DNA from: Minisyncoccota bacterium
GTDB lineage: Bacteria; Patescibacteriota; Minisyncoccia; JAHIHE01; JAGLIN01
DNA: 64,000 nucleotides
Assembly (NCBI GenBank): GCA_028690055.1
Contig: JAQVBZ010000002.1
Location: 29,978-93,977, forward strand
Direction of reading: 5' to 3'
Shown here: positions 1-64,000 of the stretch, in pieces
Layout of the letters: every line of letters begins with the position of its first letter
Numbering within the stretch: the first letter of the stretch is position 1
Program-made: the position numbers and the translations under genes
The notes under the pieces: model-generated
Database searches by the model: none
What the model was told of the DNA's origin: nothing
The model's input: only the letters and a program-made list of their open reading frames with translations

Positions 1-834
1 CTGAAAATCGGACTTATTGTTTGCTCTGTTCTTATCTTCATTTTCGGTTTTTGGGATGATATCAAAGAACTTTCTTGGAAAAAACAGATGGTATTCCAAG
101 TCATCATCGCGCTTATAATGATTTATGCGGGCTTAAGCGTGGATTATATCGCCAACCCTTTCGGGGGGAGGGAATTCCGGTTGGACAGTTTCTCTTTTAT
201 GGACTTTTCGGTTTTAGGCTCTCTCTTTGTAATCTTGTGGATCGTTGGTTTTATGAATGTGGTCAACTGGTTGGACGGGATGGATGGATTGGCGGGAGGC
301 GTAGGAGCAATCGGTGCGTTCACGATTTTTCTTTTAAGCACAAGCGATTTGGTAAATCAGCCTCCACTCGCTGTGATGGCTATCGCGCTAGTCGGTGCGC
401 TTCTGGGTTTTTTGTTTTTCAATTTTCATCCCGCTAAGATCTTTATGGGATCAAGCGGTGCGCTCTTTCTCGGTTTTATACTTGCGGTGCTAGCGATATT
501 TTCCGGTGGCAAAATTGCTACGGTATTTCTCGTGATGGGCTTTCCGATTCTGGACGCTTGTTGGGTAATATACAAGAGATTGCGCGCGGGAAAGTCGCCG
601 TTTCTGGGTGACCGCGGCCATTTTCATTATCAGCTTCTGGAACAAGGCTGGTCGGACAGAGAAGCTGTTTTATTTATATACTTCCTCTCCGCCGTTTTCG
701 GACTGTCGGCGCTGGCGTTCCAAGGGATTTATAAGTTCGTTGCCATCGTTGTTTTGTTCATAACCGTTCCGGTCTTGATAACGAGGGTGAAGTATGGCAA
801 AATCCATTCCCGCAAAATAGACAAAAGCAGATAA
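1..834 (+). CDS. Undecaprenyl-phosphate GlcNAc-1-phosphate transferase, WecA/TagO (PNPT) family; 5' end runs off the window
   Basis: Frame 1 is open from position 1 and continues the 88..834 ORF. Motifs FWDD, NVVNWLDGMDGLAGG and C-terminal GDRGHFHYQLL (DRxHxHH, typical of WecA/TagO rather than the MraY PxHHHxEL) are present. Multi-TM hydrophobic profile. Confidence 0.8.
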   Translation: MKIGLIVCSVLIFIFGFWDDIKELSWKKQMVFQVIIALIMIYAGLSVDYIANPFGGREFRLDSFSFMDFSVLGSLFVILWIVGFMNVVNWLDGMDGLAGGVGAIGAFTIFLLSTSDLVNQPPLAVMAIALVGALLGFLFFNFHPAKIFMGSSGALFLGFILAVLAIFSGGKIATVFLVMGFPILDACWVIYKRLRAGKSPFLGDRGHFHYQLLEQGWSDREAVLFIYFLSAVFGLSALAFQGIYKFVAIVVLFITVPVLITRVKYGKIHSRKIDKSR

Positions 835-879
835 AAATAGAGTGGATGAGATGAGAAAATTTGCACAAGTCGTATTTTC

Positions 880-1278
880 GTGGTAGTTTCGGTAGAAAGG
901 ACTGGTATTATGAAAAATGGTAAAGAAGCAGAAGTCTTTGTAAAAATTCTAAAAGAAAACATTCCAAGTGTCATGAAAAACTTTTCGGGAATGCTGGAAA
1001 TGCTTTCGGAAGAGTTTACGGACAAAAATGGTCCGATATCTCCAGAAGATATAGAATGTATAAAGGAGGAACTGTCAAAAGGCCTAGGCGATTTTCAATC
1101 TCTTTTTGAAAAAGAAAATACCGTAGTTTGGGACGAGTGGGAAAAATTGGAGTTTATTTTCGCTATCCGGATGTGGGAAGCGAAAAGAAGCGGGTGGGAT
1201 AAGCTCTTGCAGTTTTCCAATCTTTTCTTTGATGAATGTTTTGATCTTTATTATTGCGGTGGGATCGGTTCGAGATAG
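880..1278 (+). CDS. Hypothetical protein. Track start is GTG at 880; an ATG at 910 (MKNGKEAEV...) preceded by AAAGGA is the more likely start.
   Basis: ORF from the track, 132 aa, no recognisable domain. Followed by a clean rho-independent terminator at 1290..1321. Confidence 0.45.
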   Translation: MVVSVERTGIMKNGKEAEVFVKILKENIPSVMKNFSGMLEMLSEEFTDKNGPISPEDIECIKEELSKGLGDFQSLFEKENTVVWDEWEKLEFIFAIRMWEAKRSGWDKLLQFSNLFFDECFDLYYCGGIGSR

Positions 1279-1289
1279 AATCAAATTAC

Positions 1290-1321
1290 AGAACCTCTTT
1301 TAAGAAGGTTCTTCTTTTTTT
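1290..1321 (+). terminator. Rho-independent terminator
   Basis: agaacct-cttttaaga-aggttct hairpin followed by a run of 8 T. Confidence 0.6.
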
Positions 1322-1619
1322 GTATAATAAAAGAACCTTTAGTCGGGTAAAAAGGTCTTTATAAAGTTTTAGAGCAGCTTATTTGAACCTCTCCGGGTTT
1401 TTTATGTTTTTAGATTTATTTTTATTCCCGCTAATGTTTATTTTGCCTGCGCCTCCATAGCCAGTTCAAATTTATACCCGGAGTTAAGGCTATCTCCGGG
1501 ATATAGCGGGACCCAGATTTCATTGTTTTTTTCTAAGAGCGCGATAATTTTTTGTATCGCGTACATCTTGACTAGGATATAATAAACCGTAAGGGGCGTC
1601 AATTATCCCGCTATTTCTT

Positions 1620-1647
1620 TTGACATTATTTAAAAATTAGTTATAAT
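1620..1647 (+). promoter_or_regulatory. Sigma70-like promoter (TTGACA-16-TATAAT) upstream of ORF 1695
   Basis: TTGACA at 1620..1625, TATAAT at 1642..1647, 16-nt spacer. Confidence 0.4.
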
Positions 1648-1694
1648 AGCGAACATGTTAATCATGTGTCAAAAAAGAAAAATGGAGAGAGACA

Positions 1695-2048
1695 TTGAAT
1701 CATAAAGGATTGGATTATAAAAGGCGATTTGAGGTAGTAGCAGTCGGCGCAGACGGAGGAGAAAAAATAGTACTGATTTTTCCGTCTGAAGAGGCAGTAA
1801 AAGAATATTTCATGTATAGGCAATATTCTTCGTCCAATCTATCGTTGGCAATCAAGCTTAGCGTGAAGGCCTGCGCAAAAAGAATTTTCAAGAGATATGG
1901 AAGAGAGCGTGCGAAGAAAATCTGTCTAAGTATGACGAAGGTTATGGAGGAAACCTGTAAACAAATTAGAGAGAACGAAGTTTACAAAATAACATCGGTT
2001 GAAGGATTTCGTAGTTGTGCTATGGATGATTGTTCGGTCGATATATGA
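1695..2048 (+). CDS. Hypothetical protein (TTG start), 117 aa
   Basis: ORF from the track. GGAGAG 3 nt upstream of the TTG. No recognisable domain. Confidence 0.4.
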   Translation: MNHKGLDYKRRFEVVAVGADGGEKIVLIFPSEEAVKEYFMYRQYSSSNLSLAIKLSVKACAKRIFKRYGRERAKKICLSMTKVMEETCKQIRENEVYKITSVEGFRSCAMDDCSVDI

Positions 2049-2296
2049 AATTTACCGTATTCAGTAAAAAATATCGGTGATTCGCCAAAGCTGTAACCAA
2101 AATAGGATTACAGTTTTTTATTTTTGAAATGGCCTTTGACTGGGGGTATCGTGAGGTAGCAACAGTCGATAGGTATACATCCGAATCTATCGGTTTGCAA
2201 ATAAAACTTTGCGTTTAAACCTCTAGGCTTTGTGATTGTCCCGCTAAAATCTTCCCTGATGTCGAGATTTTTTCTTGAGAGGTTTTTTTAGCACTC

Positions 2297-2325
2297 TTGA
2301 CAAAAATCTAATAATAATATATAAT
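2297..2325 (+). promoter_or_regulatory. Consensus sigma70 promoter TTGACA-17-TATAAT
   Basis: TTGACA at 2297..2302, 17-nt spacer, TATAAT at 2320..2325. AAGGAG RBS at about 2361 ahead of the ATG at 2374. Confidence 0.55.
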
Positions 2326-2373
2326 GTCCAGTCAAATATATAAACAAAAATCAAAAAGAAAAGGAGACATTAC

Positions 2374-2838
2374 ATGGCAGTTATAAACCCGTTTGAACGA
2401 GAAATGCTAGAAAAAGAAACTCAGGTGGAGATAGCAGGCGGAATGAAATTTACTCTGACATTTTACGAAGAAGTTGGGCCTCTTAATTCCGGAGATCCTG
2501 GCTATGATCGTTATTGGACCGAAACACTTGGGGAGCCGCACCTTATGAAGATGCGGCTAACGAGCAAGACGTTTCTTTTTGAGAGGACCTTGGAGATGAG
2601 TTTTCAATACTGCAATTTTCCGGATAAGGAGATTAATGGGTGTATTAAGTACAGCTATAGTAAAATCTTACTCGGACGGAAACGTAAAGAATTTTCCGGT
2701 CAGACATATCGCAGAGTAAAAAACAGGAAGAATCTGTCGAACATATCCAGGGAGACTGTAGTTTTAGTTGTCAGAGAGGAATTAAATGAGAACGCCTGGG
2801 CAGAAAAACTCAGTAGAATCTGGAACATTGAAAATTAA
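2374..2838 (+). CDS. Hypothetical protein, 154 aa
   Basis: ORF with perfect upstream promoter and AAGGAG RBS. No recognisable domain. Confidence 0.5.
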   Translation: MAVINPFEREMLEKETQVEIAGGMKFTLTFYEEVGPLNSGDPGYDRYWTETLGEPHLMKMRLTSKTFLFERTLEMSFQYCNFPDKEINGCIKYSYSKILLGRKRKEFSGQTYRRVKNRKNLSNISRETVVLVVREELNENAWAEKLSRIWNIEN

Positions 2839-3053
2839 ACAAAAAATCAGATTAGGAGGATATATCGAATGGTTATGATAACGCCGGAAACAGCAAATAC
2901 GATCATGTCTATTATGGCTGCTTTCGCAGCCGGGAGCGCGATTGCCGGGCTGTGTTCGTTATATTGCAGCTACATATTCAGTGCCGACGAAGAATTGTGC
3001 TGTAATATTGCATCTACCCTGTTGGTGACGGCGAGTGTTGCTTTCTGTTCAAC

Positions 3054-3356
3054 TTGGAGGAATACTTCGGAACCTTGATTGATTCTTATATCGACCAAGC
3101 CAGTACACCGGAAAAGAAAGCGTCTCGTATTCTTTCAAAACAATTATGCAACTCTTTATATCAATTTCATTTTCACGGCCGTAACGTTGTGCAAATGAAG
3201 AAAGAGGTCATAGGCGCGATGTCCATGCTTTTGATAGAGGAGGTTGCTAAGGAAAAAGATTCAGGAGAAAAGGCGGTACCAAGAAGGAACTTAGGGTTTG
3301 TTCTAGCAATTTTTTTTTCTGCGGATCAAATTTATAATAATCAAGAAGGTGAATAA
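3054..3356 (+). CDS. Hypothetical protein, 100 aa. Possibly the downstream part of a frameshifted or overlapping pair with the small hydrophobic ORF 2869..3078.
   Basis: ORFs from the track in adjacent frames. No recognisable domain. Confidence 0.25.
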   Translation: MEEYFGTLIDSYIDQASTPEKKASRILSKQLCNSLYQFHFHGRNVVQMKKEVIGAMSMLLIEEVAKEKDSGEKAVPRRNLGFVLAIFFSADQIYNNQEGE

Positions 3357-3472
3357 TTCTGATCGAAAAGAACGATGCAGCTCTTAGGAGGTTCGTAGAA
3401 GAAAGCTCTGATGTTCTTACACGAGCACGACTTGTCGTACAGGCCATATTTTTTGGAAGGATTGACGGGGAA

Positions 3473-3736
3473 ATGGAACTGACAACAAAACGGGAGAAAA
3501 TTGATGTTCTAAAACTTTCAAAAAATATTTTTTTGAAGGCACGGACTCAGGAAAGCGGATTCTTTGATAAAAATATGGAAGAATTGAGGGAAGAACTTAC
3601 AAGGTCCATGTTCAGCGGTATAAATCGTGCTATCCAAGAGGAAGTGTCCCATGAAAAGAAGGAAATATTGCGCAAACATCTGCGGTTGGCAGGTGCGCTC
3701 TTCTTAAGTCCTTTAGGAGATAAAGTATTTGCCTGA
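3473..3736 (+). CDS. Hypothetical protein, 87 aa
   Basis: ORF from the track. Followed by hairpin ggaactaaca-atg-ttggttcc plus T-rich tract at about 3813..3840. Confidence 0.35.
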   Translation: MELTTKREKIDVLKLSKNIFLKARTQESGFFDKNMEELREELTRSMFSGINRAIQEEVSHEKKEILRKHLRLAGALFLSPLGDKVFA

Positions 3737-3924
3737 TGAAGAATTTGATCGAAGGGAGGTGTTAACCATGTATAATATTTAAATTTCAACTGCAAAATAG
3801 CAGTATTTAAGGAACTAACAATGTTGGTTCCTCTTTTATTGACACAAATAACCTTTTCTGATAACATAGCTTTGTTATCTAAAACTCCGTAAAACACTTA
3901 AAATAAATTAAATTTAAGACATAT

Positions 3925-4242
3925 ATGATCGCAGTCATCAAAACCGGCGGAAAGCAGTATAAGATTTCCCCCAAAGACAAGCTAAGAATCGAGAAATTAG
4001 AAGGAGAAGAGGGAGCTACAATCACTTTTGAAGAAGTTTTGCTCATTGCTTCCGAGGACGGTAAGGAGACTATTATCGGCGAGCCTTTTGTAAAAGGCGC
4101 CAAAGTCGAGGCTACTATCGTGAAACAAGGCAGGGCCAAGAAGATCGATATCGTGAAGCACATTCCGAAAAAACGTCACAACGTGAAGAACGGACACAGA
4201 CAGATGTTTACCGAAGTGCAGATTGAGAGCATTGTGAAGTAA
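3925..4242 (+). CDS. rplU: 50S ribosomal protein L21
   Basis: MIAVIKTGGKQYKISPKDKLRIEKLEG... matches the canonical L21 N-terminus (MYAVIKTGGKQYKV). 105 aa. Confidence 0.95.
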   Translation: MIAVIKTGGKQYKISPKDKLRIEKLEGEEGATITFEEVLLIASEDGKETIIGEPFVKGAKVEATIVKQGRAKKIDIVKHIPKKRHNVKNGHRQMFTEVQIESIVK

Positions 4243-4258
4243 GTTTGTGAGAATAATA

Positions 4259-4288
4259 AAAAGGACTCGTAAGGAGTTCTTTTTTTGT
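4259..4288 (+). terminator. Rho-independent terminator after rplU
   Basis: aaggactc-gtaa-ggagttctt hairpin followed by TTTTTTT. Confidence 0.55.
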
Positions 4289-4300
4289 TGTGCTTAATTG

Positions 4301-4384
4301 GGAGTAGCGGGATTCATCCCGCGCGCATTTCGGAAACGTAATGTCCCGGTTCGGACAGCTGCGCAGACTAAAGTCTGTTACTCC
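4301..4384. repeat. REP/BIME-like inverted doublet: GGAGTAGC + hairpin CGGGATTCATCCCG + GCGC ... GCGC + hairpin CAGACTAAAGTCTG + TTACTCC
   Basis: Left arm 4301..4326 and reverse-complement right arm 4358..4384. The same architecture recurs at 7342, 22659, 35175 and 44150. Confidence 0.7.
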
Positions 4385-4413
4385 ATGACACAATGCGCAT
4401 CCGAATGACGGGT

Positions 4414-5013
4414 TCATTCAAACTCTTTTCTCTCCTCCAACGCATGCGATACTGTCATTTCATCGGCGTATTCGAGGTCTGAGCCGGTGGAGAGGCCACG
4501 GGCCAGGTGGGTGATTTTGAGGTTGAATTCTTTGAGGCGTTTCACGAGATACATCGCCGTGGTTTCTCCTTCGATGTTGGGGTTGGTGGCTATGATTATT
4601 TCTTTGACTTCGCTTTTTTTGATTCTTTCGATCAATTGTTCGATATTCAATTTCTCCGGACCGGAGCCTTCGTGGGGCCTGATGGTGCCGCCTAGGACAT
4701 GGTAGAGGCCGTGGAATTTTTTGGTATTCTCGATGACCGGAATATTGATCGCTTCCTCGACAATGCAAATGATGGAACGGTCGCGCTTGGGATTGGAGCA
4801 GAATTCACACAAGTCCATTTCGGAGACATTGAAACAATTTTTGCAGATTTTGGTCTCACGTTTGAGCTCGAGTATGGCATCGGACAAGAGCTGTACTTCG
4901 GATTCGGATTTTCGGAGTAGATAAAAAGCGTAGCGGGTAGCGGTGCGGGGACCTACGCCCGGGAGCTTGGAAAATTCTTGGACGAGATTTTTTAGCGATT
5001 TCGGCTGTGACAT
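4414..5013 (-). CDS. recR: Recombination protein RecR
   Basis: N-terminal helix-hairpin-helix (LPGVGPRTATRYAFYLL), C4 zinc finger (CKNCFNVSE...CEFC) and Toprim region. 199 aa. Confidence 0.95.
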   Translation of the reverse strand: MSQPKSLKNLVQEFSKLPGVGPRTATRYAFYLLRKSESEVQLLSDAILELKRETKICKNCFNVSEMDLCEFCSNPKRDRSIICIVEEAINIPVIENTKKFHGLYHVLGGTIRPHEGSGPEKLNIEQLIERIKKSEVKEIIIATNPNIEGETTAMYLVKRLKEFNLKITHLARGLSTGSDLEYADEMTVSHALEERKEFE

Positions 5014-5118
5014 AAAACTATAGATAATTGTTTCTGTATTTTATAGAGATGCGTTGCACGCGTCTCGGATTTCAGGGTAAAATGTCATTGAAAATCAATA
5101 AGGTTAATTTTACCGATT

Positions 5119-5168
5119 CTTCTCCCTCGCACTGATCCTCTCCCGATGGGAGAGGGGAAGAGACTTTT
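5119..5168. repeat. CCTCTCCC-GATG-GGAGAGG hairpin repeat (family 3, short copy)
   Basis: tctccctcgcactgatCCTCTCCCgatgGGAGAGGggaagagac. Related copies at 12946, 33226, 40310, 50322 and 62322. Confidence 0.6.
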
Positions 5169-5201
5169 TTGGTGCATAGTAATCTAGGTTTATATGAACT
5201 C

Positions 5202-6599
5202 TTATTGCTCGCTGTGCTGTACATCCATATCTACGAAGCTGGTGTATTCTTGTTTGAAGTAAAGCTGTATTTCTCCGATTGGTCCGTTGCGGTGTTTGGC
5301 GATAATGATGTCGGCGATGCCGGTTTTTTCTTCGCTTCGTTTGGCGCGGTCTTCACGGTAAATGAACATTACTACGTCCGCATCTTGTTCGATGGATCCA
5401 CTTTCTCGCAGGTCGGAGAGTTTCGGTTTCTGGTCATCGCGTGATTCGACTCCACGCGAAAGCTGGGAGAGGGCGATAATAGGGATACGCAGCTCTCTCG
5501 CCAGTCCTTTGAGGGAACGGGAAATCTCACTGACCACCTGTACGCGGTTTTCGATATTGGCGCGGCCTTCGATGAGCTGGAGGTAATCGATGACAAGAAG
5601 GCCTAACCCGTGTTCGGCTTGAAGACGTCGTGCCATAGTGCGCATTTCCATCACATTCAGCCCTGCGGTATCATCAATGAAGAGAGGCGCTTCGGAGAGG
5701 GTTCCGATGGCGTGGCCGATGCGCGAGAAATCGTCATTTTCTCCATTAGAGGAGAGGTTGCCGGTGCGCATCTTCCAGAGATCGACGTGCGCTTGAGAAC
5801 AGATAAGTCTGTCGATGACTTCACTTTTGGACATTTCCAGAGAGAAGATGCCGACTGGAACTTTATGTTTGACGGCAGCCTGACGGGCGATGTCCATTGC
5901 GAACGATGATTTACCCATACTAGGGCGCGCACCTAAGATAACAAGGTTGGATTCTTGCAATCCCGACAGTAGACTATCCAGATCCCGAAAACCTGTCGGT
6001 ACACCGCGTAGTTGGCCTTTGTTTTTACTGAGATCGTCAATGCGTTCGAAAGCTTCCTCCAACATCGGTTTGACGGCGGTGAAGTCTTGGCGGATATGCT
6101 TCTGGGAAACGGAGAATATTTTTTGCTCTGCCAGGTCAAGTACTTCGTCCACTTCATTCTTCTCATCGTAAGCATTGCCGATGATTTGTGAGGCGCTGTC
6201 GATTAGCTTACGCAATATCGCTTTTTTCTCCACAATCTTGGCGTAATGAACGATGTTGGCGGCGGTAGGTACGGTATTGGCAAGTGATGCCAGATAGCTA
6301 TGGCCGCCGATCCTTTCCAAATGGTCGGTTTCCTTGAGTCGATTGGAGAGGCTGAGGAGGTCGATCGGCTCGTGCTTTTCGTAAAGGTATAGCATAGCCT
6401 CGAAAATCTTATTGTGAGAGTCTTTGTAGAAATCTTCCGGTGTGATGAAATCGGCGATTTTGATGACGGCATTTTTGTCAATCATAAGCGATCCCAACAC
6501 TGATTGTTCCGCTTCCACGTTTTGCGGTGGCATCCGGTCGGTACTGTTGAATTCAGTCTTGAATTCGGTTTTAGGCTCAGTTTTCTTTTTCTTCTCCAT
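5202..6599 (-). CDS. dnaB: Replicative DNA helicase DnaB
   Basis: N-terminal PPQNVEAEQSVLGSLMID motif; Walker A GARPSMGKSSFAMD; RecA-like C-terminal domain. 465 aa. Confidence 0.95.
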   Translation of the reverse strand: MEKKKKTEPKTEFKTEFNSTDRMPPQNVEAEQSVLGSLMIDKNAVIKIADFITPEDFYKDSHNKIFEAMLYLYEKHEPIDLLSLSNRLKETDHLERIGGHSYLASLANTVPTAANIVHYAKIVEKKAILRKLIDSASQIIGNAYDEKNEVDEVLDLAEQKIFSVSQKHIRQDFTAVKPMLEEAFERIDDLSKNKGQLRGVPTGFRDLDSLLSGLQESNLVILGARPSMGKSSFAMDIARQAAVKHKVPVGIFSLEMSKSEVIDRLICSQAHVDLWKMRTGNLSSNGENDDFSRIGHAIGTLSEAPLFIDDTAGLNVMEMRTMARRLQAEHGLGLLVIDYLQLIEGRANIENRVQVVSEISRSLKGLARELRIPIIALSQLSRGVESRDDQKPKLSDLRESGSIEQDADVVMFIYREDRAKRSEEKTGIADIIIAKHRNGPIGEIQLYFKQEYTSFVDMDVQHSEQ

Positions 6600-6707
6600 A
6601 TTTGATTTTCGTTAAATTACGTATGAAAGAAGTATAACATCGAAAGGTTTTTGGCAAAAGGGGACAGCTTGTGGATGAGATTTGCTGTGTATCTCGATAT
6701 TTTGTAT

Positions 6708-6753
6708 CGTGTCATTCCGGAATTTTGATACTGCAAAATATCCGGAATCCCCG
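6708..6753. repeat. Family-2 palindromic unit (cGTGTCATTCCGGAA...TCCGGAATCCCcg)
   Basis: A 46-bp long hairpin; reverse complement of the unit at 7292..7334. Confidence 0.6.
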
Positions 6754-6828
6754 TGCCAAGCCGATAAAATGTTATAATTTTCGGGTAATCTGTGATAGGA
6801 TAAAAATATAATTATTTTTTATGATCTT

Positions 6829-7203
6829 ATGTATGAAGTTCCGCCTAGTTTTGAAAAAAAACCGGAGCATATTCCAACTTTGGAAGAGATAAAATGGGTA
6901 TTGGAAGAATTAATGAAAGGAGAAAATTACAGTGAAGTCCGTTGCCTTAAAGATTCAGAGGGTATATATCTATTTGAAGTTAAAACTCGTGATAAATTAA
7001 CTGGTGAAATATTAGTACATAGCTATACAAGAAAAGGGCATCGCGAGAACTTCCCTAAGAGTTCTGAAACGGGGGTAGATATAGTCTATTACAAAGATGA
7101 AGATGCTTACAAAAAAGAGGATGTTGAATACGCAGAAGTTTTGGCAAAATATGTTGATGAAAATTGGGAGCTTCAAGCTAATGGAAATTGGGAAGATCTT
7201 TAA
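6829..7203 (+). CDS. Hypothetical protein, 124 aa
   Basis: ORF from the track; no convincing RBS; no recognisable domain. Confidence 0.35.
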   Translation: MYEVPPSFEKKPEHIPTLEEIKWVLEELMKGENYSEVRCLKDSEGIYLFEVKTRDKLTGEILVHSYTRKGHRENFPKSSETGVDIVYYKDEDAYKKEDVEYAEVLAKYVDENWELQANGNWEDL

Positions 7204-7291
7204 AAAAAGACATATTTTTATTTTTAAAAAATCCAGTCAGTTCGTTTCATTCGTAATATTCTGATATTATAAAGATACAAGGCATAATTAC

Positions 7292-7334
7292 GGGATTCCG
7301 GATATTTCGCAGTAGCGAAATTTCGGAATGACAG
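7292..7334. repeat. Family-2 palindromic unit (GGGATTCCGGATATTTCGC-AGTA-GCGAAATTTCGGAATGACAG)
   Basis: Same unit at 33366 and 45176, with compensatory stem changes (TTCAGGA/TTCTGGAA versus TTCCGGA/TTTCGGAA). Confidence 0.6.
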
Positions 7335-7341
7335 ATGAAAT

Positions 7342-7449
7342 GGAGTAGCAGGTTTCAACCTGCGCTGTTATCACATACAGGAACAATAAAACGTATATGT
7401 CGCATTTCTTCGGTTTGTTACAACCGCGCGGGATGAATCCCGCTACTCC
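7342..7449. repeat. REP/BIME-like inverted doublet (GGAGTAGC-CAGGTTTCAACCTG-GCGC ... GCGC-GGGATGAATCCC-GCTACTCC)
   Basis: Left arm 7342..7365; right arm 7426..7449 is the reverse complement of the GGAGTAGCGGGATTCATCCCGCGC type. Confidence 0.7.
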
Positions 7450-7522
7450 GCGAAGTATGTAATGTTTGGTCCGCGTAAATAGGGCACAAAATATTGTGTC
7501 CTTACGAATTGCAGCAGTATCG

Positions 7523-7552
7523 GGATAAAAAAATAGGCTCTTGCGAGCCTAT
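7523..7552 (-). terminator. Bidirectional rho-independent terminator at the cysS 3' end
   Basis: A-run / ATAGGCTC-ttgc-GAGCCTAT / T-run. The hairpin overlaps the cysS stop codon. Confidence 0.6.
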
Positions 7553-9003
7553 TTTATTTTGGTGATTTCAATTCCCTCCGGAGTATCTTTCGTTTCATAA
7601 CCCTTTTCTTTGAGTTCGTCACGGATACGGTCGGAGGTTAAAAAGTCTTTGGCGATGCGGGCTATTTCTCTTTCCTGAATAAGATTTAATATATATGCGG
7701 AGATGATGCTGCCGGTAGAATTCCGTATTGTAATGGTGCGATTTTCAGGGGAGGCAATGTTGATTGTCAGTGTTTCGGTCTCTATAGTGGAAACATTTGC
7801 CAGCCCGAGTCCCAAGACTTCGTCGAATTTGAGAAGGGTTACTTTTTTATCGATATCAGAAATTTCTTTGTTCTTTAGCAGTTCCCATACTAGGGCGATG
7901 GCGCGCGGTGTATCGAGGTTATCTTCTAGCGCAGCTTGGAATTTTTTTGCGTATTCGTCAAGCACTTTGCCTTCTTCCTGGTCGTCGATGGAGCTGATAA
8001 AATTGAATAATTTTTCCAAAGCATTTTCGCTGTCTTGTAAACTCTGCTCAGTGAAGTTCATCTGAGTTTGGAAATGGGCGGTTAGGCAGAGATAGCGGTA
8101 GGCGAGAGGATTAAAACCCTTGTTCTCGATATCCTTGAGGGTATAGAAATTGCCTTTGGATTTGGACATCTTTTCGCCGTTGACCAGTAGGAATCGGGCG
8201 TGCACCCAATAATTCACGAATTTCTTGCCAGTCGCACCTTCGCTCTGCGCTATTTCGTTTTCGTGGTGAGGGAAGATGTTATCTTCTCCGCCGGTATGGA
8301 TATCCAGCGTCTCGCCCAAGTTGGAGATACTCATTGCCGAACATTCGATGTGCCAGCCGGGATAACCCACGCCCCATGGGGATTCCCATTTCATCAGGTG
8401 CTCCTCTCCGGCTTTGAGCCAGAGTGCGAGGTCGTAAGGATTCTTCTTGTCGGGGTTGGCTTCGAGGCGCGCGCCGATTTTGAGATTTTCCAGAGCGTTG
8501 CCGGAAAGCTTGCCGTAGCCCTCGAATTTATCAATGTCATAGTAGACCGAGCCGTTCGATTCATAAGCGTATCCTTTTTCGAATAGTCTTTGGATGAGTT
8601 CAATCATCTGCGATATATATTCTGTGGCGCGAGTGAATTTGTTCGCAGGTAGGATGTGGAGCTTAGCCTCGTCCTCATGAAAAGCTTCTTCGTAAAATTT
8701 GGCGATGTCATAAGGATTTTTATTTTCCCGCTTGGCGGCTTTGAGCATCTTGTCTTCGCCGGCATCGATGTCGTCCTGCGTCAGGTGTCCGACATCTGTG
8801 ATGTTTTTGATATGTTTGACATTATAGCCTGAAAAAAGCAGGGTGCGGCGCAAAAAGTCCGCCATCATAAACGTGCGCAAGTTGCCGATGTGCACGTAAT
8901 CGTAGACGGTAGGACCGCAACTGTACATCGTTACCTCGTTGCCATCTATAGGTTTGAGTTCCTCGATTTGTTTGGAGAGAGTGTTGTATATTCTAAGGGT
9001 CAT
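7549..9003 (-). CDS. cysS: Cysteine--tRNA ligase
   Basis: HIGN motif ([12 protein letters not shown]) and KMSKS motif, class I aaRS. 484 aa with the typical CysS N-terminus [12 protein letters not shown]. Confidence 0.95.
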
Positions 9004-9819
9004 ATTTTTTGCTACGGATTAACTCTATAAATTATCGCATACTTGATTTTTTTGGCAAATAAAAACGGCCCTAAAGCCGGAAAAACGATAATATGACAAT
9101 TGTTGCCAATAAAAAAAGGCGCTAAAGCTGGTTGGTATGAGGAATTATGTGCGAGTAGGAAGCTCCCTGTTTTTTAAGTTGTTCCGTTTTTTTGTAATCC
9201 AACTTAGAAAAGCTTCCTAATAGGCAAGCTTCGGTCTATCGGAAAAAAGAATCATTGTAAAGGGTCCGTAATTAGCGGATTTTAAGTCGAAAAAATATGT
9301 CTTTTCGGGCGATGGCGCTTCGATAGGTCTTTTTATGAAATTATGAAAAAACAAAGTCTTATTGACTTTGTGTTTTGTTTGATTTTTTTTAGGGGGCAGT
9401 AAGGAAGAATTTGATAATAGAATAATAGAAAAGGTTTTTTCAAATTCTTCCTTACTGCAAAGGGTTTCCGTTCCAGGACGTTGGGGGTGTATCCGTGGAA
9501 AGCGGATATTCAGATAAGATCTTTTATTTTTGTCTTATCTCTTATTCTTTCTTTTCCAGAACTCTAGTATCGTAGCACATAAAAAATAAATCGTAAAGGG
9601 GTGTGAGATAAAATAAAACAGCCTTCCTTCAGTGAAAGCGTTTTTGTGGGAAGGGGGGGGGCAGTCTCGTGGCATATTTTTGGTATTGCAAACTTGAATA
9701 TCATGTTAAGGATTCCTCGCTCCTTTCCCCGGGTCTCATTTGTTATGACCTGCATTGAGTCTAGCCTAAGTCTTTTTTACCAAGGAAAGCAGATGCTTCG
9801 GAGTGACGCTTTCCAAAGA

Positions 9820-10737
9820 CTATAACCACTTCTTGTATTTGAAAAAGAAGAAAGAAAAAAGGCTGACACATACCATCATCAGCAGAATAAGTTCAAAACC
9901 GTGGTCTTGCTGCATAAAAGGCATACCCATGACGGTGTTCATTCCGAAGATGCTGGCGATGAGGGTGAGCGGGAGGACCATAACGGAGAAAGCGGTGAGG
10001 ATTTTCATCGTGTCGTTCAGGCGGTGGGAAAAAATGGATTCATTGGTCTGTTCCAGCGCCTCGATCATTTCTTTGTAATTTTCGAGTGTGTTCCATACCT
10101 TGATGTTGGAGCCGATGACCTCGGTAATCTCACGCCGATAGTCGTTGGGGGAAATCTTGGGCGTGAAATGGGATAAGCTCTCCAATACCGTGCGTTGCGG
10201 TTTCAGGGATTTGCGAAAGCCGATGACGTCATGTTTGACGTAGGCGATTTCTTGTAGGAGCTTTCTTTCATCACCGATAAACATTTTGGCCTCGATCTGG
10301 TCGATATGGTCGTCGATATGGTCGAGCATCGGCATACGGGTGTCTATGAGCTTATCCAATATGAGATAGAGCATACAGACTGCGTCTTTTTGCATATAAT
10401 AGTTTTTCACTTCTATCTCTTTCTCGCATTTATTAAAAACTCTTTTGAGTTCCGGCAGGTAACTGCAGTGGCTGGTAATCAAAGTATTGCGAAAAAGGAT
10501 CAAATCGAGTTCGGTCGAAGTGGTTGCGCGCGCTTCGGGATTAAAGATAGGGAAGTGAATAACAATAAAGAGATATTCACCGTAATCTTCCACTTTGGGG
10601 CGTTTGATACTGGGGATAAAATCCTTGAGGACATTCGGTGCGATATGATAATTCGCTTTCAGAAAATGCACCGAGCTCTTGTTGGGAGCAACGATATTTA
10701 CCCATGTGATATCTCCGTTTTTTATTTCCTTGATCAT
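9820..10737 (-). CDS. corA: CorA-family Mg2+/Co2+ transporter
   Basis: C-terminal two TM helices with a GMN motif (IFGMNTVMGMPF). 305 aa, typical CorA size. Confidence 0.85.
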   Translation of the reverse strand: MIKEIKNGDITWVNIVAPNKSSVHFLKANYHIAPNVLKDFIPSIKRPKVEDYGEYLFIVIHFPIFNPEARATTSTELDLILFRNTLITSHCSYLPELKRVFNKCEKEIEVKNYYMQKDAVCMLYLILDKLIDTRMPMLDHIDDHIDQIEAKMFIGDERKLLQEIAYVKHDVIGFRKSLKPQRTVLESLSHFTPKISPNDYRREITEVIGSNIKVWNTLENYKEMIEALEQTNESIFSHRLNDTMKILTAFSVMVLPLTLIASIFGMNTVMGMPFMQQDHGFELILLMMVCVSLFSFFFFKYKKWL

Positions 10738-11190
10738 TTTTGTTTCTATGATATTTATCTCGCATTAACTTGATTAGATTATAACCTTTTTGGATTTGAT
10801 TGACAAATGAAGCTTATATGTAAGCTGTCAATTTAGTCGTAACAAACAGGGACGCTTGCCGACCCATCGCACTCTTAACTTTTTATTCCAGCCAAAAGTT
10901 TCGATATGATGTATTTTGATTCCCCCATTGAGAGGGGTGGCGCCAACATAAGAATAGCGTTGTTGTCGCGCGAGGGGGGGCGGTCTGTGACTCATAACTT
11001 CAATATCACATAGCGATTGCGTTTATAGGACGTAAATCGTCAGTAATCAGCCGTTTAAACACATCCCCTCGCAACGTTATGACTAAAGTCATAACGGCTC
11101 TTTCCTCTCGGGAGGGGAATCTTTAAATTCGAACTCATTTGGAATTAAATATGTCATAGTAAGCGTAGGTGGGTTGGGTGGCACTTGTTC

Positions 11191-11218
11191 TTGACTTCAT
11201 TTTTAAAACTTATATAAT
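11191..11218 (+). promoter_or_regulatory. Sigma70-like promoter of the hrcA operon (TTGACT-16-TATAAT)
   Basis: TTGACT at 11191..11196, TATAAT at 11213..11218, immediately upstream of CIRCE. Confidence 0.55.
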
Positions 11219-11222
11219 GAGA

Positions 11223-11249
11223 TTAGCACTCTGGTAGGGCAAGTGCTAA
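11223..11249 (+). promoter_or_regulatory. CIRCE operator (HrcA binding site)
   Basis: TTAGCACTC-N9-AAGTGCTAA versus consensus TTAGCACTC-N9-GAGTGCTAA (1 mismatch), 19 nt upstream of the hrcA start. Confidence 0.9.
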
Positions 11250-11267
11250 TGAAGATTAAATATTTGT

Positions 11268-12041
11268 ATGACCGATAGGCAGGAAATAATTTTGGGGGCG
11301 ATTGTGCGGGAATATATCGACAGTGCGCTGGCGGTGAGTTCTTCGCTACTGGCTGAAAGATGTGATTTTGGTCTGAGCTCGGCTACGCTGCGCGCGGAGA
11401 TGATGGCACTGGAGGAAGAGGGGCATCTCTATCAACCACACACCTCGGCGGGCAGGATTCCTACCGACCGAGGATTCCGTTATTTCGTGGATAGATTGAT
11501 GGAAGAGAGGCCGCTCGGTCTGCGTGAGCAGAAGGCGCTTCAGGTGGAAGTCCTGAAACTCAAGGCGAAGAACAAGATGTTGGCGCGCCAGACGGCAAAA
11601 TTGCTTTCCACGATGTCGGACAGTTTGGCTTTGAGCGGGCTGATTGATTCCGAAGATTTTTATAAATCGGGTACGCAGAAGTTACTTTCCAAGCCGGAGT
11701 TCAATAATTTGGACAGCGTATGCAAGATGGCGGAAGTGCTTGACTATCTCGATGAGAATGTGGAAGATCTCTGGAAGCGGCTTGAAGGCAGTACTAACTC
11801 GGAGATATTTATCGGCAAAGAAGGTCCGATCGGAGGAGTTGATGAATGCAGCATGGTGGTTTCGCGCTACAATCTGGAAGGCGGGGAGCAGGGCATCTTG
11901 GCAATCATCGGTCCTAAAAGAATGAAATATTCGCGTAACGTTTCCATTATTGAGTATTTCAAAAAGCTCTTGGGCGGAAATCTGTCGGTTGTCGCGGCTA
12001 TTATCGTGGCACAGGATATATTTTATGAAATAAGATACTAA
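11268..12041 (+). CDS. hrcA: Heat-inducible transcription repressor HrcA
   Basis: N-terminal winged-helix region (ILGAIVREYIDSALAVSSSLLAE), adjacent CIRCE element, followed by grpE-dnaK. Confidence 0.9.
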   Translation: MTDRQEIILGAIVREYIDSALAVSSSLLAERCDFGLSSATLRAEMMALEEEGHLYQPHTSAGRIPTDRGFRYFVDRLMEERPLGLREQKALQVEVLKLKAKNKMLARQTAKLLSTMSDSLALSGLIDSEDFYKSGTQKLLSKPEFNNLDSVCKMAEVLDYLDENVEDLWKRLEGSTNSEIFIGKEGPIGGVDECSMVVSRYNLEGGEQGILAIIGPKRMKYSRNVSIIEYFKKLLGGNLSVVAAIIVAQDIFYEIRY

Positions 12042-12044
12042 TCT

Positions 12045-12572
12045 ATGGAAAATTCTAAAGATGAAATAAACGAGGAAGAGAAAGAGATAATAGAGGAGAT
12101 CGAAGATAAAGAGGTTCCGGAGCTGGGGGTACAGCTACAAGCCGCGGAAAAAATGGCGGAAGAAAACCTGGCGGGCTGGCAGAGGGCAAAAGCGGATTTT
12201 ATGAATTACAAGAGGGATCAGGAGAGGATGTTCGGAGATTTTCGTAAGTATGCCAATGAGGATATGATTATCGCACTCTTGCCGATAGTGGATAGCTTCG
12301 ATTTGGCGACCAAGCATCTTCCGGACGAGCTTAAAGATTCAGATTGGGTGAAGGGCGTTATCTGCATAAAAGGGATGTTCGAAAATTTCCTGAAAGAAGC
12401 GGGAGTGAGTGATATAAAAACGCTGGGAGAAAAATTCGATCCGAATATTTTTGAGGCGGTGGGAGAAGAAGAGACGGAAGCTGAATCGGGAACTGTAATC
12501 GAGGAAATGCAGAAAGGATATAAGATGGGAGAGAAAGTGATACGGGCAGCGAAGGTGAAAGTGGCAAAATAG
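12045..12572 (+). CDS. grpE: Nucleotide exchange factor GrpE
   Basis: GrpE signature DFMNYKRDQERM...LPIVDSFD; position between hrcA and dnaK. Confidence 0.9.
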   Translation: MENSKDEINEEEKEIIEEIEDKEVPELGVQLQAAEKMAEENLAGWQRAKADFMNYKRDQERMFGDFRKYANEDMIIALLPIVDSFDLATKHLPDELKDSDWVKGVICIKGMFENFLKEAGVSDIKTLGEKFDPNIFEAVGEEETEAESGTVIEEMQKGYKMGEKVIRAAKVKVAK

Positions 12573-12698
12573 CGAATAAACGCAATTTATGAAAAAACTA
12601 TTGTCGCAGAGTTTCAATGTGTCGACTGACGAAACAAGGCGATAGATGACAGAATTAATCAGATTATTTATTATAAATAAACAAATTAACATAAAATT

Positions 12699-12890
12699 AT
12701 GTCAAAATTATACAAATGTGCAAAAGGATGTGGAAGCATCGAAGAGACCGATGAGAAGCAGATCCCAGCTTGCTGTGGAGTCGATATGGTGGAAATCTCC
12801 GAAGACGAGGTCTTTGGATGTGGCGGTTGCTGTTCTTGTTGTGGCGGATGTGGAACGGGGGAAGATGAAGATGTTAAAGATAAGAAGTAG
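12699..12890 (+). CDS. Small Cys-rich protein (13 Cys in 63 aa): desulforedoxin-like N-terminus plus a CGGCCSCCGGCG tail
   Basis: LYKCAKGCGSIEE...PACCGVDMVEI matches the desulforedoxin Fe(Cys)4 motif (VYKCELCGQVVKV...LVCCGEDMVK). No obvious SD sequence. It sits between grpE and dnaK. Confidence 0.5.
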   Translation: MSKLYKCAKGCGSIEETDEKQIPACCGVDMVEISEDEVFGCGGCCSCCGGCGTGEDEDVKDKK

Positions 12891-12945
12891 CAGGTTGGTT
12901 CATATCATATCATAACAAAGAATGCGAATAGGTTTGACGGGCAAT

Positions 12946-12992
12946 TATTCTCCCTCACACTAGCTCTCTCCCAGTAGGAGGGGAGGGCGAGA
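12946..12992. repeat. Family-3 repeat (degenerate copy)
   Basis: ttctccctcacactagCTCTCTCCCagtaGGAGGGGAGggcgag. Confidence 0.5.
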
Positions 12993-13099
12993 TAATATTT
13001 GATTGATCATTATCTTTGAATCGGTATCGCATCATAATGGCTGGGCGAATTAAGAAATAATTGCATAACAATAATTAAAAAATAAGAAAGGAGAACTAA

Positions 13100-15022
<1,923 letters not shown>

Positions 15023-15064
15023 TTTTTCTGTGTCGGGTTAAAATATATTGTTTTGTATCCTGTA

Positions 15065-15092
15065 GAGACGCGATTTATCGCGTCTCTTTTGT
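15065..15092 (+). terminator. Rho-independent terminator after dnaK (GTAG + AGAGACGCGAT-tt-ATCGCGTCTCT + TTTT)
   Basis: Perfect 11-bp stem and T-run. The same hairpin sequence recurs as an inverted pair at 26225..26314. Confidence 0.75.
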
Positions 15093-15115
15093 AGTCGTCG
15101 ATCATTTTGTCGCAT

Positions 15116-15141
15116 GGAGTAGCGAGCTTTAGCCTACGCGG
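15116..15141 (+). repeat. Single REP-like unit GGAGTAGCGAGCTTTAGCCTACGCGG
   Basis: Shares the GGAGTAGC leader and GCG tail with the doublets; the hairpin is degenerate. An unrelated long hairpin follows at 15171..15230. Confidence 0.4.
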
Positions 15142-15685
15142 TCCGACCTCTAAGTCGAATTTGGATTACACTGGAAATGGTACGGATGCCGCGCGGAAAC
15201 GTTCTATAGCGTATCTCGTACCATTTCTGGTGTGATACGAAATGTCGAGAAAAAAGTTCTCTTCCTGTGAATCTTAATAAGCACGAAAAATACCTCCGCC
15301 ATCTTTCTCGGAAAAGTAAAACAGCGAGGGTATTTTTTGTATGTTTTTAGAACACTAAGATAGGATAAAATCGATAGTCGACTCAAACCATCCGTTTTCA
15401 GTGCCAGCGCGTAAAAATCCCAGGATTAGGAGGATTATCAATATATTTATAAAGCGGAGGGCGATTTTTTGTGAATCAGGCCGTCCCTGATACGCTGATT
15501 TTCTTATTCCTGCCATTTTTTCTAATTTATAGTGTATTACTTTACTCTTAATATACCGTAAAAATGCGGTATTGACAAGTTCACGATTTATGATAAAGTA
15601 TGAGTAAAGTTACTCTTCAAAAAAATGGTCTCCTAAATATAGGAAATAGGAGAAAAAACGGGGGAAGGGAAATTTAGAAATAAAA

Positions 15686-16093
15686 GTGAAGGTGAAGAAT
15701 ATGGATAAAAAGATTAGAATTGTTCGTACGAAGAAAGAAATCGAGAAAGACGAATTTGCCTCATTGAGATGGAGTCTTCTTTTGCCTAATGTTAGGAAAA
15801 TCGAAGAACAAGAAGCGGTGATTGCAAAATTCTCCCGCCACTCTCTTTCAACAGAGAAGAAACAAGAGCCTCTACCTACTTCGGAGGCTACCAATTTATT
15901 TAAGTGGATTCAATTTTCTAATAATCCTGCGGGGAGCACTGCTCCTACGCTAAAAGAGCTTGAGAGAAAGAAACTGAGTCTTCTTAGAGAGTCGGTGCTT
16001 CTAACTTGCACCGAGGATAGGATAGAAGAGATAGTGGTAGAGGTCGATCATATAGATAAAGTGTTGGGCAACTTTGTCTCTTTGCGTCCATAA
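15686..16093 (+). CDS. Hypothetical protein. Likely start is the ATG at 15701 (MDKKIRIV) with a GGTGA RBS.
   Basis: ORF from the track. No recognisable domain. Confidence 0.4.
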   Translation: MKVKNMDKKIRIVRTKKEIEKDEFASLRWSLLLPNVRKIEEQEAVIAKFSRHSLSTEKKQEPLPTSEATNLFKWIQFSNNPAGSTAPTLKELERKKLSLLRESVLLTCTEDRIEEIVVEVDHIDKVLGNFVSLRP

Positions 16094-16580
16094 TTTTTAT
16101 TGATGTTTAAAAATTTCCAGGAAATAGTTTGTTCAAACGGACAATAACCGTATTGCAAGCTATTTCCTGTGAGCATTTTTTTTGAATTAAGTCGTGTTTT
16201 AGCATAAACGCATTTTGGGGTGTGTTTTTTTGTTTGTTTGGAAGATATTTTGGGGTATTATAAGCTTAGATTTCAAAAACTCTTCCTGGAATCGTTCAGT
16301 CACCGTTTTCTGCCATAAACCCTCATTTTGTTATTTTGTAAGAATCTTCTGATAACTATCCGGTCTTGAAATGCAATTATAGCTGAATATTTTATTGCAG
16401 GGGGTATATGGAAGCTTATTCTCGGTCTGATCGGGGAATGATAGGATACGAACATTTATATGGGAGAGTGGATTTAGAGGGTTGATGAGGCATAGTTTTG
16501 AGATTCACGTATTGTAAATTTTGACAGTTTGACAGTTTTTTGATATGGTTTTAATGACATTGTAAATAAAAAAAGAAGAA

Positions 16581-16772
16581 TTGTTAAGAGGTATTAAATT
16601 GGTAAATGATATAATACCAGTTCTTGAAAGCGGCAGAGTAATCGCATATGAGAATGGAAAAGGGGATATAATCGAAAAAAAAGAAGATATAGAAAAATAC
16701 ATTTTTTTGGGCATAAATATCGATTCTGTTGAGCCTAGGACTGTATTTAACGGTGAAGATGGGGAAGAGTAA
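16581..16772 (+). CDS. Hypothetical small protein, 63 aa
   Basis: ORF only; weak support. Confidence 0.2.
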   Translation: MLRGIKLVNDIIPVLESGRVIAYENGKGDIIEKKEDIEKYIFLGINIDSVEPRTVFNGEDGEE

Positions 16773-16833
16773 AAACAGGCTAAAGATTAAAAAACGGAAA
16801 AAACGTTTTTCTTTTTTTGTCTCCAAAAACCGT

Positions 16834-16861
16834 TTGACATTCGCTTCATATTTGCTACAAT
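16834..16861 (+). promoter_or_regulatory. Sigma70-like promoter (TTGACA-16-TACAAT) upstream of the AbrB-like/efflux cluster
   Basis: TTGACA at 16834..16839, TACAAT at 16856..16861. Confidence 0.45.
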
Positions 16862-16911
16862 AAATCTGCAATCTTACATTTCCTACATATAGGATTTTAA
16901 TTCAAAAGTTT

Positions 16912-17160
16912 ATGAAAATGGTTAATCTAAATAAATCGTTTTATGGCATGACCACTTTGGGAGAGAAGGGGCAGATAGTGGTGCCGGCGGAGGCGCGCAA
17001 AGCTATGAAATTGGAAAAAGGGGAGAAGCTTCTGGTTTTCAGTATGGACGAAGACATCTTGATTTTGGCTAAGACTACCGGTTTGGAGAAATTTGCTTCT
17101 CATCTTGCGGAAAAGTTGAAGGATGTCAATGAAGTTATAAAAAATAAGAAGATTAAATAA
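16912..17160 (+). CDS. AbrB/MazE/SpoVT-family DNA-binding protein
   Basis: GQIVVPAEARKAMKLEKGEKLLV is the swapped-hairpin beta-barrel motif of AbrB/MazE. 82 aa. 12 nt upstream of the MFP gene. Confidence 0.7.
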   Translation: MKMVNLNKSFYGMTTLGEKGQIVVPAEARKAMKLEKGEKLLVFSMDEDILILAKTTGLEKFASHLAEKLKDVNEVIKNKKIK

Positions 17161-17171
17161 ACCATAAAGAT

Positions 17172-19013
17172 ATGAAAAATAGAACTAAACTTATTATCCT
17201 CGTTGTGATTCTGTCAGTGGCGGCATATATCGGATATAACTCTACCAAACAAACGCCGCTTAATTACACCGGCGCCAAGGTGGAACGGGGGGACGTTGTG
17301 CAAACTGTCTCAGCGACAGGTACGGTTGAGGCTGCGAAGAAAATCGATTTGAAGTTTATGAGTTCCGAGAAGATCAAGGAAATCAACGTCAAAGTCGGAG
17401 ATGAAGTAAAGGAAGGCGATATTTTGGCAAAATTGGATACTTCGAAATTGGATTCACAGCTTTTACAGGCGCAAGCATCTCTTGTGGCGGCGCAGGCCAA
17501 TCTGCAGACGGTTCTGAACGGATCGACCGACGAGCAGGTCAAGTCGGCAGTGACAACCGTAGATAATGCGGAGGTGGCCCTTCTGAGCGCCAAGCAGAGT
17601 CTGGAGGATACAAAAGCTTCCGCGCAAGAAGATATTGCCAGTGCGGAATTTTCATTGAAAAGCGCAAAAGTTTCTCTTGCCAGTGCCAATGCAAGTTTGG
17701 CGAACGTAAAAATTTCTAATGATAATAGTTTAAACAATGTCTATGAGGCGGCTTGGGACGGGGTGACTTCGGCTTTGGCGGTTTGTGACGACGCCTTAAA
17801 TACAAACACGACCGTTCTGGAAGATGATGATGCCAGTAATACCCTAGGTGTTTTGAATTCTCAATCTTTGCGTATTGCCGAAATCAGTGAATACGCGGCC
17901 CGAAGTTCTTATGATTCTGCCTTGGATTTTAAGATTGGCAATGCTTCCGGTCGTACGGAGACAACTATCGACGAGGCGATAACCAAGACTCAAGATGCTT
18001 TAGAAAAGACAAGGGTGACCCTTTCTGACACTTATTCGGTTTTGCAAGCGACGATCACTTCCTCGGATTTGACTCAAGCGGAATTGGACGCGCTCAAGGC
18101 GAATATTTCCGGCAGCAGGTCGAGTATTAATACTGCAATTGCCACGTTGACAAACAAAAAACAAGCGATTTCTACTCAGAAGACTGCGAATCAAACCAGT
18201 CTAACAAGTGCGGAGTCGGCCGTAAATTCGGCAAATAGTGCGGTTGCTGTTTCTGAAAGTAGTCTTTCTTCCGTAAAGTCATCGGCAGTTTCTAGAATCA
18301 ACAGTTCTCAAAATGCGGTCTATGCGAGCGAAGGAAGTCTGAGACAGGCGCAGGATAATTTAAATCAGGTGAGTGCTCGACCCGAGTCCTCCAAGATTAC
18401 GGCTTCAAGGGCGCAGGTGAATCAGGCGCGAGCTAGTGTGGATTTAATAAATAATCAGATGAACGATATGATTCTGATCGTTCCGCACGCTGGAATAGTA
18501 ACGGCGGTGAACGGAGAAGTGGGGGAGCTTGTTTCGGCATCTGTGCCTTTCGTGTCAATCATCATTTCCAATGGCTTTGAAATCAAGGCAAACATCTCAG
18601 AAGTGGAGATCTCGAAAATCAAAGTAGGCGATGAAGTGGATATCACTTTCGATGCCTTGGGAATGGATCAGGTGTTTAAAGGCGAAATCAGTGAAATTGA
18701 TCCGGCGGAGACAATTGTCTCGGGTGTTATTTACTATAAAGTCACAACACTGTTTGTGGGTGATGGCGAAATCATCAAGTCAGGCATGACCGCGAATCTG
18801 GATATTATGACAGCGAAGAAAGAAAATGTCTTGAAGATTCCATTCCAGGCACTCAAAGAAAAGGACGGGAATAAATATGTGCAGGTGGTAGTCGATAATA
18901 AAGTACAGGAGATCTCAGTTGAAGTCGGACTAAAAGGCGATTCAGATTATGAGATTATCGGAGGGGTCACAGAAGGACGAGAAGTCGTAACGTTCTTGGA
19001 GGAAACAGAATAA
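17172..19013 (+). CDS. HlyD/MacA-family periplasmic adaptor (membrane fusion protein) with an unusually long S/T/A/N-rich coiled-coil insertion
   Basis: N-terminal TM anchor, lipoyl/beta-barrel motifs (VGDEVKEGDILAKLD; ANISEVEISKIKVGDEVDITFDA). 613 aa versus about 370 aa for MacA. Confidence 0.8.
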   Translation: MKNRTKLIILVVILSVAAYIGYNSTKQTPLNYTGAKVERGDVVQTVSATGTVEAAKKIDLKFMSSEKIKEINVKVGDEVKEGDILAKLDTSKLDSQLLQAQASLVAAQANLQTVLNGSTDEQVKSAVTTVDNAEVALLSAKQSLEDTKASAQEDIASAEFSLKSAKVSLASANASLANVKISNDNSLNNVYEAAWDGVTSALAVCDDALNTNTTVLEDDDASNTLGVLNSQSLRIAEISEYAARSSYDSALDFKIGNASGRTETTIDEAITKTQDALEKTRVTLSDTYSVLQATITSSDLTQAELDALKANISGSRSSINTAIATLTNKKQAISTQKTANQTSLTSAESAVNSANSAVAVSESSLSSVKSSAVSRINSSQNAVYASEGSLRQAQDNLNQVSARPESSKITASRAQVNQARASVDLINNQMNDMILIVPHAGIVTAVNGEVGELVSASVPFVSIIISNGFEIKANISEVEISKIKVGDEVDITFDALGMDQVFKGEISEIDPAETIVSGVIYYKVTTLFVGDGEIIKSGMTANLDIMTAKKENVLKIPFQALKEKDGNKYVQVVVDNKVQEISVEVGLKGDSDYEIIGGVTEGREVVTFLEETE

Positions 19014-19051
19014 TTAACCCCAAGGACTTCGTTGCTCGCATAAAATATTTT

Positions 19052-19203
19052 TTGTCATCCCGAAAATCGTACTCGGTTGAGGGATCTGGGAAATACAAGA
19101 AGTCTGCAAAAATGTTATCTTACTGACAAAATTTCCTACTCGCATCGTACCCTTCCTAGATTCCTCAATCGCAGTAGCTCATTTCGGAATGACAAAACCG
19201 GAG
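19052..19203. repeat. Family-2 MITE-like element inside the efflux operon (TIR ttGTCATCCCGAAA ... TTTCGGAATGACaa)
   Basis: Terminal inverted repeats plus inner inverted repeat cggttgagggatc / gattcctcaatcg. Lies between the MFP and ATPase genes. Confidence 0.55.
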
Positions 19204-19228
19204 GGTCTCTGTAGCAATAAGATTTCTA

Positions 19229-19966
19229 ATGAAACAATATATGTCTATCCTTATAAAAGTTGAAGATGTCAAAAAGACTTTCCAAAGCGGTGAGCTTGAG
19301 ACGCAGATTATCAAAGGAGTGTCTTTTGGAATCGAGGAGGGGGATTTTGTGGCGATTATGGGATCTTCAGGAAGCGGGAAATCGACATTGATGTATATTC
19401 TCGGACTTTTAGATAAGCCTACCTCTGGTAAATATTATTTCGAGGGGTTGGATACGGGTGAGCTGGATGACGATAAATTGGCAGAATTTCGCAGTGAGAA
19501 AATCGGTTTTATATTCCAATCTTATAACCTTTTGGAGCGGACATCAGTGATGGACAACGTTCTTTTGCCGGCGACCTATCTTGATAATGGCGATATAAAC
19601 AAAGCGAAAAAAAAGGCGAAAGAGCTTTTGGAGAGGGTGGGGTTGGGACATCGTCTTGAATACAGCCCGAATAAGCTCTCGGGAGGAGAACAGCAGCGTG
19701 TGGCAATTGTCAGGTCGCTTATCAATAATCCGAAGCTTATTTTGGCGGACGAGCCGACGGGAAATCTGGATAGTAAATCAGGCAGGGAGATTATGGAGAT
19801 TTTGCAGAACTTGAACGATGATGGAGTGACTATTATAATGGTTACCCATGAGCAGCAGACGGCAGAATGTGCGAAAAGGATTCTGACCATAAAAGACGGG
19901 CTTATTTTGGAGGACAAAAGGAACGGACACAAGAGATTGGCATCCGGCGGAGAGTATAATAAATAG
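19229..19966 (+). CDS. ABC transporter ATP-binding protein, MacB/LolD/FtsE type
   Basis: Walker A GSSGSGKST, signature LSGGEQQRVAIVRSL, Walker B ILADEPTGNLD. Confidence 0.9.
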   Translation: MKQYMSILIKVEDVKKTFQSGELETQIIKGVSFGIEEGDFVAIMGSSGSGKSTLMYILGLLDKPTSGKYYFEGLDTGELDDDKLAEFRSEKIGFIFQSYNLLERTSVMDNVLLPATYLDNGDINKAKKKAKELLERVGLGHRLEYSPNKLSGGEQQRVAIVRSLINNPKLILADEPTGNLDSKSGREIMEILQNLNDDGVTIIMVTHEQQTAECAKRILTIKDGLILEDKRNGHKRLASGGEYNK

Positions 19967-19969
19967 TTT

Positions 19970-21202
19970 ATGAATACGAAATTTACCGTTAAATTTGCTT
20001 GGAAAAATATTATTGCCAACAAAAGGCGATCATTTTTGACAATGCTCGGAATGATTATCGGCGTGGGGTCGGTAATTGCGATTATGGCAATCGGTGCAGG
20101 TGCTGAGAGCTATGTCTTTTCTCAGCTGGAGGTTTTTGGTGGTAATCTGGTGGGCGTGACACCGGGAGCGAGCGAGGAGGATGGTCCGCCGGCTTCGGTT
20201 TTCGGTGTAGTGATTACGACACTTACCTATGAAGATGCAAAAGAAATCGGTAAAATTAATCATATTATGGCGGTGACGCCTTATGCGAATGGTAATACAA
20301 AAGTGAGCTATCGCGATAAGGCAAAAAACGTCGATTTTTCCGGAGTGACCTCGGACTTTTTGGAAGTAGAGAATTCTAAAATCGAGAAGGGGAGATTTAT
20401 CCTGGAGGATGAAAATGACAGCGTGGCAAGGAACGCGGTCTTGGGAAACGGAATTGCCAGAGATTTGTTTGAAGATGAAGACCCTCTGGGCAAGAAGATA
20501 AAGATAGGACAGGAGAGTTTCTCTGTGGTGGGGGTCCTGACCAAGAAGGGCTCATCGCTTCTTTCCAATCAGGATGAACAGATTTATGTTCCAGCCCGTA
20601 CGGCGCAGAAAGTTTTACTCGGGATAAATCATATTTCTATCTTGCGCGCCAAGGTTGATGAGGAGAAAAATATTGCTCCGGTAATCGCAGAGATGCAATC
20701 CATTCTGCGTAATCAACACGGCATTAAAACGGGAATGAACGATGATTTCTCGGTACGAAGTATGAGTCAGGCTTTGGATATCATCGGGACAGTGACGGGT
20801 GCAATCAGTGTTTTCTTGGGTGCGATTGCGGCTATTTCTCTTTTGGTGGGAGGTGTCGGTATTATGAATATCATGTTGGTGGCGGTGACCGAAAGAACTC
20901 GGGAAATCGGGCTTCGAAAGGCGATAGGTGCGAAAAGAAAAGATATAATTATGCAATTTCTGACAGAGGCGGTGATGCTGACTTTCATTGGCGCCGTGAT
21001 AGGGATTATCGGTGGTTCTGTTTTTTCGTATATCGTGGCGACGGTGGTCAGTGCCGTTGGTTATCATTGGGAATTGATTATCACCTTGAACTCGGTATTG
21101 CTTTCCGTTTCGGTTGCGGCGATTATCGGACTTGTATTTGGGATTTATCCCGCATATAAAGCGGCGAAATTAAATGCGATTGAATCGCTGCGGTATGAAT
21201 AG
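19970..21202 (+). CDS. ABC transporter permease, FtsX/MacB family
   Basis: N-terminal TM, large periplasmic MacB-PCD-like domain, C-terminal FtsX 3-TM domain. 410 aa. Confidence 0.85.
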   Translation: MNTKFTVKFAWKNIIANKRRSFLTMLGMIIGVGSVIAIMAIGAGAESYVFSQLEVFGGNLVGVTPGASEEDGPPASVFGVVITTLTYEDAKEIGKINHIMAVTPYANGNTKVSYRDKAKNVDFSGVTSDFLEVENSKIEKGRFILEDENDSVARNAVLGNGIARDLFEDEDPLGKKIKIGQESFSVVGVLTKKGSSLLSNQDEQIYVPARTAQKVLLGINHISILRAKVDEEKNIAPVIAEMQSILRNQHGIKTGMNDDFSVRSMSQALDIIGTVTGAISVFLGAIAAISLLVGGVGIMNIMLVAVTERTREIGLRKAIGAKRKDIIMQFLTEAVMLTFIGAVIGIIGGSVFSYIVATVVSAVGYHWELIITLNSVLLSVSVAAIIGLVFGIYPAYKAAKLNAIESLRYE

Positions 21203-21227
21203 GGATGATTAATGAGATATAAATAAT

Positions 21228-21316
21228 GTGTCATTCTGAACGCAGTGTAACGGAGCGAATAATCCCGTCACTACGTGGGACATGGCGGGATTCTTCGGGG
21301 TACCTCAGAATGACAG
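21228..21316. repeat. Family-2 MITE-like element between the two permease genes (GTGTCATTCTGAA ... CCTCAGAATGACAG)
   Basis: TIRs plus an internal CCCGTCACTACGTGGGAC hairpin; the right half matches 47794..47836. Confidence 0.55.
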
Positions 21317-21354
21317 GTAAAATAAAAAAGTAATTGTTAATATTTGAATAGCAT

Positions 21355-22626
21355 ATGTCAATATATTCTCCGAAAATCCTGAAGACTATGAAACTGGCTT
21401 GTGCCGGGCTTACTTCTAATAAGACTCGGACTGGGCTTTCTGTGCTCGGAATTGTAATCGGGGTGGCGGCGGTGATTATAATCGTGTCGATGGGTCAGGG
21501 GCTCAAGTCTCTTATTTTGGGGCAGCTTACCTCTTTCGGTTCGGACGTGATGTCTATAGAGATAAAAATTCCTGGATCTGATCTGGCTAGCAGTTCGCGC
21601 TCAATGGCGCAGGGGGTGGTCATTACCTCTCTTAAATCAGCGGATGCAGAGGCGCTTCGTAATAAGGATAGATTTCCTTATATTGATGTGGTATCAGGGT
21701 ATTCTTCCGGCATGGAGTTGGCGACCTATAAAGAAGAGGAAAAACAGGCTATGATTATTGCTTCCGATGCTTATTATCAGGGAATAGACACTTTGACGGT
21801 GGCGAAAGCGGGGAGATTTTTTACTCAAGCCGAGAATGACAGTGTGGCGCAGGTGGTTCTGATAGGTTCGGATATCGCCAAGAAATTTTTTGGCGAGGAT
21901 GATCCTGTGGGCAAAAATATCAAAATCAAGAACAAGAATTTTCTGGTCATAGGAGTATTGAAGGAAAGAGGCTCGGTAATGACTTTCAATATGGACGAGC
22001 TTCTGATTATCCCGATCAAAACTTCGCAGAAGATATTACAGGGAGTGGACCATATCCAAGAAATCGGAATCAGACTGGAAGATAAAAAATATCTGGCGCA
22101 GGCAAAATATGAAATCGCAGGTCTAATGCGTGAGCAGCATAAGATTGAAGACCCTAAGAATGATGATTTTCAAATCGTTACGATGGATGAGGCTTTGAAA
22201 ACAGTAGATTCTATCACGACCGCCATTTCGATTCTGCTAGGGCTTCTGGCTGCCATTTCGCTTTTTGTGGGTGGTATCGGTATTATGAATATCATGCTGG
22301 TAATAGTAGCGGAGAGAACTAGGGAAATCGGACTGCGCAAAGCGGTAGGCGCGCGCTATCGGGACATTATGAATCAATTCGTGATGGAAGCGATGGCTAT
22401 TTCGCTCATAGGCGGACTGATAGGAATCGTAATCGGGGTGTCTTTTTCTTTCCTAGTGTCGCAAATCATAACGTATTATCTGGGGATGGATTGGCCGTTT
22501 GTAATTTCCTCGGGCGCTATTTTGATATCTTTCGTGGTGGCGGCTGTGTTCGGTATGGTTTTCGGATGGTATCCCGCCAAAGAGGCCGCGCAGTTGAGTC
22601 CGATTGAGGCGCTGAGGAAGAATTAG
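21355..22626 (+). CDS. Second FtsX/MacB-family ABC permease (paralog of 19970..21202)
   Basis: Same architecture; conserved GGIGIMNIMLV...ERTREIGLRKA motif. 423 aa. Confidence 0.85.
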   Translation: MSIYSPKILKTMKLACAGLTSNKTRTGLSVLGIVIGVAAVIIIVSMGQGLKSLILGQLTSFGSDVMSIEIKIPGSDLASSSRSMAQGVVITSLKSADAEALRNKDRFPYIDVVSGYSSGMELATYKEEEKQAMIIASDAYYQGIDTLTVAKAGRFFTQAENDSVAQVVLIGSDIAKKFFGEDDPVGKNIKIKNKNFLVIGVLKERGSVMTFNMDELLIIPIKTSQKILQGVDHIQEIGIRLEDKKYLAQAKYEIAGLMREQHKIEDPKNDDFQIVTMDEALKTVDSITTAISILLGLLAAISLFVGGIGIMNIMLVIVAERTREIGLRKAVGARYRDIMNQFVMEAMAISLIGGLIGIVIGVSFSFLVSQIITYYLGMDWPFVISSGAILISFVVAAVFGMVFGWYPAKEAAQLSPIEALRKN

Positions 22627-22658
22627 CATAAGTATGGTTGTAAATTTTATAAATATAT

Positions 22659-22785
22659 GGAGTAGCAGGTTTCAACCTGCGCGGTTATCTCAAACCGATG
22701 GATATGTTTTTCTATAGCACGGGGTATTATACCGCTATAGCATTCATTCACATCGGACAGCCGCGCGGGATGAATTCCATTACTC
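22659..22785. repeat. REP/BIME-like inverted doublet
   Basis: GGAGTAGCAGGTTTCAACCTGCGC at 22659..22682 and degenerate inverted GCGCGGGATGAATTCCATTACTC at 22763..22785. Confidence 0.6.
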
Positions 22786-23144
22786 TCTGTGACAGTTCAT
22801 TCAATTCGCGCTATACGATAAGGCGAGTTTTTTATACCTAAAGCACTCCGTCTTTGACAATCATACGCCCTTCTGCTAGTATTAAATTGTATTTAAGCAA
22901 ATTAATTTTTTCGGTTGGTTGGACTTAATGGATGCGTTTATATTCTAGAAAATGATAAAAATATGCTGTTTTACTTCTTAAAATTTGGACATTTGCCCCA
23001 AAACGGCTTGATTTCGAAAAATAAATTTTTTAAGACCCTAATGGATAAAAGGGCTGGTCTTTTCTTGTAGAAAGACGCCTTTGTCCGGCTTTTGCATATT
23101 TTTCGCATACTTAAATCTCCTCTAACTGGACTTAGGAGAAAAAA

Positions 23145-24665
23145 ATGGACATAGTAATTGTTAGTTTGGGAACCCTCCTTTTGGGAGGGGTGATAGGTTA
23201 TTTTAGTAGACAGTTTTTCGCCAAAAAACAGGTGGAGAGCGCGGAAGCCAAAGTGGGCAAGATTTTCTCGGATGCTAAAGATAAGGCGGCGGAGACGGTT
23301 CTGGAAGCGCAGAATAAGGCAGTGAAGATTTTGGAAGATGCAAAGGCGGATGAGAGCGAGCGCGTGAGGCAGATTGCTCGCAACGAGGAAAGGGTTGCCA
23401 AAAAGGAAGATTCGTTGGATAAGAAGTCGACGGACATCGACAAGCAGAAAGAGGGCTTGCAGGAAAAGAGCAAGCAGATTATGAGCATCAAAGAAGAAGT
23501 TGAGAAAATCAAGGAGGAACAATTGGAGAAGCTCCAGAAAATCGCGGAATTGGATCAGGAAAAAGCGAGGGCTATTATTATCGACAGGGTGGAGAAAATG
23601 CATCAGGAAGAAATTCTCAAGCGGATTAAAATCCTGGAGGCGGAAGGTATGGAAGAGGTTAATAAGAAAGCCAATAATATAATCGTGCAGGCTATCCAGA
23701 AATATTCCGGTACGCACACAGCGGAGACGACTACTTCGACCGTGGAAATTCCCAGCGACGAAATGAAAGGAAGAATCATCGGACGGGAAGGTCGCAACAT
23801 TCGTACGCTTGAACAGTTGACCGGAGTTGAAGTTATTATCGACGATACTCCTGAAACCATCATCATTTCCGGTTTTGATCCTATCCGTCGGCAAGTGGCC
23901 AAGCTTTCTTTGGAAAAGCTCATTTCTGACGGCAGAATCCATCCGGCACGCATTGAGGAGGTGGTGGATGAAACCAAGAAGGAAATCATCAATTCCGTCA
24001 AGGAAGCGGGAGAGGTGGCTGTAGCTGATTTGGGCGTGGTGGGATTCGATCCCAAGTTGGTCCAGCTTATCGGCCGTCTCAAATACCGGACCAGTTATGG
24101 GCAAAACGTGCTTTTGCACTCTGTCGAGGTTGCGAGACTGTCGGCGTCAATCGCTTCTGAATTGAAAGCGGACGTGACCATCGCGAAGAAGGCGGGGTTA
24201 TTGCACGACATCGGCAAGGCAGTGGATCACGAGATACAAGGTACTCATGTCGAAATTGGAATCAATATTCTTAAGAAATTCGGTATTTCAGAAGATGTCA
24301 TCATCGCCATGAAATCTCATCACGAAGATTTCCCTTACGAAAGCACCGAGGCGGTCATCATCAAAGTTGCGGATGCGATTTCGGCATCGAGACCGGGCGC
24401 GCGCAAAGATACTCTGGAAAACTATATCAAGCGTTTGGAGGAATTGGAGAATATCGCCAACTCGTTTGAAGAGGTCGAGAAGAGTTATGCGATCCAAGCG
24501 GGCAGGGAAGTTCGCGTATTCGTTACTCCGGAAAAGATTGACGATATGGGCGCGATGAAACTATCGCGTAAGATTGCCGATCGTATCGAGGAGACGCTGA
24601 ACTATCCGGGAGAAATTAAGGTGCACGTAATCCGCGAGACAAGGGCGGTGGAGTATGCGAGATAA
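23145..24665 (+). CDS. rny: Ribonuclease Y
   Basis: N-terminal TM, coiled coil, KH domain (GRIIGREGRNIRTLEQLTG), HD domain (LLHDIGKAVDHE). 506 aa. Confidence 0.93.
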   Translation: MDIVIVSLGTLLLGGVIGYFSRQFFAKKQVESAEAKVGKIFSDAKDKAAETVLEAQNKAVKILEDAKADESERVRQIARNEERVAKKEDSLDKKSTDIDKQKEGLQEKSKQIMSIKEEVEKIKEEQLEKLQKIAELDQEKARAIIIDRVEKMHQEEILKRIKILEAEGMEEVNKKANNIIVQAIQKYSGTHTAETTTSTVEIPSDEMKGRIIGREGRNIRTLEQLTGVEVIIDDTPETIIISGFDPIRRQVAKLSLEKLISDGRIHPARIEEVVDETKKEIINSVKEAGEVAVADLGVVGFDPKLVQLIGRLKYRTSYGQNVLLHSVEVARLSASIASELKADVTIAKKAGLLHDIGKAVDHEIQGTHVEIGINILKKFGISEDVIIAMKSHHEDFPYESTEAVIIKVADAISASRPGARKDTLENYIKRLEELENIANSFEEVEKSYAIQAGREVRVFVTPEKIDDMGAMKLSRKIADRIEETLNYPGEIKVHVIRETRAVEYAR

Positions 24666-24702
24666 TTTAGACTTTTTGCCATAGGGGGTGTCATTATGAG
24701 TT

Positions 24703-24731
24703 GTAGGGGCACAATATCTTGTGCCCTTTGT
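24703..24731 (+). terminator. Rho-independent terminator after rny (REP-like: GTAG + GGGCACAA-tatc-TTGTGCCC + TTTG)
   Basis: 8-bp GC-rich stem followed by T-rich tract. Confidence 0.55.
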
Positions 24732-24781
24732 AAAAGGTTGGATACGGAATTATGGTTTATCTTTTTTTGTGCTCCTACCGC

Positions 24782-24871
24782 CGTGTCATCCTGAGGTAAG
24801 CACGAAGGATCCCGTTATGTCCCACATATTGACGGGATTCTTCGCTCCGCTCTGCTGCGCTCAGAATGACG
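24782..24871. repeat. Family-2 MITE-like element (cGTGTCATCCTGAGG ... GCTCAGAATGACg)
   Basis: TIRs and an internal ATCCCGT...GACGGGAT hairpin. Confidence 0.55.
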
Positions 24872-24939
24872 TGCTTATCCGGTTGCGCTTATAGCTTTTT
24901 TGTTATAGGTTATCAGTGATTAGTTATAAGTTATTTTTT

Positions 24940-25743
24940 ATGCGTATACTTTTTTTGGGAGATATGGTAGGGAAGCCAGCTAGGGCTGCGGTTGCGAAAT
25001 TTATCGCGGAGAAAAAGTCCGAAATGGGCGTGGACGTGGTTATTGCCAACAGTGACAACCTGGCGCACGGTAGGAGCGTCACGCGTAAGACCGTTGAGGA
25101 GATGCTTAGCTCCGGAGTCGATATTATGACTTGCGGAGATCATGCTTGGGATAATACCCAGGCTTTTGATATCTTACAGGCGGGAGATTTGGATTTTATC
25201 TGTCCCTGCAATCTGCCCGGATTGGATTCGGGTTTGAGTGGGAAAATATTTGAAAAGATGGGAACGAAGATTTTGGTAATCAATCTGATCGGTAGAGTTT
25301 TTATTGACAAGGAGTTGACTTCGCCTTTTGATGCGGTGACGGAGATTTTGCGGCACAATGAAAAAGAAGAACGGGTAAAAATCATCATAGTGGATTTTCA
25401 TGCGGAGACCACTAGCGAGAAGAAGGCGTTAGGCAGATTCCTGCGCGGCAAGGTGTCGGCGGTTTTGGGCACGCACACGCATGTACAGACGGCGGATGAA
25501 GAGCTTTTGGGCGATTATACGGCTTATATTACGGATGTGGGAATGGTCGGGGTGGAGGATTCGATCCTGGGCTGTGACGAAAAAGCAGTACTGGAACAGT
25601 ATGTCAGTGGCGCGCCTTTCAAATATAAGCTAGCGGAAGATAACCGCGTAATGATCCAGGGAGTGCTTTTGGATATCGATGAAAAAAGCGGCAAGACGAT
25701 GAAAATTGAAAGGGTGCAAGAGGGGATTTTACCCGAAGTTTAA
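24940..25743 (+). CDS. ymdB: YmdB-family metallophosphoesterase (2',3'-cyclic-nucleotide phosphodiesterase)
   Basis: MRILFLGDMVGKPAR...GDHAWDN is the TIGR00282 family signature. Follows rny as in Bacillus. The track start 24916 is upstream; the ATG at 24940 is preferred. Confidence 0.85.
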   Translation: MRILFLGDMVGKPARAAVAKFIAEKKSEMGVDVVIANSDNLAHGRSVTRKTVEEMLSSGVDIMTCGDHAWDNTQAFDILQAGDLDFICPCNLPGLDSGLSGKIFEKMGTKILVINLIGRVFIDKELTSPFDAVTEILRHNEKEERVKIIIVDFHAETTSEKKALGRFLRGKVSAVLGTHTHVQTADEELLGDYTAYITDVGMVGVEDSILGCDEKAVLEQYVSGAPFKYKLAEDNRVMIQGVLLDIDEKSGKTMKIERVQEGILPEV

Positions 25744-25866
25744 AAAGCTTGCCTTATCCTAGCCATTTGTGTATAATGCCTGTATAAATTTGTATGCGTA
25801 TAAGATTTTCAAAATATAGCATTTAATTTGGTGCTTAATCAATTTAAGAAGAAGGGAGGTGTATCA

Positions 25867-26142
25867 ATGACAAAAGATGAATTGATCGATAGTGTTGCTT
25901 CCAAAACTGACTCTTCCAAAAAAGACGTAGAGAGGATTCTTAGCGCTATAATGGAAACTATCACCAACTCTTTGACCGATGGTGAAAAAGTTGCTTTGAC
26001 CGGTTTCGGAACCTTCGACATCAGCAAAAGAGCTGCTCGAGTAGGTGTTAACCCACAGAACCCGGGCCAGAAGATTCAGATCCCAGCTATGACTGTTCCT
26101 AAGTTCAAAGCCGGAAAGAGTCTAAAGGACGCTGTAAAGTAA
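25867..26142 (+). CDS. hup: DNA-binding protein HU
   Basis: MTKDELIDSVA...GFGTF...RAARVGVNPQNPGQKIQIPAMTVPKFKAGK; GGGAGG RBS. The track start 25828 is probably too far upstream. Confidence 0.93.
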   Translation: MTKDELIDSVASKTDSSKKDVERILSAIMETITNSLTDGEKVALTGFGTFDISKRAARVGVNPQNPGQKIQIPAMTVPKFKAGKSLKDAVK

Positions 26143-26224
26143 ATGCTTTTAAATAAGAAATCTCAATCGACCCGAAAGGGGAGGTTGGGGTTTTTTGTTT
26201 GTAGGGATGATTGATCTATGTGTG

Positions 26225-26314
26225 CCTGTAGAGACGCCGATTTATCGCGTATGATCCATCGAAAAAAACACATTACTCCGCATTCCGAGACGCGATAAAT
26301 CGGCGTCTCTACAG
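26225..26314. repeat. 26-bp near-perfect inverted repeat (CCTGTAGAGACGCCGATTTATCGCGT / ACGCGATAAATCGGCGTCTCTACAG) with a 36-bp spacer
   Basis: 25/26 complementary; the same hairpin sequence as the dnaK terminator. Confidence 0.7.
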
Positions 26315-26407
26315 ATAACGGTTTTTGTCCTGTCTGTGATTATTTTAGGCGATAGGCTTGACATATGTTAAGTAAGTTACTACCATATGGAGAAAGCGGA
26401 GGATTGC

Positions 26408-26674
26408 ATGGGTAAACATATAAAAGAGAATGAGAAGATACGAGAATTAAAAAAAGAACTGATAGAAAAATATGGAGTGAAATTGTTTGACGTGGAAAAT
26501 GGGAGGTTGTCGTTTACTCTTCAGAGAGAAAGACATTATTTTCGATTCGAAGAAGGTGGCTGTTGTCAGTGGTTGCCCTCGATTAAATCAGGCGATGCCG
26601 AGAAATTTATTAGAGAGCTTCTTGCCATAGGTTTCATAAAAAAAGACGGAGGATACCTCGATTGGTGGGAATAA
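26408..26674 (+). CDS. Hypothetical protein, about 88 aa
   Basis: GGAGGA RBS 6 nt upstream of the ATG at 26408 (the track start 26387 is in the same frame); contains a CC pair. No recognisable domain. Confidence 0.35.
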   Translation: MGKHIKENEKIRELKKELIEKYGVKLFDVENGRLSFTLQRERHYFRFEEGGCCQWLPSIKSGDAEKFIRELLAIGFIKKDGGYLDWWE

Positions 26675-26854
26675 AAAAGAGTATTAACCGTAAAAAGTGA
26701 AGATATTATCTTATCTTCCATTTTTCCAAGTTCGCAATGATTTGCGGGTTTAGAAAAGTTTGTACGATAAGGGTAAGAGCACTGCCTATGGGCGGTGTTT
26801 TTTTGTTGCACAAATTATTGGAGTAGGGGATTATCACATTATTAGGCTAATCGA

Positions 26855-26892
26855 AAAAAGGACTGTCCTTACAGAATCAAAAGGACAGTTCT
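26855..26892. repeat. Double AAGGAC(T/A)GTCCTT palindrome separated by ACAGAATCAAA
   Basis: A near-identical copy at 47686..47722 carries swapped (compensatory) central bases. Confidence 0.6.
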
Positions 26893-26934
26893 TGCTTGTC
26901 ATTGCGGGAGTGTGCAAAGTAATCTCGCCGGAGC

Positions 26935-27085
26935 GTGGTCTCCAGACCCGGTCCATAGGTTTGAAACATCAAAAATTCATCCTCTTATCATGTCTCTTTA
27001 TAAATGCCGTGGAATATAAAATTGTGTTTGCTTTGTGCTGTCTTGTCCCGAAATCAAAACGTTACGAAACCGGCCTGGAGACCAG
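26935..27085. repeat. Element bounded by a 13-bp inverted repeat TGGTCTCCAGACC / CCTGGAGACCAGT; contains a GGAGCAGGTTCAAACCTGCTCC hairpin
   Basis: IR at 26935..26947 and 27073..27085; the internal hairpin is related to the REP hairpin type CAGGTTTCAACCTG. Confidence 0.4.
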
Positions 27086-27187
27086 TTCCGGCAGGGGAGC
27101 AGGTTCAAACCTGCTCCCGCCTCTCTCCTGCATCTCAATAGTTGTTTGACTTAAACGCATATTTTACCTAAAATGAATTAGTAATGA

Positions 27188-28345
27188 TTGAATAAGCTTA
27201 TTAGGTTACCCTTTATGAAAATAGCCATCGATGCGCGTAGTTTGGAGGGGGATAAGACCGGAGTAGGGAGGTATTTGGAGAACATATTGAAGGTCTGGAA
27301 AGGCAGAGAGGACTGCAGTTTTATTTTGTATTTCAAGGATGAAATTCCGAAACGAGACTTTTTGAGCGGCAAAAATTTCGAGCTTAAGAGGCTGGAGAAT
27401 CCGTTATTTCGGTCCAGTAATTTTTTCTTTCAGCACTTTTTACTGCCTTATAGCTTGAAGAAAGACAAGGCGGATTTTTTCTTTTCGCCTTTTTATCTAC
27501 GGCCGTTTATCTGTCCGGTCCGGTCCGCAATCACACTGCATGACATATCTTACGAGGCGCATCCGGAGTGGTTTGATAAGAAGAGCCAGTTTATTTTGAA
27601 AATGCTTTCCAAAATGAGCGCCCGCAAGGCCGATGTCATCTTTACTGTCTCGGATTACAGCAAGGGCGAGATTATGAAATATTATGGTACTGCTGCCGAT
27701 AAGATCGTTGTTACGCCGTTGGCGCCGGACGGGAGCTTTTATTTTGAAGAGGATACGCAAAAAAATGAGATAACGAAAAATAAATATGGGCTTTCGAAAT
27801 TTATCTTGTGCGTGGGGACGATGTTTACTCGCAGGCACACTGAGGAAATCATCGAGGCTTTCGAGAAATATTCCGCGGATAATGACGGCTATCAACTCTG
27901 CCTTGTCGGGAAGAATAAGACATTCCCCACAGTCGATATCGAAAAGATGATAGACGGGGTGAACGTGAGATTTAAAGAGAAAAAAATCGTTCACATAGAC
28001 TCCGTGTCGGAAGGCGAGCTGATGACGCTCTACAGCTGTTGTTATGCGGTCATCTATCTTTCTGATTATGAGGGTTTCGGGCTGCCCGTAGTGGAGGTAC
28101 AGTTCTTCCGAAAGCCGGTCATCACCAGCCGTAACACTTCGCTAATCGAAGTAGGTGGCGAGTCGGTAGAGTTCGTATCCAAAAACGAGATTGAGGATAT
28201 TCTGCGGGGCTTGAAAAAAGTTTTGAATGATCAAATTTATTATAACTATCTAGTTGCGAAGGGGGAGGACAACATCCGGAGATTCGGCTGGAAGTCGTGC
28301 GCCGATCGGACACTCTCGGCCATATCAAAATTAAAAAAAGTTTAA
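27188..28345 (+). CDS. Glycosyltransferase family 4 (GT-B, group 1). Alternative start ATG at 27215 (MKIAIDAR...).
   Basis: The N-terminus MKIAIDARSLEGDKTGVGRY and the C-terminal EGFGLPVVE motif are typical of GT4. Confidence 0.85.
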   Translation: MNKLIRLPFMKIAIDARSLEGDKTGVGRYLENILKVWKGREDCSFILYFKDEIPKRDFLSGKNFELKRLENPLFRSSNFFFQHFLLPYSLKKDKADFFFSPFYLRPFICPVRSAITLHDISYEAHPEWFDKKSQFILKMLSKMSARKADVIFTVSDYSKGEIMKYYGTAADKIVVTPLAPDGSFYFEEDTQKNEITKNKYGLSKFILCVGTMFTRRHTEEIIEAFEKYSADNDGYQLCLVGKNKTFPTVDIEKMIDGVNVRFKEKKIVHIDSVSEGELMTLYSCCYAVIYLSDYEGFGLPVVEVQFFRKPVITSRNTSLIEVGGESVEFVSKNEIEDILRGLKKVLNDQIYYNYLVAKGEDNIRRFGWKSCADRTLSAISKLKKV

Positions 28346-28356
28346 AAGGACCTTTT

Positions 28357-30021
28357 ATGAAAAATTTGACACAAGCGCTCTGGCTATCGGAATTCGCGCT
28401 AGCCCTGCTCATTATTACTGGTGTGGCGGATGCGACCATGGCGTATATCTCGCTCTTCGTACTGCTCTTCGGGATATGGAAACTCAGCAATCTGGAAGCT
28501 TTGCGGCTTTATATATATTCAATACCTATTTTTGTAACCCTTCCCCCCAGCGTTTTTTCGGAGGCGATGAGCGTGTGGAGGTTTGCGCTTTTATTTTTTG
28601 TTTTTAAGATATTTTTGGAAAGATTCGAAATTCTAGCGACCTTTCGCAATCGGGGGCTGACTTTCAAAGATAAGAAGAGTGAAATCTATTCGCGCTTCGG
28701 AGACTTTATCGCCATAGCCAAGACTTCTAATTATTACGGCATTTTGTATCCGACGGTGCTTTTTGGTATCATCGGCATATTGTCCTTGTTTTCTGCTCAG
28801 AGTCTTGGGGCGGGTGTTAAGAAGATGGTTTTTTTGGGGAGCGTGTTTTTGCTTTTCAGTGTCGTTTCTTTCGCTGTGCGGAAGAAAGAGGACGTGGAGA
28901 AGGTACTGAAGTCCGTCTTTGCCTCGGGTGTGGGTATCTTGGCCATCGGCTATCTCCAGCTAGGCGCCACTTTTGGTATGACTCTTTATGATTTTTGGGG
29001 AATGTGGGATAAATATGTGATCCAGGCATTCTATGGTGAGCGTACCATGCATCTGCTCAGTTACAGCAATACCTGGTTTTCCTATTACGATGCGAGTGGC
29101 GAAATCCCGCCGACGTTGCGGATGTTTTCGGTGATGCCGGACTCACATTCTTTTTCGATGCTGATGATAATTTTCATACCATTCGCGCTTTTTTATGCTT
29201 TCGCGGCGAAGAAAAAATCCGTCAAAGCAAAATATTTAGCAGTTTTGGCGCTGATGTTTTTGGCTATATATTTTTCCGGTTCGCGCGGCGCCTGGGTCGG
29301 GTGGTTGGGGGCTCTGGCGGTCGCCCTTTATTTCTATCTGCTTGAAAAGATGCCACGTGGAATCAAGATTGTGAACGCGGGGGATTACGCAAAACTAAAA
29401 AATGTTTATAAAAAGGCTTTGGGGGCGATGCTGATTTTTATCGTGATCATTCCCGTCGCATCTCTGGTATTGAATCTTAATCAGGACTCTCAACTCATCC
29501 GTGAGGGGAGGATGCTGAGTGCGGAACAAAAAAAGAATGCTCTGTTGCACAGGACGTGGTCCATTTCTGATATGGAAGAGACTTCTAATAAAGGACGGAT
29601 GGAAATCTGGGGCGACAGTGCGAATTCAGTCATTCGCCATCCGCTACTGGGTATCGGTATCGGGAATTTTCCATTTGCGCTTGAGGAAAAAATCGGCACG
29701 AGTAAAATGGGGGCCTCTGCACACAACATCTATCTGGATATTGCGGTTGAGATGGGGTTGGCAGGTGCGTTAATCTTTTTGTGGATGTCATGGAAGATCG
29801 CCGAGAAACTCTTCTTGCTCTCACGAAAGTTCAAGGAGGAAAGATTCCGTCTGTTGGCGTTTTCAATCCTGCTATCCTTCGTGTGGATTTGCGCTTACGG
29901 ATTATTCGATGTGGTTATTCTCAATGACAAGGTCCTGATGTTCATCGTTATCATCCTCGCCGTTCTTTACAAATTGGAGGACCTGGAAGAGAGGGAAAGT
30001 GTGGGCAAAACCGCCCTATAA
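28357..30021 (+). CDS. O-antigen ligase-like (Wzy_C domain) polytopic membrane protein
   Basis: More than 10 TM helices; FSGSRGAWVGWLGALAV and a periplasmic loop carrying conserved R and H residues. The track start 28297 overlaps the upstream gene; an ATG at 28357 with an AAAGGA RBS is preferred. Confidence 0.7.
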   Translation: MKNLTQALWLSEFALALLIITGVADATMAYISLFVLLFGIWKLSNLEALRLYIYSIPIFVTLPPSVFSEAMSVWRFALLFFVFKIFLERFEILATFRNRGLTFKDKKSEIYSRFGDFIAIAKTSNYYGILYPTVLFGIIGILSLFSAQSLGAGVKKMVFLGSVFLLFSVVSFAVRKKEDVEKVLKSVFASGVGILAIGYLQLGATFGMTLYDFWGMWDKYVIQAFYGERTMHLLSYSNTWFSYYDASGEIPPTLRMFSVMPDSHSFSMLMIIFIPFALFYAFAAKKKSVKAKYLAVLALMFLAIYFSGSRGAWVGWLGALAVALYFYLLEKMPRGIKIVNAGDYAKLKNVYKKALGAMLIFIVIIPVASLVLNLNQDSQLIREGRMLSAEQKKNALLHRTWSISDMEETSNKGRMEIWGDSANSVIRHPLLGIGIGNFPFALEEKIGTSKMGASAHNIYLDIAVEMGLAGALIFLWMSWKIAEKLFLLSRKFKEERFRLLAFSILLSFVWICAYGLFDVVILNDKVLMFIVIILAVLYKLEDLEERESVGKTAL

Positions 30022-30125
30022 GACAGGTAAAAAGGCGAAGCTGGGAGAGCTTCTTTCGGCTTTGATTTTTTATTGTGATTGTAGTATCATAGTATTGTGT
30101 TTAATAACTTAAAAACTGCTAATAT

Positions 30126-31259
30126 ATGGTTTATATTGATGATGAAAATAAGTTCGAAGTCCGGGAGATCAGAGAGCCGGAGGCGAAACCTTCGGAGTTG
30201 GGGGAACTAAAGAAAAAGAGGAAAAAACGAAAAATTTTCAGATTAAGAAATATTTTTCTGGCCGTTATTATTATGGCGCTATTGGGGGGCGGATATTTTT
30301 TCTATAAGACGAGCAATGCCTTTGACCAGATTACGGGAGAGAGTAATTCTCTTATCAAAAGCATTATCAGAATGATTCCGCTGGGGGACAGTTTTAATAT
30401 TTTGCCTAATGAAGGGGGCGTGTCTTCACCTATTGACGAGATCCGTAATGACAAACTGGATAGACTCAATATTTTGCTGTTGGGGTTGCGCGGTGTGGAT
30501 GATCCCAACGGAGGCCTGCTGACCGATACGATGATGGTGGTCAGCTTTAAACCAAAAACTAATGAAGTAGCCCTTATTTCCATTCCGCGTGATCTGTACG
30601 TGTCGATACCCGATACCAATACCAAAGGAAAGATAAATGAAGTCTATGCTCATGGGATGAATAATGGTGACTGGAAGGATGGACTCGAATACAGCAAACA
30701 GGAAATAGAAGAAGTGACCGGACTGGATATCCATTATGTGGCGAGTGTAGATTTCTTGGCTTTCAAGGAAATCATCGACACTCTGGGCGGAGTAACTGTT
30801 TATCTTGACAAGCCCTTTGTTGAAAGTGTGCCTTTCGAGGAGGGGTATATATCGCTACCCGCAGGAAAGAACACTCTCGACGGGCAGAAGGCGCTCCTTT
30901 ATTCTCGCGCCAGATACAGTAGCAGCGATTTTGATCGGGCTAGACGACAGCAACAAGTTTTGGTGGCAGTGAAGGACAAAGCATTGAATTTGGGCATTCT
31001 CTCCAATCCGATAAAATTGGTTGCCATACTGGACTCAGCGGGCAATCATGTACGGACGGATGCTGAGCTTTGGGAGATAAAGGAAATGGCGGAGCTTTTT
31101 CGCAACGCGAATACCGGCACTATCAAACATAAAGTTTTTGATACCAGCGAGGAGGGGCTGCTCAATCAGACGCACAATTCTGTCGGACAATATATCCTTC
31201 TGCCTGTAGGCGGCAATTACGACAAGATCTACGAAGCCTGCCGGAATATTTTTGATTAA
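30126..31259 (+). CDS. LytR-CpsA-Psr (LCP) family cell-wall glycopolymer transferase
   Basis: N-terminal TM; LNILLLGLRGVDD...DTMMVVSF...ISIPRDLYVSIPD is the LCP core motif. Confidence 0.85.
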   Translation: MVYIDDENKFEVREIREPEAKPSELGELKKKRKKRKIFRLRNIFLAVIIMALLGGGYFFYKTSNAFDQITGESNSLIKSIIRMIPLGDSFNILPNEGGVSSPIDEIRNDKLDRLNILLLGLRGVDDPNGGLLTDTMMVVSFKPKTNEVALISIPRDLYVSIPDTNTKGKINEVYAHGMNNGDWKDGLEYSKQEIEEVTGLDIHYVASVDFLAFKEIIDTLGGVTVYLDKPFVESVPFEEGYISLPAGKNTLDGQKALLYSRARYSSSDFDRARRQQQVLVAVKDKALNLGILSNPIKLVAILDSAGNHVRTDAELWEIKEMAELFRNANTGTIKHKVFDTSEEGLLNQTHNSVGQYILLPVGGNYDKIYEACRNIFD

Positions 31260-31308
31260 ATATAAGGGACCGACTGATTACACAATAAAAAATAACATTC
31301 AAATCTAG

Positions 31309-32517
31309 ATGCAAAATAATAGAAAAAGTCTGGTTCTGATGGCGACCCTGCTCGTAATTTCTTTCGGGTTCGGTTTTAATTATGGACGTAACAGCCTGCC
31401 GTCGCAGGGTGGTGCGAAAGATATTTTCGGGCTGGTGAAGGGGGATAAATCGGTGGTTGAGGAAAATGCGGACTTCGGTGTATTTTGGGAAGCGTGGGAT
31501 TTGATAGAAAAAAACTATATTTTAGGACCGCTGAACCGGCAGAAGATGGTGTACGGGGCGGTTACCGGTATGGTGGATTCTTTGGGTGATCCGTATTCAA
31601 CTTTTTTGACACCCGAGGAGAATAGTGCCCTCAATGATGACCTGAAAGGTGTTTTTGGTGGCATCGGAGCCGAAGTGGGGTATCGAGAAGAGGCTATTAC
31701 CATTATTGCTCCGCTCAAAAACAGCCCTGCTGAGAAAGCCGGATTAATGGCGGGTGATCAGATCGTGGGGGTGGACAATAAAAGTACAGAGGGCTTGAAC
31801 GTGGACGAGGTGGTGGAGATGATTAGGGGGGAGAAAGGAGTTTCGGTAAAAATTGCCGTGGTGCGGGGAGAGGAAACGCTCACTTTCGATATTGTGCGCG
31901 ATACTATCGTGGATAAAACTGTGAGATGGGAAATGAAAGAAGGACAGGTGGCTTACATTGAAATCACGCAATTCAAACAAGATACGGCCACTGAACTGGA
32001 CGCACAGATAGGAGATATTCTGGCGCAGGATCCCAAGAGTGTCGCGCTGGATTTGCGCAACAATCCGGGAGGATATCTGAATGTGGTCGTGGACGTGGCC
32101 AGCAGATTTATCGATGAAGGGCAGATTGTCGTAACTGAGGAATCGGGGGAATCCAACCAGGTCTACAAAGCGAGTGGAGGCAAGAGATTTAGTAATCTGC
32201 CGATAGTAGTTCTTGTAAACGAAGGAAGCGCAAGTGCGGCTGAAATTTTGGCGGGCGCCTTGAAGGACCATCATCTGGGTACGTTGGTAGGAAAGCAGAC
32301 TTTCGGTAAAGGATTGGTGCAGGGTATTTCCGAATTGCAGGATGGCTCAGCTTTGAAGATCACAGTTGCTAAATGGTTGACTCCCGATGGCAATAATATC
32401 AATAAGGACGGTATCGCTCCGGATGTGGAGGTAGAATATACTATGGACGACTTTAAGGCGGGCAAGGATCCTCAGTTGGACAAGGCATTGGAGATATTGA
32501 GAGCGAATAACCAATAG
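31309..32517 (+). CDS. ctpA: C-terminal processing peptidase (S41, CtpA-like) with a PDZ domain
   Basis: Signal/TM; PDZ (SPAEKAGLMAGDQIVGVDNKS); S41 catalytic region (LVNEGSASAAEILAGALKD...GKGLVQ). Confidence 0.88.
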   Translation: MQNNRKSLVLMATLLVISFGFGFNYGRNSLPSQGGAKDIFGLVKGDKSVVEENADFGVFWEAWDLIEKNYILGPLNRQKMVYGAVTGMVDSLGDPYSTFLTPEENSALNDDLKGVFGGIGAEVGYREEAITIIAPLKNSPAEKAGLMAGDQIVGVDNKSTEGLNVDEVVEMIRGEKGVSVKIAVVRGEETLTFDIVRDTIVDKTVRWEMKEGQVAYIEITQFKQDTATELDAQIGDILAQDPKSVALDLRNNPGGYLNVVVDVASRFIDEGQIVVTEESGESNQVYKASGGKRFSNLPIVVLVNEGSASAAEILAGALKDHHLGTLVGKQTFGKGLVQGISELQDGSALKITVAKWLTPDGNNINKDGIAPDVEVEYTMDDFKAGKDPQLDKALEILRANNQ

Positions 32518-32658
32518 TTGAATATGACTATAGCTTGTATCTCCTTGTGTCTTGCGTTTTTGCTTCCTAGTATTGATTTCTTTCTGATATTGGTATAGAA
32601 TGTCTTATAGATACTGGAGGGGTAAGTATTTAGAGATTATTAAACTTAAAATAAACCT

Positions 32659-33102
32659 ATGAAGGTCATTCTTATTAAGGATGTACAAAATCTGGGGCAT
32701 ACTGGAGACGTAAAGGAAGTGAGCGGAGGATATGCCAAGAATTTTCTCATCCCCGGGGGCTACGCAAAAGTGGCTACCGAAAGTATCATCAAGAAAGCTG
32801 ATGAAATGAAAGCGCAGAAAGATAAAGAAAAAGAGACTGAACTCGAGAAAGCCAAAGAGGTCGTCGCAAAGATCCAAGGTCAGAGTGTCACTATCAAGGC
32901 CAAGGCTGACCCATCAAAGAAGCTATACGCCGCGGTAAAAGCCGAGGAGATCGCTGAAGCTCTAACGACAAAAGGTTTTGAAGTCGATAAAGATAGCGTA
33001 GTAATCGACGAACCGATCAAAGAACTGGGGGATTTTGAAGTCACTTTAAATTTAGAACATGGGCTTGAAGCAAGGATAGGAGTCACTGTCGAGGCAGAAT
33101 AA
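32659..33102 (+). CDS. rplI: 50S ribosomal protein L9
   Basis: MKVILIKDVQNLGHTGDVKEVSGGYAKNFLIPGGYA is the L9 N-domain signature. Confidence 0.93.
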   Translation: MKVILIKDVQNLGHTGDVKEVSGGYAKNFLIPGGYAKVATESIIKKADEMKAQKDKEKETELEKAKEVVAKIQGQSVTIKAKADPSKKLYAAVKAEEIAEALTTKGFEVDKDSVVIDEPIKELGDFEVTLNLEHGLEARIGVTVEAE

Positions 33103-33109
33103 CAAAATT

Positions 33110-33135
33110 GGGGATTTTATCCCCATTTTTTTATT
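33110..33135 (+). terminator. Rho-independent terminator after rplI
   Basis: GGGGAT-ttt-ATCCCC followed by TTTTTTTATT. Confidence 0.6.
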
Positions 33136-33225
33136 GGGCAGAAGTTTATCATTGCGAGGAGGTACTCCGCGGCAATCCCGAAACTATGCAGACAAAATAC
33201 ACTAAATTAACTAAGTCTGTGAAAT

Positions 33226-33335
33226 AATTATTTCACTTTTATTCCCCTTCACCCCGACCCTCTCCCGGTTGGAGAGGGAGAAATTCCAAATGCAGTGTGA
33301 CTGGATTGTAGAACAGCTTTAGTTAATTTGGTATC
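33226..33335 (+). repeat. Family-3 ~110-bp element (TTATTCCCCTTCACCCCGACCCTCTCCC-GGTT-GGAGAGGGAGAAATTCC...GATTGTAGAAC...TTAATTTGGTAT)
   Basis: Near-identical to 40310..40415 along the full length; lies upstream of pyrG. Confidence 0.65.
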
Positions 33336-33365
33336 AGTGTGTCAGACGTATCGTGGTTACGGGAT

Positions 33366-33407
33366 TCAGGATATTTCGCAGTAACGAAATTCTGGAATGA
33401 CAGGTAA
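33366..33407. repeat. Family-2 palindromic unit (GGGATTCAGGATATTTCGCAGTAACGAAATTCTGGAATGACAG)
   Basis: Carries compensatory stem substitutions relative to 7292..7334. Confidence 0.6.
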
Positions 33408-33494
33408 TGGAGAAGAATTGTCATGCTCCGTTTATCGCAATCGCTCGCAATTATATAGAAAATATTTAAATAAGCTAATAAAATAAAAAATCAT

Positions 33495-35141
33495 ATGGCG
33501 AAAACAAAGTTCATCTTTGTGACAGGAGGGGTAATGTCGGGTATCGGTAAGGGGGTTGCAACCTCCTCTATCGGCAAGATTCTGCAAAGTAAAGGCTACA
33601 GCGTGACTGCGATCAAGATTGATCCGTACATCAATGTCGATGCAGGCACGATGACGCCGACCGAGCATGGGGAAGTCTTCGTAACTGACGATGGATTGGA
33701 GACTGATCAGGATTTGGGGAATTACGAGCGCTTTTTGGACACGAACATTTTGTCGGGTAACTATATGACTACAGGACGGGTTTACCTTTCGGTTATCAAT
33801 CGCGAAAGAAATCTGGAATACGGGGGCAAGAACGTGGAAGTAGTGCCGGATATTCCCTTGGAGGTCATATCGCGCATCAAGAGGGCGGCCAAAACCACTA
33901 AAGCGGACTTTGTGTTGATCGAGATTGGCGGCACGGTGGGGGAATATCAGAATATTTTGTTTTTGGAGGCGGCTCGTATGCTCAAGACGGAAAATCCTGA
34001 AGATGTGTTGATTTTCTTGGTAAGTTATCTGCCGGTGCCTAATAAAATTGGAGAGATGAAGACCAAGCCGACACAGTACGCTGCTCGTTCGCTCAACTCG
34101 GTGGGAATCCAGCCTGATTTTATTTTGTGCCGTAGCGAACAGCCGGTGGATGAAGTCCGCAAGAATAAGATTGCGCTTTTTTGCAGTGTTCCCAAGAATC
34201 ACGTGATCGCTTCGCCGGATGTCGATTTTATTTATGAAATCCCGGTAAATTATGATGATGAGAGGCTGGGAGAAAAAATCTTATCTGCTCTCAAGCTGAA
34301 AGTAAAAACCAAGGATTTGAAAGATTGGAGGAAAGAAGTGGAGAGAATCCGTGGCATCGACAAAAAAATCAAAATCGGTATCGTGGGTAAATATTTTAAC
34401 TCTGGTAACTTCATGTTGGCAGATTCATATATTTCAGTTATCGAGTCAGTAAAGCAGGCAGCGTGGTCGAATGGTTATAAACCCGAAATCGAATGGATCA
34501 GCTCTGAAGATTTTGAAGAGGACCCGAAGAGTATTAAGAGACTCAAGCAGTTGGACGGGGTAATCATTCCAGGCGGTTTCGGTTCTCGTGGTATCGAAGG
34601 AAAAATCAGTACGGTCAAATTTTTGCGCGAGAACAATATTCCACTGCTCGGTATTTGTTACGGTATGCAGATCATCTGTATCGAGTTTGCGCGCAACGTT
34701 TGCGGACTCAAGGGTGCCAACACTACAGAGATAGATCAGGAAACTAAATATCCGGTAATAGATATCATGCCGGAGCAGAAGAAGAATCTCAAAGAAAAGA
34801 ATTATGGCGCTACGATGCGACTGGGTGCTTATCCTGCGCAATTGAAGACCGGTACTATCGCTTATAGCACTTATAAGACTGAAGCAATCTCCGAGCGCCA
34901 CAGGCACCGATGGGAAGTGAGCCCTGAATATATAGAAACCTTGGAGAGTAAAGGGCTTGTCTTCTCCGGTAAATCTCCTAATGGTAAATTGATGGAAATT
35001 GCGGAACTCAAGCAAAAAGATCATCCTTTCCTCTTAGGCACACAATTTCATCCTGAATTCAAGACCCGCTTTATGAAACCACATCCTATTTTCAACGCCT
35101 TTATGAAAGCGGCGGTCAAGGGGAAAGAGGGGAAGAAGTAG
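33495..35141 (+). CDS. pyrG: CTP synthase
   Basis: N-terminal synthetase domain (KFIFVTGGVMSGIGKG), C-terminal GATase (GICYGMQ; H-E catalytic region). 548 aa. Confidence 0.97.
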   Translation: MAKTKFIFVTGGVMSGIGKGVATSSIGKILQSKGYSVTAIKIDPYINVDAGTMTPTEHGEVFVTDDGLETDQDLGNYERFLDTNILSGNYMTTGRVYLSVINRERNLEYGGKNVEVVPDIPLEVISRIKRAAKTTKADFVLIEIGGTVGEYQNILFLEAARMLKTENPEDVLIFLVSYLPVPNKIGEMKTKPTQYAARSLNSVGIQPDFILCRSEQPVDEVRKNKIALFCSVPKNHVIASPDVDFIYEIPVNYDDERLGEKILSALKLKVKTKDLKDWRKEVERIRGIDKKIKIGIVGKYFNSGNFMLADSYISVIESVKQAAWSNGYKPEIEWISSEDFEEDPKSIKRLKQLDGVIIPGGFGSRGIEGKISTVKFLRENNIPLLGICYGMQIICIEFARNVCGLKGANTTEIDQETKYPVIDIMPEQKKNLKEKNYGATMRLGAYPAQLKTGTIAYSTYKTEAISERHRHRWEVSPEYIETLESKGLVFSGKSPNGKLMEIAELKQKDHPFLLGTQFHPEFKTRFMKPHPIFNAFMKAAVKGKEGKK

Positions 35142-35174
35142 TCACGGATGTGACGCATGGTGTGATTTTACGCA

Positions 35175-35280
35175 CGGAGTAGCAGACTTTAGTCTGCGCT
35201 GCTATCCTATGCGGATAGAACGTGCGATTGCGAAGGGTTTAGCGGTTTTGGATAAACGCGCAGGTTGAAACCTGCTGCTC
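35175..35280. repeat. REP/BIME-like inverted doublet (GGAGTAGC-CAGACTTTAGTCTG-GCGC ... GCGC-AGGTTGAAACCT-GCTGCTCC)
   Basis: Arms at 35175..35198 and 35257..35280. It overlaps the track's 35265 start of the next ORF, which argues for the later start at 35433. Confidence 0.7.
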
Positions 35281-35432
35281 CAAGATTTGAGATGTTTTTT
35301 AAGTTAGGGGAAAAATCACAAAATGTATCCATTCGATACCCAAGAGAAGAAGAGGTAAAATCGATAGCAGGACAAAATATATTTATGGTGACATTATCAT
35401 ATCAAGATAATAATTTAACGCTGAAGAAGAGA

Positions 35433-36263
35433 ATGAAAATTGAAATTGAGAAATTCAAGAACCTGAACAAGGATATCCGTAGTTTTCCTCTGACCGTACT
35501 CGGTGCCTGTCTTGTGTTGATAATAGCGGCCTTTTTCGGTTATATGATGCTTTTGTACGGTGATATGGATAAGCTCGGAACGCAGAATGATATTTCCGAG
35601 AAGTTCTACAATCAGCCAAAGGAGCCGGATGTGGCGGTAAAAGAAGATGCCGGTACCACTGAAGCTGTTGAAACGGTTCCTGATGATAAAACAACGCAAG
35701 AGGTGGTTGCGGCTAATGAAGTGGTGAAAATCCTAGCTAACGAAGATAGGACGGTCTTTGAGATTTGGAATCGCGGTGTAAAGGCAGGAGAGATAGAACA
35801 GGATTATCCGGCGCAAGTGAGCCTTTGGCGTGAAGTTAACGGCAATATCTATTTGGGAGTGAGCTATACGGGTCGAGGCGGATATATTTTGTTTGGTGGA
35901 CCTGACGAGGTTTATAAATTGGAAACTATTAAAAACTCTCTTAGTAAAGTATATGGCAGGGAAGATAAGAATGGATACGTATCGGACATTTCCTTGGATG
36001 AAGAACGATTGATAACCGTGAAGACGCCTGTTTCAGGCGCTTTATCTATCGTAGTATATGATATCGCTTCGCAAAGCATTCAACCATATCCAGTGCCTGC
36101 CCGATATAGTACTGCCGGTGAAGCTCGTTTTTCCCACGCGGGAGGGAAAATCTTATATGAAGCGGCGGTGGGAGACCCCAGTGCCGAGGAGTATGCGATG
36201 TTTATGATTGATCTTTCGACGGGGAAGCAGACTCAAGTAGGCAATCCTGAAATTATACGGTAG
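35433..36263 (+). CDS. Membrane-anchored hypothetical protein, paralog A of a tandem pair
   Basis: N-terminus MKIEIEKFKNLNKD with a TM helix, aligned to the paralog B N-terminus. Shared core TVFEIWNRGVKAGEIE...YLGVSYTGRGGYILFGGPDEVYKLET. The track start 35265 lies inside a REP doublet. Confidence 0.55.
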   Translation: MKIEIEKFKNLNKDIRSFPLTVLGACLVLIIAAFFGYMMLLYGDMDKLGTQNDISEKFYNQPKEPDVAVKEDAGTTEAVETVPDDKTTQEVVAANEVVKILANEDRTVFEIWNRGVKAGEIEQDYPAQVSLWREVNGNIYLGVSYTGRGGYILFGGPDEVYKLETIKNSLSKVYGREDKNGYVSDISLDEERLITVKTPVSGALSIVVYDIASQSIQPYPVPARYSTAGEARFSHAGGKILYEAAVGDPSAEEYAMFMIDLSTGKQTQVGNPEIIR

Positions 36264-36391
36264 GAGGAAGTTTATTGTTGATTTTTTATGATTCTGCGAT
36301 ATCTTTGGGCTCGGTCATTTCGACCGGGCCTTTTGTTTTGGAGCTATAGTGATATAATGGCCTTAAGCATAATCTATATGAGTCATCAAAA

Positions 36392-37249
36392 ATGAAAATC
36401 CATTACGAAAAATTTAAGGATCTGCCTAAAGATCTTATCGGCTTGCCGTCACTGATTGTTAAGGTTATTTTGGGTATGGCGCTGTTGCTGTTTTTGGGCT
36501 ATATTTTTTTGACGGGGGATAGTTTGCAGGATAAAAACGACGGGGCGGTAGATGAAAACATCGAAGTAAAGGACGATACTGTGGTTTCGGAAGGTGGGAG
36601 CGACGAGATACAGCAGGCGGCTATTTTAGGAGAGTCGGCCTTGTCGGAAACGAATATTATTTCGGGCGATATTAAGATTTCAAGCAATAAAGACCTGACA
36701 ATTTTTGAAATCTGGAACGGTGAAACTAAAGCGGGAGAAATTGAGAGAGAGGGTCCTTCACAGGTTGCGGTCTGGAAAGAAATAGGAGGCAGTGTATATT
36801 TGGGGGTAAATAACGACGGATTGGGCGGGTATATACTGTTTGGTGGACCCGATGAGGTTTATAAACTTGATACGAAAAAAGGTTCACTGACTAGGGCATT
36901 AACTAAGATATTCGACCGGGACATGTTTGCTTCGGATATTTCTGCGGATGAGAAACACCTAGCTTCTGTGGAGACTTTCTTTATGGGAGAGGAGATCCAT
37001 AATTATATCAATGTTTACAATTTGGCTGACTATAAATCTGAATCTTATCAGGTACCCGTCAAATATAGAGTTGCAGGCAACGCTTTCTTCTCTAGAGACG
37101 GCAAAAAAGTAGTGTATGAGGCGGCCGTGTCCGATCCTGAGAATGAGGAATTTGCGATGTTTGTGATTGATTTGACGACAGGAAAGCAAACACAAATCGG
37201 CGGGACCGATGTTTACGGTAAAGCTGAGGAATGGGCAAAGGATAATTAA
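36392..37249 (+). CDS. Membrane-anchored hypothetical protein, paralog B
   Basis: MKIHYEKFKDLPKD + TM; about 45-50% identity to paralog A across the C-terminal 200 aa, including the FAMFVIDLTTGKQTQIG motif. Confidence 0.6.
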   Translation: MKIHYEKFKDLPKDLIGLPSLIVKVILGMALLLFLGYIFLTGDSLQDKNDGAVDENIEVKDDTVVSEGGSDEIQQAAILGESALSETNIISGDIKISSNKDLTIFEIWNGETKAGEIEREGPSQVAVWKEIGGSVYLGVNNDGLGGYILFGGPDEVYKLDTKKGSLTRALTKIFDRDMFASDISADEKHLASVETFFMGEEIHNYINVYNLADYKSESYQVPVKYRVAGNAFFSRDGKKVVYEAAVSDPENEEFAMFVIDLTTGKQTQIGGTDVYGKAEEWAKDN

Positions 37250-37676
37250 TGTTTTTCGCAACCTAGGAGCCTATCTTATTTTTTGTACTTATTATCATAG
37301 AAATTTCCCCTTTTTTCTTGTCAAAGCGATGATATCGTGCTAGTTTGTAAATATGTTTGATAAAGATGAAGCAAAAACAGAAGCGACAGGAATAGGAGAA
37401 AAATGGCCGAAGGGAGGTTATTCTCCGAGAAACTCATTGTCTGAGTCTGGTTAGCCCATTATAAAAGAATTAGGAGGATCGATTTATTATTGCGGCATAA
37501 TATGTATTGCATATATTCTAGGGCTTACGATGTTGATTCTGGGAGTTATTATTTCCTGTTGTTTTAGAAAAAAAGATATCTATTAAAATTTTTTTAAGAT
37601 TATCGTCGCAGACTTTTAAAGTATTTGCTGTTAATAGGATAAACTTCTTAACAGCTTTTTTATTTGATAATAAGGT

Positions 37677-38213
37677 TTGAATGTGCTATCTTTCTTAAAG
37701 CAGAATAAAAATATAAAGGAGGTAGATAAAATAACAGAGGAAATATTTTCTATTCCAGTTTCTTTGAAGATAGAGTTAAAAAAAGTTCGAGAGATTTGCG
37801 ACTCATTGGCGCTGGCAGAAGCTAGAGTTAGGGAGTTAATCGCTTCGATATACGAAAAAACGCAAAGGTTTAACGAAACAAGCGGATGCTTGTTTGTGGA
37901 TACTGAACAGATGATTCCTGACTGGAATCCTCACTGTACCTTCGGTAGCTTGGATGAAACGGTGCACTTTCTGGTGAGGAGGGTAGGAAGGCGTGAAGGC
38001 GTTGTCGGGGAAGCGGAACTCGAGAAAATGAGGTGCGACCTGCAGGAATTTCTGATGAAAGCGTTTGATGGTGAGGAGACACAGATAGAAGTGGAATTTA
38101 CTCGGGATTGTCTCGGGTACGAACCAAAAAAATATGGACATAAGAAAAAAGAAACGGCCGAGAGCGATTCGTGCTCTGCAATTCTGTTTTCAATAGAGAA
38201 TCAGATCAGCTGA
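37677..38213 (+). CDS. Hypothetical protein, 178 aa
   Basis: ORF from the track. No recognisable domain. Confidence 0.4.
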   Translation: MNVLSFLKQNKNIKEVDKITEEIFSIPVSLKIELKKVREICDSLALAEARVRELIASIYEKTQRFNETSGCLFVDTEQMIPDWNPHCTFGSLDETVHFLVRRVGRREGVVGEAELEKMRCDLQEFLMKAFDGEETQIEVEFTRDCLGYEPKKYGHKKKETAESDSCSAILFSIENQIS

Positions 38214-38342
38214 TTCTTTTTTATTACAATCAAAACCAACCCCGATTCTGCCGATGTGTGAGTTTAGAGCGATAGCTTCCTTATAAGGATAACACTATGA
38301 TCGCCTGATCATTATTCCCTTGCATCTACATAATCCCAAAAC

Positions 38343-38431
38343 CGTGTCATCCTGAACTTGTTTCAGGATCTTTGTCCTATTAAGCATTAACGATATACAA
38401 TGAAGATTCCGGATTAAGTCCAGAATGACAT
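38343..38431. repeat. Family-2 MITE-like element; the left TIR GTGTCATCCTGAACTTGTTTCAGGATC is identical to the TIRs of the tandem elements at 51748..52172
   Basis: Left hairpin ATCCTGAA-cttgt-TTCAGGAT; right end CCAGAATGACAT. Confidence 0.6.
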
Positions 38432-38585
38432 ATAGAGAAAGCAATATACCATGAAAAACAGATATGAAATTACAGTAAGCATTAAAATACGTATTAAATA
38501 GATTTGAATCAATAGAGCCTGTCAAAGTAATGTGTCCAACCCGCCAAACCGATACCCTTGGCGATTAAGCCGGAGGTATAGTCAT

Positions 38586-38618
38586 TAAAAAAAACAGGCC
38601 CTTTCGAGCCTGTCTTTT
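38586..38618 (-). terminator. Bidirectional rho-independent terminator downstream of rpmA
   Basis: A-run / ACAGGC-cctttcga-GCCTGT / TTTT. Confidence 0.65.
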
Positions 38619-38638
38619 GAAACTTAGACCAAAAAATA

Positions 38639-38953
38639 TTATTTGGTAGTTTTCTTTTCCGGATGGGTGGGAATGTGGTCTTTGACGACGCTGACAAATT
38701 GTACTCTCTTCTTTCTTCCGTCGAAATTAGTAATCTGTTTCTCTGAGAATTTTACAAAACCTTCTGAGATTGAGAAAATTGTGCGGTCTTTACCTTCTTT
38801 TACGCCTGTGCCGGGTCGGAATTTGTTGCCGATCTGCTTGATGATGATGCCTCCGTCTTTGACGAACTGATTACCAAAAACTTTGACACCGAGATATTTC
38901 GGCTTGCTGTCTTTTAGGTTGGACGCTGTTCCACCAGCTTTCTTATGTGACAT
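38639..38953 (-). CDS. rpmA: 50S ribosomal protein L27
   Basis: MSHKKAGGTASNLKDSKPKYLGVKVFGNQFVKDGGIIIKQIGNKFRPG matches the L27 signature. 104 aa with a C-terminal extension. Confidence 0.93.
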   Translation of the reverse strand: MSHKKAGGTASNLKDSKPKYLGVKVFGNQFVKDGGIIIKQIGNKFRPGTGVKEGKDRTIFSISEGFVKFSEKQITNFDGRKKRVQFVSVVKDHIPTHPEKKTTK

Positions 38954-38968
38954 GGTATTTGTACTTAA

Positions 38969-40222
38969 CTATTTATTATTCTTTAAAACTATTATTTCAC
39001 GAGCTACTTTCTGCTCAGGTCGGGAATAAATGATGGTATTCCTCTTGGTGATCCGAGTGTCTGCGCTCTCAAATTGCTTATCAAGTGGACACACCCTAGA
39101 ATAACCTAATTTTTCCCAACTGTCAATGAATTCTCCAAAAACGTACTCCTTGAGTTTGAGCTGATAAGCGGGGAGAGTAATCACGATTCTGCCGCCATTT
39201 TTGAGGATCGGTTTGACGTTCTGCAGGAAGCTGGTATAGAGTTTTTTCAAAGTGGAATAGTTTTCTTTGATTTCGACATTGTTAGGCATTTTTTTATAGA
39301 CCGGGCCCAAGGTCGACTCAGTGACAATGGCGTCGATAGAGTCTGGTTTGAATCTTTTGATCGCTTCGTTGTAGCTAGCTTGGAATATTTTATATTCGCC
39401 GTAAGTCAGGACATATTGTTTAGAGAGCCACTCGAGATTTTCTTTGCATTTCTCGATTTGCCTGTCGTTGGCATCTGAGCCGACGACGCGATAATCATCA
39501 AGGAGTGCTTCTTGGAGAATCGTACCGGTACCACAGAAGGGGTCGAAAATGGTCTGTCCTTCTTTGACCTGCGCCAGGTTGACCATCACCTGCGCCAGTT
39601 TGGGTGGCATCATACCGATTTTGGCGTCCTTTCCCGGTTTGTCATAGTCGCGTGCTCCGTAGCTTTCGATATCCTGCACAATAAGGGTTCGGCCCAGTAT
39701 GATTTTCTTGCCGTCGTAGATGATATCGAATTCGATACCCTTGTTGGTGTAAGTGAGCTTGTTGTTAAAAATGGTTGCAGTGGAAAGGGTGCTCTCTCGC
39801 GGGAGGGGGTAGACGATGCGTATGGAAAAATCTTTGAGCTCTTCCCGTTTGATTTTGGAGAAAGCGTCCAGAAAGAATGCCTGTGCGTCTTCTTCTTTAT
39901 TTTTTTCCGTTTGTTTGGTAAAATAAACGCTATAACCGACACTTTTCTTTCCTGATTTTTCTTCCAGAGATTTTCTGATATAAGACACGATTTCTTCGCG
40001 CACTTTGTCTTCGGTGCAATCTTTCAGCGCCTCGGCTATTTTGAGCGTTCCTCCCATCTGTACGAAGAGATTGCGTACGTCCAGCGGCTCTTTCATGTCC
40101 AAGATGAGGAATTTAGGGTCGAGAAGAACGACGCTGTAATCGACCTTGTATTTTTCCAGCATAGCCTGAATCTCACTGAGCGACATGGAAGGGGTCCGTC
40201 CCAAGAAAAAAATGTATTGCAT
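38969..40222 (-). CDS. THUMP-domain SAM-dependent RNA methyltransferase (UPF0020 / Trm14-RlmL-like)
   Basis: Motif I FDPFCGTGTILQEA and an N-terminal THUMP-like region. Cotranscribed with rpmA. 417 aa. Confidence 0.7.
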   Translation of the reverse strand: MQYIFFLGRTPSMSLSEIQAMLEKYKVDYSVVLLDPKFLILDMKEPLDVRNLFVQMGGTLKIAEALKDCTEDKVREEIVSYIRKSLEEKSGKKSVGYSVYFTKQTEKNKEEDAQAFFLDAFSKIKREELKDFSIRIVYPLPRESTLSTATIFNNKLTYTNKGIEFDIIYDGKKIILGRTLIVQDIESYGARDYDKPGKDAKIGMMPPKLAQVMVNLAQVKEGQTIFDPFCGTGTILQEALLDDYRVVGSDANDRQIEKCKENLEWLSKQYVLTYGEYKIFQASYNEAIKRFKPDSIDAIVTESTLGPVYKKMPNNVEIKENYSTLKKLYTSFLQNVKPILKNGGRIVITLPAYQLKLKEYVFGEFIDSWEKLGYSRVCPLDKQFESADTRITKRNTIIYSRPEQKVAREIIVLKNNK

Positions 40223-40309
40223 ATTTTTTAAAAAATTGATTTATAGATAAATTATAACAGATTAGCCGGAGTTGTGATACGACGCCGAATTAACTTAATC
40301 TGTGACATG

Positions 40310-40415
40310 ATGATTTTACTTTTATTCCCCCTCACCCCGACCCTCTCCCGATGGGAGAGGGGGAAATTTCATACTGTACGATTGGATTGTAGAATAAATT
40401 AATTTAATTTGGCAT
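40310..40415 (+). repeat. Family-3 ~110-bp element (TTATTCCCCCTCACCCCGACCCTCTCCC-GATG-GGAGAGGGGGAAATTTC...GATTGTAGAAT...TTAATTTGGCAT)
   Basis: Best-preserved copy; see 33226. Confidence 0.65.
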
Positions 40416-40648
40416 GATTTGTATTTTTAGGGTTTACTCATTTTTAATCAAAATCCTTCGATAACGTTTCCTCTTCTACCGGGAGAGTGGCAGGGCCCGC
40501 CCTTGATCCTCGATCAGGTCGAGGACAGGCTCTGATCGGGGGGGGGCAAGGGGTAATAAAAATTCAAAATGGCGCAAATTTTAAATTGAATCAGAAATAA
40601 ATCAGTCTTAAAATTAAGATAATATTTAAATCCGATAAAAATAAAAAT

Positions 40649-41095
40649 ATGTCGGCAGATGAAATCATTGACAAGTATCAGGTAAAAATCAAGATACTGT
40701 CCGTTTGCGTTTTGATTTTTTCTCTGGGCTTTGCCTGCGGTTATTATTATCTCAGTGAGAATAAAAGCGGAGCCGAAGTTGCCATAGAGGATAAAAGCGC
40801 GGACTGTTCAGCTCTTTTTGAAAGAAACGCCCGGGTAGCTGTCGTTAGTACTGTCACCGCTTCGAATTCTCAAAATGAAACGGCACAAGACTCGGCAGGT
40901 ATGGTTCTTTCCGAAACTATCTCCGGTGCAGAGGTAGTCGAGCATCAATTCGCGGCAAGTAAAAACAGTACTCTTTATCATACCCGAAATTGCCAATATG
41001 TCAAACGTATCAAGCCGGAAAATCTGGTATGGTTCAATTCGGCCGCGGAGGCAGAGGCAGCAGGCAAGACGGCGCATAGTTGTGTTGATGAGTGA
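40649..41095 (+). CDS. Hypothetical exported or membrane-anchored protein with an Ada-like metal-binding motif at the C-terminus
   Basis: N-terminal TM. C-terminal HTRNCQYVKRIKPENLVWFNSAAEAEAAGKTAHSC resembles the Ada_Zn_binding fold (C...ENxxFFxSxxEAxxAGFRPC). Confidence 0.45.
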   Translation: MSADEIIDKYQVKIKILSVCVLIFSLGFACGYYYLSENKSGAEVAIEDKSADCSALFERNARVAVVSTVTASNSQNETAQDSAGMVLSETISGAEVVEHQFAASKNSTLYHTRNCQYVKRIKPENLVWFNSAAEAEAAGKTAHSCVDE

Positions 41096-41232
41096 TTTTG
41101 ACTTTAAAGTTTGTTGGTGTTAGACTTTAGATAAGAAAAAGCACCTTGAAAAAGAGCGTAGGAAAAGATTCCTGGGCTCTTTTCGTACATTGAAAAATTA
41201 TCCCTTCACAGAAACAAAGGGGTGCGTGAAAT

Positions 41233-42195
41233 ATGTCGAGAGAAGCAAAGTGGGAAAGAGGTGTTCAATGGCCGGATAGGGATTGGACTTACCAATCCAG
41301 GTATATAAAGATGTGGCAATTAGAACAGATCGAAGATATGACCGGGCGCAAGCTGTCTAATCTTAAGAGAAAAAACCAACATCATCCTGTCCCCTCGGTT
41401 TTGGCGGATACGGTTGGATATCTTATGCGAATAGATTTTCAAACCGAAGATTCTCACTATTCTTTTATCATTAAGAATATCAGGAATTTGCTGAAACAGA
41501 TGGATTGTGCGGAGGAAGATATAGGGCAAAAAACCGAAGACAACAAAAATGGTAAGGGGAAAAAAGATGTCAGCATCAAGAAGATTAAGAATAAATTAAA
41601 AAGTTTGATTCTAGAGCTTGCGAGCCAAAACTATTATTATGTACCGCAGTTCTTGCACGAATTATTCAACAGGCTTTTTGCCGGCGAGCTTACTCCGGCA
41701 GAGGTTTTGCTCAAGCTGGAGTGGATGTTCGACAAGAGAAGAAATTATTGCGGAGAAAATAAAGAGAACCTTGTGGATTTTCTTTTAAGCGTATGCATCT
41801 TGGAAAAAAAACGCATCTTTACGAAGGCGGAAAAAGAAAGAATTCGCGTTATCAGAAATAGTGCGGATGATGTCCACCCCGTATTGTTGCTGAAAACGTT
41901 GGGGTTGGAAATAAGCGACATTGTAGATGCGCTGTCTCGATATTTTTTCCATCCCTATTGGGGAATGGAGAGATTCAAGAAGCATTTCTTGTTGCTGATG
42001 TTCTTAAAACCTCCCGATCGGCTGAAAAAAACTAACATGTCCATGTATTTGGAATACTACAAGCACAATGGTATCCATAATGTTTTGCGCAATATGAACG
42101 AGGAGGAGATACGGCTCTTAAAGTATTTTTTGAATCGTTTCTCACAAATGGAATGGGAAGACTCTAAAGAATCTCATCTGGATCAACATCAATGA
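41233..42195 (+). CDS. Hypothetical protein, 320 aa
   Basis: ORF from the track. Its 3' end overlaps the priA 3' end convergently by 32 nt. Confidence 0.45.
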   Translation: MSREAKWERGVQWPDRDWTYQSRYIKMWQLEQIEDMTGRKLSNLKRKNQHHPVPSVLADTVGYLMRIDFQTEDSHYSFIIKNIRNLLKQMDCAEEDIGQKTEDNKNGKGKKDVSIKKIKNKLKSLILELASQNYYYVPQFLHELFNRLFAGELTPAEVLLKLEWMFDKRRNYCGENKENLVDFLLSVCILEKKRIFTKAEKERIRVIRNSADDVHPVLLLKTLGLEISDIVDALSRYFFHPYWGMERFKKHFLLLMFLKPPDRLKKTNMSMYLEYYKHNGIHNVLRNMNEEEIRLLKYFLNRFSQMEWEDSKESHLDQHQ

Positions 42196-44134
42196 TCCAG
42201 TCTTTTTTTATAGAGCCAAGCAGCGTATCGCGGACTTGTCTATCAAGCCCGTTTTTATATTTGATGATGATGTGGTAGCGATATTTGCCGTATTCGCGGA
42301 AGCTTTGGGCGGGGAAGGGCGGCATAATTTCGAAATGGTCGCGCCAATTGCGGGTGAAAAGTTCTTTTTGCAATATTTCGTATTGCCACTTAGCTTCTTT
42401 CTGGCAGGCGTAGCGGTCGGTGTTTTTATAAATGAGCTTGATGAGTTTTCCTGCCGGAGGATAAGGAAAAGGCGACAGGCTCACACTCCGGTTTTTTAAT
42501 TCTTTTTTGTAGAAATCCGCGGCGGTTTGGTGTCTGATTTCATCGAAATATTTGTGCTCGGGTTTGCGGCTTTGGATGATGACGGTTTTGTTCTCGGCGA
42601 GCTGATAGATTTTACTCAGGAATTGGCGCGATTTCTCGTGCGAGCGGAAGCCGGGTGAGCTGAAAATTATTTCCGGGAAGATGACGGCTATTACGGACAG
42701 GTTGTTCATAGTAAAATTTTTCCAGACCATTTGTGTCCCTATGAGTATGTCGATTTTGCCTTTCTGGAAATCCGCGAAAACTTTCTGGTTCTGCTTGGCG
42801 TCTTTGGAAGTGCCGCTGTCCAGCTGGACGATGCGGATATTTTTGCCCTCGAAAAGCGTCGCGACTTCTTCGAAGATGCGTTCCGAGCCGCCGCCTCCGG
42901 ATCTGATGTTTTGCCCGTGGCACTCCGGGCATTCGTGCAGAGGCTCGTGGAGCTCCTTGCAGCGTGAGCAGTATAGTTTGCTCTTGAAGCCGATGAGCGG
43001 GCCTTGGCAGGTCTCACACTCTGCAATGTAGCCACAATCCTTACATTGATAGACAGTCTTTTCTCCGAGGCGGGGGATGAAGATCAGTACTTGTTTCTTA
43101 GCGTAGATATTTGTGAAGAGTGCCTCTTGCAATTTTTCGGAGATAAAAGTGTAATTGCCCAGCTTCCTCTCGGTGTCCATATCGATGAGCTGTGGTCGGG
43201 CCTGCGGTTTTGTGGAAATGTTGATGAGATGGAAGTCGTTTTGCGCGCGGTAATAGCTTTCCAAGGAAGGCGTGGGGGAGGAGAGGATGATGTTTGCTTT
43301 GTGGAGGGATGCGAGACGAATAGCGGCGTCTATGCCGTGATAGCGAGGGTTCTGGTCCCATTGTTTGTAGCTGGAATTGTGCTCTTCATCCGCTATGATG
43401 AGTTTTAATTTCGCGAAAGGGGCGAAGACCGCTTGACGGGACCCGATAATTATTTTTGCCTGTCCGCTTTTCACTTTTTGCCATTCGCTGAAATATTGGT
43501 TCTGGGTGATATCGCCCGAGAGGATGGCTACACGGTCCTCGCCGAAGCGGTCGATATAGAATTGCGCGATGCCGTAGATATCGAAAGACTCCGGCATCAT
43601 CAGCAGGGTTTGAGATTTCTCGCTTTGCTTTTCGATGAGGCGTCGATATAGGTCGTGCCTTTCCGAGCCGAGGCTGTGCAGGAGCAGGCAGTGGTCCGAA
43701 GTCTTGATTTCTCGGCGGACAGTTGTTTCTGTTTCTTTTGCAATAGCTTCCACTTTCGGCGCGGGGTTAAGTTTGATTTTCGTGCGCGCGGCGCGTTTGG
43801 TGACGGGAGGGAAGATTATTTTTATCACGAGCGACAGCGATACGAAATAATAATCGCTGACGAAGCGGGCGATTGCCAGTTGAGACTCCGACAAACTGAA
43901 GTCCGGCAGTAGCTCTTTGATATTCTTGAGCTTGAACTTGGTTTCGCTTTCTTTTCCGAAGGAAGCGACCACCCCCATAAGCTCTTTTCGGCCGAAAGGG
44001 ATTTTCACCGCGTCGCCGACCCGTATACTTTTTTGCATCTCAGGCGGAATCCGATAACTCCAAAATTGCGCCAAGTCTCGAGGGAGATTGGCGGCAGGAA
44101 TGACTTCGGCGATTTTGATTTCTTTTTGCAACAT
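42164..44134 (-). CDS. priA: Primosomal protein N' (PriA replication-restart helicase)
   Basis: N-terminal 3'-DNA-binding domain, Walker A and DEAH-type (ADEEH) helicase motifs, Cys4 zinc-binding region CKDCGY...CETCQGP...CSRCKE...CPECHG. The track start 44212 lies inside a REP element; the ATG at 44134 (MLQKEIKIAEV) is preferred. Confidence 0.9.
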   Translation of the reverse strand: MLQKEIKIAEVIPAANLPRDLAQFWSYRIPPEMQKSIRVGDAVKIPFGRKELMGVVASFGKESETKFKLKNIKELLPDFSLSESQLAIARFVSDYYFVSLSLVIKIIFPPVTKRAARTKIKLNPAPKVEAIAKETETTVRREIKTSDHCLLLHSLGSERHDLYRRLIEKQSEKSQTLLMMPESFDIYGIAQFYIDRFGEDRVAILSGDITQNQYFSEWQKVKSGQAKIIIGSRQAVFAPFAKLKLIIADEEHNSSYKQWDQNPRYHGIDAAIRLASLHKANIILSSPTPSLESYYRAQNDFHLINISTKPQARPQLIDMDTERKLGNYTFISEKLQEALFTNIYAKKQVLIFIPRLGEKTVYQCKDCGYIAECETCQGPLIGFKSKLYCSRCKELHEPLHECPECHGQNIRSGGGGSERIFEEVATLFEGKNIRIVQLDSGTSKDAKQNQKVFADFQKGKIDILIGTQMVWKNFTMNNLSVIAVIFPEIIFSSPGFRSHEKSRQFLSKIYQLAENKTVIIQSRKPEHKYFDEIRHQTAADFYKKELKNRSVSLSPFPYPPAGKLIKLIYKNTDRYACQKEAKWQYEILQKELFTRNWRDHFEIMPPFPAQSFREYGKYRYHIIIKYKNGLDRQVRDTLLGSIKKDWIIDVDPDEIL

Positions 44135-44149
44135 AGTTTGTTTATAAAT

Positions 44150-44256
44150 GGAGTAGCGGGATTCATCCCGCGCGGTTGTCCGATGCAAAAAAGAACATTT
44201 GAAACGGCTCATTCTGTCTGGCTTGGGATAGCAGCGCAGACTAAAGTCTGCTACTT
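44150..44256. repeat. REP/BIME-like inverted doublet (GGAGTAGC-GGGATTCATCCC-GCGC ... GCGC-AGACTAAAGTCT-GCTACT)
   Basis: Arms at 44150..44174 and 44235..44256; same hairpin pairing as the 4301 doublet. Confidence 0.7.
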
Positions 44257-44793
44257 ACTCTGTGTTTCTTTGTATTTTGTAACGCTAAAGCGGAACAGTG
44301 AATGTTCTTCTCTCTCGATATCTATTCCACCTTTGCGCGCCGCAATCTCGATCTGATAGAGCGGAGAATCCACACCCTCGATATCGGGGAGGAGCAGTCC
44401 GCAGCGACCGTCGGTGGTTTTGACGATAACGCCATATCTTTTGGTATCCAAGTCAGCGTGCGAATAAATCTGTTCCGGTGGCTCAAGTTGGCTCACTTCA
44501 TAACTCAGGTCGCCCAATTCGTCGGCAGTGATGGGGCTGAAGCGATTATCTTCTTGCGAGGCAAAGATGGCGTTTTGGATTATCTCTTGTGCGATATCGT
44601 CTTTGGTCGGCGCGAATGTTCCGACACATCCGCGCAGATTTTTCTCGCCGCCTTCATTTTTGTATATCGTCACAAAGACGCCTTTACGCGCACGATAAAA
44701 ATCCTTCGGCAGATTCTGCGGTGCAGGGATTGCTTTGCCGGTTTTGGCATAAGTTTCCACAGTTTGTCGCGCAAGCGCGGTATATTCGTCCAT
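44251..44793 (-). CDS. AMMECR1-domain protein
   Basis: About 180 aa; conserved RGCVGT motif and overall AMMECR1 profile. Confidence 0.8.
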   Translation of the reverse strand: MDEYTALARQTVETYAKTGKAIPAPQNLPKDFYRARKGVFVTIYKNEGGEKNLRGCVGTFAPTKDDIAQEIIQNAIFASQEDNRFSPITADELGDLSYEVSQLEPPEQIYSHADLDTKRYGVIVKTTDGRCGLLLPDIEGVDSPLYQIEIAARKGGIDIEREEHSLFRFSVTKYKETQSK

Positions 44794-45094
44794 ATCTTCA
44801 TTCTATATGATTGCGCGGGGATAGTAAAATGGGGTCATACGCAATATATGTTTCTAATTGATGTCTTTAATTGAAGTTTTATATGATTTTAATAAACGGT
44901 TTAAACATAAAAAAACTTTTTTCTTGCAACATAACCCATCTTTTGTCATTCCGCAGGAATCCCTTAAACTATCTATTTCTAAAAATATAAATATTATGCT
45001 ACTGATAAGGGCATAAGGGGCTCTTACCGGAATTATACAAATTAAACAATTCGCTGACAAAACACCACATAAATTTCATCTATATGATATCTTT

Positions 45095-45218
45095 CGTGTG
45101 TCATGCCGGGCTTGACCCGGTATCTTTGTTATATTCCGCTTTTACTCTGCTACAAAGCTTAATCGTTATACTTCGTAGATTCCGGATATTTCGCAGTAAC
45201 GAAATTCCGGAATGACAA
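45095..45218. repeat. Family-2 MITE-like element (cGTGTGTCATGCCGGGCTTGACCCGG ... GATTCCGGATATTTCGCAGTAACGAAATTCCGGAATGACAaat)
   Basis: Left hairpin CCGGG-cttga-CCCGG; the right end is the canonical family-2 unit. Confidence 0.55.
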
Positions 45219-45650
45219 ATATCGTGGATTTAGTGTTTAAGAAGAATTCTTCGAAATATTTTATACAAAAGCTGTCAGCGGATTAAGTAACTCATACAAG
45301 AATGACAAAAATGATGGTTTTATAGCGAGAAATACTATTCGGCAGGTTTGATAGAGCAGCTCCGATGTCGCGTATGACTCGAAAAAAGATTTAGAAAGCC
45401 GCTATGGCTTGACATAGTCCTATTTTGGAGTTATCTTGACTTTACAATCTTTTCGGTCATCTCTGTCACCTCTTTATATGCCAATAGAGGTGATGACGAG
45501 CGTGAAAAAAATGGAGAGGCGAAAAGATTGCAAAAATAAGCTGGATCAAAAAACGTCGAGCGGCTCGTTTGATAATGTTATCTGACAGCCGCTCTTATTC
45601 TTTATTGTTGACTAATTGTTCTTTTTCTTATAACATACAAAAGTAGCTCA

Positions 45651-45723
45651 CGGGGCGTAGCGTAACGGCTATCGCGCTTGGTTTGGGACCAAGAGACTCC
45701 GAGTTCGAATCTCGGCGCCCCGA
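45651..45723 (+). tRNA. tRNA-Pro (anticodon TGG)
   Basis: Manual cloverleaf: acceptor CGGGGCG/CGCCCCG, anticodon stem CTTGG/CCAAG, loop TTTGGGA (34-36 = TGG), T-loop GTTCGAATC, discriminator A. CCA is not encoded. Confidence 0.85.
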
Positions 45724-45790
45724 CAGATGAAGACGGCCTTTAACGGGCTGTTTTATTGACATAAATATGAGGTAATGATAAAGACCATTT

Positions 45791-46267
45791 ATGAAGACGA
45801 TCAGATGTCAAAACAATTACGGGGAAATAGTGGAACTGCCGCTTACGAAATTTAAGCCACGTCTTTCGGCCTATGCTATTTTTAAAAAAGATGGCCGTGT
45901 TTTGGTTTGCGCGACCAAAAGCACGGGAAAATTGTGGCTGCCCGGCGGAGGAGTAAATCCGGAGGAAACACACGAGGAAGCTTTGCGCAGGGAAGTAAAA
46001 GAAGAAGCGGGCATAGAGAATTTTGTAATCAAAAGATTTATCACTGATTTCAGGCATTACGGCTATTACGCGCCGGAGGATGATGCTTTCGATGGGCATC
46101 TCTATTTTTATGAGTGCGAAACGGAGCAGGAGACCGTCAAATCAAATGACGAGATCGAAGACGGCGAGGCGATAGACTTCGAGTGGATGACTATGGTGCG
46201 GATCGAGGAAATAGGCTTTTGCGACGTGGACGGGGAAATACGGGATATTCTGGATTCTTTGGATTAA
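45791..46267 (+). CDS. NUDIX hydrolase
   Basis: Nudix box GGGVNPEETHEEALRREVKEEAGI (GX5EX7REVXEEXGI). 158 aa. Confidence 0.8.
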   Translation: MKTIRCQNNYGEIVELPLTKFKPRLSAYAIFKKDGRVLVCATKSTGKLWLPGGGVNPEETHEEALRREVKEEAGIENFVIKRFITDFRHYGYYAPEDDAFDGHLYFYECETEQETVKSNDEIEDGEAIDFEWMTMVRIEEIGFCDVDGEIRDILDSLD

Positions 46268-46305
46268 AAATAATGGAAGCAAAGCAGTCAAATAGGCTTT
46301 TCTTA

Positions 46306-46333
46306 TTTACTAATTTAGAAATCGTAGTATAAT
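46306..46333 (+). promoter_or_regulatory. Promoter TTTACT-16-TATAAT for tRNA-Pro(CGG)
   Basis: A near-identical 30-nt module (GTAGTATAATACTnATGTTCnTTCGGGG) precedes tRNA-Pro(GGG) at 47529..47556. Confidence 0.5.
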
Positions 46334-46346
46334 ACTTATGTTCGTT

Positions 46347-46419
46347 CGGGGCGTAGCGTAACGGCTATCGCGCTTGGTTCGGGATCAAGAGATTCCGGGT
46401 TCGAATCCCGGCGTCCCGA
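46347..46419 (+). tRNA. tRNA-Pro (anticodon CGG)
   Basis: Same scaffold as 45651..45723 with anticodon loop TTCGGGA (34-36 = CGG); acceptor has one G-U pair. Confidence 0.85.
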
Positions 46420-46521
46420 CAGGGGAATTGATGGCGGCTGATGTGGCCGCCTTTTGCAGATATATGAAATCGGCGGTTTTGTTATCGTTAAGTTTATGTG
46501 TGAATCATAAAAGCAAAAAAT

Positions 46522-47523
46522 ATGAAGTACGAAGATAGAGTTTATGGAGAATGCGAAATCACAGAAGCAGTGGTCTTGGACCTTATCGGGTCATCTTCTT
46601 TGCAAAGATTGAAGGGGATAGACCAGTCGGGCTATCGGGCACTGTGGGTTCAGCCGGAAACGGAATTGGGGGAATATGATAATAGCCGTTTTGCGCATTC
46701 GGTGGGGGTATATCTTTTGCTCAAAAAATACGGCGCGCCGCTGGAAGAACAGCTTGCCGGTCTTATCCATGATGTTTCGCATACGGCATTTTCACACTGC
46801 ATCGACTACGTTTTGAATGTGGGTAGTGAAGCAAAGCAGGATCATCAGGACAATGTATTCGAAGCTTTTGTCAGGAAATCGGAGATACCGAATATATTGG
46901 AAAAGCATGGTCAAAATGTCGATCGTTTGCTTGACGATGGCAATTTTCCTCTGAAGGAAAATATTCTGCCCGATTTGTGCGCGGATCGTATAGATTATTC
47001 TATGAGAACGGCAGTACTTTTCGGTGAAATCGATTTTAAACAGGCGCAAGAAATCCTGGACGGACTTGCCGTGAAAGATAACATTTGGTTCTTCAGGGAT
47101 TTCGAGAGTGCAAAAAGATACGCGGAACTGTTTAGTCGTGTCAATGATATTCATTATGCCGGATTGGATTCGGCGCGGATGTACGAAGCGGTGCGAGGTT
47201 TCGTCGTGTATGCCATGGCAAAGGATTATATTTACGAGGAATATCTGTATCGGGGCGATGAAGCGGTTATCGCGAAGATTAATGAGCATCTGGAGGAGGA
47301 TGTCGAGCTTCAGAAGCTTTTTGACCGAATGAATGACAAGTCGAAGATTTCAGAGAGCGTCGTCGGTTATGACGCTGAGGTGGTTTGTAAATCCAGAATA
47401 GTCGATCCATGGTTTTCTGATAGTGGGATATTACGAAGGGTCTCCGATGCCGATTCGTCTTGGGGAAAAGTCGTGAGGGAAAAGTTGAAGCCCAAAAGAT
47501 ATTTTTTGAAATATAAGAATTGA
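46522..47523 (+). CDS. HD-domain metal-dependent phosphohydrolase
   Basis: H...HD motif (FAHSVGVYLL...LIHDVSHTAFSH). 333 aa. Confidence 0.8.
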   Translation: MKYEDRVYGECEITEAVVLDLIGSSSLQRLKGIDQSGYRALWVQPETELGEYDNSRFAHSVGVYLLLKKYGAPLEEQLAGLIHDVSHTAFSHCIDYVLNVGSEAKQDHQDNVFEAFVRKSEIPNILEKHGQNVDRLLDDGNFPLKENILPDLCADRIDYSMRTAVLFGEIDFKQAQEILDGLAVKDNIWFFRDFESAKRYAELFSRVNDIHYAGLDSARMYEAVRGFVVYAMAKDYIYEEYLYRGDEAVIAKINEHLEEDVELQKLFDRMNDKSKISESVVGYDAEVVCKSRIVDPWFSDSGILRRVSDADSSWGKVVREKLKPKRYFLKYKN

Positions 47524-47528
47524 TGCAA

Positions 47529-47556
47529 TTTACTTTTCTTTGAAGAGTAGTATAAT
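47529..47556 (+). promoter_or_regulatory. Promoter TTTACT-16-TATAAT for tRNA-Pro(GGG)
   Basis: See 46306..46333. Confidence 0.5.
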
Positions 47557-47569
47557 ACTAATGTTCTTT

Positions 47570-47642
47570 CGGGGCGTAGCGCAGCTGGTAGCGCGCAGGG
47601 CTGGGGGTCCTGAGGTCGCAGGTTCGAATCCTGTCGCCCCGA
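47570..47642 (+). tRNA. tRNA-Pro (anticodon GGG)
   Basis: Acceptor CGGGGCG/CGCCCCG, D-arm GCGC/GCGC, anticodon stem CAGGG/TCCTG, loop CTGGGGG (34-36 = GGG), T-loop GTTCGAATC. Confidence 0.8.
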
Positions 47643-47685
47643 CATATAGTCAACTTTTTTAGAGAAGGTTGTTTTTTGTTGTAAT

Positions 47686-47722
47686 AAGGACAGTCCTTAC
47701 AGAATCAAAAGGACTGTCCTTC
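47686..47722. repeat. Double AAGGAC(A/T)GTCCTT palindrome (copy of 26855..26892)
   Basis: TAAGGACAGTCCTTACAGAATCAAAAGGACTGTCCTT. Confidence 0.6.
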
Positions 47723-47793
47723 CTGATTGGAATCTTTCATATCTGTTATGTGCTATCCCTGTACGTAGCGGAGTGAAGTGTCTTATTTTATTA

Positions 47794-47836
47794 CGCGGGA
47801 TATAACGGGACCCTTCGGGGTACCTCAGGATGACAG
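47794..47836. repeat. Family-2 half element (CGCGGGAT...GGGACCCTTCGGGGTACCTCAGGATGACAG)
   Basis: Matches the right end of 21228..21316. Confidence 0.5.
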
Positions 47837-47964
47837 ATAATCGAGGGGGTCCAGAAGGCTTTGATGGAAGAACCTTTTTGCCTAAAACTCTCAAAAAGAG
47901 TAAACTGAAATTAAGAAATCCCTGTTTTTGGTTTTAATTTTTATTAAAAAGCTAAAACAAAAAA

Positions 47965-50277
47965 ATGAACAAACAAAAGGACTCTTCGCAGTCTAATGTG
48001 CCGCTTGCTTCCGAGGTCAGTTCGAGTTCGCCAAGCAAGCAAAAAAAAGTTTACATTGCTTTGTCGGCGACAGCTAGTCTAGTACTCGTCATATTGTTGG
48101 TGAGCTATTTTAATTTCACTTGGAAACAGATGGAATCACAACAGCAGCAGGAGGAACAAGTCTCAAGCGAGGAAGTGGCGGAGGAGACGGAAGAGGTCCC
48201 GACTTACGTGCTCTCGTCGCAGTTTGCCAACTGGGAGGATACGCCGGTCGATATTACGCCACAGGTCGCGGCCTATACGGTTGATGCGGATCTGGGTAAC
48301 GTGACCAATGCGGGCGATTTTACTTTGAGCGATGATGCCAAGGCGCTGCTTGTTAAGAACGCTTTTGCGGTTATATCTTCGAACAAGGAGGAGTTCTATC
48401 CGCTCTATGAATCTAATCGCTACGGACAGATTCCCAATTTTATCACTACGGATTCGACACTGCACAGCTATCATCTGATGTTTGATGATTTGCTCAAGAA
48501 ATTGGAGGAGGGCAAGCTCTCTCCCGAGCTCAAGAACCTCAACGCGGCGATGCTTGCCGACTCGCTCGCGCAGTACCAGTCTCTCAAAGGAACGGAGTGG
48601 GAAAATGCGGCTAAGCGGAATGTGGGGTTCTTTGCGGTGGGAAGCAAGCTGCTTGATCCGAACGTGAATATTCCTGACATCGTGAAGAGCGAGGTGGAGC
48701 AGGAGATGGTCTTTATCGATGCACACGAGGCGATTGATATTTCGCCGGTGATGAATATCGGTCTGTCACAGGAGGATTTGGCGAAATACGAGCTGGATTC
48801 CATAAAAGAAGATTATACACAATATATTCCAAGAGGACATTATACTAAAACCGAAGAGCTCAAGAGATATTTCAAATCGATGATGTGGTACGGCAGGCTC
48901 ACTTTCCGTTTGAAGAGTCCGGATGAGGTCAAATCGGCGCTCTTGATCAGCGAGGCCCTGGGAAGCAAAGGTAGCAGCCAAGAGAGTTGGGATAAAATTT
49001 ATGAGCCGATAAATTTCTTCGTGGGCAAGAGCGACGATATCACTTATTACCAGTTCCGCGATACGATGCAAAAAGTTTATGGCGATGAAATTACTTTGGG
49101 CAGTGTAAAGAGCGATGATACCAAGCTGGAGAGTTTCATCGCCGAGGCGGATAAATTGGACGCGCCGCAAATCAATTCAATGCCTATTTTCGATGCGAGT
49201 ATCCAGCCGGATCGGGAAAAAGAGATCAAAGGTTTTCGTTTTATGGGACAGAGGTTTACGGTTGATGCTTCTATTTTCCAAAGATTGATTGTCAGGGAAG
49301 TAGGGCAAAAGACGGATAAATGTTCTGACGCGCCGTTTGCCAAAGGCAGGGGCCTTCCGAACGGTTTGGATATTCCGGCGGCGATGGGGTCAAGCGAAGC
49401 TTACAGTATCTTGCAGTCGGAAGGCGAAACCGATTACGCCTGCTACAAGGAGAATTTGGGCAAGATGAAGACATATGTTGCCGGTTTGGATAAGAATATG
49501 TGGACGCAGAATTTGTATTGGGGCTGGCTTTATTCTCTGAAACCTCTTGCTGAAGAAAAGGTCGCCGGTTATCCCAGCTTTATGACCAATACCGCCTGGC
49601 AGAGGAAGGACCTTAATACCTATCTCGGCAGCTGGACGGAGCTCAAGCGTGATACGATTCTCTATGCCAAGCAGGCTTATGCGGAGATGGGCGGAGGAGG
49701 AGACGAAGAACCCAAAGATTACCGCGGATATGTGGAACCGGAGCCTTACGTCTATGCGCGTTTGGTGTCGCTCATCAAGATGACCAAGGCGGGGCTGGAG
49801 GGCAGAGGACTTCTGGACGAAGGCAATACGGAAAGTCTCGATAAGCTGGAGGAGATTGCGCTTGCGCTGAAGACCATTTCAGAAAAAGAACTGAATGGCA
49901 CGGCGCTTACCGATGAGGAAAATGATTTCATCAAGGCTTACGGCGGAAACTTGGAACATATCTGGGCTGATATCTTCTACCCGGATGGTGGACCGCGGGT
50001 ATTGGATGATAAGACCAATGCGCCAGTGATTGCGGATGTCGCGACCGATCCCGGGACGATGACGGCGTTGGAAGAGGGGACCGGCTATGTTTCGGAAATT
50101 TATGCCGTGGTGCCGATTGATGGCAAATTGCGCATCGCCAAAGGTGCGGTCTATTCACATTACGAATTTGCCCAGCCGATTGCTGATCGTTTGACAGATG
50201 AGAAATGGAAAGAAATGCTCAAATCCGGCACAGCTCCGGCGATGCCGACCTGGACACAGGCGTTTATGACAAAATAA
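47965..50277 (+). CDS. Large hypothetical secreted or membrane-anchored protein, 770 aa
   Basis: N-terminal TM/signal anchor, S-rich linker, acidic EEQ stretch. No recognisable catalytic motif. Confidence 0.6.
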   Translation: MNKQKDSSQSNVPLASEVSSSSPSKQKKVYIALSATASLVLVILLVSYFNFTWKQMESQQQQEEQVSSEEVAEETEEVPTYVLSSQFANWEDTPVDITPQVAAYTVDADLGNVTNAGDFTLSDDAKALLVKNAFAVISSNKEEFYPLYESNRYGQIPNFITTDSTLHSYHLMFDDLLKKLEEGKLSPELKNLNAAMLADSLAQYQSLKGTEWENAAKRNVGFFAVGSKLLDPNVNIPDIVKSEVEQEMVFIDAHEAIDISPVMNIGLSQEDLAKYELDSIKEDYTQYIPRGHYTKTEELKRYFKSMMWYGRLTFRLKSPDEVKSALLISEALGSKGSSQESWDKIYEPINFFVGKSDDITYYQFRDTMQKVYGDEITLGSVKSDDTKLESFIAEADKLDAPQINSMPIFDASIQPDREKEIKGFRFMGQRFTVDASIFQRLIVREVGQKTDKCSDAPFAKGRGLPNGLDIPAAMGSSEAYSILQSEGETDYACYKENLGKMKTYVAGLDKNMWTQNLYWGWLYSLKPLAEEKVAGYPSFMTNTAWQRKDLNTYLGSWTELKRDTILYAKQAYAEMGGGGDEEPKDYRGYVEPEPYVYARLVSLIKMTKAGLEGRGLLDEGNTESLDKLEEIALALKTISEKELNGTALTDEENDFIKAYGGNLEHIWADIFYPDGGPRVLDDKTNAPVIADVATDPGTMTALEEGTGYVSEIYAVVPIDGKLRIAKGAVYSHYEFAQPIADRLTDEKWKEMLKSGTAPAMPTWTQAFMTK

Positions 50278-50321
50278 TCAGTCCATACTCGCATATCTTA
50301 CTCACATATCTTTGATTTTGT

Positions 50322-50375
50322 TTTCTCCCTCTCCCGTCGGGAGAGGGTCGGGGTGAGGGGGAATAACAATTAATT
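50322..50375 (-). repeat. Family-3 repeat, reverse orientation
   Basis: The reverse complement reads TTATTCCCCCTCACCCCGACCCTCTCCC-GACG-GGAGAGGGAGAAAAC. Confidence 0.6.
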
Positions 50376-50401
50376 CCTTTGGTGTTTAATAATAAAGTGC
50401 G

Positions 50402-51289
50402 ATGACGAAGCAGAACCGATCAGTTGTAATCTTGGCTATGGTAATTATTTTTGCCTTGATTGCGGCAATCGGTTTTTTGCTTGTCAGAGGCAGTTTGCAA
50501 GACAGCTCTAATCCTCAAAGCAGTTTCAATAATGAAAAAGTCGAAGATGCTGTCGCTTTATTTTCGGATTTTAAAGCGTGTAAAGAAAAAGTTCTATCGC
50601 AGTACGTTAATAATTCTCATAACCCCGTGTCATTGCCGGAAGAGAGTCAGTTTTTCTGTTGGAATAAGGAAAAAGAAACTTTTGAAAAAACAGATTTCGG
50701 TCTAACAAATGAAAACCCCGATCTTTCTCGCGACAGGCTTTCCAAAACACAAAGCGCTGATCTCGATAGCGACGGCATCAATGAAGAATATATATTGCAA
50801 GGCGGTAAATTGACCATTCGAGGAAACGCAGAGACAATCTGGCAATCCGCCGACGATTGGTGGGTAGAAGATTTCGCTATCGCCGATTCGACCAATGATG
50901 GCGTGGCGGACATAAATCTCTCAGTCTGGAAATCAGGCAGTTTCGGAAAATTCAAACCTATCTGGGTCAAGAATAATGATCCCAGTGTCAAAAATCATTT
51001 TTTTATTTTCAACTGGGAAGACGGAAAAATAAAACCGGTCTGGCAATCTTCGAATCTGGACGCTCCGAATTGCCAAATCTTGATTGATGATATTAACGAC
51101 GATGGAGAAAATGAGATTATTGTCCTTGAGGGCGACTACGCCGACGTTCCGGATTGCAGTGGCAAATATATCGCGGTGTGGAAGTGGGGAGAGTGGGGTT
51201 TTTTGAATGAGTGGAGGAGCGAGGAAGGGGAGTTTGAGGGGATGGGGGTTGAGGAGGTTGGAGAAAATAAGTGCTTTATAGGATTTTGA
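50402..51289 (+). CDS. Hypothetical membrane-anchored protein with FG-GAP/VCBS-like D-x-[DN]-x-D-G repeats
   Basis: N-terminal TM; repeats DLDSDGINEE, DSTNDGVADINL, DDINDDGENEIIVL. Confidence 0.55.
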   Translation: MTKQNRSVVILAMVIIFALIAAIGFLLVRGSLQDSSNPQSSFNNEKVEDAVALFSDFKACKEKVLSQYVNNSHNPVSLPEESQFFCWNKEKETFEKTDFGLTNENPDLSRDRLSKTQSADLDSDGINEEYILQGGKLTIRGNAETIWQSADDWWVEDFAIADSTNDGVADINLSVWKSGSFGKFKPIWVKNNDPSVKNHFFIFNWEDGKIKPVWQSSNLDAPNCQILIDDINDDGENEIIVLEGDYADVPDCSGKYIAVWKWGEWGFLNEWRSEEGEFEGMGVEEVGENKCFIGF

Positions 51290-51429
51290 TATTTTATTTT
51301 CTGCGAAACGACATCTTTCGTGTGTCATCCTTGTTTCAGGATCCTCGTTATAAAAAATAATAACTAGTAATGCGGGCTAGACTTTCTATTTAGTCTTTCT
51401 CGTATGTTTATTTGTTTAAATCATATAAT

Positions 51430-51714
51430 ATGGAAAAGACCTATTATATCTATATTATGACTAACGTTACCAACAATGCCCTGTATATCGGTGTCACTAA
51501 TAATCTACGAAGACGAGTCTACGAACACAAAAATAAACTAGTGGATGGTTTTTCTGCGCAATACAATCTTTGTAAGCTGGTTTATTATGAATCAACAAAC
51601 GATGTCCGTGCCGCCATTGAGAGAGAGAAACAACTGAAAAGATGGCATAGGGAGTGGAAGATGAACCTGATAAAGGAAAATAACCCTGAGTTTGATGATT
51701 TAAATATTAATTAG
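51430..51714 (+). CDS. GIY-YIG nuclease-domain protein (UPF0213 type)
   Basis: YYIYIMTNVTNNALYIGVTNNLRRRVYEHK is the GIY-YIG motif. The track start 51412 is a TTG; the ATG at 51430 is preferred. Confidence 0.8.
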   Translation: MEKTYYIYIMTNVTNNALYIGVTNNLRRRVYEHKNKLVDGFSAQYNLCKLVYYESTNDVRAAIEREKQLKRWHREWKMNLIKENNPEFDDLNIN

Positions 51715-51747
51715 TATCGTATCGTTTTGACCTTATTGAGTGTTTCA

Positions 51748-52172
51748 TGCTGAACTCGTTTCTGTATTTTTGTCATTCTGAACTTGTTTCAGAATCTTCT
51801 GTATCTTTCGCTTTGACTTTGTTTAATTCACTTCACTTAATATTACGCTTTTTAGAATAGCGTGGAATCATCCGTTTGATGCGGGATAGATATTTTTCGT
51901 GATAGATAATGAGGATCCTGAAACAAGTTCAGGATGACAAAGTAAAATAGTAAATTGCAGAAACTATTTCTCTTGTGATGTGTCATCCCGAATCTATTCC
52001 TGTATTTCTGTCATTCTGAACTTGTTTCAGAATCTTCTGCATATTTCGCTTTGACTTTATTAAATTCACTTCACTAAATATTACGCTTTTTAGAATAGCG
52101 TGAAATCTTCCATTCGATTCGGGATAAATACTTCCAGTTATATACATCAAGGATCCTGAAACAAGGATGACA
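51748..52172. repeat. Tandem duplication (2 x ~239 bp, about 85-90% identical) of a family-2 MITE; each unit has TIRs TGTCATTCTGAACTTGTTTCAGAATC / GATCCTGAAACAAG(TTCAG)GATGACA
   Basis: Unit 1 at 51748..51940 and unit 2 at 51987..52172, aligned by eye. Each contains hairpins ATTCTGAA-cttgt-TTCAGAAT and ACGCT...AGCGT. Confidence 0.75.
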
Positions 52173-52256
52173 AATTATCTTCTTCCTTGCTGAGAGTTAA
52201 GTTGCTCTATCAAAAAAACCGCCTTTCAGGCGGTTTTTATATTGTCCAAACGATTA

Positions 52257-52451
52257 TTACATCAAATCCTTGATATCTTTGCCCTGCTTGATAGCGGTGC
52301 TGATACACTTGGCACAGACCTTGATCTTTTGTCCATCGATGTTCTTAGTCTGGATATTGATTCTCTGGGTTCTCTTGGTTGCAATGTTGGAGTGGCTGCG
52401 GGATTGGCTGGATGTTGTGCCTCTCTTGCAAACTTGACATGTTCTGCTCAT
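52257..52451 (-). CDS. rpmB: 50S ribosomal protein L28
   Basis: MSRTCQVCKRGTTSSQSRSHSNIATKR matches the L28 N-terminus (MSRVCQVTGKRPxxGNNRSHAxNATKR). Confidence 0.9.
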   Translation of the reverse strand: MSRTCQVCKRGTTSSQSRSHSNIATKRTQRINIQTKNIDGQKIKVCAKCISTAIKQGKDIKDLM

Positions 52452-52524
52452 ATGAAATAATTAGGTTATTATGTTTCGATAATTGCTACGCAATACTTAG
52501 ATATCTTAGACTATATTATTAATT

Positions 52525-53181
52525 TTGGCAAGTATGATTGTAACTATTCAGATTTTTGGTTTTCTTGTTCTGATTTTCTCGATAGTCATCCACGAATTTT
52601 CGCACGGATGGATGGCAGATCAGTTGGGGGATCCGACGGCGCGCTTTATGGGAAGGCTGACGCTTAATCCGATTCCGCATATTGATCCGCTGGGGTCGGT
52701 GATTGTGCCATTATTCCTTTTGCTGACAAGGGCTGGTTTTGTTATCGGTTGGGCCAAGCCGGTGCCGTATAACCCTTACAATCTCAAAGACCAGAAGAAG
52801 GGGCCAGCATTGGTGGCGCTGGCAGGTCCGCTTTCTAACCTAATGGTTGCTGTCATTTTTGGGGTGGTAGTAAGACTACTTGTTGCACAGGGCAATACTG
52901 CTAATATGACGATTGCACTGTTCGATTTAATTATTCTTTATAATGTCATGCTGGCGATGTTTAACCTGGTGCCGCTTCCTCCTTTGGACGGTTCCAAAAT
53001 ACTTGAGGCTATCTTGCCACAGTCGATGCGGGGGGGTATGCAATTTTTGGAAAAGAATTATATGCTCTTTTTGCTGATTTTCATTTTCTTTGGCTTTCAG
53101 TACATCGCGCCTGTTATGGCAATTCTGTATTACGTTATAGCGGGAGTTCCAGCGGGGAATATGCTAACTTTAGTATTATAA
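52525..53181 (+). CDS. Peptidase M50 family (site-2 protease-like) membrane metalloprotease
   Basis: HEFSH (HExxH) in TM1 and LNLVPLPPLDGSK (the LDG motif of M50). Confidence 0.8.
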   Translation: MASMIVTIQIFGFLVLIFSIVIHEFSHGWMADQLGDPTARFMGRLTLNPIPHIDPLGSVIVPLFLLLTRAGFVIGWAKPVPYNPYNLKDQKKGPALVALAGPLSNLMVAVIFGVVVRLLVAQGNTANMTIALFDLIILYNVMLAMFNLVPLPPLDGSKILEAILPQSMRGGMQFLEKNYMLFLLIFIFFGFQYIAPVMAILYYVIAGVPAGNMLTLVL

Positions 53182-53566
53182 TACAGACACAGCAGGAGGC
53201 TTCGATTGATTCTTTGTTATTTCTGTGTAGGCGGGCGTCTATGGTTTATTCTTTAATTTTCTTAAAGAATAAAGCCTATATCTTTTCTATTTTATTAAAT
53301 CATTTCTCATTTTTCTTGTTTTTCTTATTCTAGATTCCCGCCTGCGCGGGAATGACATAAGCTATAATTGCATAATGAGGGGGGGGTAAGTTTTTGGCAA
53401 CCTAAAGAGGTGTCTTAACCGCTAATTTTACGCGTTCTTGACATCATTCAGCCTTTCTGCTAGTCTGATAACAAGGAAAAACTCGTTAATAGCTATACTC
53501 ACATGGGTCTGCTAACCCTTGTGTGATTTTGTTTCGTTAGTGTTTTTTAAGTAATCAAAAACAAGA

Positions 53567-54001
53567 ATGTCAACCATACAACAGCTGGTTAGAAAACCAA
53601 GAAAGAGCACAGCCAAGAAACCAAAATCTCCGGCATTGCTTAGGAATTTTAATTACATCAAGAACAAGCCGACTGACGCTACCCGTGGTGGGAAGAGGGG
53701 AAACCCTTTCAAGAGAGGCGTCTGTGTTAAGGTTGGAACCATGACTCCTAGAAAGCCGAACTCGGCGCTGCGAAAGTTTGCCAGAGTCAAGCTAACCAAC
53801 GGCATGGAAGTTACCGCTTACATCCCGGGAATCGGACACAACCTGCAGGAGCATTCCGTAGTTATGATCCGTGGTGGAAGAGTTAAAGACCTCGCCGGTG
53901 TGCGTTATCACATCGTTCGTGGTGTTTTGGATGCGGGAGGTGTTGAAAACCGCAAGCAGGAACGTAGCAAGTATGGAGCTAAAAGACCTAAGAAGGCGTA
54001 G
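53567..54001 (+). CDS. rpsL: 30S ribosomal protein S12
   Basis: [12 protein letters not shown]...[10 protein letters not shown]...[18 protein letters not shown]...[17 protein letters not shown]. Confidence 0.95.
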
Positions 54002-54002
54002 A

Positions 54003-54146
54003 ACCTGTCTGAAAAGTCCTTTTTCTACTGCAACCGTAAAATTTCGGCTGCAAAAGGTTCAAGTCTCGTCTACGTTATTAACCAATTTCACTTTTTTCGT
54101 TCGAAATTTTACGGTTTCGTGACGAAAGTGACTTTCCAGACAGGCT
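54003..54146 (+). promoter_or_regulatory. Structured rpsL-rpsG spacer: nested inverted repeats CCTGTCTGAAAAGTC / GACTTTCCAGACAGG and CCGTAAAATTTCG / CGAAATTTTACGG
   Basis: A 175-nt spacer versus under 100 nt in most bacteria. Candidate S7 translational operator or inserted palindromic element. Confidence 0.4.
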
Positions 54147-54176
54147 CTTAAATCATAAATTAGTTATCTAATCAAA

Positions 54177-54644
54177 ATGGGAAGAAGAAAAAAAGTATAT
54201 ACCAGGCACTATGAGCCGGATTTCAAGTACAACAATGTACAGGTCGGACGCTTCATCAATTACATCATGCAGGATGGAAAGAAGACTGTCGCTTCCAAGA
54301 TTGTTTACGGAGCTTTCGATATCATCCAGGACAAGACCAAACAGGACCCGATCGAGATATTCGACTCGGCTATCAATAAGGTCGCACCTATCTTGGAAAT
54401 CAAGTCCAAGCGTGTCGGTGGGGCAACCTACCAGGTCCCGATGGAAGTCAGGGGCAATCGCAGGATGTTGCTAGCTTTCCGTTGGATGCTGATTGCGGCC
54501 AAAGCGCGCAAAGGCAGGCCGATGGCGGAAAAACTGGCAGCGGAAATTCTGGACATCCAGAATGGTACCGGTGCTGCTATCAAGAAACGAGACGATGTAC
54601 AGAAGATGGCAGAATCAAATAGAGCATTCGCGCATTTTGCATAG
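54177..54644 (+). CDS. rpsG: 30S ribosomal protein S7
   Basis: MGRRKKVYTRHYEPDFKYNN...KRVGGATYQVPMEVRGNRRMLLAFRWM...AHFA. Confidence 0.95.
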   Translation: MGRRKKVYTRHYEPDFKYNNVQVGRFINYIMQDGKKTVASKIVYGAFDIIQDKTKQDPIEIFDSAINKVAPILEIKSKRVGGATYQVPMEVRGNRRMLLAFRWMLIAAKARKGRPMAEKLAAEILDIQNGTGAAIKKRDDVQKMAESNRAFAHFA

Positions 54645-54654
54645 TAAAATCATA

Positions 54655-54680
54655 AAAAAGGACTTTGTGTCCTTTTTTTG
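54655..54680 (+). terminator. Rho-independent terminator after rpsG
   Basis: AAGGAC-tttgt-GTCCTT followed by TTTTTTG. Confidence 0.6.
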
Positions 54681-54848
54681 TTTAAAGGCAAAAACTATTC
54701 TTTTTAAGATAAGAGCGTGCGTTTAGAGTAGCAGCTCTCGTGTAAAAATAAATTCTCTTGACACGAAGCCTGTTATTATGTTGCTTTAAAAAATCAGAAC
54801 GGTTATAATGAAGTTAATGAAGGAGGGTTTTATAAAATTTAAAATTTT

Positions 54849-56174
54849 ATGCTCAATACAAAAAGGATTCGAAAGTCATTTCCTGCCATACGGTGCGGAA
54901 GAATGATTTCCAATAATGCTGCAAGCACCCAAATTCCGGTCCAGTTATTGGATTTGATGAAAAAGCTTGCCGTGAGTTATGATAATGTCCATAGAGGGCA
55001 GTCTCGGTCTTCGATATTGACGACAGAAGCGTTTGAGTCATCTTATGACACTATCGCGCAATTCATTGGTGCTCCGTCGCGGAGGAACATCGTGTTGTAC
55101 AGGAATACCACGGAGGCAATCAACGCCGTAATGTATTCCCTGATGACTGAATTTCACGATGGGGATAATGTGGTTACGACGTACATGGAACATAATTCGA
55201 ACTATGTCCCGTGGTACGGGCTTACGCATGAGATATTGCCTAAGTTTGGAATTAATGTCGAATGCAGGCTCGCAAAATTTGACAAGGAAACAGGAAAACT
55301 CGACCTTGATCATTTGAGCTCGCTGGTGGACAAGAAGACCAAACTTGTCTGCTGTACGGGAGCTTCAAACTTTTTGGGTACCAAAACTCCGATAAAAGAA
55401 ATTCGAAGGATAGCGGATGCGAGCGGATACAAGCAGCCGACAGGTGAGAATAAATCCTACCTACTTATTGATGGTGCTCAGACTGTTCCGAACACCTATA
55501 TAAATGTGAAGGAATTGGATATCGATTTTCTTGCCTGGTCTTTTCACAAGATGATTTCTCCTTTCGGTGTCGGAGCTTTGTATGCGAAAGAAGACTTATT
55601 GAAAAATATGAGGCCGTTTCTCTATGGCGGGGATATGATTGCCGACGGGATGGTAACGCCGGAGAAAGTGTCATATAATTCGCTGCCTTGGAAGTTTACA
55701 GCAGGGACCCCCAATATTCTGGGAACCATATTGTCCGCTCAAGGTTTGCGATTGCTTATGGATTTTTCTTTAGACAAGAAAAAATATTTTATGACTGGCA
55801 AGGCGCTGGATTCTTCCGATATAAAGACAGCTATGGAAAATATAGAAGCGCACGAAACAGCTTTGATAGGAGAAGCGATGAAGATACTGAGCGAAATTCC
55901 GTCACTTAAAATTTATGGACCAAAGGATCCCAAGGATAGGACCTCTTTGGTTTCTTTTAATTATGAAGGCATAAGCCCCTTTAAGATTGCGGAGGAGCTG
56001 AATGAATTCAATGTAGAATCCAGAGCCGGATGCCATTGCGCTACTCTGGCACACTACTACTATGGTTTGACCTTACCGGCAAGTTGCAGGTTGAGTTTTT
56101 ATGTTTATAACGACATTAAAGATGTTAGAAAGGCTTGCGATGCAGTCAAAAAATGTGTACAATTTAAGAGCTGA
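54849..56174 (+). CDS. Class V aminotransferase, cysteine desulfurase-like (SufS/CsdA family)
   Basis: PLP fold; the Lys-bearing motif SFHKMISPFGVGALY (SxHK) and the C-terminal Cys-loop region ...SRAGCHCA... 441 aa. Confidence 0.85.
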   Translation: MLNTKRIRKSFPAIRCGRMISNNAASTQIPVQLLDLMKKLAVSYDNVHRGQSRSSILTTEAFESSYDTIAQFIGAPSRRNIVLYRNTTEAINAVMYSLMTEFHDGDNVVTTYMEHNSNYVPWYGLTHEILPKFGINVECRLAKFDKETGKLDLDHLSSLVDKKTKLVCCTGASNFLGTKTPIKEIRRIADASGYKQPTGENKSYLLIDGAQTVPNTYINVKELDIDFLAWSFHKMISPFGVGALYAKEDLLKNMRPFLYGGDMIADGMVTPEKVSYNSLPWKFTAGTPNILGTILSAQGLRLLMDFSLDKKKYFMTGKALDSSDIKTAMENIEAHETALIGEAMKILSEIPSLKIYGPKDPKDRTSLVSFNYEGISPFKIAEELNEFNVESRAGCHCATLAHYYYGLTLPASCRLSFYVYNDIKDVRKACDAVKKCVQFKS

Positions 56175-56199
56175 ATCCTAAAGAACTAAAATAAAAAAC

Positions 56200-56625
56200 A
56201 TGCAACAATGTTCAATCTATGATAAATCTCTAAGATTTTCTAGATTTGTTTATAGTGTTATGGTTTTGTGTGCATATTTCCTCCAAGACAAATGGCTGGT
56301 TTTGACTGTAAGTATCTTAACGATTATGGGCGCATTTTCTTTGAGTTTTAATATTCCTTATCATCTTCACAGGCTTTACTCAAAGAGAAATAATATTGGT
56401 CCGTCAAATAAGGATTTCGGAGAGCTGAGCTTCGTTTCTGGCATTACCGGTATATTGCTTCTAGCAGGATTCCTGTTATTGCAGTATACTGAATATACTA
56501 CTTTCGCTTGGGCTTATATCTTAGTAGTTGTCGCGATGTTATTTATGGCCTGCCTTGTCGGTTTTTGCGTAGCGACGCTGATGTATATCCTTATAAGAAA
56601 CAAATTCAATCATAAACGTGGCTAA
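56200..56625 (+). CDS. Hypothetical membrane protein (4 predicted TM helices)
   Basis: Hydrophobic ORF abutting the HK gene. Confidence 0.45.
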   Translation: MQQCSIYDKSLRFSRFVYSVMVLCAYFLQDKWLVLTVSILTIMGAFSLSFNIPYHLHRLYSKRNNIGPSNKDFGELSFVSGITGILLLAGFLLLQYTEYTTFAWAYILVVVAMLFMACLVGFCVATLMYILIRNKFNHKRG

Positions 56626-57944
56626 TGAGTTTAAAAACAAAAAATCAAATCACACCGAGAGAGGCCGTAAAAAGCTGTAATTTTAATAGCAGTTGCTGGC
56701 TAGTGGACAATCTTCAATATCCTCCCTATAAGCGCTGTCAATACTGCGAACTTAAGTTTCGCAAGTGTTTGTTCCTGCAATATCAGGTTATTACTTTCGT
56801 TTTGATAGTCTTTTCTTTTTCTTCGCTGTTCTTATTCGAAAAAAGGATATCGCCTCCTGTAATCATAGTCGTATTCGTTATGGTTGTCGTTTATGGATAT
56901 TTTTTCAATAGCAGCACTGAAAAAATCATCAAGTCTCATTTTTTGGAAAGAAAAGCTAAAAATGAGTTGAAAGAGCTTTCGGAAAAGCTGGAAGAAAAGG
57001 TTGAGGGGCAGACAAGAGATATGCGGGAACAGAATTTGCATTTAGAAGAGCTTTTGAATATGAAGGGTGATTTTTTGCGCACAGTAAATCATCAGCTCAA
57101 TACTCCGCTGACGATAATGAAGAATGCCTTTGCTATGATGAAAGACAAATCTCTTTCAAGCGAACAGGGGATGAAAATAGCCGCACATGGGCTGGAAAGG
57201 ATGAGCAGTACGATTGAGGATTTTTGGAATGCCTTCGAATTGGATGAGCAGAAGGAGCCTGTGGATCTGGCTGAAACGGATATAGAGACGATTGTCAAAG
57301 ATATGATGAAGGAGAAGAAAAAAATGGAGCTGGCTATTGCCAGGAAACTATCGATCAGATTGATTAAGCCGGATTGGGCTGTGCCGAAAGTATTGTGCGA
57401 TCATAGGACGATAGGGCAGGCGATTTCCAATTTGTTGGATAATGCGGTCTTTTATACTCAGAAGGGGTCAATCAAGGTCTGGTTTGAAAAGATAAGGATA
57501 TGTGGGAAGGATTTCCTAAAAATATTTATCTCAGATACGGGAGAGGGCATTTCTCTGGAAGACCGGGAAGATATATTTGAAAAATTTTTCAGAGGTTCGG
57601 CGACAGCCTCCATCAATCCGAATGGGTCGGGGCTCGGTCTCTATATAGCAAGAAATATCGTGGAAAGCAGTGGGGGGGAGATTAAGTTGGAGCAAACAGA
57701 TGTAGGCAGAGGTACTACTTTCAGTTTCACTCTGAGAATCGCAAAATCAGAAAATAAGGCGAAGAAGTTGGCTTCGAAAAGGGCAGTCGCTGATTGCGGT
57801 AAAAGCGCTCAAAGACAGCCCGATGGTGGAAAAGTTGGCAGCGGAAATTTTGGACATCTGGAACGTAACGGTGCCGTTATCAAGAAACGAAGTGATGTGC
57901 AGGAAATAGCAGAATCAAACGGAGTGTTTGCGCATTTTACATAA
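56625..57944 (+). CDS. Sensor histidine kinase (HisKA + HATPase_c) with a C-terminal extension derived from a duplicated rpsG 3' end
   Basis: H-box FLRTVNHQLNTPL; N, G1 and G2 boxes (LLDNAVFYT; SDTGEGI; GSGLGLYIARNIVE). The last ~49 codons are about 85% nt-identical to rpsG 54489..54644. Confidence 0.8.
   Translation: MSLKTKNQITPREAVKSCNFNSSCWLVDNLQYPPYKRCQYCELKFRKCLFLQYQVITFVLIVFSFSSLFLFEKRISPPVIIVVFVMVVVYGYFFNSSTEKIIKSHFLERKAKNELKELSEKLEEKVEGQTRDMREQNLHLEELLNMKGDFLRTVNHQLNTPLTIMKNAFAMMKDKSLSSEQGMKIAAHGLERMSSTIEDFWNAFELDEQKEPVDLAETDIETIVKDMMKEKKKMELAIARKLSIRLIKPDWAVPKVLCDHRTIGQAISNLLDNAVFYTQKGSIKVWFEKIRICGKDFLKIFISDTGEGISLEDREDIFEKFFRGSATASINPNGSGLGLYIARNIVESSGGEIKLEQTDVGRGTTFSFTLRIAKSENKAKKLASKRAVADCGKSAQRQPDGGKVGSGNFGHLERNGAVIKKRSDVQEIAESNGVFAHFT
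57799..57944 (+). repeat. Direct repeat: degenerate copy of the rpsG 3' terminus (54489..54644), with indels; the last 23 codons are in the S7 frame (AVIKKRSDVQEIAESNGVFAHFT versus AAIKKRDDVQKMAESNRAFAHFA)
   Basis: Manual nucleotide alignment: gctgattgcgg...cgcattttacataa versus gctgattgcgg...cgcattttgcatag. A terminator-like hairpin follows both copies. Confidence 0.85.
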
Positions 57945-58094
57945 ACAAAGAAAAAAGAATCTTTTGATTCATTTTTTTGTTGTATGTGCTATAATAATTA
58001 TAGAAATATATTATTAGCAATAGACAGTGGATAACGGAAAAGTGGCGTTAGATTCCACCGTGAAGTTAGATCGTTAGGGGGGGGTAATAAACCA

Positions 58095-59186
58095 ATGACG
58101 CAAATAAAAAATATGGAAATTGAGAAAAAAGAACAGGAATCTCTTTTTGACTATTATCATTTTACAAAGACTGAAGCAAAGAAATATATCGTCTTGGAGA
58201 GGGTTTTTGTAGAACTTACTCCGAAGAAAATACGGCAGAAGGTAAATGCTCTACGGGGTTTGGAATTGCCGGACGAGCTAATGAAATGGATTAAGGAATA
58301 TGACAAAATAGGCAGGCGCAACCCGCTTACATGGAAAAGAACATATGGACATTCCTGTATAGTGAATTTTTCGGATGCCACGGTTGAGAATCGGGCATTT
58401 CTAGAGAATACTAAGTTTCTTATGTTTATGTTTATAATCCTCCTCGATGATGTTGCGGATGTTTGGCAAAGTAAAACCTTGTTGGATGAAATATTGAAAA
58501 TTCCCTATGAGGAGAAAGATATAGACTTCAACAAATTGGATGAGAGAGAGCAAAAATATCTGAAATTTACTTTAAAACTTTGGAAGAATTTGCTTAGAAG
58601 GCTTAAAACTTTCAAGAACTATAAAGAATTCGAGGGATTGTTAGAATATAATATCAGGCAGATGCTTCATGGGAGAAGGTACGGTTATTTGATGAATAAA
58701 AAGCCGTGGCTTATTAATAAAATCGAGTTACAGTCATATCTTACTGCCAGTGTTTGCAGCATGCAAATTCTGGAAGACTTCACTATTGATTTTATGTTTG
58801 CTCAGAACCTTGCTATCAGCGAGTATGGCAAGATAAGAGAGCTGACTTTCAGGACACAGCAGATGACTAGAAGAGGGAATTGGGTAAGCGGTTGGATTAA
58901 GGAGATAGAAGAATTGGATTTTACGAGCGGAGTGGTCGCCTATGCTTTAGATGAAGGGGCTATTACTTCTGAGGACTTGTTGAATACGACTAGGGAGAAC
59001 TATATGGTTGTTGTTGAAAAAATTAGAAAGTCAAATGCGGAAAAAGAACTTTTGATGGAGTGGGAAGATAATTTTCATAAAAATATTGAGACAGCAAAGA
59101 AGATTAAAAGTATGAATGCTGAAAAATACGTTTTGGGAGTCGAGCAGCTCCTTGGCATGGTGTTGATTTCGGCACACGCTTCGTAG
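58095..59186 (+). CDS. Hypothetical protein, 363 aa, with a single DDxxD (LLDDVAD) motif
   Basis: ORF from the track between two orphan HK genes. No confident family assignment. Confidence 0.5.
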   Translation: MTQIKNMEIEKKEQESLFDYYHFTKTEAKKYIVLERVFVELTPKKIRQKVNALRGLELPDELMKWIKEYDKIGRRNPLTWKRTYGHSCIVNFSDATVENRAFLENTKFLMFMFIILLDDVADVWQSKTLLDEILKIPYEEKDIDFNKLDEREQKYLKFTLKLWKNLLRRLKTFKNYKEFEGLLEYNIRQMLHGRRYGYLMNKKPWLINKIELQSYLTASVCSMQILEDFTIDFMFAQNLAISEYGKIRELTFRTQQMTRRGNWVSGWIKEIEELDFTSGVVAYALDEGAITSEDLLNTTRENYMVVVEKIRKSNAEKELLMEWEDNFHKNIETAKKIKSMNAEKYVLGVEQLLGMVLISAHAS

Positions 59187-59229
59187 TATATCGCGAATTG
59201 TTTACGGTAAAAATCTAAAAAAGCTTACA

Positions 59230-61455
59230 ATGGACATTAACCTTGTGGATGAGAATGTGGTGTTTGTTACTTTGATTGTTATCGCGGACATCTATCTCGG
59301 GTGTTGGGTTTATCTTAGCAATAAAAAATCGAATGCTAACAGGCAGTTTCTTGGTTTAACTCTGCTTCTCTTTTTGTGGGCATTATTCTGCTACGAGAAA
59401 AGTATTCTTCCCGCGTATATCAGTATCGTTCTTGTAAGATCCGCCTATGCCGTGGTTGCTTTATTTTTTGCTTTATTCCATTTCTTTCTTAACAATTTTC
59501 CCAAAGAAGGGAAGACTAATCGGATTTTTGACAAAATAATTCTTTGTGTCGGTGCTTTTCTCGCACTTTTTTCTTTCGATGAAAGTATGGTGGAAGGTAT
59601 AATTGTCATTAATGATAAAAACGTTCCCGCGCTGGGTGACGGACGGTTTATTTATTTGGGTCTGATATCACTTTTGATTTTATTTATTACAGTCAAATTC
59701 TTCAGGAAATATCGGAATTTTTCTAAAGTAGAGAAACTCAAGGCGGAATATTTTTTTATTGGATTTGTTATTTTTATAGCCATAAACTTTGTTTTTAATA
59801 TAGCTATTCCTGTATTGCAGGGGAATGCTCAATATTCTTGTCTGGGAAATCATGCGGCAATATTTTTTTTGGTTTTGACTGCTTATGCAATCGTCAAGCG
59901 TGAACTTATGGATATAGAGACTCTGCTTGCACAGATGTTGGTTGTAATTATTTCTTTTTTACTCTTTCTGGATATAATCTTTTTTTCAAATAGTTCCAGT
60001 ATCCAAGTGATAAAAATCGGCATCTTGCTGATATTTATTTTTTTAGGTAAGAAATTAGTAAAAAGTGTAAAGTCGGAAATCGAAGCGAAAGAAAAAATAC
60101 AGAAGGTGAATTCCAGTCTAAAGGAGAGAAATCAAGACCTTCACACTCTGTTCGAGACGAGCAATCGAGTGAGCCAAAGCCTTGATTCCAAAAAGATTTC
60201 ACAGGACGTTGTGGATAGCATACCTAAAGATTTGAAATATTTGGGTTATGCGTTCGGTGTAATCGCGCTTTATGATAAAGAAAAGGATTGTCTATGCGTA
60301 TATGCAGTTACAGATTCTGCATTGATGCGTAAGATGGAGGAAGAGACCCAGATTTCCATCAGCCAATTCCGCAAACACTTGTCTACGCATAATAATCTTA
60401 TAATCCGTACTATTAAAGATAAGAAGACTTACGTCGGCGACAATCTGGAGGATTTTTTTAGCGGTCTCATAGAAAAGGAAAAAAATGAGGAGATGCAGAA
60501 GATTTTGAAAGTGGGATCTTTTGTTTCGGTTCCTCTTTTTTCGTCCAGACGGGCGATAGGTGCTATTATTTTCGCTAATGAGAAGCAGGTCGGTTCTATC
60601 ACGGAAAGGAGCAAGGATATTATTTGCGCCTTTGCGTCTCACATCGGATCCTCTATTGAAAACGCGCAGCTTTACGAGAAGACTAACTCTCAGATGAAGG
60701 AAAAAGCACATCTTAACATAAGCTTACGTAAAGCGAATATTAAACTCAATGAGCTTTTGGAAATGAAGAATGAATTTTTACACATAACCTCTCATCAACT
60801 CAGGACTCCGATGACCGCCATCCGTGGAATGATTTCAATGTGGATCGAGGGAGACTTTGATAAGATGCCCAAGAAGAGAAAGGGTGAGATGCTAAGTAGG
60901 ATTTATGCCAGCGCGGAACGTCTCAATAATATCACTAACGATATGCTGGATGCATTGGAGTTTGAAGGTGGTGTTACGCAGATAACTTTCCAAAAGGTTA
61001 ACGTAGTGGAAATTATTAATGGCATGATAGAGACATTGAAATCGGAATATGATAAGAGGGGTTTATACCTGAGGCTCAGTGCTGTCAAGGAAGAGATTCC
61101 GGAAGTGGAGGGTGAGGCAAATTATTTGGGGCAGGTGTTTATGAATCTCATCGACAATGCCTGCAAGTATACGCGGAAGGGAGGGGTAAAAATTACTGTG
61201 AAAGCCGGCGTCAAATACGTCTACGTTTCTATTAGTGATACTGGTATCGGTATAGATCGGGAAGATAAAGGGAAAATTTTCGATAAATTTACTCGAGGTA
61301 AGAACGCTATGACGGAAAACGCTTCGGGGAGCGGCTTAGGTCTTTTTGTTGTTAAAAAGATCCTTGATGAGCATAACGGTAAAATAGCGATAAAAAGCAA
61401 TGGTGTGAGGAAGGGGACGACCTTTGAAGTTTCTCTTCTTATAAAGCAAAAATAA
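59230..61455 (+). CDS. Sensor histidine kinase with N-terminal multi-TM sensor, GAF-like domain, HisKA and HATPase_c
   Basis: About 8 TM helices; H-box FLHITSHQLRTPMTAI; N and G boxes (LIDNACKYT; SDTGIGI; GSGLGLFVVKKIL). Confidence 0.85.
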   Translation: MDINLVDENVVFVTLIVIADIYLGCWVYLSNKKSNANRQFLGLTLLLFLWALFCYEKSILPAYISIVLVRSAYAVVALFFALFHFFLNNFPKEGKTNRIFDKIILCVGAFLALFSFDESMVEGIIVINDKNVPALGDGRFIYLGLISLLILFITVKFFRKYRNFSKVEKLKAEYFFIGFVIFIAINFVFNIAIPVLQGNAQYSCLGNHAAIFFLVLTAYAIVKRELMDIETLLAQMLVVIISFLLFLDIIFFSNSSSIQVIKIGILLIFIFLGKKLVKSVKSEIEAKEKIQKVNSSLKERNQDLHTLFETSNRVSQSLDSKKISQDVVDSIPKDLKYLGYAFGVIALYDKEKDCLCVYAVTDSALMRKMEEETQISISQFRKHLSTHNNLIIRTIKDKKTYVGDNLEDFFSGLIEKEKNEEMQKILKVGSFVSVPLFSSRRAIGAIIFANEKQVGSITERSKDIICAFASHIGSSIENAQLYEKTNSQMKEKAHLNISLRKANIKLNELLEMKNEFLHITSHQLRTPMTAIRGMISMWIEGDFDKMPKKRKGEMLSRIYASAERLNNITNDMLDALEFEGGVTQITFQKVNVVEIINGMIETLKSEYDKRGLYLRLSAVKEEIPEVEGEANYLGQVFMNLIDNACKYTRKGGVKITVKAGVKYVYVSISDTGIGIDREDKGKIFDKFTRGKNAMTENASGSGLGLFVVKKILDEHNGKIAIKSNGVRKGTTFEVSLLIKQK

Positions 61456-61752
61456 TATTATGGGATTCGTTGGAGGAATGAAGTGGGTATTAAAAACAAT
61501 TTTGAGAATAAATTTAAGCTCAAGTCAATTCCTTTAATTTCCGATATTGCAACGGCGAACGTGATGGAACAATTGTCGGACAAATCTTTGCAAATCGGAA
61601 ATGATTTTGAGGGAAAAATAGCTAGTGGGGAATAACTTTATATTAAATATAGAAACTCAGCTGTGGATAGCCGAGTTTTTTGATATGTTTTTGCGGTAAA
61701 TATGGCTATATAGAGCCAATAAATGGCTATTTCTGACTTTGGGGAGATAGTA

Positions 61753-61781
61753 TTGGCAAATGTCTTGAAGTGGTGTATAAT
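61753..61781 (+). promoter_or_regulatory. Promoter TTGGCA-17-TATAAT of the mraZ/dcw operon
   Basis: TTGGCA at 61753..61758; TATAAT at 61776..61781. Confidence 0.5.
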
Positions 61782-61790
61782 GGAGTTACA

Positions 61791-61840
61791 GGTGGTAAAA
61801 GTGGATGAAAGTGGGGAAAACCTGGATAAATTGTGGATAA
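61791..61840 (+). promoter_or_regulatory. MraZ-box array: five direct 10-bp repeats (GGTGGTAAAA / GTGGATGAAA / GTGGGGAAAA / CCTGGATAAA / TTGTGGATAA)
   Basis: GTGG-containing direct repeats with 10-bp periodicity immediately downstream of the -10 element and upstream of mraZ. Confidence 0.6.
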
Positions 61841-61849
61841 CTCAAACAA

Positions 61850-62281
61850 ATGTTCATCGGGGAATACAATCACAACTTGGATGAGAAGGGAAGATTGGCC
61901 ATACCGGTCAAGTTTCGCGATGAACTAAAAGGCGGTGCGGTAGTGACTAAAGGTCTTGATGGTTGTTTGTTTATGTATCCGATGAACGAATGGAAGGTTT
62001 TGGCGGATAAACTCAGTCAATTGCCTATCAGCCAGGCGAATACCCGGGCTTTTGCGAGATTGATGCTTGCCGGCGCCATGGATGTTTCTTTGGATAAGCA
62101 GGGAAGGATTATGATTCCTGATTATCTAAGGAAATATATCAATCTATCTAAGAAGGTTATAATCAATGGGCTTTATAACCGCTTGGAAATCTGGGACGAA
62201 GACGGTTGGGATGAGTACAAAAAGAAGACTGAAGCTGACAGTGGGACAATCGCTGAGCAGTTGGGCGGAATCGGGATTTAA
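61850..62281 (+). CDS. mraZ: Transcriptional regulator MraZ
   Basis: MFIGEYNHNLDEKGRLAIP...DKQGRIMIP is the duplicated MraZ/SpoVT-AbrB-like motif. 143 aa. Confidence 0.92.
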   Translation: MFIGEYNHNLDEKGRLAIPVKFRDELKGGAVVTKGLDGCLFMYPMNEWKVLADKLSQLPISQANTRAFARLMLAGAMDVSLDKQGRIMIPDYLRKYINLSKKVIINGLYNRLEIWDEDGWDEYKKKTEADSGTIAEQLGGIGI

Positions 62282-62321
62282 AAATAATCAAATACTTTAA
62301 GCTGTTAAAATACAGGTCATT

Positions 62322-62412
62322 ACTCTCTCTCATCCCGACCTCTTTCCTAATGGGAGAAGGGGGGGCTGGTATCCGCAATGATGAAACAGTAAAAACGAAT
62401 TTAATTTGGCAT
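62322..62412 (+). repeat. Family-3 repeat (degenerate: CATCCCGACCTCTTTCC-TAAT-GGGAGAAGGGGGGG ... TTAATTTGGCAT)
   Basis: Retains the 3' TTAATTTGGCAT tail found at 40401; lies just upstream of rsmH. Confidence 0.5.
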
Positions 62413-62431
62413 AAATCTAATAAATATATAA

Positions 62432-63379
62432 ATGTCCTATTCTCATATTCCAGTTTTACTAAATGAGGTATTGCAATTCCTCGATCCCCAGCCGGGAGAG
62501 AATTTGATTGATGGTACGGTAGGCGGTGGTGGACATAGCAAGGCGATTCTGGAAAAGACTGGTCCGGATGGAAAGCTATTGGGAATTGATATGGATGCGG
62601 AGGCGATTGAAGCTTGCCGGATGAATCTCGACAAATTTGAGAATAGAATAATCTTGGAAAGAGACAATTACTTGGATTTTAAAAGGCTGAAGGAAAAGAA
62701 CGATTTTGAGTCACTGGATCTTTTCTTTCTTGATTTGGGAATATCTTCCAAGCAATTGGACGATGAGATGCTCGGAATTTCGTTTTTGAAGAATTCGCCG
62801 TTGGATATGCGTTTGGGCGGAGAGGAGATTACCGGCGGGGTAAGCGCGGAGAAGATACTCAATAGTTACAGTGAAGAAAAGATTTTCGATATAATAAAAA
62901 ATTACGGCGAAGAGAGATATGCAAAGCTCATTGCCAGAGAAATAGTCAAGGTAAGGAAAGAAAAAAGGATTGAAAGCACGAAAGAACTCGTGGATATCAT
63001 CAGTGATTCGGTGCCGGGGAAATACAAGCATGGCAGGATCCATTTCGCTACGCGCACTTTCCAGGCGCTGCGTATCGCGGTAAATGCTGAGCTGATCAAC
63101 TTGGAGAAAGTCTTGCCGCAGATACTTGAGGAGATGGAAGTCGGTGGACGGATCGGAATCATCTCTTTCCATTCGCTGGAAGACCGGATTGTGAAGAGAT
63201 TCTTTGCTACCGAGTCTCGGGACTGCATCTGCGGACCGGAAGTTCCCGTTTGTGTTTGTGGGCATCAGAAGAGACTGCAGCTTCTTACAAAAAAACCGGC
63301 CAGAGCGTCGTTGGAAGAGATGGAAAGAAATCCCCGAGCCCGGAGCGCCAAGCTCAGAGTTGCAAAAAAAATAATCTAA
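62432..63379 (+). CDS. rsmH: 16S rRNA (cytosine1402-N4)-methyltransferase RsmH (MraW)
   Basis: HIPVLLNEVL...DGTVGGGGHS...SFHSLEDRIVK. Confidence 0.93.
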   Translation: MSYSHIPVLLNEVLQFLDPQPGENLIDGTVGGGGHSKAILEKTGPDGKLLGIDMDAEAIEACRMNLDKFENRIILERDNYLDFKRLKEKNDFESLDLFFLDLGISSKQLDDEMLGISFLKNSPLDMRLGGEEITGGVSAEKILNSYSEEKIFDIIKNYGEERYAKLIAREIVKVRKEKRIESTKELVDIISDSVPGKYKHGRIHFATRTFQALRIAVNAELINLEKVLPQILEEMEVGGRIGIISFHSLEDRIVKRFFATESRDCICGPEVPVCVCGHQKRLQLLTKKPARASLEEMERNPRARSAKLRVAKKII

Positions 63380-63400
63380 ACAATAACAAAGATAAATAAG

Positions 63401-63778
63401 ATGGCAAAGTTAAGAAGCCGAAGCTCACGCTTTGAAAAAAAGAAAATCGTATTTGCAAGTGCGAAAAGAAAGACGGTATCCCAAAAGTTGAGGGACAGCG
63501 AATCTTTTCTTACTATTTTATCGATTTTTTGTTTGACTATAATCGGCGTTTCTTATATTTTCCAAACCAACAGTATGGCAACATCGGGATATGAGGTAGA
63601 AGAATATCAAAATCGGCTGGATGCTCTTCGCAATGATAATCAGAATATGAAAAATGAGGAGGCAGAACTGCGTTCTATCAAGAACTTGGAGGATGAGAAG
63701 GGCAGGCTTTGCGAGGTGGACTCTTCGGAAATTGATTATGTGACTTATACAGATACGGCGGTTGCCATGAGACGATAG
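63401..63778 (+). CDS. ftsL: FtsL-like cell-division protein (single TM + coiled coil)
   Basis: Basic N-terminus, TM helix LTILSIFCLTIIGVSYIF, coiled coil LDALRNDNQNMKNEEAELRS. Position between rsmH and ftsI. Confidence 0.6.
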   Translation: MAKLRSRSSRFEKKKIVFASAKRKTVSQKLRDSESFLTILSIFCLTIIGVSYIFQTNSMATSGYEVEEYQNRLDALRNDNQNMKNEEAELRSIKNLEDEKGRLCEVDSSEIDYVTYTDTAVAMRR

Positions 63779-63808
63779 ATATAATTAATATTTGGGGGCT
63801 CTGCAAGA

Positions 63809-64000
63809 TATGAAAGCGAAAAGAAAAGCAAAAAAAGTAAGTGGGTCAGACTCGCGGATGCAGTTCTTAATCACTGCGATTTTTTTGTTATTTGCTCTAA
63901 TTTTTTTGAGGTTGTGTCAATTGCAGGTCTTCAAGCACGGATTTTACAGCGCTCTTGCCCAGGGACAGCATGAACTATATACCAAGATCATTCCGCAGCG
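63809..64000 (+). CDS. ftsI: Penicillin-binding protein (FtsI/PBP2-like), N-terminal fragment running off the window
   Basis: ATG at 63809; MKAKRKAKK...RMQFLITAIFLLFALIFLRLCQLQVFKHGFYSALAQGQHE is the typical PBP N-terminal TM plus dimerisation-domain start. Confidence 0.7.

Follow-up and report, generated by a model that had tools for sequence, protein, structure and literature searches.

What is the repeated unit between a GIY-YIG gene and rpmB in this Pacebacteria genome, and does the gene belong to it? A preliminary description read the repeat as a tandemly duplicated ~239-bp MITE with hairpin ends, and proposed a functional link with the GIY-YIG gene beside it. We analyzed the locus within the whole 64-kb stretch of DNA that contains it (hereafter, the window), together with homologous loci from other genomes.

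Architecture of the repeat pair and its hairpins

The repeat between the GIY-YIG gene and rpmB is real and consists of two copies of ~200 bp, copy 1 at 51741-51944 and copy 2 at 51979-52177, which are 84% identical and start 238 bp apart. The direct repeat itself pairs 51741-51927 with 51979-52165 (84% identity, start-to-start spacing 238), and the MAFFT alignment stretches the homology to about the boundaries given above. The spacing agrees with the ~239-bp unit described earlier, but the copies do not abut, being separated by a 34-nt linker that has no equivalent 3' of copy 2; Tandem Repeats Finder likewise called no array on the pair. "Two adjacent ~200-bp copies" describes the pair more exactly than "a 239-bp tandem unit". 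Each copy is composed of a decayed forward hairpin, an intact forward hairpin, a unique spacer of ~116 bp (the core) and an inverted hairpin (Table 1).

The intact hairpin comprises an unpaired TGTC tag, an 8-bp stem that starts with AT (ATCCTGAA/TTCAGGAT), a 5-nt loop (CTTGT) and a C directly behind the stem, the tail being CTT or CCT. As a terminal sequence it reads TGTCATTCTGAACTTGTTTCAGAATC at 51771-51796 and 52009-52034 on the plus strand, and TGTCATCCTGAACTTGTTTCAGGATC at 51914-51939 on the minus strand, with a 5-nt-deleted form closing copy 2 at 52150-52172 (minus strand). The hairpin inverted repeats said to bound each copy are present, the deleted form included, and the two further repeat copies reported near 38343 and 51319 were found within 2-4 nt of those positions, at 38345-38370 (an exact copy) and 51323-51345. 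The latter is the 100% reverse complement of 52150-52172, so that the 5-nt-deleted variant stands at both ends of the block, ahead of the GIY-YIG gene and at the close of copy 2. Inverted repeat I4 (95%) further pairs the subterminal extension of 51323-51345 with the inner flank of 51914-51939. A 26-mer hairpin pattern gave four matches in the window and none in 100 shuffles, and the tag-plus-stem string TGTCATYCT occurs 13 times versus 0.9 expected. As expected of a head-to-head REP doublet, copy 1 forms one long DNA hairpin when folded (region z = -5.7).

Table 1. Positions of the ssn gene, the repeat pair, related hairpins and neighboring features in the window.
Feature	Position	Strand	Remarks
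Upstream tagged hairpin (SRM) of ssn, TGTCATCCTTGTTTCAGGATCC	51323-51345	+	5-nt-deleted variant; 5-bp stem; 84 nt before the start codon
ssn gene, 94-aa single-domain GIY-YIG nuclease of the Ssn family (predicted)	51430-51714	+	Pfam PF01541, E 9e-18
Decayed forward hairpin, left edge of copy 1, TTTCATGCTGAACTCGTTTCTGTATTTT	51743-51770	+	19/28 positions in common with its copy-2 counterpart; stem no longer complementary
Intact forward hairpin of copy 1	51771-51796	+	TGTC tag, 8-bp stem ATTCTGAA/TTCAGAAT, 5-nt loop, C tail; 26/26 identical to 52009-52034
Spacer (core) of copy 1	51797-51913		Unique; 82% identical to the copy-2 spacer
Inverted hairpin closing copy 1 (GATCCTGAAACAAGTTCAGGATGACA on the plus strand)	51914-51939	-	Pairs with 51769-51809 (41 nt, 85%)
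Linker between the copies	51945-51978		No counterpart after copy 2
Decayed forward hairpin, left edge of copy 2, TGTCATCCCGAATCTATTCCTGTATTTC	51981-52008	+	Counterpart of 51743-51770
Intact forward hairpin of copy 2	52009-52034	+	26-mer pattern match
Spacer (core) of copy 2	52035-52149		From alignment with copy 1
Inverted hairpin closing copy 2	52150-52172	-	5-nt deletion, as in 51323-51345
GC-rich hairpin flanked by A and T runs, directly after rpmB	52209-52238		Weak terminator-like Rfam matches; not called by a simple terminator scan
rpmB (ribosomal protein L28)	52257-52451	-	Pfam PF00830 Ribosomal_L28; TIGR00009
Hairpin between an M50 peptidase gene and rpsL, TGTCATTCCCGCGCAGGCGGGAATCTAG	53330-53357	-	Sole window site fitting the published SRM pattern
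Separate 86-bp head-to-head doublet	38345-38430		Type-A hairpin 38345-38370 (+, exact copy) and a different inverted hairpin 38405-38430 (-); unrelated 35-nt spacer

Outside the hairpins, 114 of the 144 columns of the pair are identical, which indicates that the copies share ancestry along their whole length. By comparison, the two intact hairpins are identical in 48 of 48 columns apart from the 5-nt deletion (Fisher p = 1.2e-4). Such identity within a diverged pair points to constraint or homogenization acting on the hairpins, which would have stayed unchanged since the duplication while the remainder diverged by ~20%. The ~116-bp core has no other match in the window, and its conserved 22-mer matched, in a JGI metagenome collection that includes a sample containing the source organism, only a contig carrying the same locus. 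The pair is most likely a local duplication of a head-to-head hairpin doublet, the simplest reading because the core occurs nowhere else in the window or these metagenomes, and it may stem from unequal exchange, or from template switching, between direct copies of the hairpin. Since the 34-nt linker was not duplicated, a doublet that inserted twice independently is a possible alternative.

A structure-based scan of the window recovered tagged hairpins of several sequence types, all of them intergenic and amounting to at least six types alongside the single ssn gene. They include hairpins at 38405-38430, 45100-45123 and 53330-53357, long-loop forms at 6711-6748, 7295-7332 and 45179-45216, and 87-bp doublets at 21229-21315 and 24784-24871; head-to-head pairs lie at 51771/51939, 52009/52172 and 38345/38430. 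In the doublet at 38345-38430, the hairpin of the duplicated pair is joined to another partner hairpin across an unrelated spacer; we therefore take the hairpin to be the recurring unit, and what is dispersed in the window is on this pattern the hairpin and not a 200-bp element.

The GIY-YIG gene, its homologues and their hairpins

The protein encoded at 51430-51714 matches GIY-YIG as its only Pfam domain, and its gene is the sole copy in the window. Ssn proteins are a recently described family of endonucleases specific for single-stranded DNA (ssDNA), associated with SRM/NTS hairpins (Chenal et al. 2025, Nat Commun 16:2388, PMC11893778). The prototype, Neisseria meningitidis SsnA, is a 94-aa single-domain GIY-YIG protein (cd10448) that binds NTS (CGTCATTCCCGCGMAVGCGGGAATCYRG), an oriented hairpin repeat, exclusively as ssDNA, cuts a few nucleotides 5' of it, leaves double-stranded DNA, RNA and the reverse strand untouched, does not bind RNA, and reduces the integration of NTS-bearing transforming DNA (PMC11893778). 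Mutations in NTS assign the two activities to different positions: cutting depends on the three bases just 5' of the palindrome (GTC), and binding on the C that follows it (PMC11893778).

The window protein, itself 94 aa long, shares 47% identity (E 2e-31) with the 94-aa SsnA orthologue of N. gonorrhoeae, which we translated from record L094, a chromosome filed among plasmids. Its residues Y8, Y19 and E66 align without gaps with Y6, Y17 and E64 of N. meningitidis SsnA, whose mutation abolishes cleavage (PMC11893778), and Y19, R29 and E66 are invariant across 40 homologues. The nearest solved structure by sequence is a distant one, the UPF0213 protein BH0048 (1zg2, E 0.005). An identical protein is encoded, in the same local setting, by a "Candidatus Pacebacteria" MAG and by several metagenomes. 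Phage records yielded no homologue, leaving a phage homing-endonuclease origin of ssn unsupported, and we rejected the notion that the spacer is a decayed ssn gene, since tblastn found no second ssn-like match in 51715-52213 at E <= 10. Housekeeping genes are present in the window, and none for competence was found in its 64 kb.

As in the majority of the Ssn family, the window gene is bracketed by inverted hairpins (forward at 51323-51345; inverted at 51914-51939 and 52150-52172) with GTC 5' of the palindrome and C after it, and many further hairpins lie in intergenic positions. One of these, at 53330-53357, is identical in 27 of 28 positions to a gonococcal NTS copy in L094; it is the single match in the window to the published degenerate SRM pattern, HGTCWYN(0-2)YYVSBRHN(0-5)WNVSBRGN(0-2)RNCYNB, versus a mean of 0.22 in 100 dinucleotide shuffles. 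The dominant window hairpin is AT-rich (ATCCTGAA-CTTGT-TTCAGGAT) and differs in being missed by that pattern, to which none of the hairpins of the duplicated pair conforms. However, they retain the positions to which functions have been mapped, GTC as the tag and C directly behind the palindrome, and this CCTGAAC type flanks about 20 of 80 homologous genes; on both grounds, the pair hairpins appear to behave as SRMs outside the published pattern.

The locus departs from the published systems in other respects. Its host belongs to the Pacebacteria (CPR/Patescibacteria), a group that goes without mention in PMC11893778; six or more hairpin types accompany a single ssn gene in 64 kb; and downstream of that gene lies a duplicated 200-bp doublet instead of a single hairpin. 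The arrangement around the window gene is atypical, since the first motifs past the stop codon are in forward orientation and the nearest inverted hairpin follows at 200 nt, versus a usual 0-30 nt.

The hairpins also correspond to an older class of repeats. The CGTC-tagged REPs have a CGTC or TGTC tag, an 8-9-bp stem starting with AT, a 4-5-nt loop and a 3-nt tail, occur mostly as head-to-head dimers, include Neisseria dRS3 and Rickettsia RPE-4/RPE-6, and are said by the authors to be without a dedicated transposase (Di Nocera, De Gregorio and Rocco 2013, BMC Genomics 14:522, PMC3733652). The window hairpins fit this description in tag, AT stem, loop, head-to-head dimers and intergenic position; they differ in their tail, CTT/CCT versus the usual CCA, and come from a group (CPR) of which the 2013 survey sampled no genomes (PMC3733652). 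What had been called terminal inverted repeats is, from these features, a head-to-head pair of REP-like hairpins and probably consists of the cognate Ssn-related motifs (SRM/NTS-like), of the kind earlier listed as CGTC/TGTC-tagged REPs.

To quantify the association between gene and hairpin, we used 80 loci from GTDB genomes encoding proteins 52-67% identical to that of the window. The loci span Melainabacteria, Cloacimonadota, Saccharibacteria and other CPR, Atribacterota, Proteobacteria, Bacteroidota, Chloroflexota, Clostridia and others. By a relaxed rule requiring the GTC tag and no fewer than 5 bp of stem, 57 of 79 loci have a forward tagged hairpin in the 120 nt before the start codon, and 54 of 78 have an inverted hairpin in the 120 nt after the stop codon; for either side, ~1.5 were expected from the local background and ~1 from shuffled flanks. 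Hairpins were present on both sides in 38 of 77 loci and on at least one side in 70 of 77, and correctly oriented hairpins at both gene ends were enriched roughly 40-fold across the 80 loci. Median distances between gene and hairpin, under a stricter rule, were 22 nt upstream and 9 nt downstream. By eye, a typical locus has a forward TGTCAT-stem-loop-stem-ATC element 10-45 nt before the start codon and an inverted (G)GAT-stem-loop-stem-ATGACA element 0-30 nt after the stop. Our independent proportions, 72% upstream, 69% downstream and 49% on both sides, agree with those published, in which one or more SRMs lie near 71% of homologous genes and SRMs flank 42% of them on both sides (PMC11893778).

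Among individual loci, those of S. meliloti and A. lipoferum have ssn bracketed by hairpins, inverted as expected, and that of N. gonorrhoeae has NTS copies to either side of the gene, the nearest ones in opposite orientation; all three are among the genera or species on the CGTC-REP host list of Di Nocera and colleagues. In locus L092, between a prepilin peptidase gene and ligA, an 80%-identical gene sits in a compact cassette, TGTCATCCTGAACTTGTTTCAGGATC - ORF - GATCCTGAAACAAGTTCAGGATGACA, that measures 381 bp from TGTCAT to ATGACA and carries the very hairpin of the window pair.

Across loci, the hairpins keep a constant GTC tag, an AT stem start, a C-G pair at stem position 4 and a C tail, while the other stem positions vary between lineages on both sides, a description of a set that was selected for complementarity. 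For that same reason we set stem covariation aside as an independent test, although the compensatory changes are real. The constant features accord with the CGTC-REP definition of Di Nocera and colleagues (PMC3733652) and with the positions mapped by mutation in NTS (PMC11893778). Mean protein identity is 61.3% within a hairpin class versus 57.6% between classes (0 of 2000 permutations), a difference inflated by related genomes in the sample, and the co-variation of protein and hairpin is at most suggestive.

That the gene and the repeats are neighbors by coincidence might be argued from the window itself, in which there is a single GIY-YIG gene, while eight or more other intergenic hairpin sites have no nuclease gene in their neighborhood. 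The ~40-fold enrichment of correctly oriented hairpins at both gene ends makes this scarcely credible, and with association and specific cleavage published as well, coincidence is refuted. The preliminary description had itself named a consistent failure of GIY-YIG homologues to co-occur with the elements as the sign of mere coincidence; the outcome was strongly positive, and the link it proposed, found here across phyla upstream and downstream of the gene, agrees with the experiments in PMC11893778.

Taken together, we hold with good confidence that this is an ssn locus: by homology, the 94-aa protein is a member of the Ssn family of ssDNA endonucleases, the tagged hairpins would be its cognate sites and the pair is most likely a local duplication of a hairpin doublet.

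Possible transposition of the repeat and possible mobility of the gene cassette

With bacterial MITEs such as Correia, RUP and Nezha, the pair has in common that it is small, non-coding, AT-rich and intergenic, has inverted ends and can fold. It differs from them in that there is no conserved internal sequence common to dispersed copies, its ends are self-complementary hairpins and not the ends of a known insertion sequence, and target-site duplications are absent; none was found at 51771-51939 (TATTTT/AAGTAA), 52009-52172 (TATTTC/AATTAT) or 38345-38430 (AACCG/TATAG). With only the ~26-nt hairpins dispersed and the core unique in the window and the JGI collection, the reading of the ~239-bp unit as a MITE is not supported by these comparisons.

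Related genomes provide several cases of presence and absence. Between sufB and sufC, A. lipoferum 4B carries ssn with a hairpin doublet on either side, a block of ~550 bp, whereas in A. ramasamyi and A. sp. B510, with flanks 95-96% identical, the cassette is absent and sufB and sufC are separated only by a hairpin-free spacer of 91-129 bp. Between two Gastranaerophilales loci (L008 and L010), homology ends exactly at the outer end of the downstream hairpin. As for an empty site, which the preliminary description suggested looking for among relatives, two contigs that encode an identical L28 protein (L088 and L089) have neither ssn nor doublets, but their homology ends at window position 52213 (alignments reach only 52213-52215) and the other flank differs too, so they mark a synteny break at 52213 and were rejected as a clean empty site. 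All three cases are consistent with the cassette having been gained or lost, and do not separate insertion from deletion or from recombination at the hairpins. Against frequent movement speak the syntenic position of ssn between species of Arenibacter and between species of Kordiimonas, and its absence from phage records.

The ~200-bp units might nevertheless be true non-autonomous transposons, analogous to MITEs or REPINs, that inserted twice side by side with the GIY-YIG protein as their transposase. The inverted hairpin ends, the folding of copy 1 as one long hairpin and the unduplicated linker would all suit such an origin, as would the indel in close Azospirillum relatives and the homology boundary in Gastranaerophilales. 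The layout of hairpin, ssn and hairpin resembles an insertion sequence or a RAYT gene, a likeness that the Ssn authors also drew for NTS-ssnA-NTS while showing no mobility (PMC11893778). Several observations make this unlikely, however: the core was found in the window and the JGI metagenomes only at this locus, target-site duplications are lacking, the doublet at 38345-38430 joins the same hairpin to other sequence, and ssn keeps its place between species in the two genera named above. GIY-YIG enzymes hydrolyze DNA without a covalent intermediate, and the superfamily is not known to have strand-transfer activity. The characterized Ssn proteins are ssDNA endonucleases, none of them known to act as a transposase, and that role is unsupported for the window protein.

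Comparison with REPIN-RAYT systems is instructive for the arrangement of the parts. In both, a nuclease gene present in one or few copies is flanked by inverted tagged hairpins, many hairpins lie elsewhere, often as inverted doublets that fold as one long hairpin, recognition is of the hairpin in ssDNA, and the enzyme gene is often syntenic between species. RAYTs, however, are HUH enzymes (IS200/IS605-like) with a covalent tyrosine intermediate, unrelated to the GIY-YIG hydrolase; their tag is GTAG and that of the window GTC; and mobility has been demonstrated for REPINs, not for SRMs. Neither an HUH (Y1) RAYT gene nor a GTAG tag was found at the window locus, where the gene is GIY-YIG and the tag GTC, and the likeness, as these comparisons have it, is one of architecture only.

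Local duplication of a doublet beside an ssn gene, our preferred reading of the pair, leaves room for a further and more speculative proposal. The cassette of hairpin, ssn and hairpin, in its compact form the 381 bp of L092, could be an autonomous mobile element driven by the GIY-YIG ssDNA nuclease, and the doublets, the window pair included, its non-autonomous, REPIN-like derivatives. We offer this tentatively and regard it as more doubtful than probable.

Predicted cleavage and meaning of the locus

If the window protein acts as its four characterized homologues from Neisseria and Wolbachia do, it would cleave only ssDNA, in a strand-specific manner and 5' of the tag. Homology to SsnA, the alignment of the catalytic residues, the conserved tag and tail, and the bracketing architecture with its statistical association, all read directly from the sequences, lie behind this expectation. 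A hairpin would extrude where DNA becomes single-stranded, as in incoming transforming DNA and possibly in replication or repair intermediates; the protein would then bind only the strand reading 5'-GTC-hairpin-C and cut a few nucleotides 5' of the tag, and would not act on double-stranded DNA or RNA. A head-to-head doublet presents one forward hairpin on each strand, and we therefore predict, on our own account, that cuts in a doublet would fall on opposite strands just outside each of its ends.

Hairpins of this kind would fold in RNA too, and they could serve ssn or rpmB there as terminators, stabilizers or a small RNA, the duplication then concerning a regulatory region unrelated to nuclease activity. 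The region does lie between convergent genes, and REP-type elements elsewhere stabilize mRNA 3' ends (Di Nocera 2013, PMC3733652). Yet Rfam searches of the window, of the region at permissive thresholds and of 12 related loci returned only tRNAs and chance-level matches to long-hairpin miRNA models, with no Rfam family matching the hairpins and the COG2827 RNA motif not among the matches. The hairpins are not followed by a T-tract, a terminator scan found nothing, and rpmB has a hairpin of its own at 52209-52238, which is probably its terminator. In addition, SsnA does not bind RNA (PMC11893778), and the orientation-specific GTC tag is kept on both sides of ssn in many phyla, as befits a signal in a DNA strand. 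We consider a role in RNA very improbable as an explanation of the locus.

The functional link between gene and repeat is correct, but it was published and experimentally characterized in 2025 (PMC11893778), and with the principle established there the value of the present locus is incremental. Modestly new are the occurrence of an Ssn system in a Pacebacteria (CPR) genome and an AT-rich hairpin outside the published SRM pattern. The same CCTGAAC-type hairpin also flanks ssn in Melainabacteria, CPR, Proteobacteria and others among the 80 loci, and because this common class is invisible to the published pattern, surveys based on the pattern will undercount. The locus also ties the Ssn work to the older literature on CGTC-tagged REPs, which reported no associated enzyme gene.

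The presence/absence cases, such as sufB-sufC in Azospirillum, bear on whether the cassette moves; were it mobile, no smaller insertion-sequence-like element would be known, and its mechanism would define a new class. The window protein and its hairpin are a candidate enzyme/site pair for the ssDNA-cutting toolbox proposed by the Ssn authors. The locus extends the host range of Ssn and its hairpins to the CPR (Pacebacteria), which fits the tendency, noted in the published Ssn work, of hairpin-rich genomes to be those of symbionts.

Hairpin-bounded ssn cassettes in other genomes

In Azospirillum lipoferum 4B, the Ssn-family endonuclease gene ssn lies between two hairpin doublets (head-to-head hairpin pairs) inside the suf operon, the block (locus L096, 1370-1986) being situated between sufB and sufC. 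This block is missing at the sufB-sufC site of A. ramasamyi and A. sp. B510 (comparison loci L098, L099), where the flanks are 95-96% identical. The comparison shows a clean presence/absence polymorphism of the ssn cassette.

The sequence common to two Gastranaerophilales genomes (L008 and L010; about 5281-6341) is limited to ~1 kb with 83-94% identity, and holds ssn together with a tRNA and a hairpin doublet; downstream, the homology extends as far as the final base of the tag of the hairpin (...CATGACAG) and no further. A compact cassette of 381 bp was located at 1608-1988 of L092, a locus from the same sample set whose ssn gene is 80% identical to the window copy. The called start codon of ligA (L092, 1983) is the ATG within the right-hand tag of this cassette, GGATGACA, and the hairpin therefore overlaps the annotated start of an essential gene.

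Hairpins and doublets in the window

A second cassette bracketed by hairpins occupies 6710-7333, between dnaB and cysS. Its orphan ORF has no Pfam match and only 5 homologues in a search of 5.8 billion proteins, and the hairpin-ORF-hairpin arrangement resembles the 'NTS-gene-NTS' configuration of Neisseria, in which NTS denotes the oriented hairpin repeat bound by N. meningitidis SsnA. Doublets of another hairpin type, each located between housekeeping genes, share the ends TGTCATYCTGA...TCAGRATGAC(A/G) and an inner pairing of GAATCCCGTC with GACGGGATTC. Three different tagged hairpins are clustered at 45100-45310, and three successive tRNA genes (45651, 46347, 47570) follow directly downstream.

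Hairpins, doublets and the orphan ORF located in the window
Feature	Position	Strand	Remarks
Long-loop tagged hairpin TGTCATTCCGGAATTTTGATACTGCAAAATATCCGGAATCCC	6711-6748	+	
Orphan ORF, 124 aa	6829-7203	+	flanked by long-loop tagged hairpins
Inverted relative of TGTCATTCCGGAATTTTGATACTGCAAAATATCCGGAATCCC	7295-7332	-	
Doublet, other hairpin type	21229-21315		~87 bp
Doublet, other hairpin type	24784-24871		~87 bp
Tagged hairpin	45100-45123	+	cluster
Tagged hairpin	45179-45216	-	cluster
Solitary hairpin end ...GAATGACA	45299-45307		cluster
Doublet, same ~87-bp type	about 47760-47835		left end not clear
Hairpin TGTCATTCCCGCGCAGGCGGGAATCTAG	53330-53357	-	between M50 peptidase gene and rpsL

Neisseria records and a Neisseria-type repeat

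The ssnA orthologue carries no annotated feature in the gonococcal records of the plasmid collection. Several records in this collection are chromosome-sized (NZ_CP119140.1, CP090106.1, NZ_AP026896.1), the sizes filed as plasmids being 2.17 Mb for N. gonorrhoeae, 3.72 Mb for S. meliloti 'pSymB' and 4.94 Mb for A. caviae.

Compared with an NTS copy adjoining ssnA in N. gonorrhoeae (L094), the hairpin at 53330-53357 is identical at 27/28 positions, and it matches the NTS consensus at all but the first base. The occurrence of such a near-canonical Neisseria-type repeat within a CPR genome is striking.

Follow-up and report, generated by a model that had tools for sequence, protein, structure and literature searches.

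Genomic islands inserted in the 3' ends of tRNA and tmRNA genes are flanked by a direct repeat of the target 3' end, and the target gene is reconstituted; their insertion is driven by integrases and leaves exact cores. A protein-coding gene is the target in the case of e14 in Escherichia coli K-12, where prophage DNA supplies the last 165 nt of icd and the far end holds icdC, a pseudogene of 165 nt that is 92.7% identical. A displacement of 3' ends has also been described for T6SS effector-immunity arrays, for which homology-facilitated illegitimate recombination was proposed, followed by later exchange of whole modules by ordinary homologous recombination (Kirchberger et al. 2017, PMC5361080, who cite Jackson et al. 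2009 for C-terminal displacement at rhs loci).

In this work, we analysed a 64-kb window (i.e. the whole stretch of DNA, 64,000 nucleotides) from a Patescibacteria bacterium, in which the 3' end of rpsG is present twice. The locus is a real rearrangement scar and not an active mobile element; it is probably the scar of an old recombinational insertion into the 3' end of rpsG, with displacement of that end. The gene, the two copies of its end and their terminators are as follows.

53567-54001, + strand: rpsL (ribosomal protein S12; Pfam Ribosom_S12_S23, E 1.7e-34), the conserved upstream neighbour of rpsG
54177-54644, + strand: intact rpsG, encoding ribosomal protein S7 of 155 aa (Pfam Ribosomal_S7, E 4e-59, covering profile positions 2-148 of 148)
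54488-54644, + strand: left copy, the functional substitute rpsG 3' end, beginning at the third base of codon 104 and ending with the stop
54655-54684, + strand: left-type terminator (A-tract, GGAC..GTCC hairpin, T-tract; -11.3 kcal/mol, z -2.7 versus shuffled sequence)
57789-57944, + strand: right copy, the displaced original rpsG 3' end (81.4% identity to the left copy; ancestral downstream context)
57950-57979, + strand: right-type terminator, the ancestral rpsG terminator (A-tract, GAATC..GATTC hairpin, T-tract; -13.7 kcal/mol, z -4.0 versus shuffled sequence)

As in e14 and phage 21 in icd, the start of the insert falls within the final 50-55 codons of a gene that is essential or housekeeping, and the insert itself brings a replacement 3' end. 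Again the original end persists as a fragment beyond the insert, and the copies are similar without being identical (92.7% in e14, 81% here). The e14 element carries intE, xisE, phage genes and a 29-nt identical run, whereas at rpsG no recombinase or mobile-element gene was found and the left and right copies share identical runs of 14 nt at most. A conserved chromosomal operon makes up the cargo here, and its last gene has become fused to the displaced fragment. With the islands of tRNA and tmRNA genes the locus shares the direct repeat of the target 3' end around the insert and the reconstituted gene, but neither an integrase nor an exact core was found. The resemblance to rhs and T6SS loci would lie in the route: there, incoming DNA is anchored by homology with the invariant 5' part of a gene and brings a new 3' region together with downstream genes. 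The orphaning of the old 3' region downstream and the later module exchange by homologous recombination are both seen at rpsG as well. The locus fits a 3'-end displacement, with a new end and genes placed beside the conserved 5' part and an orphaned old end that keeps its original downstream context. The difference lies in the outcome: in rhs and T6SS loci the new 3' end is a different toxin tip and the protein is diversified, whereas here the target codes for a ribosomal protein, S7, whose sequence is the same with the substitute end, and novelty resides in the cargo only.

The initial annotation had reported a pair of copies about 85% identical, the right one beginning at 57799. Alignment of the two confirmed the repeat and extended it into the terminator, with a right copy that starts 10 nt earlier, at 57789, and a lower identity: over the coding part (157 nt), 29 substitutions and one 1-nt deletion give 81.4%. 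Similarity continues for about 45 nt beyond the stop codon, across the A-tract, hairpin and T-tract, to 54688 and 57988. The full repeat accordingly covers 54488-54688 and 57789-57988, i.e. 157 nt of rpsG plus the terminator. In a blastn self-comparison of the window the repeat was detected with E = 5e-40, the next best match in the 64 kb having E >= 0.6. Each copy is followed by a terminator-like hairpin, as had been noticed, and both hairpins fold better than shuffled sequence.

The genes enclosed by the repeat had been named correctly, as judged from Pfam domains (Aminotran_5, DUF4395 and HisKA plus HATPase_c), and the block contains nothing else than these three genes and a spacer of 160 nt; the statement that no integrase lies in the segment thus held.

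54689-54848, + strand: spacer with putative promoter and leader of the operon (TATAAT at 54804-54809, read from the sequence and unscored by a simple promoter scan)
54849-56174, + strand: SufS-like class V PLP enzyme (cysteine desulfurase-like), cargo gene 1 (Pfam Aminotran_5, E 8e-90)
56200-56625, + strand: DUF4395 small membrane protein, cargo gene 2 (Pfam DUF4395, E 3.8e-10)
56625-57788, + strand: sensor histidine kinase, native part (codons 1-388), cargo gene 3 (HisKA and HATPase_c, the latter ending at residue 372)

Against the NCBIfam sufS subfamily model the first product scores 321 bits, under the cut-off of 475. About 60 further loci of Patescibacteria carry the conserved SufS-like/DUF4395/kinase operon, with the DUF4395 gene placed between the two others and with chromosomal surroundings that are unrelated; in none of these loci outside the present lineage does it adjoin rpsG. 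In L100, for example, the operon sits elsewhere in the genome, after a release-factor gene, and 54779-54848 is the only part of the spacer that it has in common with the window (78.6%).

At the other end of the block, unrelated sequences are joined at 57788/57789. Orthologues of the kinase measure 374-404 aa and end 0-25 residues after the '..IAK' motif and the ATPase domain, from which it follows that the kinase lost just its stop and a few codons. Its reading frame continues through the right copy, which is translated as a 51-residue C-terminal tail ending at the old S7 stop. The first 26 codons of the tail (57789-57866) are rpsG-derived DNA read out of the S7 frame; downstream of the 1-nt deletion, located between 57864 and 57865, the following 25 codons and the stop (57867-57944) are in the S7 frame. 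Over these 25 codons the alignment is NGAVIKKRSDVQEIAESNGVFAHFT versus TGAAIKKRDDVQKMAESNRAFAHFA, with 17 of 25 residues identical. The read-through into S7-derived codons, which had been proposed from the reading frame, is thereby confirmed, and the shared frame stands with 25 codons instead of the 23 first counted.

We then compared the locus with its relatives. The gene order M50 peptidase-rpsL-rpsG is common to all those examined, and their S7 proteins are 88-97% identical to that of the window. The absence from the window of fusA, the expected downstream partner, was verified; it is a trait of the whole clade, unrelated to the insertion. The region 3' of rpsG, for its part, differs in every relative examined. 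On the right side of the insert, the window contains the following features.

57989-58112, + strand: promoter and leader (TGCTATAAT, TATAAT at 57990-57995) of the gene that follows; belongs to its ancestral junction with rpsG
58113-59186, + strand: terpene-synthase-like hypothetical protein, 357 aa from the ATG at 58113 (homologues 69-86% identical)
59230-61455, + strand: second histidine kinase, GAF-containing (Pfam GAF_2, HisKA, HATPase_c), conserved downstream context

PF19086 is present in some homologues of the 357-aa protein, and orthologues of the GAF kinase (740-743 aa) occur in L091, L088 and L177. Relatives lacking the inserted segment were found, with rpsG lying directly before the gene that follows the right copy in the window. 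In L176, rpsL and rpsG are followed by the gene for the 357-aa protein; L177/L179 show the order M50, rpsL, rpsG, 357-aa gene, 740-aa kinase, polyprenyl synthase and MraZ; L180 opens with the terminal 30 nt of rpsG, in an intact frame, and continues with the right-type terminator, the promoter and the 357-aa gene. These unoccupied sites bear out the geometry that the initial annotation had put forward, in which the insert entered a housekeeping gene at its 3' end and that end was restored.

They also tell the two copies apart. From the right copy through its terminator and the promoter to the 357-aa gene, the window is collinear with L180, L176 and L177, and the promoter and leader are homologous to positions 31-199 of L180 (74.6%), which there come after the end of the intact rpsG. 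Right-type hairpins follow rpsG in L180, L176, L177 and L091. Aligned to the rpsG ends of the outgroups L176 and L091, the right copy matches through the stop and the terminator, and the left copy only to about the stop codon. As three relative lineages have rpsG directly before the same type of terminator, promoter and terpene-synthase-like gene, the right copy is the original rpsG end. Codons 1-104 of the present rpsG are consequently the original 5' part of the gene and the rest is a substitute 3' end. Left-type hairpins were found after rpsG in L001, L174, L094 and L095-L097, and not in the outgroups L091, L176 and L177. When the 30 differences between the copies were polarized against relatives, 25 were derived in the right copy alone and only three in the left. 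Both copies rank the relatives in the same order, which places their origin in this lineage and not in a distant donor.

From these comparisons the following history emerges. The ancestral order was rpsL, rpsG, terminator, terpene-synthase-like gene and GAF kinase, as still kept in L176, L177 and L180. A 3.3-kb block (54488-57788) entered rpsG at codon 104/105, bringing a second version of rpsG codons 105-155, a terminator of another type and the SufS-like/DUF4395/kinase operon, the incoming kinase being without its last few codons and stop. S7 stayed intact because the block brought these substitute codons. The original end of rpsG and its terminator were shifted 3.3 kb downstream, still joined to their original neighbour, the displaced end then decaying neutrally while being read as the extension of the kinase; the old rpsG terminator presumably now ends the inserted operon. 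The likeliest route would be a recombination with a related genome that already had the operon after rpsG, in which one crossover, inside rpsG, would be homologous and the other junction, between kinase codon 388 and rpsG codon 105, illegitimate. Such an event would belong to homology-facilitated illegitimate recombination, i.e. a Campbell-type integration of a circularised fragment, and would make a site-specific integrase unnecessary. No genome of the donor type (rpsG, left-type terminator, operon with native kinase stop and no displaced copy) was recovered among the relatives. In the sole candidate, L094, rpsG comes with the genes of the SufS-like and DUF4395 proteins, but the contig is chimeric: it breaks within the kinase gene, of which just the start is present, and passes into high-GC foreign DNA at about 6785. 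In L095-L097 the left-type terminator precedes a UbiA-like gene and not the SufS-like/DUF4395/kinase operon; for this reason the first insertion may have carried other cargo, and the junction between kinase and rpsG may be a later deletion endpoint.

The best-placed alternative, although unlikely, is a site-specific integrative island of the type of e14 or phage 21 in icd, in which the rpsG 3' end would have served as attB and the substitute end would have lain within attP, the integrase being lost or acting in trans and the cores having decayed. Its geometry is that of E. coli K-12 e14, the unoccupied sites and the variable region 3' of rpsG agree with it, and sequence decay could have removed an identical att core. 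However, no recombinase, integrase or transposase domain was detected in the block or in the scanned ORFs of at least 120 aa of the window (about 50 of the 72 listed in the 64 kb). The identical run is about half as long as in e14 (14 versus 29 nt), and the block is exactly filled by an operon that is chromosomal and conserved at the 60 or so loci away from rpsG. Phage, plasmid and other mobile-element genes are missing from the block, the DUF4395 protein gave no match in plasmid and phage collections and the GC content of the block (0.37-0.44) is like that of the flanks. Moreover, the right junction cuts the kinase frame, which is unexpected for an att site evolved to restore genes. The attL/attR-like element of the initial annotation is therefore not supported, in view of the lack of a recombinase domain in the block and the scanned ORFs and of an identical core longer than 14 nt, the ordinary GC content and the conservation of the operon in unrelated contexts.

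An intragenomic tandem duplication that began inside rpsG and took in the whole operon, after which the second operon copy was deleted and a stray rpsG fragment left, seems improbable. It would account for two copies derived from the rpsG of the same lineage and would need no foreign donor, the third-position divergence between them (25%) being about that between the window and L095/L097 (23-25%). Nevertheless, the deletion would have to recreate exactly the junction of the right copy with the ancestral terminator type, promoter and gene, and the two types of terminator are each common to different relatives. The repeat spans no more than about 200 nt and the 3.1 kb that it encloses is single-copy in the window; the segmental duplication that had been considered does not describe the locus either.

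Turning back to the recombinational insertion, which we favour, the fate of the displaced end was assessed by comparison with the strain represented by ENA contig L001, which differs from the window by about 1.2% overall across an aligned region of 11.5 kb. The left copy differs at 1 of 157 nt (0.6%) and the segment 57945-57988, downstream of the right copy and holding the conserved old terminator, at 0 of 44 nt, whereas the right copy, the most diverged segment between the two strains, reaches 5.8%, with 9 nt changes, most of which alter the amino acid (6 amino-acid changes in 51 codons). Over S7 codon positions 1, 2 and 3, the differences between left and right copies number 7, 9 and 13. These patterns show a displaced copy that is decaying neutrally. 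That the S7-derived tail would be a functional, selected addition to the kinase is very improbable: in the two strains the frame stays open as far as the old S7 stop, which is TAA or TAG depending on the strain, and some kinase orthologues accommodate sizeable extensions at the C-terminus, a receiver domain among them, but no other segment of the locus evolves as fast as the tail, half of the tail is out-of-frame rpsG sequence and it is absent from all orthologues outside this lineage.

The two-copy architecture was also recovered in ENA contigs L001 (98.6% identical) and L174, in Logan L004 and in JGI L098 (both 100%), and ENA contig L175, which covers only the right half (from the DUF4395 gene to past the second kinase), contains the right copy. 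An assembly artefact, i.e. a collapsed or chimeric contig joined at the repeat, can be set aside as extremely improbable even though all sources are metagenome assemblies and the related contig L094 is demonstrably chimeric, since both junctions occur in different samples and independent assemblies made with different assemblers (ENA, Logan, JGI), the 98.6% identical strain has its own substitutions in the right copy, and the copies, at 81% identity and with no identical run above 14 nt, are too divergent for a collapse or a mis-join in a k-mer graph.

Finally, the flanks of L174, L175 and L099 match those of the window at about 100% identity (three mismatches in about 4 kb to the right), whereas 54518-57572 is only 56-89% identical. 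A co-occurring strain with identical flanks and a divergent operon indicates allele replacement by homologous recombination, and the comparison shows that the operon is still exchanged between strains in this way, with endpoints in the rpsG end and in the region encoding the kinase ATPase domain.

The last 157 nt of rpsG (54488-54644) occur again at 57789-57944, confirming the repeat of the rpsG 3' end claimed in the initial annotation. The two copies differ by 29 substitutions and one 1-nt deletion (81.4 % identity), and their likeness extends about 45 nt past the stop codon, over an A-tract, a hairpin and a T-tract, up to 54688 and 57988. In a BLASTN self-comparison of the 64-kb window, the repeat scored E = 5e-40, all other matches being no better than E = 0.6. 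Three genes separate the copies, encoding a SufS-like class V PLP enzyme (scoring under the NCBIfam SufS cut-off), a DUF4395 membrane protein and a histidine kinase.

Features of the rpsG locus
54488-54644: left copy, 3' end of rpsG
56625-57944: kinase ORF, with HisKA and HATPase_c domains ending at residue 372
57789-57944: right copy
58113-59186: 357-aa gene, next after the right copy

The last 51 codons of the kinase ORF are rpsG-derived DNA: the first 26 are out of the S7 frame, the 25 after the deletion are in the S7 frame (17/25 residues identical to S7), and the ORF stops at the former S7 stop codon. For annotation purposes, the 439-aa "kinase" bears a 51-residue relic tail, and S7-like fragments of this kind are scars, not genes. 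Terminators were judged by folding, in which the hairpin 3' of each copy beat shuffled controls. Folding was used in place of a consensus promoter/terminator scan, whose sites were no commoner than in shuffled sequence and which missed both + strand hairpins.

The two-copy structure is not an artefact. It was also found in an ENA contig from a 98.6 % identical strain (L001), in a Logan contig and a JGI contig each 100 % identical to the window (L004 and L098, respectively), and in an ENA contig from another sample (L174); a further ENA contig, L175, spans the right half only, and the right copy is present there. As the copies are 81 % identical, with identical runs of at most 14 nt, a k-mer assembler could not be misled. 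A second S7 fragment was present in just four of the 106 fetched S7-containing loci, all four of the window lineage. One S7 homologue (P0110, 199 aa) has an internal tandem duplication of ~70 residues, which is an artefact of assembly or, alternatively, genuine and from another lineage.

The 30 left/right differences were polarised against ten relatives: 25 are right-only, three left-only and two ambiguous. Their distribution over S7 codon positions 1, 2 and 3 is 7/9/13; comparisons of functional S7 genes gave 3-5 % change at positions 1 and 2 versus 23-60 % at position 3. In an 11.5-kb alignment of the window with L001, no segment is as diverged as the right copy (5.8 %, 9 nt, 6 amino-acid replacements); in the left copy one of 157 nt is changed, and the 44 nt that hold the right terminator show no differences. 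S7 with the left-copy end covers the whole Pfam profile. The divergence pattern identifies the left copy as the functional S7 end and the right copy as a neutrally decaying relic, and we infer continued use of the right-copy terminator. Among rpsG ends, those of the window's own lineage are closest to the right copy (81-83 %); since both copies also order the other relatives identically, they derive from this or a very closely related lineage. Third-position divergence is 25 % between the copies and 23-25 % between the window and the closely related contigs L095/L097, which gives a rough date for the separation of the copies. Divergence of the 5' versus the 3' part of rpsG, tested for a foreign 3' end, gave numbers that fluctuate over few sites.

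Sites unoccupied by the operon were found by searching for homologues of the 357/363-aa protein and viewing their contigs.

Gene order at unoccupied sites
L176: rpsL, rpsG, 357-aa gene
L177/L179: M50, rpsL, rpsG, 357-aa gene, 740-aa kinase, polyprenyl synthase, MraZ, RsmH
L180: last 30 nt of an intact rpsG frame, terminator, promoter region, 357-aa gene (86 % protein identity)

L180 has 80 % nucleotide identity to window 57915-61488. In the alignment, the right-copy hairpin (GAATC..GATTC, with A/T tracts on either side) is the type located 3' of rpsG in L180, L176, L177 and L091, and the left-copy hairpin (GGAC..GTCC) is confined to the window's close relatives L001, L174, L094 and L095-L097. 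By BLASTN against L176 and L091, the match of the right copy to the rpsG end runs past the stop and over the terminator, and that of the left copy gives out at about the stop. Taken together, terminator types and BLASTN matches indicate that the ancestral junction ran from the right copy over its terminator and the TGCTATAAT box into the 357-aa gene, so that the insert is 54488-57788 and starts with a substitute rpsG end. The unoccupied sites and the terminator types thus bear out the earlier proposal of an insertion into rpsG with its end reconstituted; the structure is no segmental duplication, the alternative offered at the time. A 104-aa S7 ending at the repeat boundary (P0108), considered as an alternative junction, was rejected: it is a false product of a 1-nt indel in L094, exactly at this boundary, where ATA-TAATT replaces ATGCTGATT and beyond which rpsG continues normally. 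L094 (ENA contig_28325) is chimeric, passing at about position 6785, inside the kinase gene, from low-GC Patescibacteria sequence to high-GC sequence encoding L19 and other genes.

On the sequence of S7 and the neighbouring genes, the window is assigned to Patescibacteria; Pacebacteria and Paceibacterota are among the source names on the homologues. An S7 protein search returned a clade of relatives at 79-97 % identity. An S7 scan of genome contigs gave no relative above 60 % identity among the matches listed, which we suspect may have been filled by the conserved peptide pattern ATYQVPME. Close relatives were obtained through the protein search and contig look-ups.

Genes following rpsG in close relatives (S7 identity in brackets)
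L085-L087 (88 %): polyprenyl synthase, MraZ
L088 (88 %): three other genes, UbiA, kinase, polyprenyl synthase
L091-L093 (90 %): UbiA, GAF kinase, polyprenyl synthase, MraZ
L095-L097 (97 %): a UbiA-like gene

The interval from rpsG to the mraZ cell-division cluster is a variable region, with at least five distinct gene contents 3' of rpsG among relatives whose S7 is 87-97 % identical. The absence of fusA downstream, pointed out in the initial annotation, is real but has no bearing on the insertion: fusA follows rpsG in none of these contigs and, as no relative examined has it there, its absence is a clade trait. In another contig, L181 (580-720), ~40 codons of a UbiA-like gene survive as a remnant in the gap from rpsG to the 357-aa gene, which adds to the evidence that this slot has gained and lost genes repeatedly. 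The 357-aa gene itself sits in the slot of the relatives' UbiA prenyltransferase/polyprenyl synthase genes, beside a conserved GAF histidine kinase. That its product (the 363-aa downstream protein) is the relatives' polyprenyl synthase at the equivalent place was ruled out, BLASTP finding no similarity; its homologues suggest a terpene-synthase-like fold instead. The 357-aa protein has no Pfam/NCBIfam match; several homologues contain PF19086 (terpene synthase C-like), and its LLDDVADV motif resembles DDxxD.

The insert opens with a copy of the exact sequence following the insertion point, the old rpsG end retains its downstream context, and neither a recombinase nor an identical core is present at the insert. 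We infer an insertion by recombination with a related genome, through one homologous and one illegitimate join. The donor would have been a related genome with the operon already 3' of rpsG, and the recipient a genome with an unoccupied site; the first, homologous crossover would have occurred in rpsG, and the second, illegitimate join would have linked kinase codon 388 to rpsG codon 105. Integration of a circularised fragment by one Campbell-type crossover would yield the same product. A scheme with one homologous and one illegitimate join has been proposed (PMC5361080) to explain orphaned 3' regions at rhs loci and in arrays of type VI secretion effector-immunity genes. The rpsG locus fits this 3'-end displacement pattern, but its substitute end encodes the same protein. 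The left-type rpsG end and terminator also lie ahead of the UbiA-like gene in L095-L097; given this gene and the UbiA remnant of L181, the first displacement may have had other cargo, and the kinase/rpsG junction may be a later deletion endpoint. The locus is a clean, polarised case of an essential ribosomal protein gene that received an operon in its coding end while the cell survived, the newcomer DNA supplying the missing rpsG end and apparently reusing the old end and terminator.

A mobile element of the att type, also raised in the initial annotation, shares the geometry of the locus, as illustrated by e14 in E. coli icd, where the last 165 nt of icd are prophage-borne and a 165-nt icdC pseudogene lies at the far end. 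However, the icd/icdC copies are 92.7 % identical with a 29-nt identical run (81.4 % and at most 14 nt in the window), and e14 has intE and xisE. The att-type element is not supported, since a recombinase, an identical core and mobile-type cargo, which define the e14-type family, are all lacking at the rpsG locus. A scan of ~50 of the 72 listed window ORFs, each at least 120 aa long, gave no integrase, resolvase or transposase domain, the DUF4395 protein matched nothing in plasmid and phage collections, and the GC content of the insert is normal. The locus represents a further example of a scar type already known rather than a new kind of element, and it reveals no new kind of mobile element and no new biochemical system.

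A metagenome scan with the kinase gave 76 loci, about 60 of which have the order SufS-like, DUF4395, kinase by TBLASTN, with kinase identity down to ~35 %. Of the 76, only L098 and L099, both of the window's own lineage, have an S7 gene close by. In L100, a release-factor gene precedes the operon, which has ~70 nt upstream of the SufS-like gene in common with the window; the left-type terminator was sought upstream of the operon where it sits elsewhere and, only these ~70 nt being shared, does not travel with it. Orthologues of the kinase range over 374-404 aa and have 0-25 residues beyond the ATPase domain, so the insertion cost the kinase only its stop and a few codons. Some orthologues are hybrid kinases with a C-terminal receiver domain. 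The three-gene unit lies at window 54849-57788 and is conserved in about 60 Patescibacteria loci of the set L098-L172, and the kinase N-terminus is cysteine-rich (CxxC) with two membrane helices. The gene tables of contigs from the window's close relatives list no response regulator, and a role of the unit in sulfur or redox sensing is only a guess.

Contigs L174, L175 and L099, from three assemblies of different samples, are 100 % identical to the window over 54290-54517 and ~100 % identical from 57573 on (three mismatches in ~4 kb), with just 56-89 % identity over 54518-57572. Divergence is greatest in the DUF4395 gene (47 % protein identity between alleles) and in the sensor part of the kinase. 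This pattern points to whole-operon replacement via homologous recombination between co-occurring Patescibacteria strains, apparently bounded by the left rpsG end and, in the kinase, by the conserved ATPase region. Chimerism of short-read assemblies could in principle produce such a pattern, but the joints are identical in two samples. A donor of the L174 allele was sought among the 76 operon loci, none being closer than 79 %. The window and L001 show patchy divergence over 50001-61483 (0 % at 50.4-52.5 kb, 3 % in rpsL, 1-2.6 % elsewhere), which suggests a recombination mosaic within the population. To our knowledge, almost nothing is known about recombination in Patescibacteria, for which the locus documents operon insertion and, as it appears, whole-operon allele replacement between co-occurring strains.

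It is possible, if rather unlikely, that in this Patescibacteria group the rpsG 3' end with its terminator is a landing pad where operon-sized cassettes arrive recurrently and independently of an integrase. Incoming DNA would use the highly conserved rpsG end as its anchor, carry in a copy of that end and displace earlier content. The varied gene contents after rpsG among relatives, the two deeply diverged operon alleles in ~100 % identical backgrounds and the single left-type end/terminator with two cargoes (the SufS-like operon in the window, the UbiA-like gene in L095-L097) speak for such a landing pad. Nucleotides 1-30 of L180 equal L095 7902-7931 (rpsG end, 30 nt exact) and are followed by the right-type terminator; the L180 run series (SRR306816xx/SRR306815xx) has accession numbers near those of L095-L097. 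The start of L180 could reflect a second two-copy locus with different cargo or, equally, a co-occurring strain with an unoccupied site. Logan contigs are built with k = 31; if this holds for L180 and L095-L097, the 30 nt would be the k-1 overlap at a graph branch point.

Elsewhere in the window, an imperfect palindrome of ~150 nt (54000-54148; 59-nt arms, 75 % complementary) fills the rpsL-rpsG spacer. It occurs once in the window, is present in L001-L003 and absent from L094 (47-nt spacer), L085 and L091 (24-30 nt), the candidate explanations being a small hairpin element that was inserted and a structure with a regulatory role. A non-coding 204-nt direct repeat (51741-51944 and 51979-52177, 82 % identical) lies between a GIY-YIG gene and rpmB, with short related matches at 38345-38372 and 51323-51351, and may be a small repeated element. 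Rfam and tRNA scans of the window returned only three tRNA-Pro genes, far from the rpsG locus; these genes (anticodons TGG, CGG and GGG; 45651-47643) are not clustered but interleaved with a NUDIX gene and an HD-domain gene.
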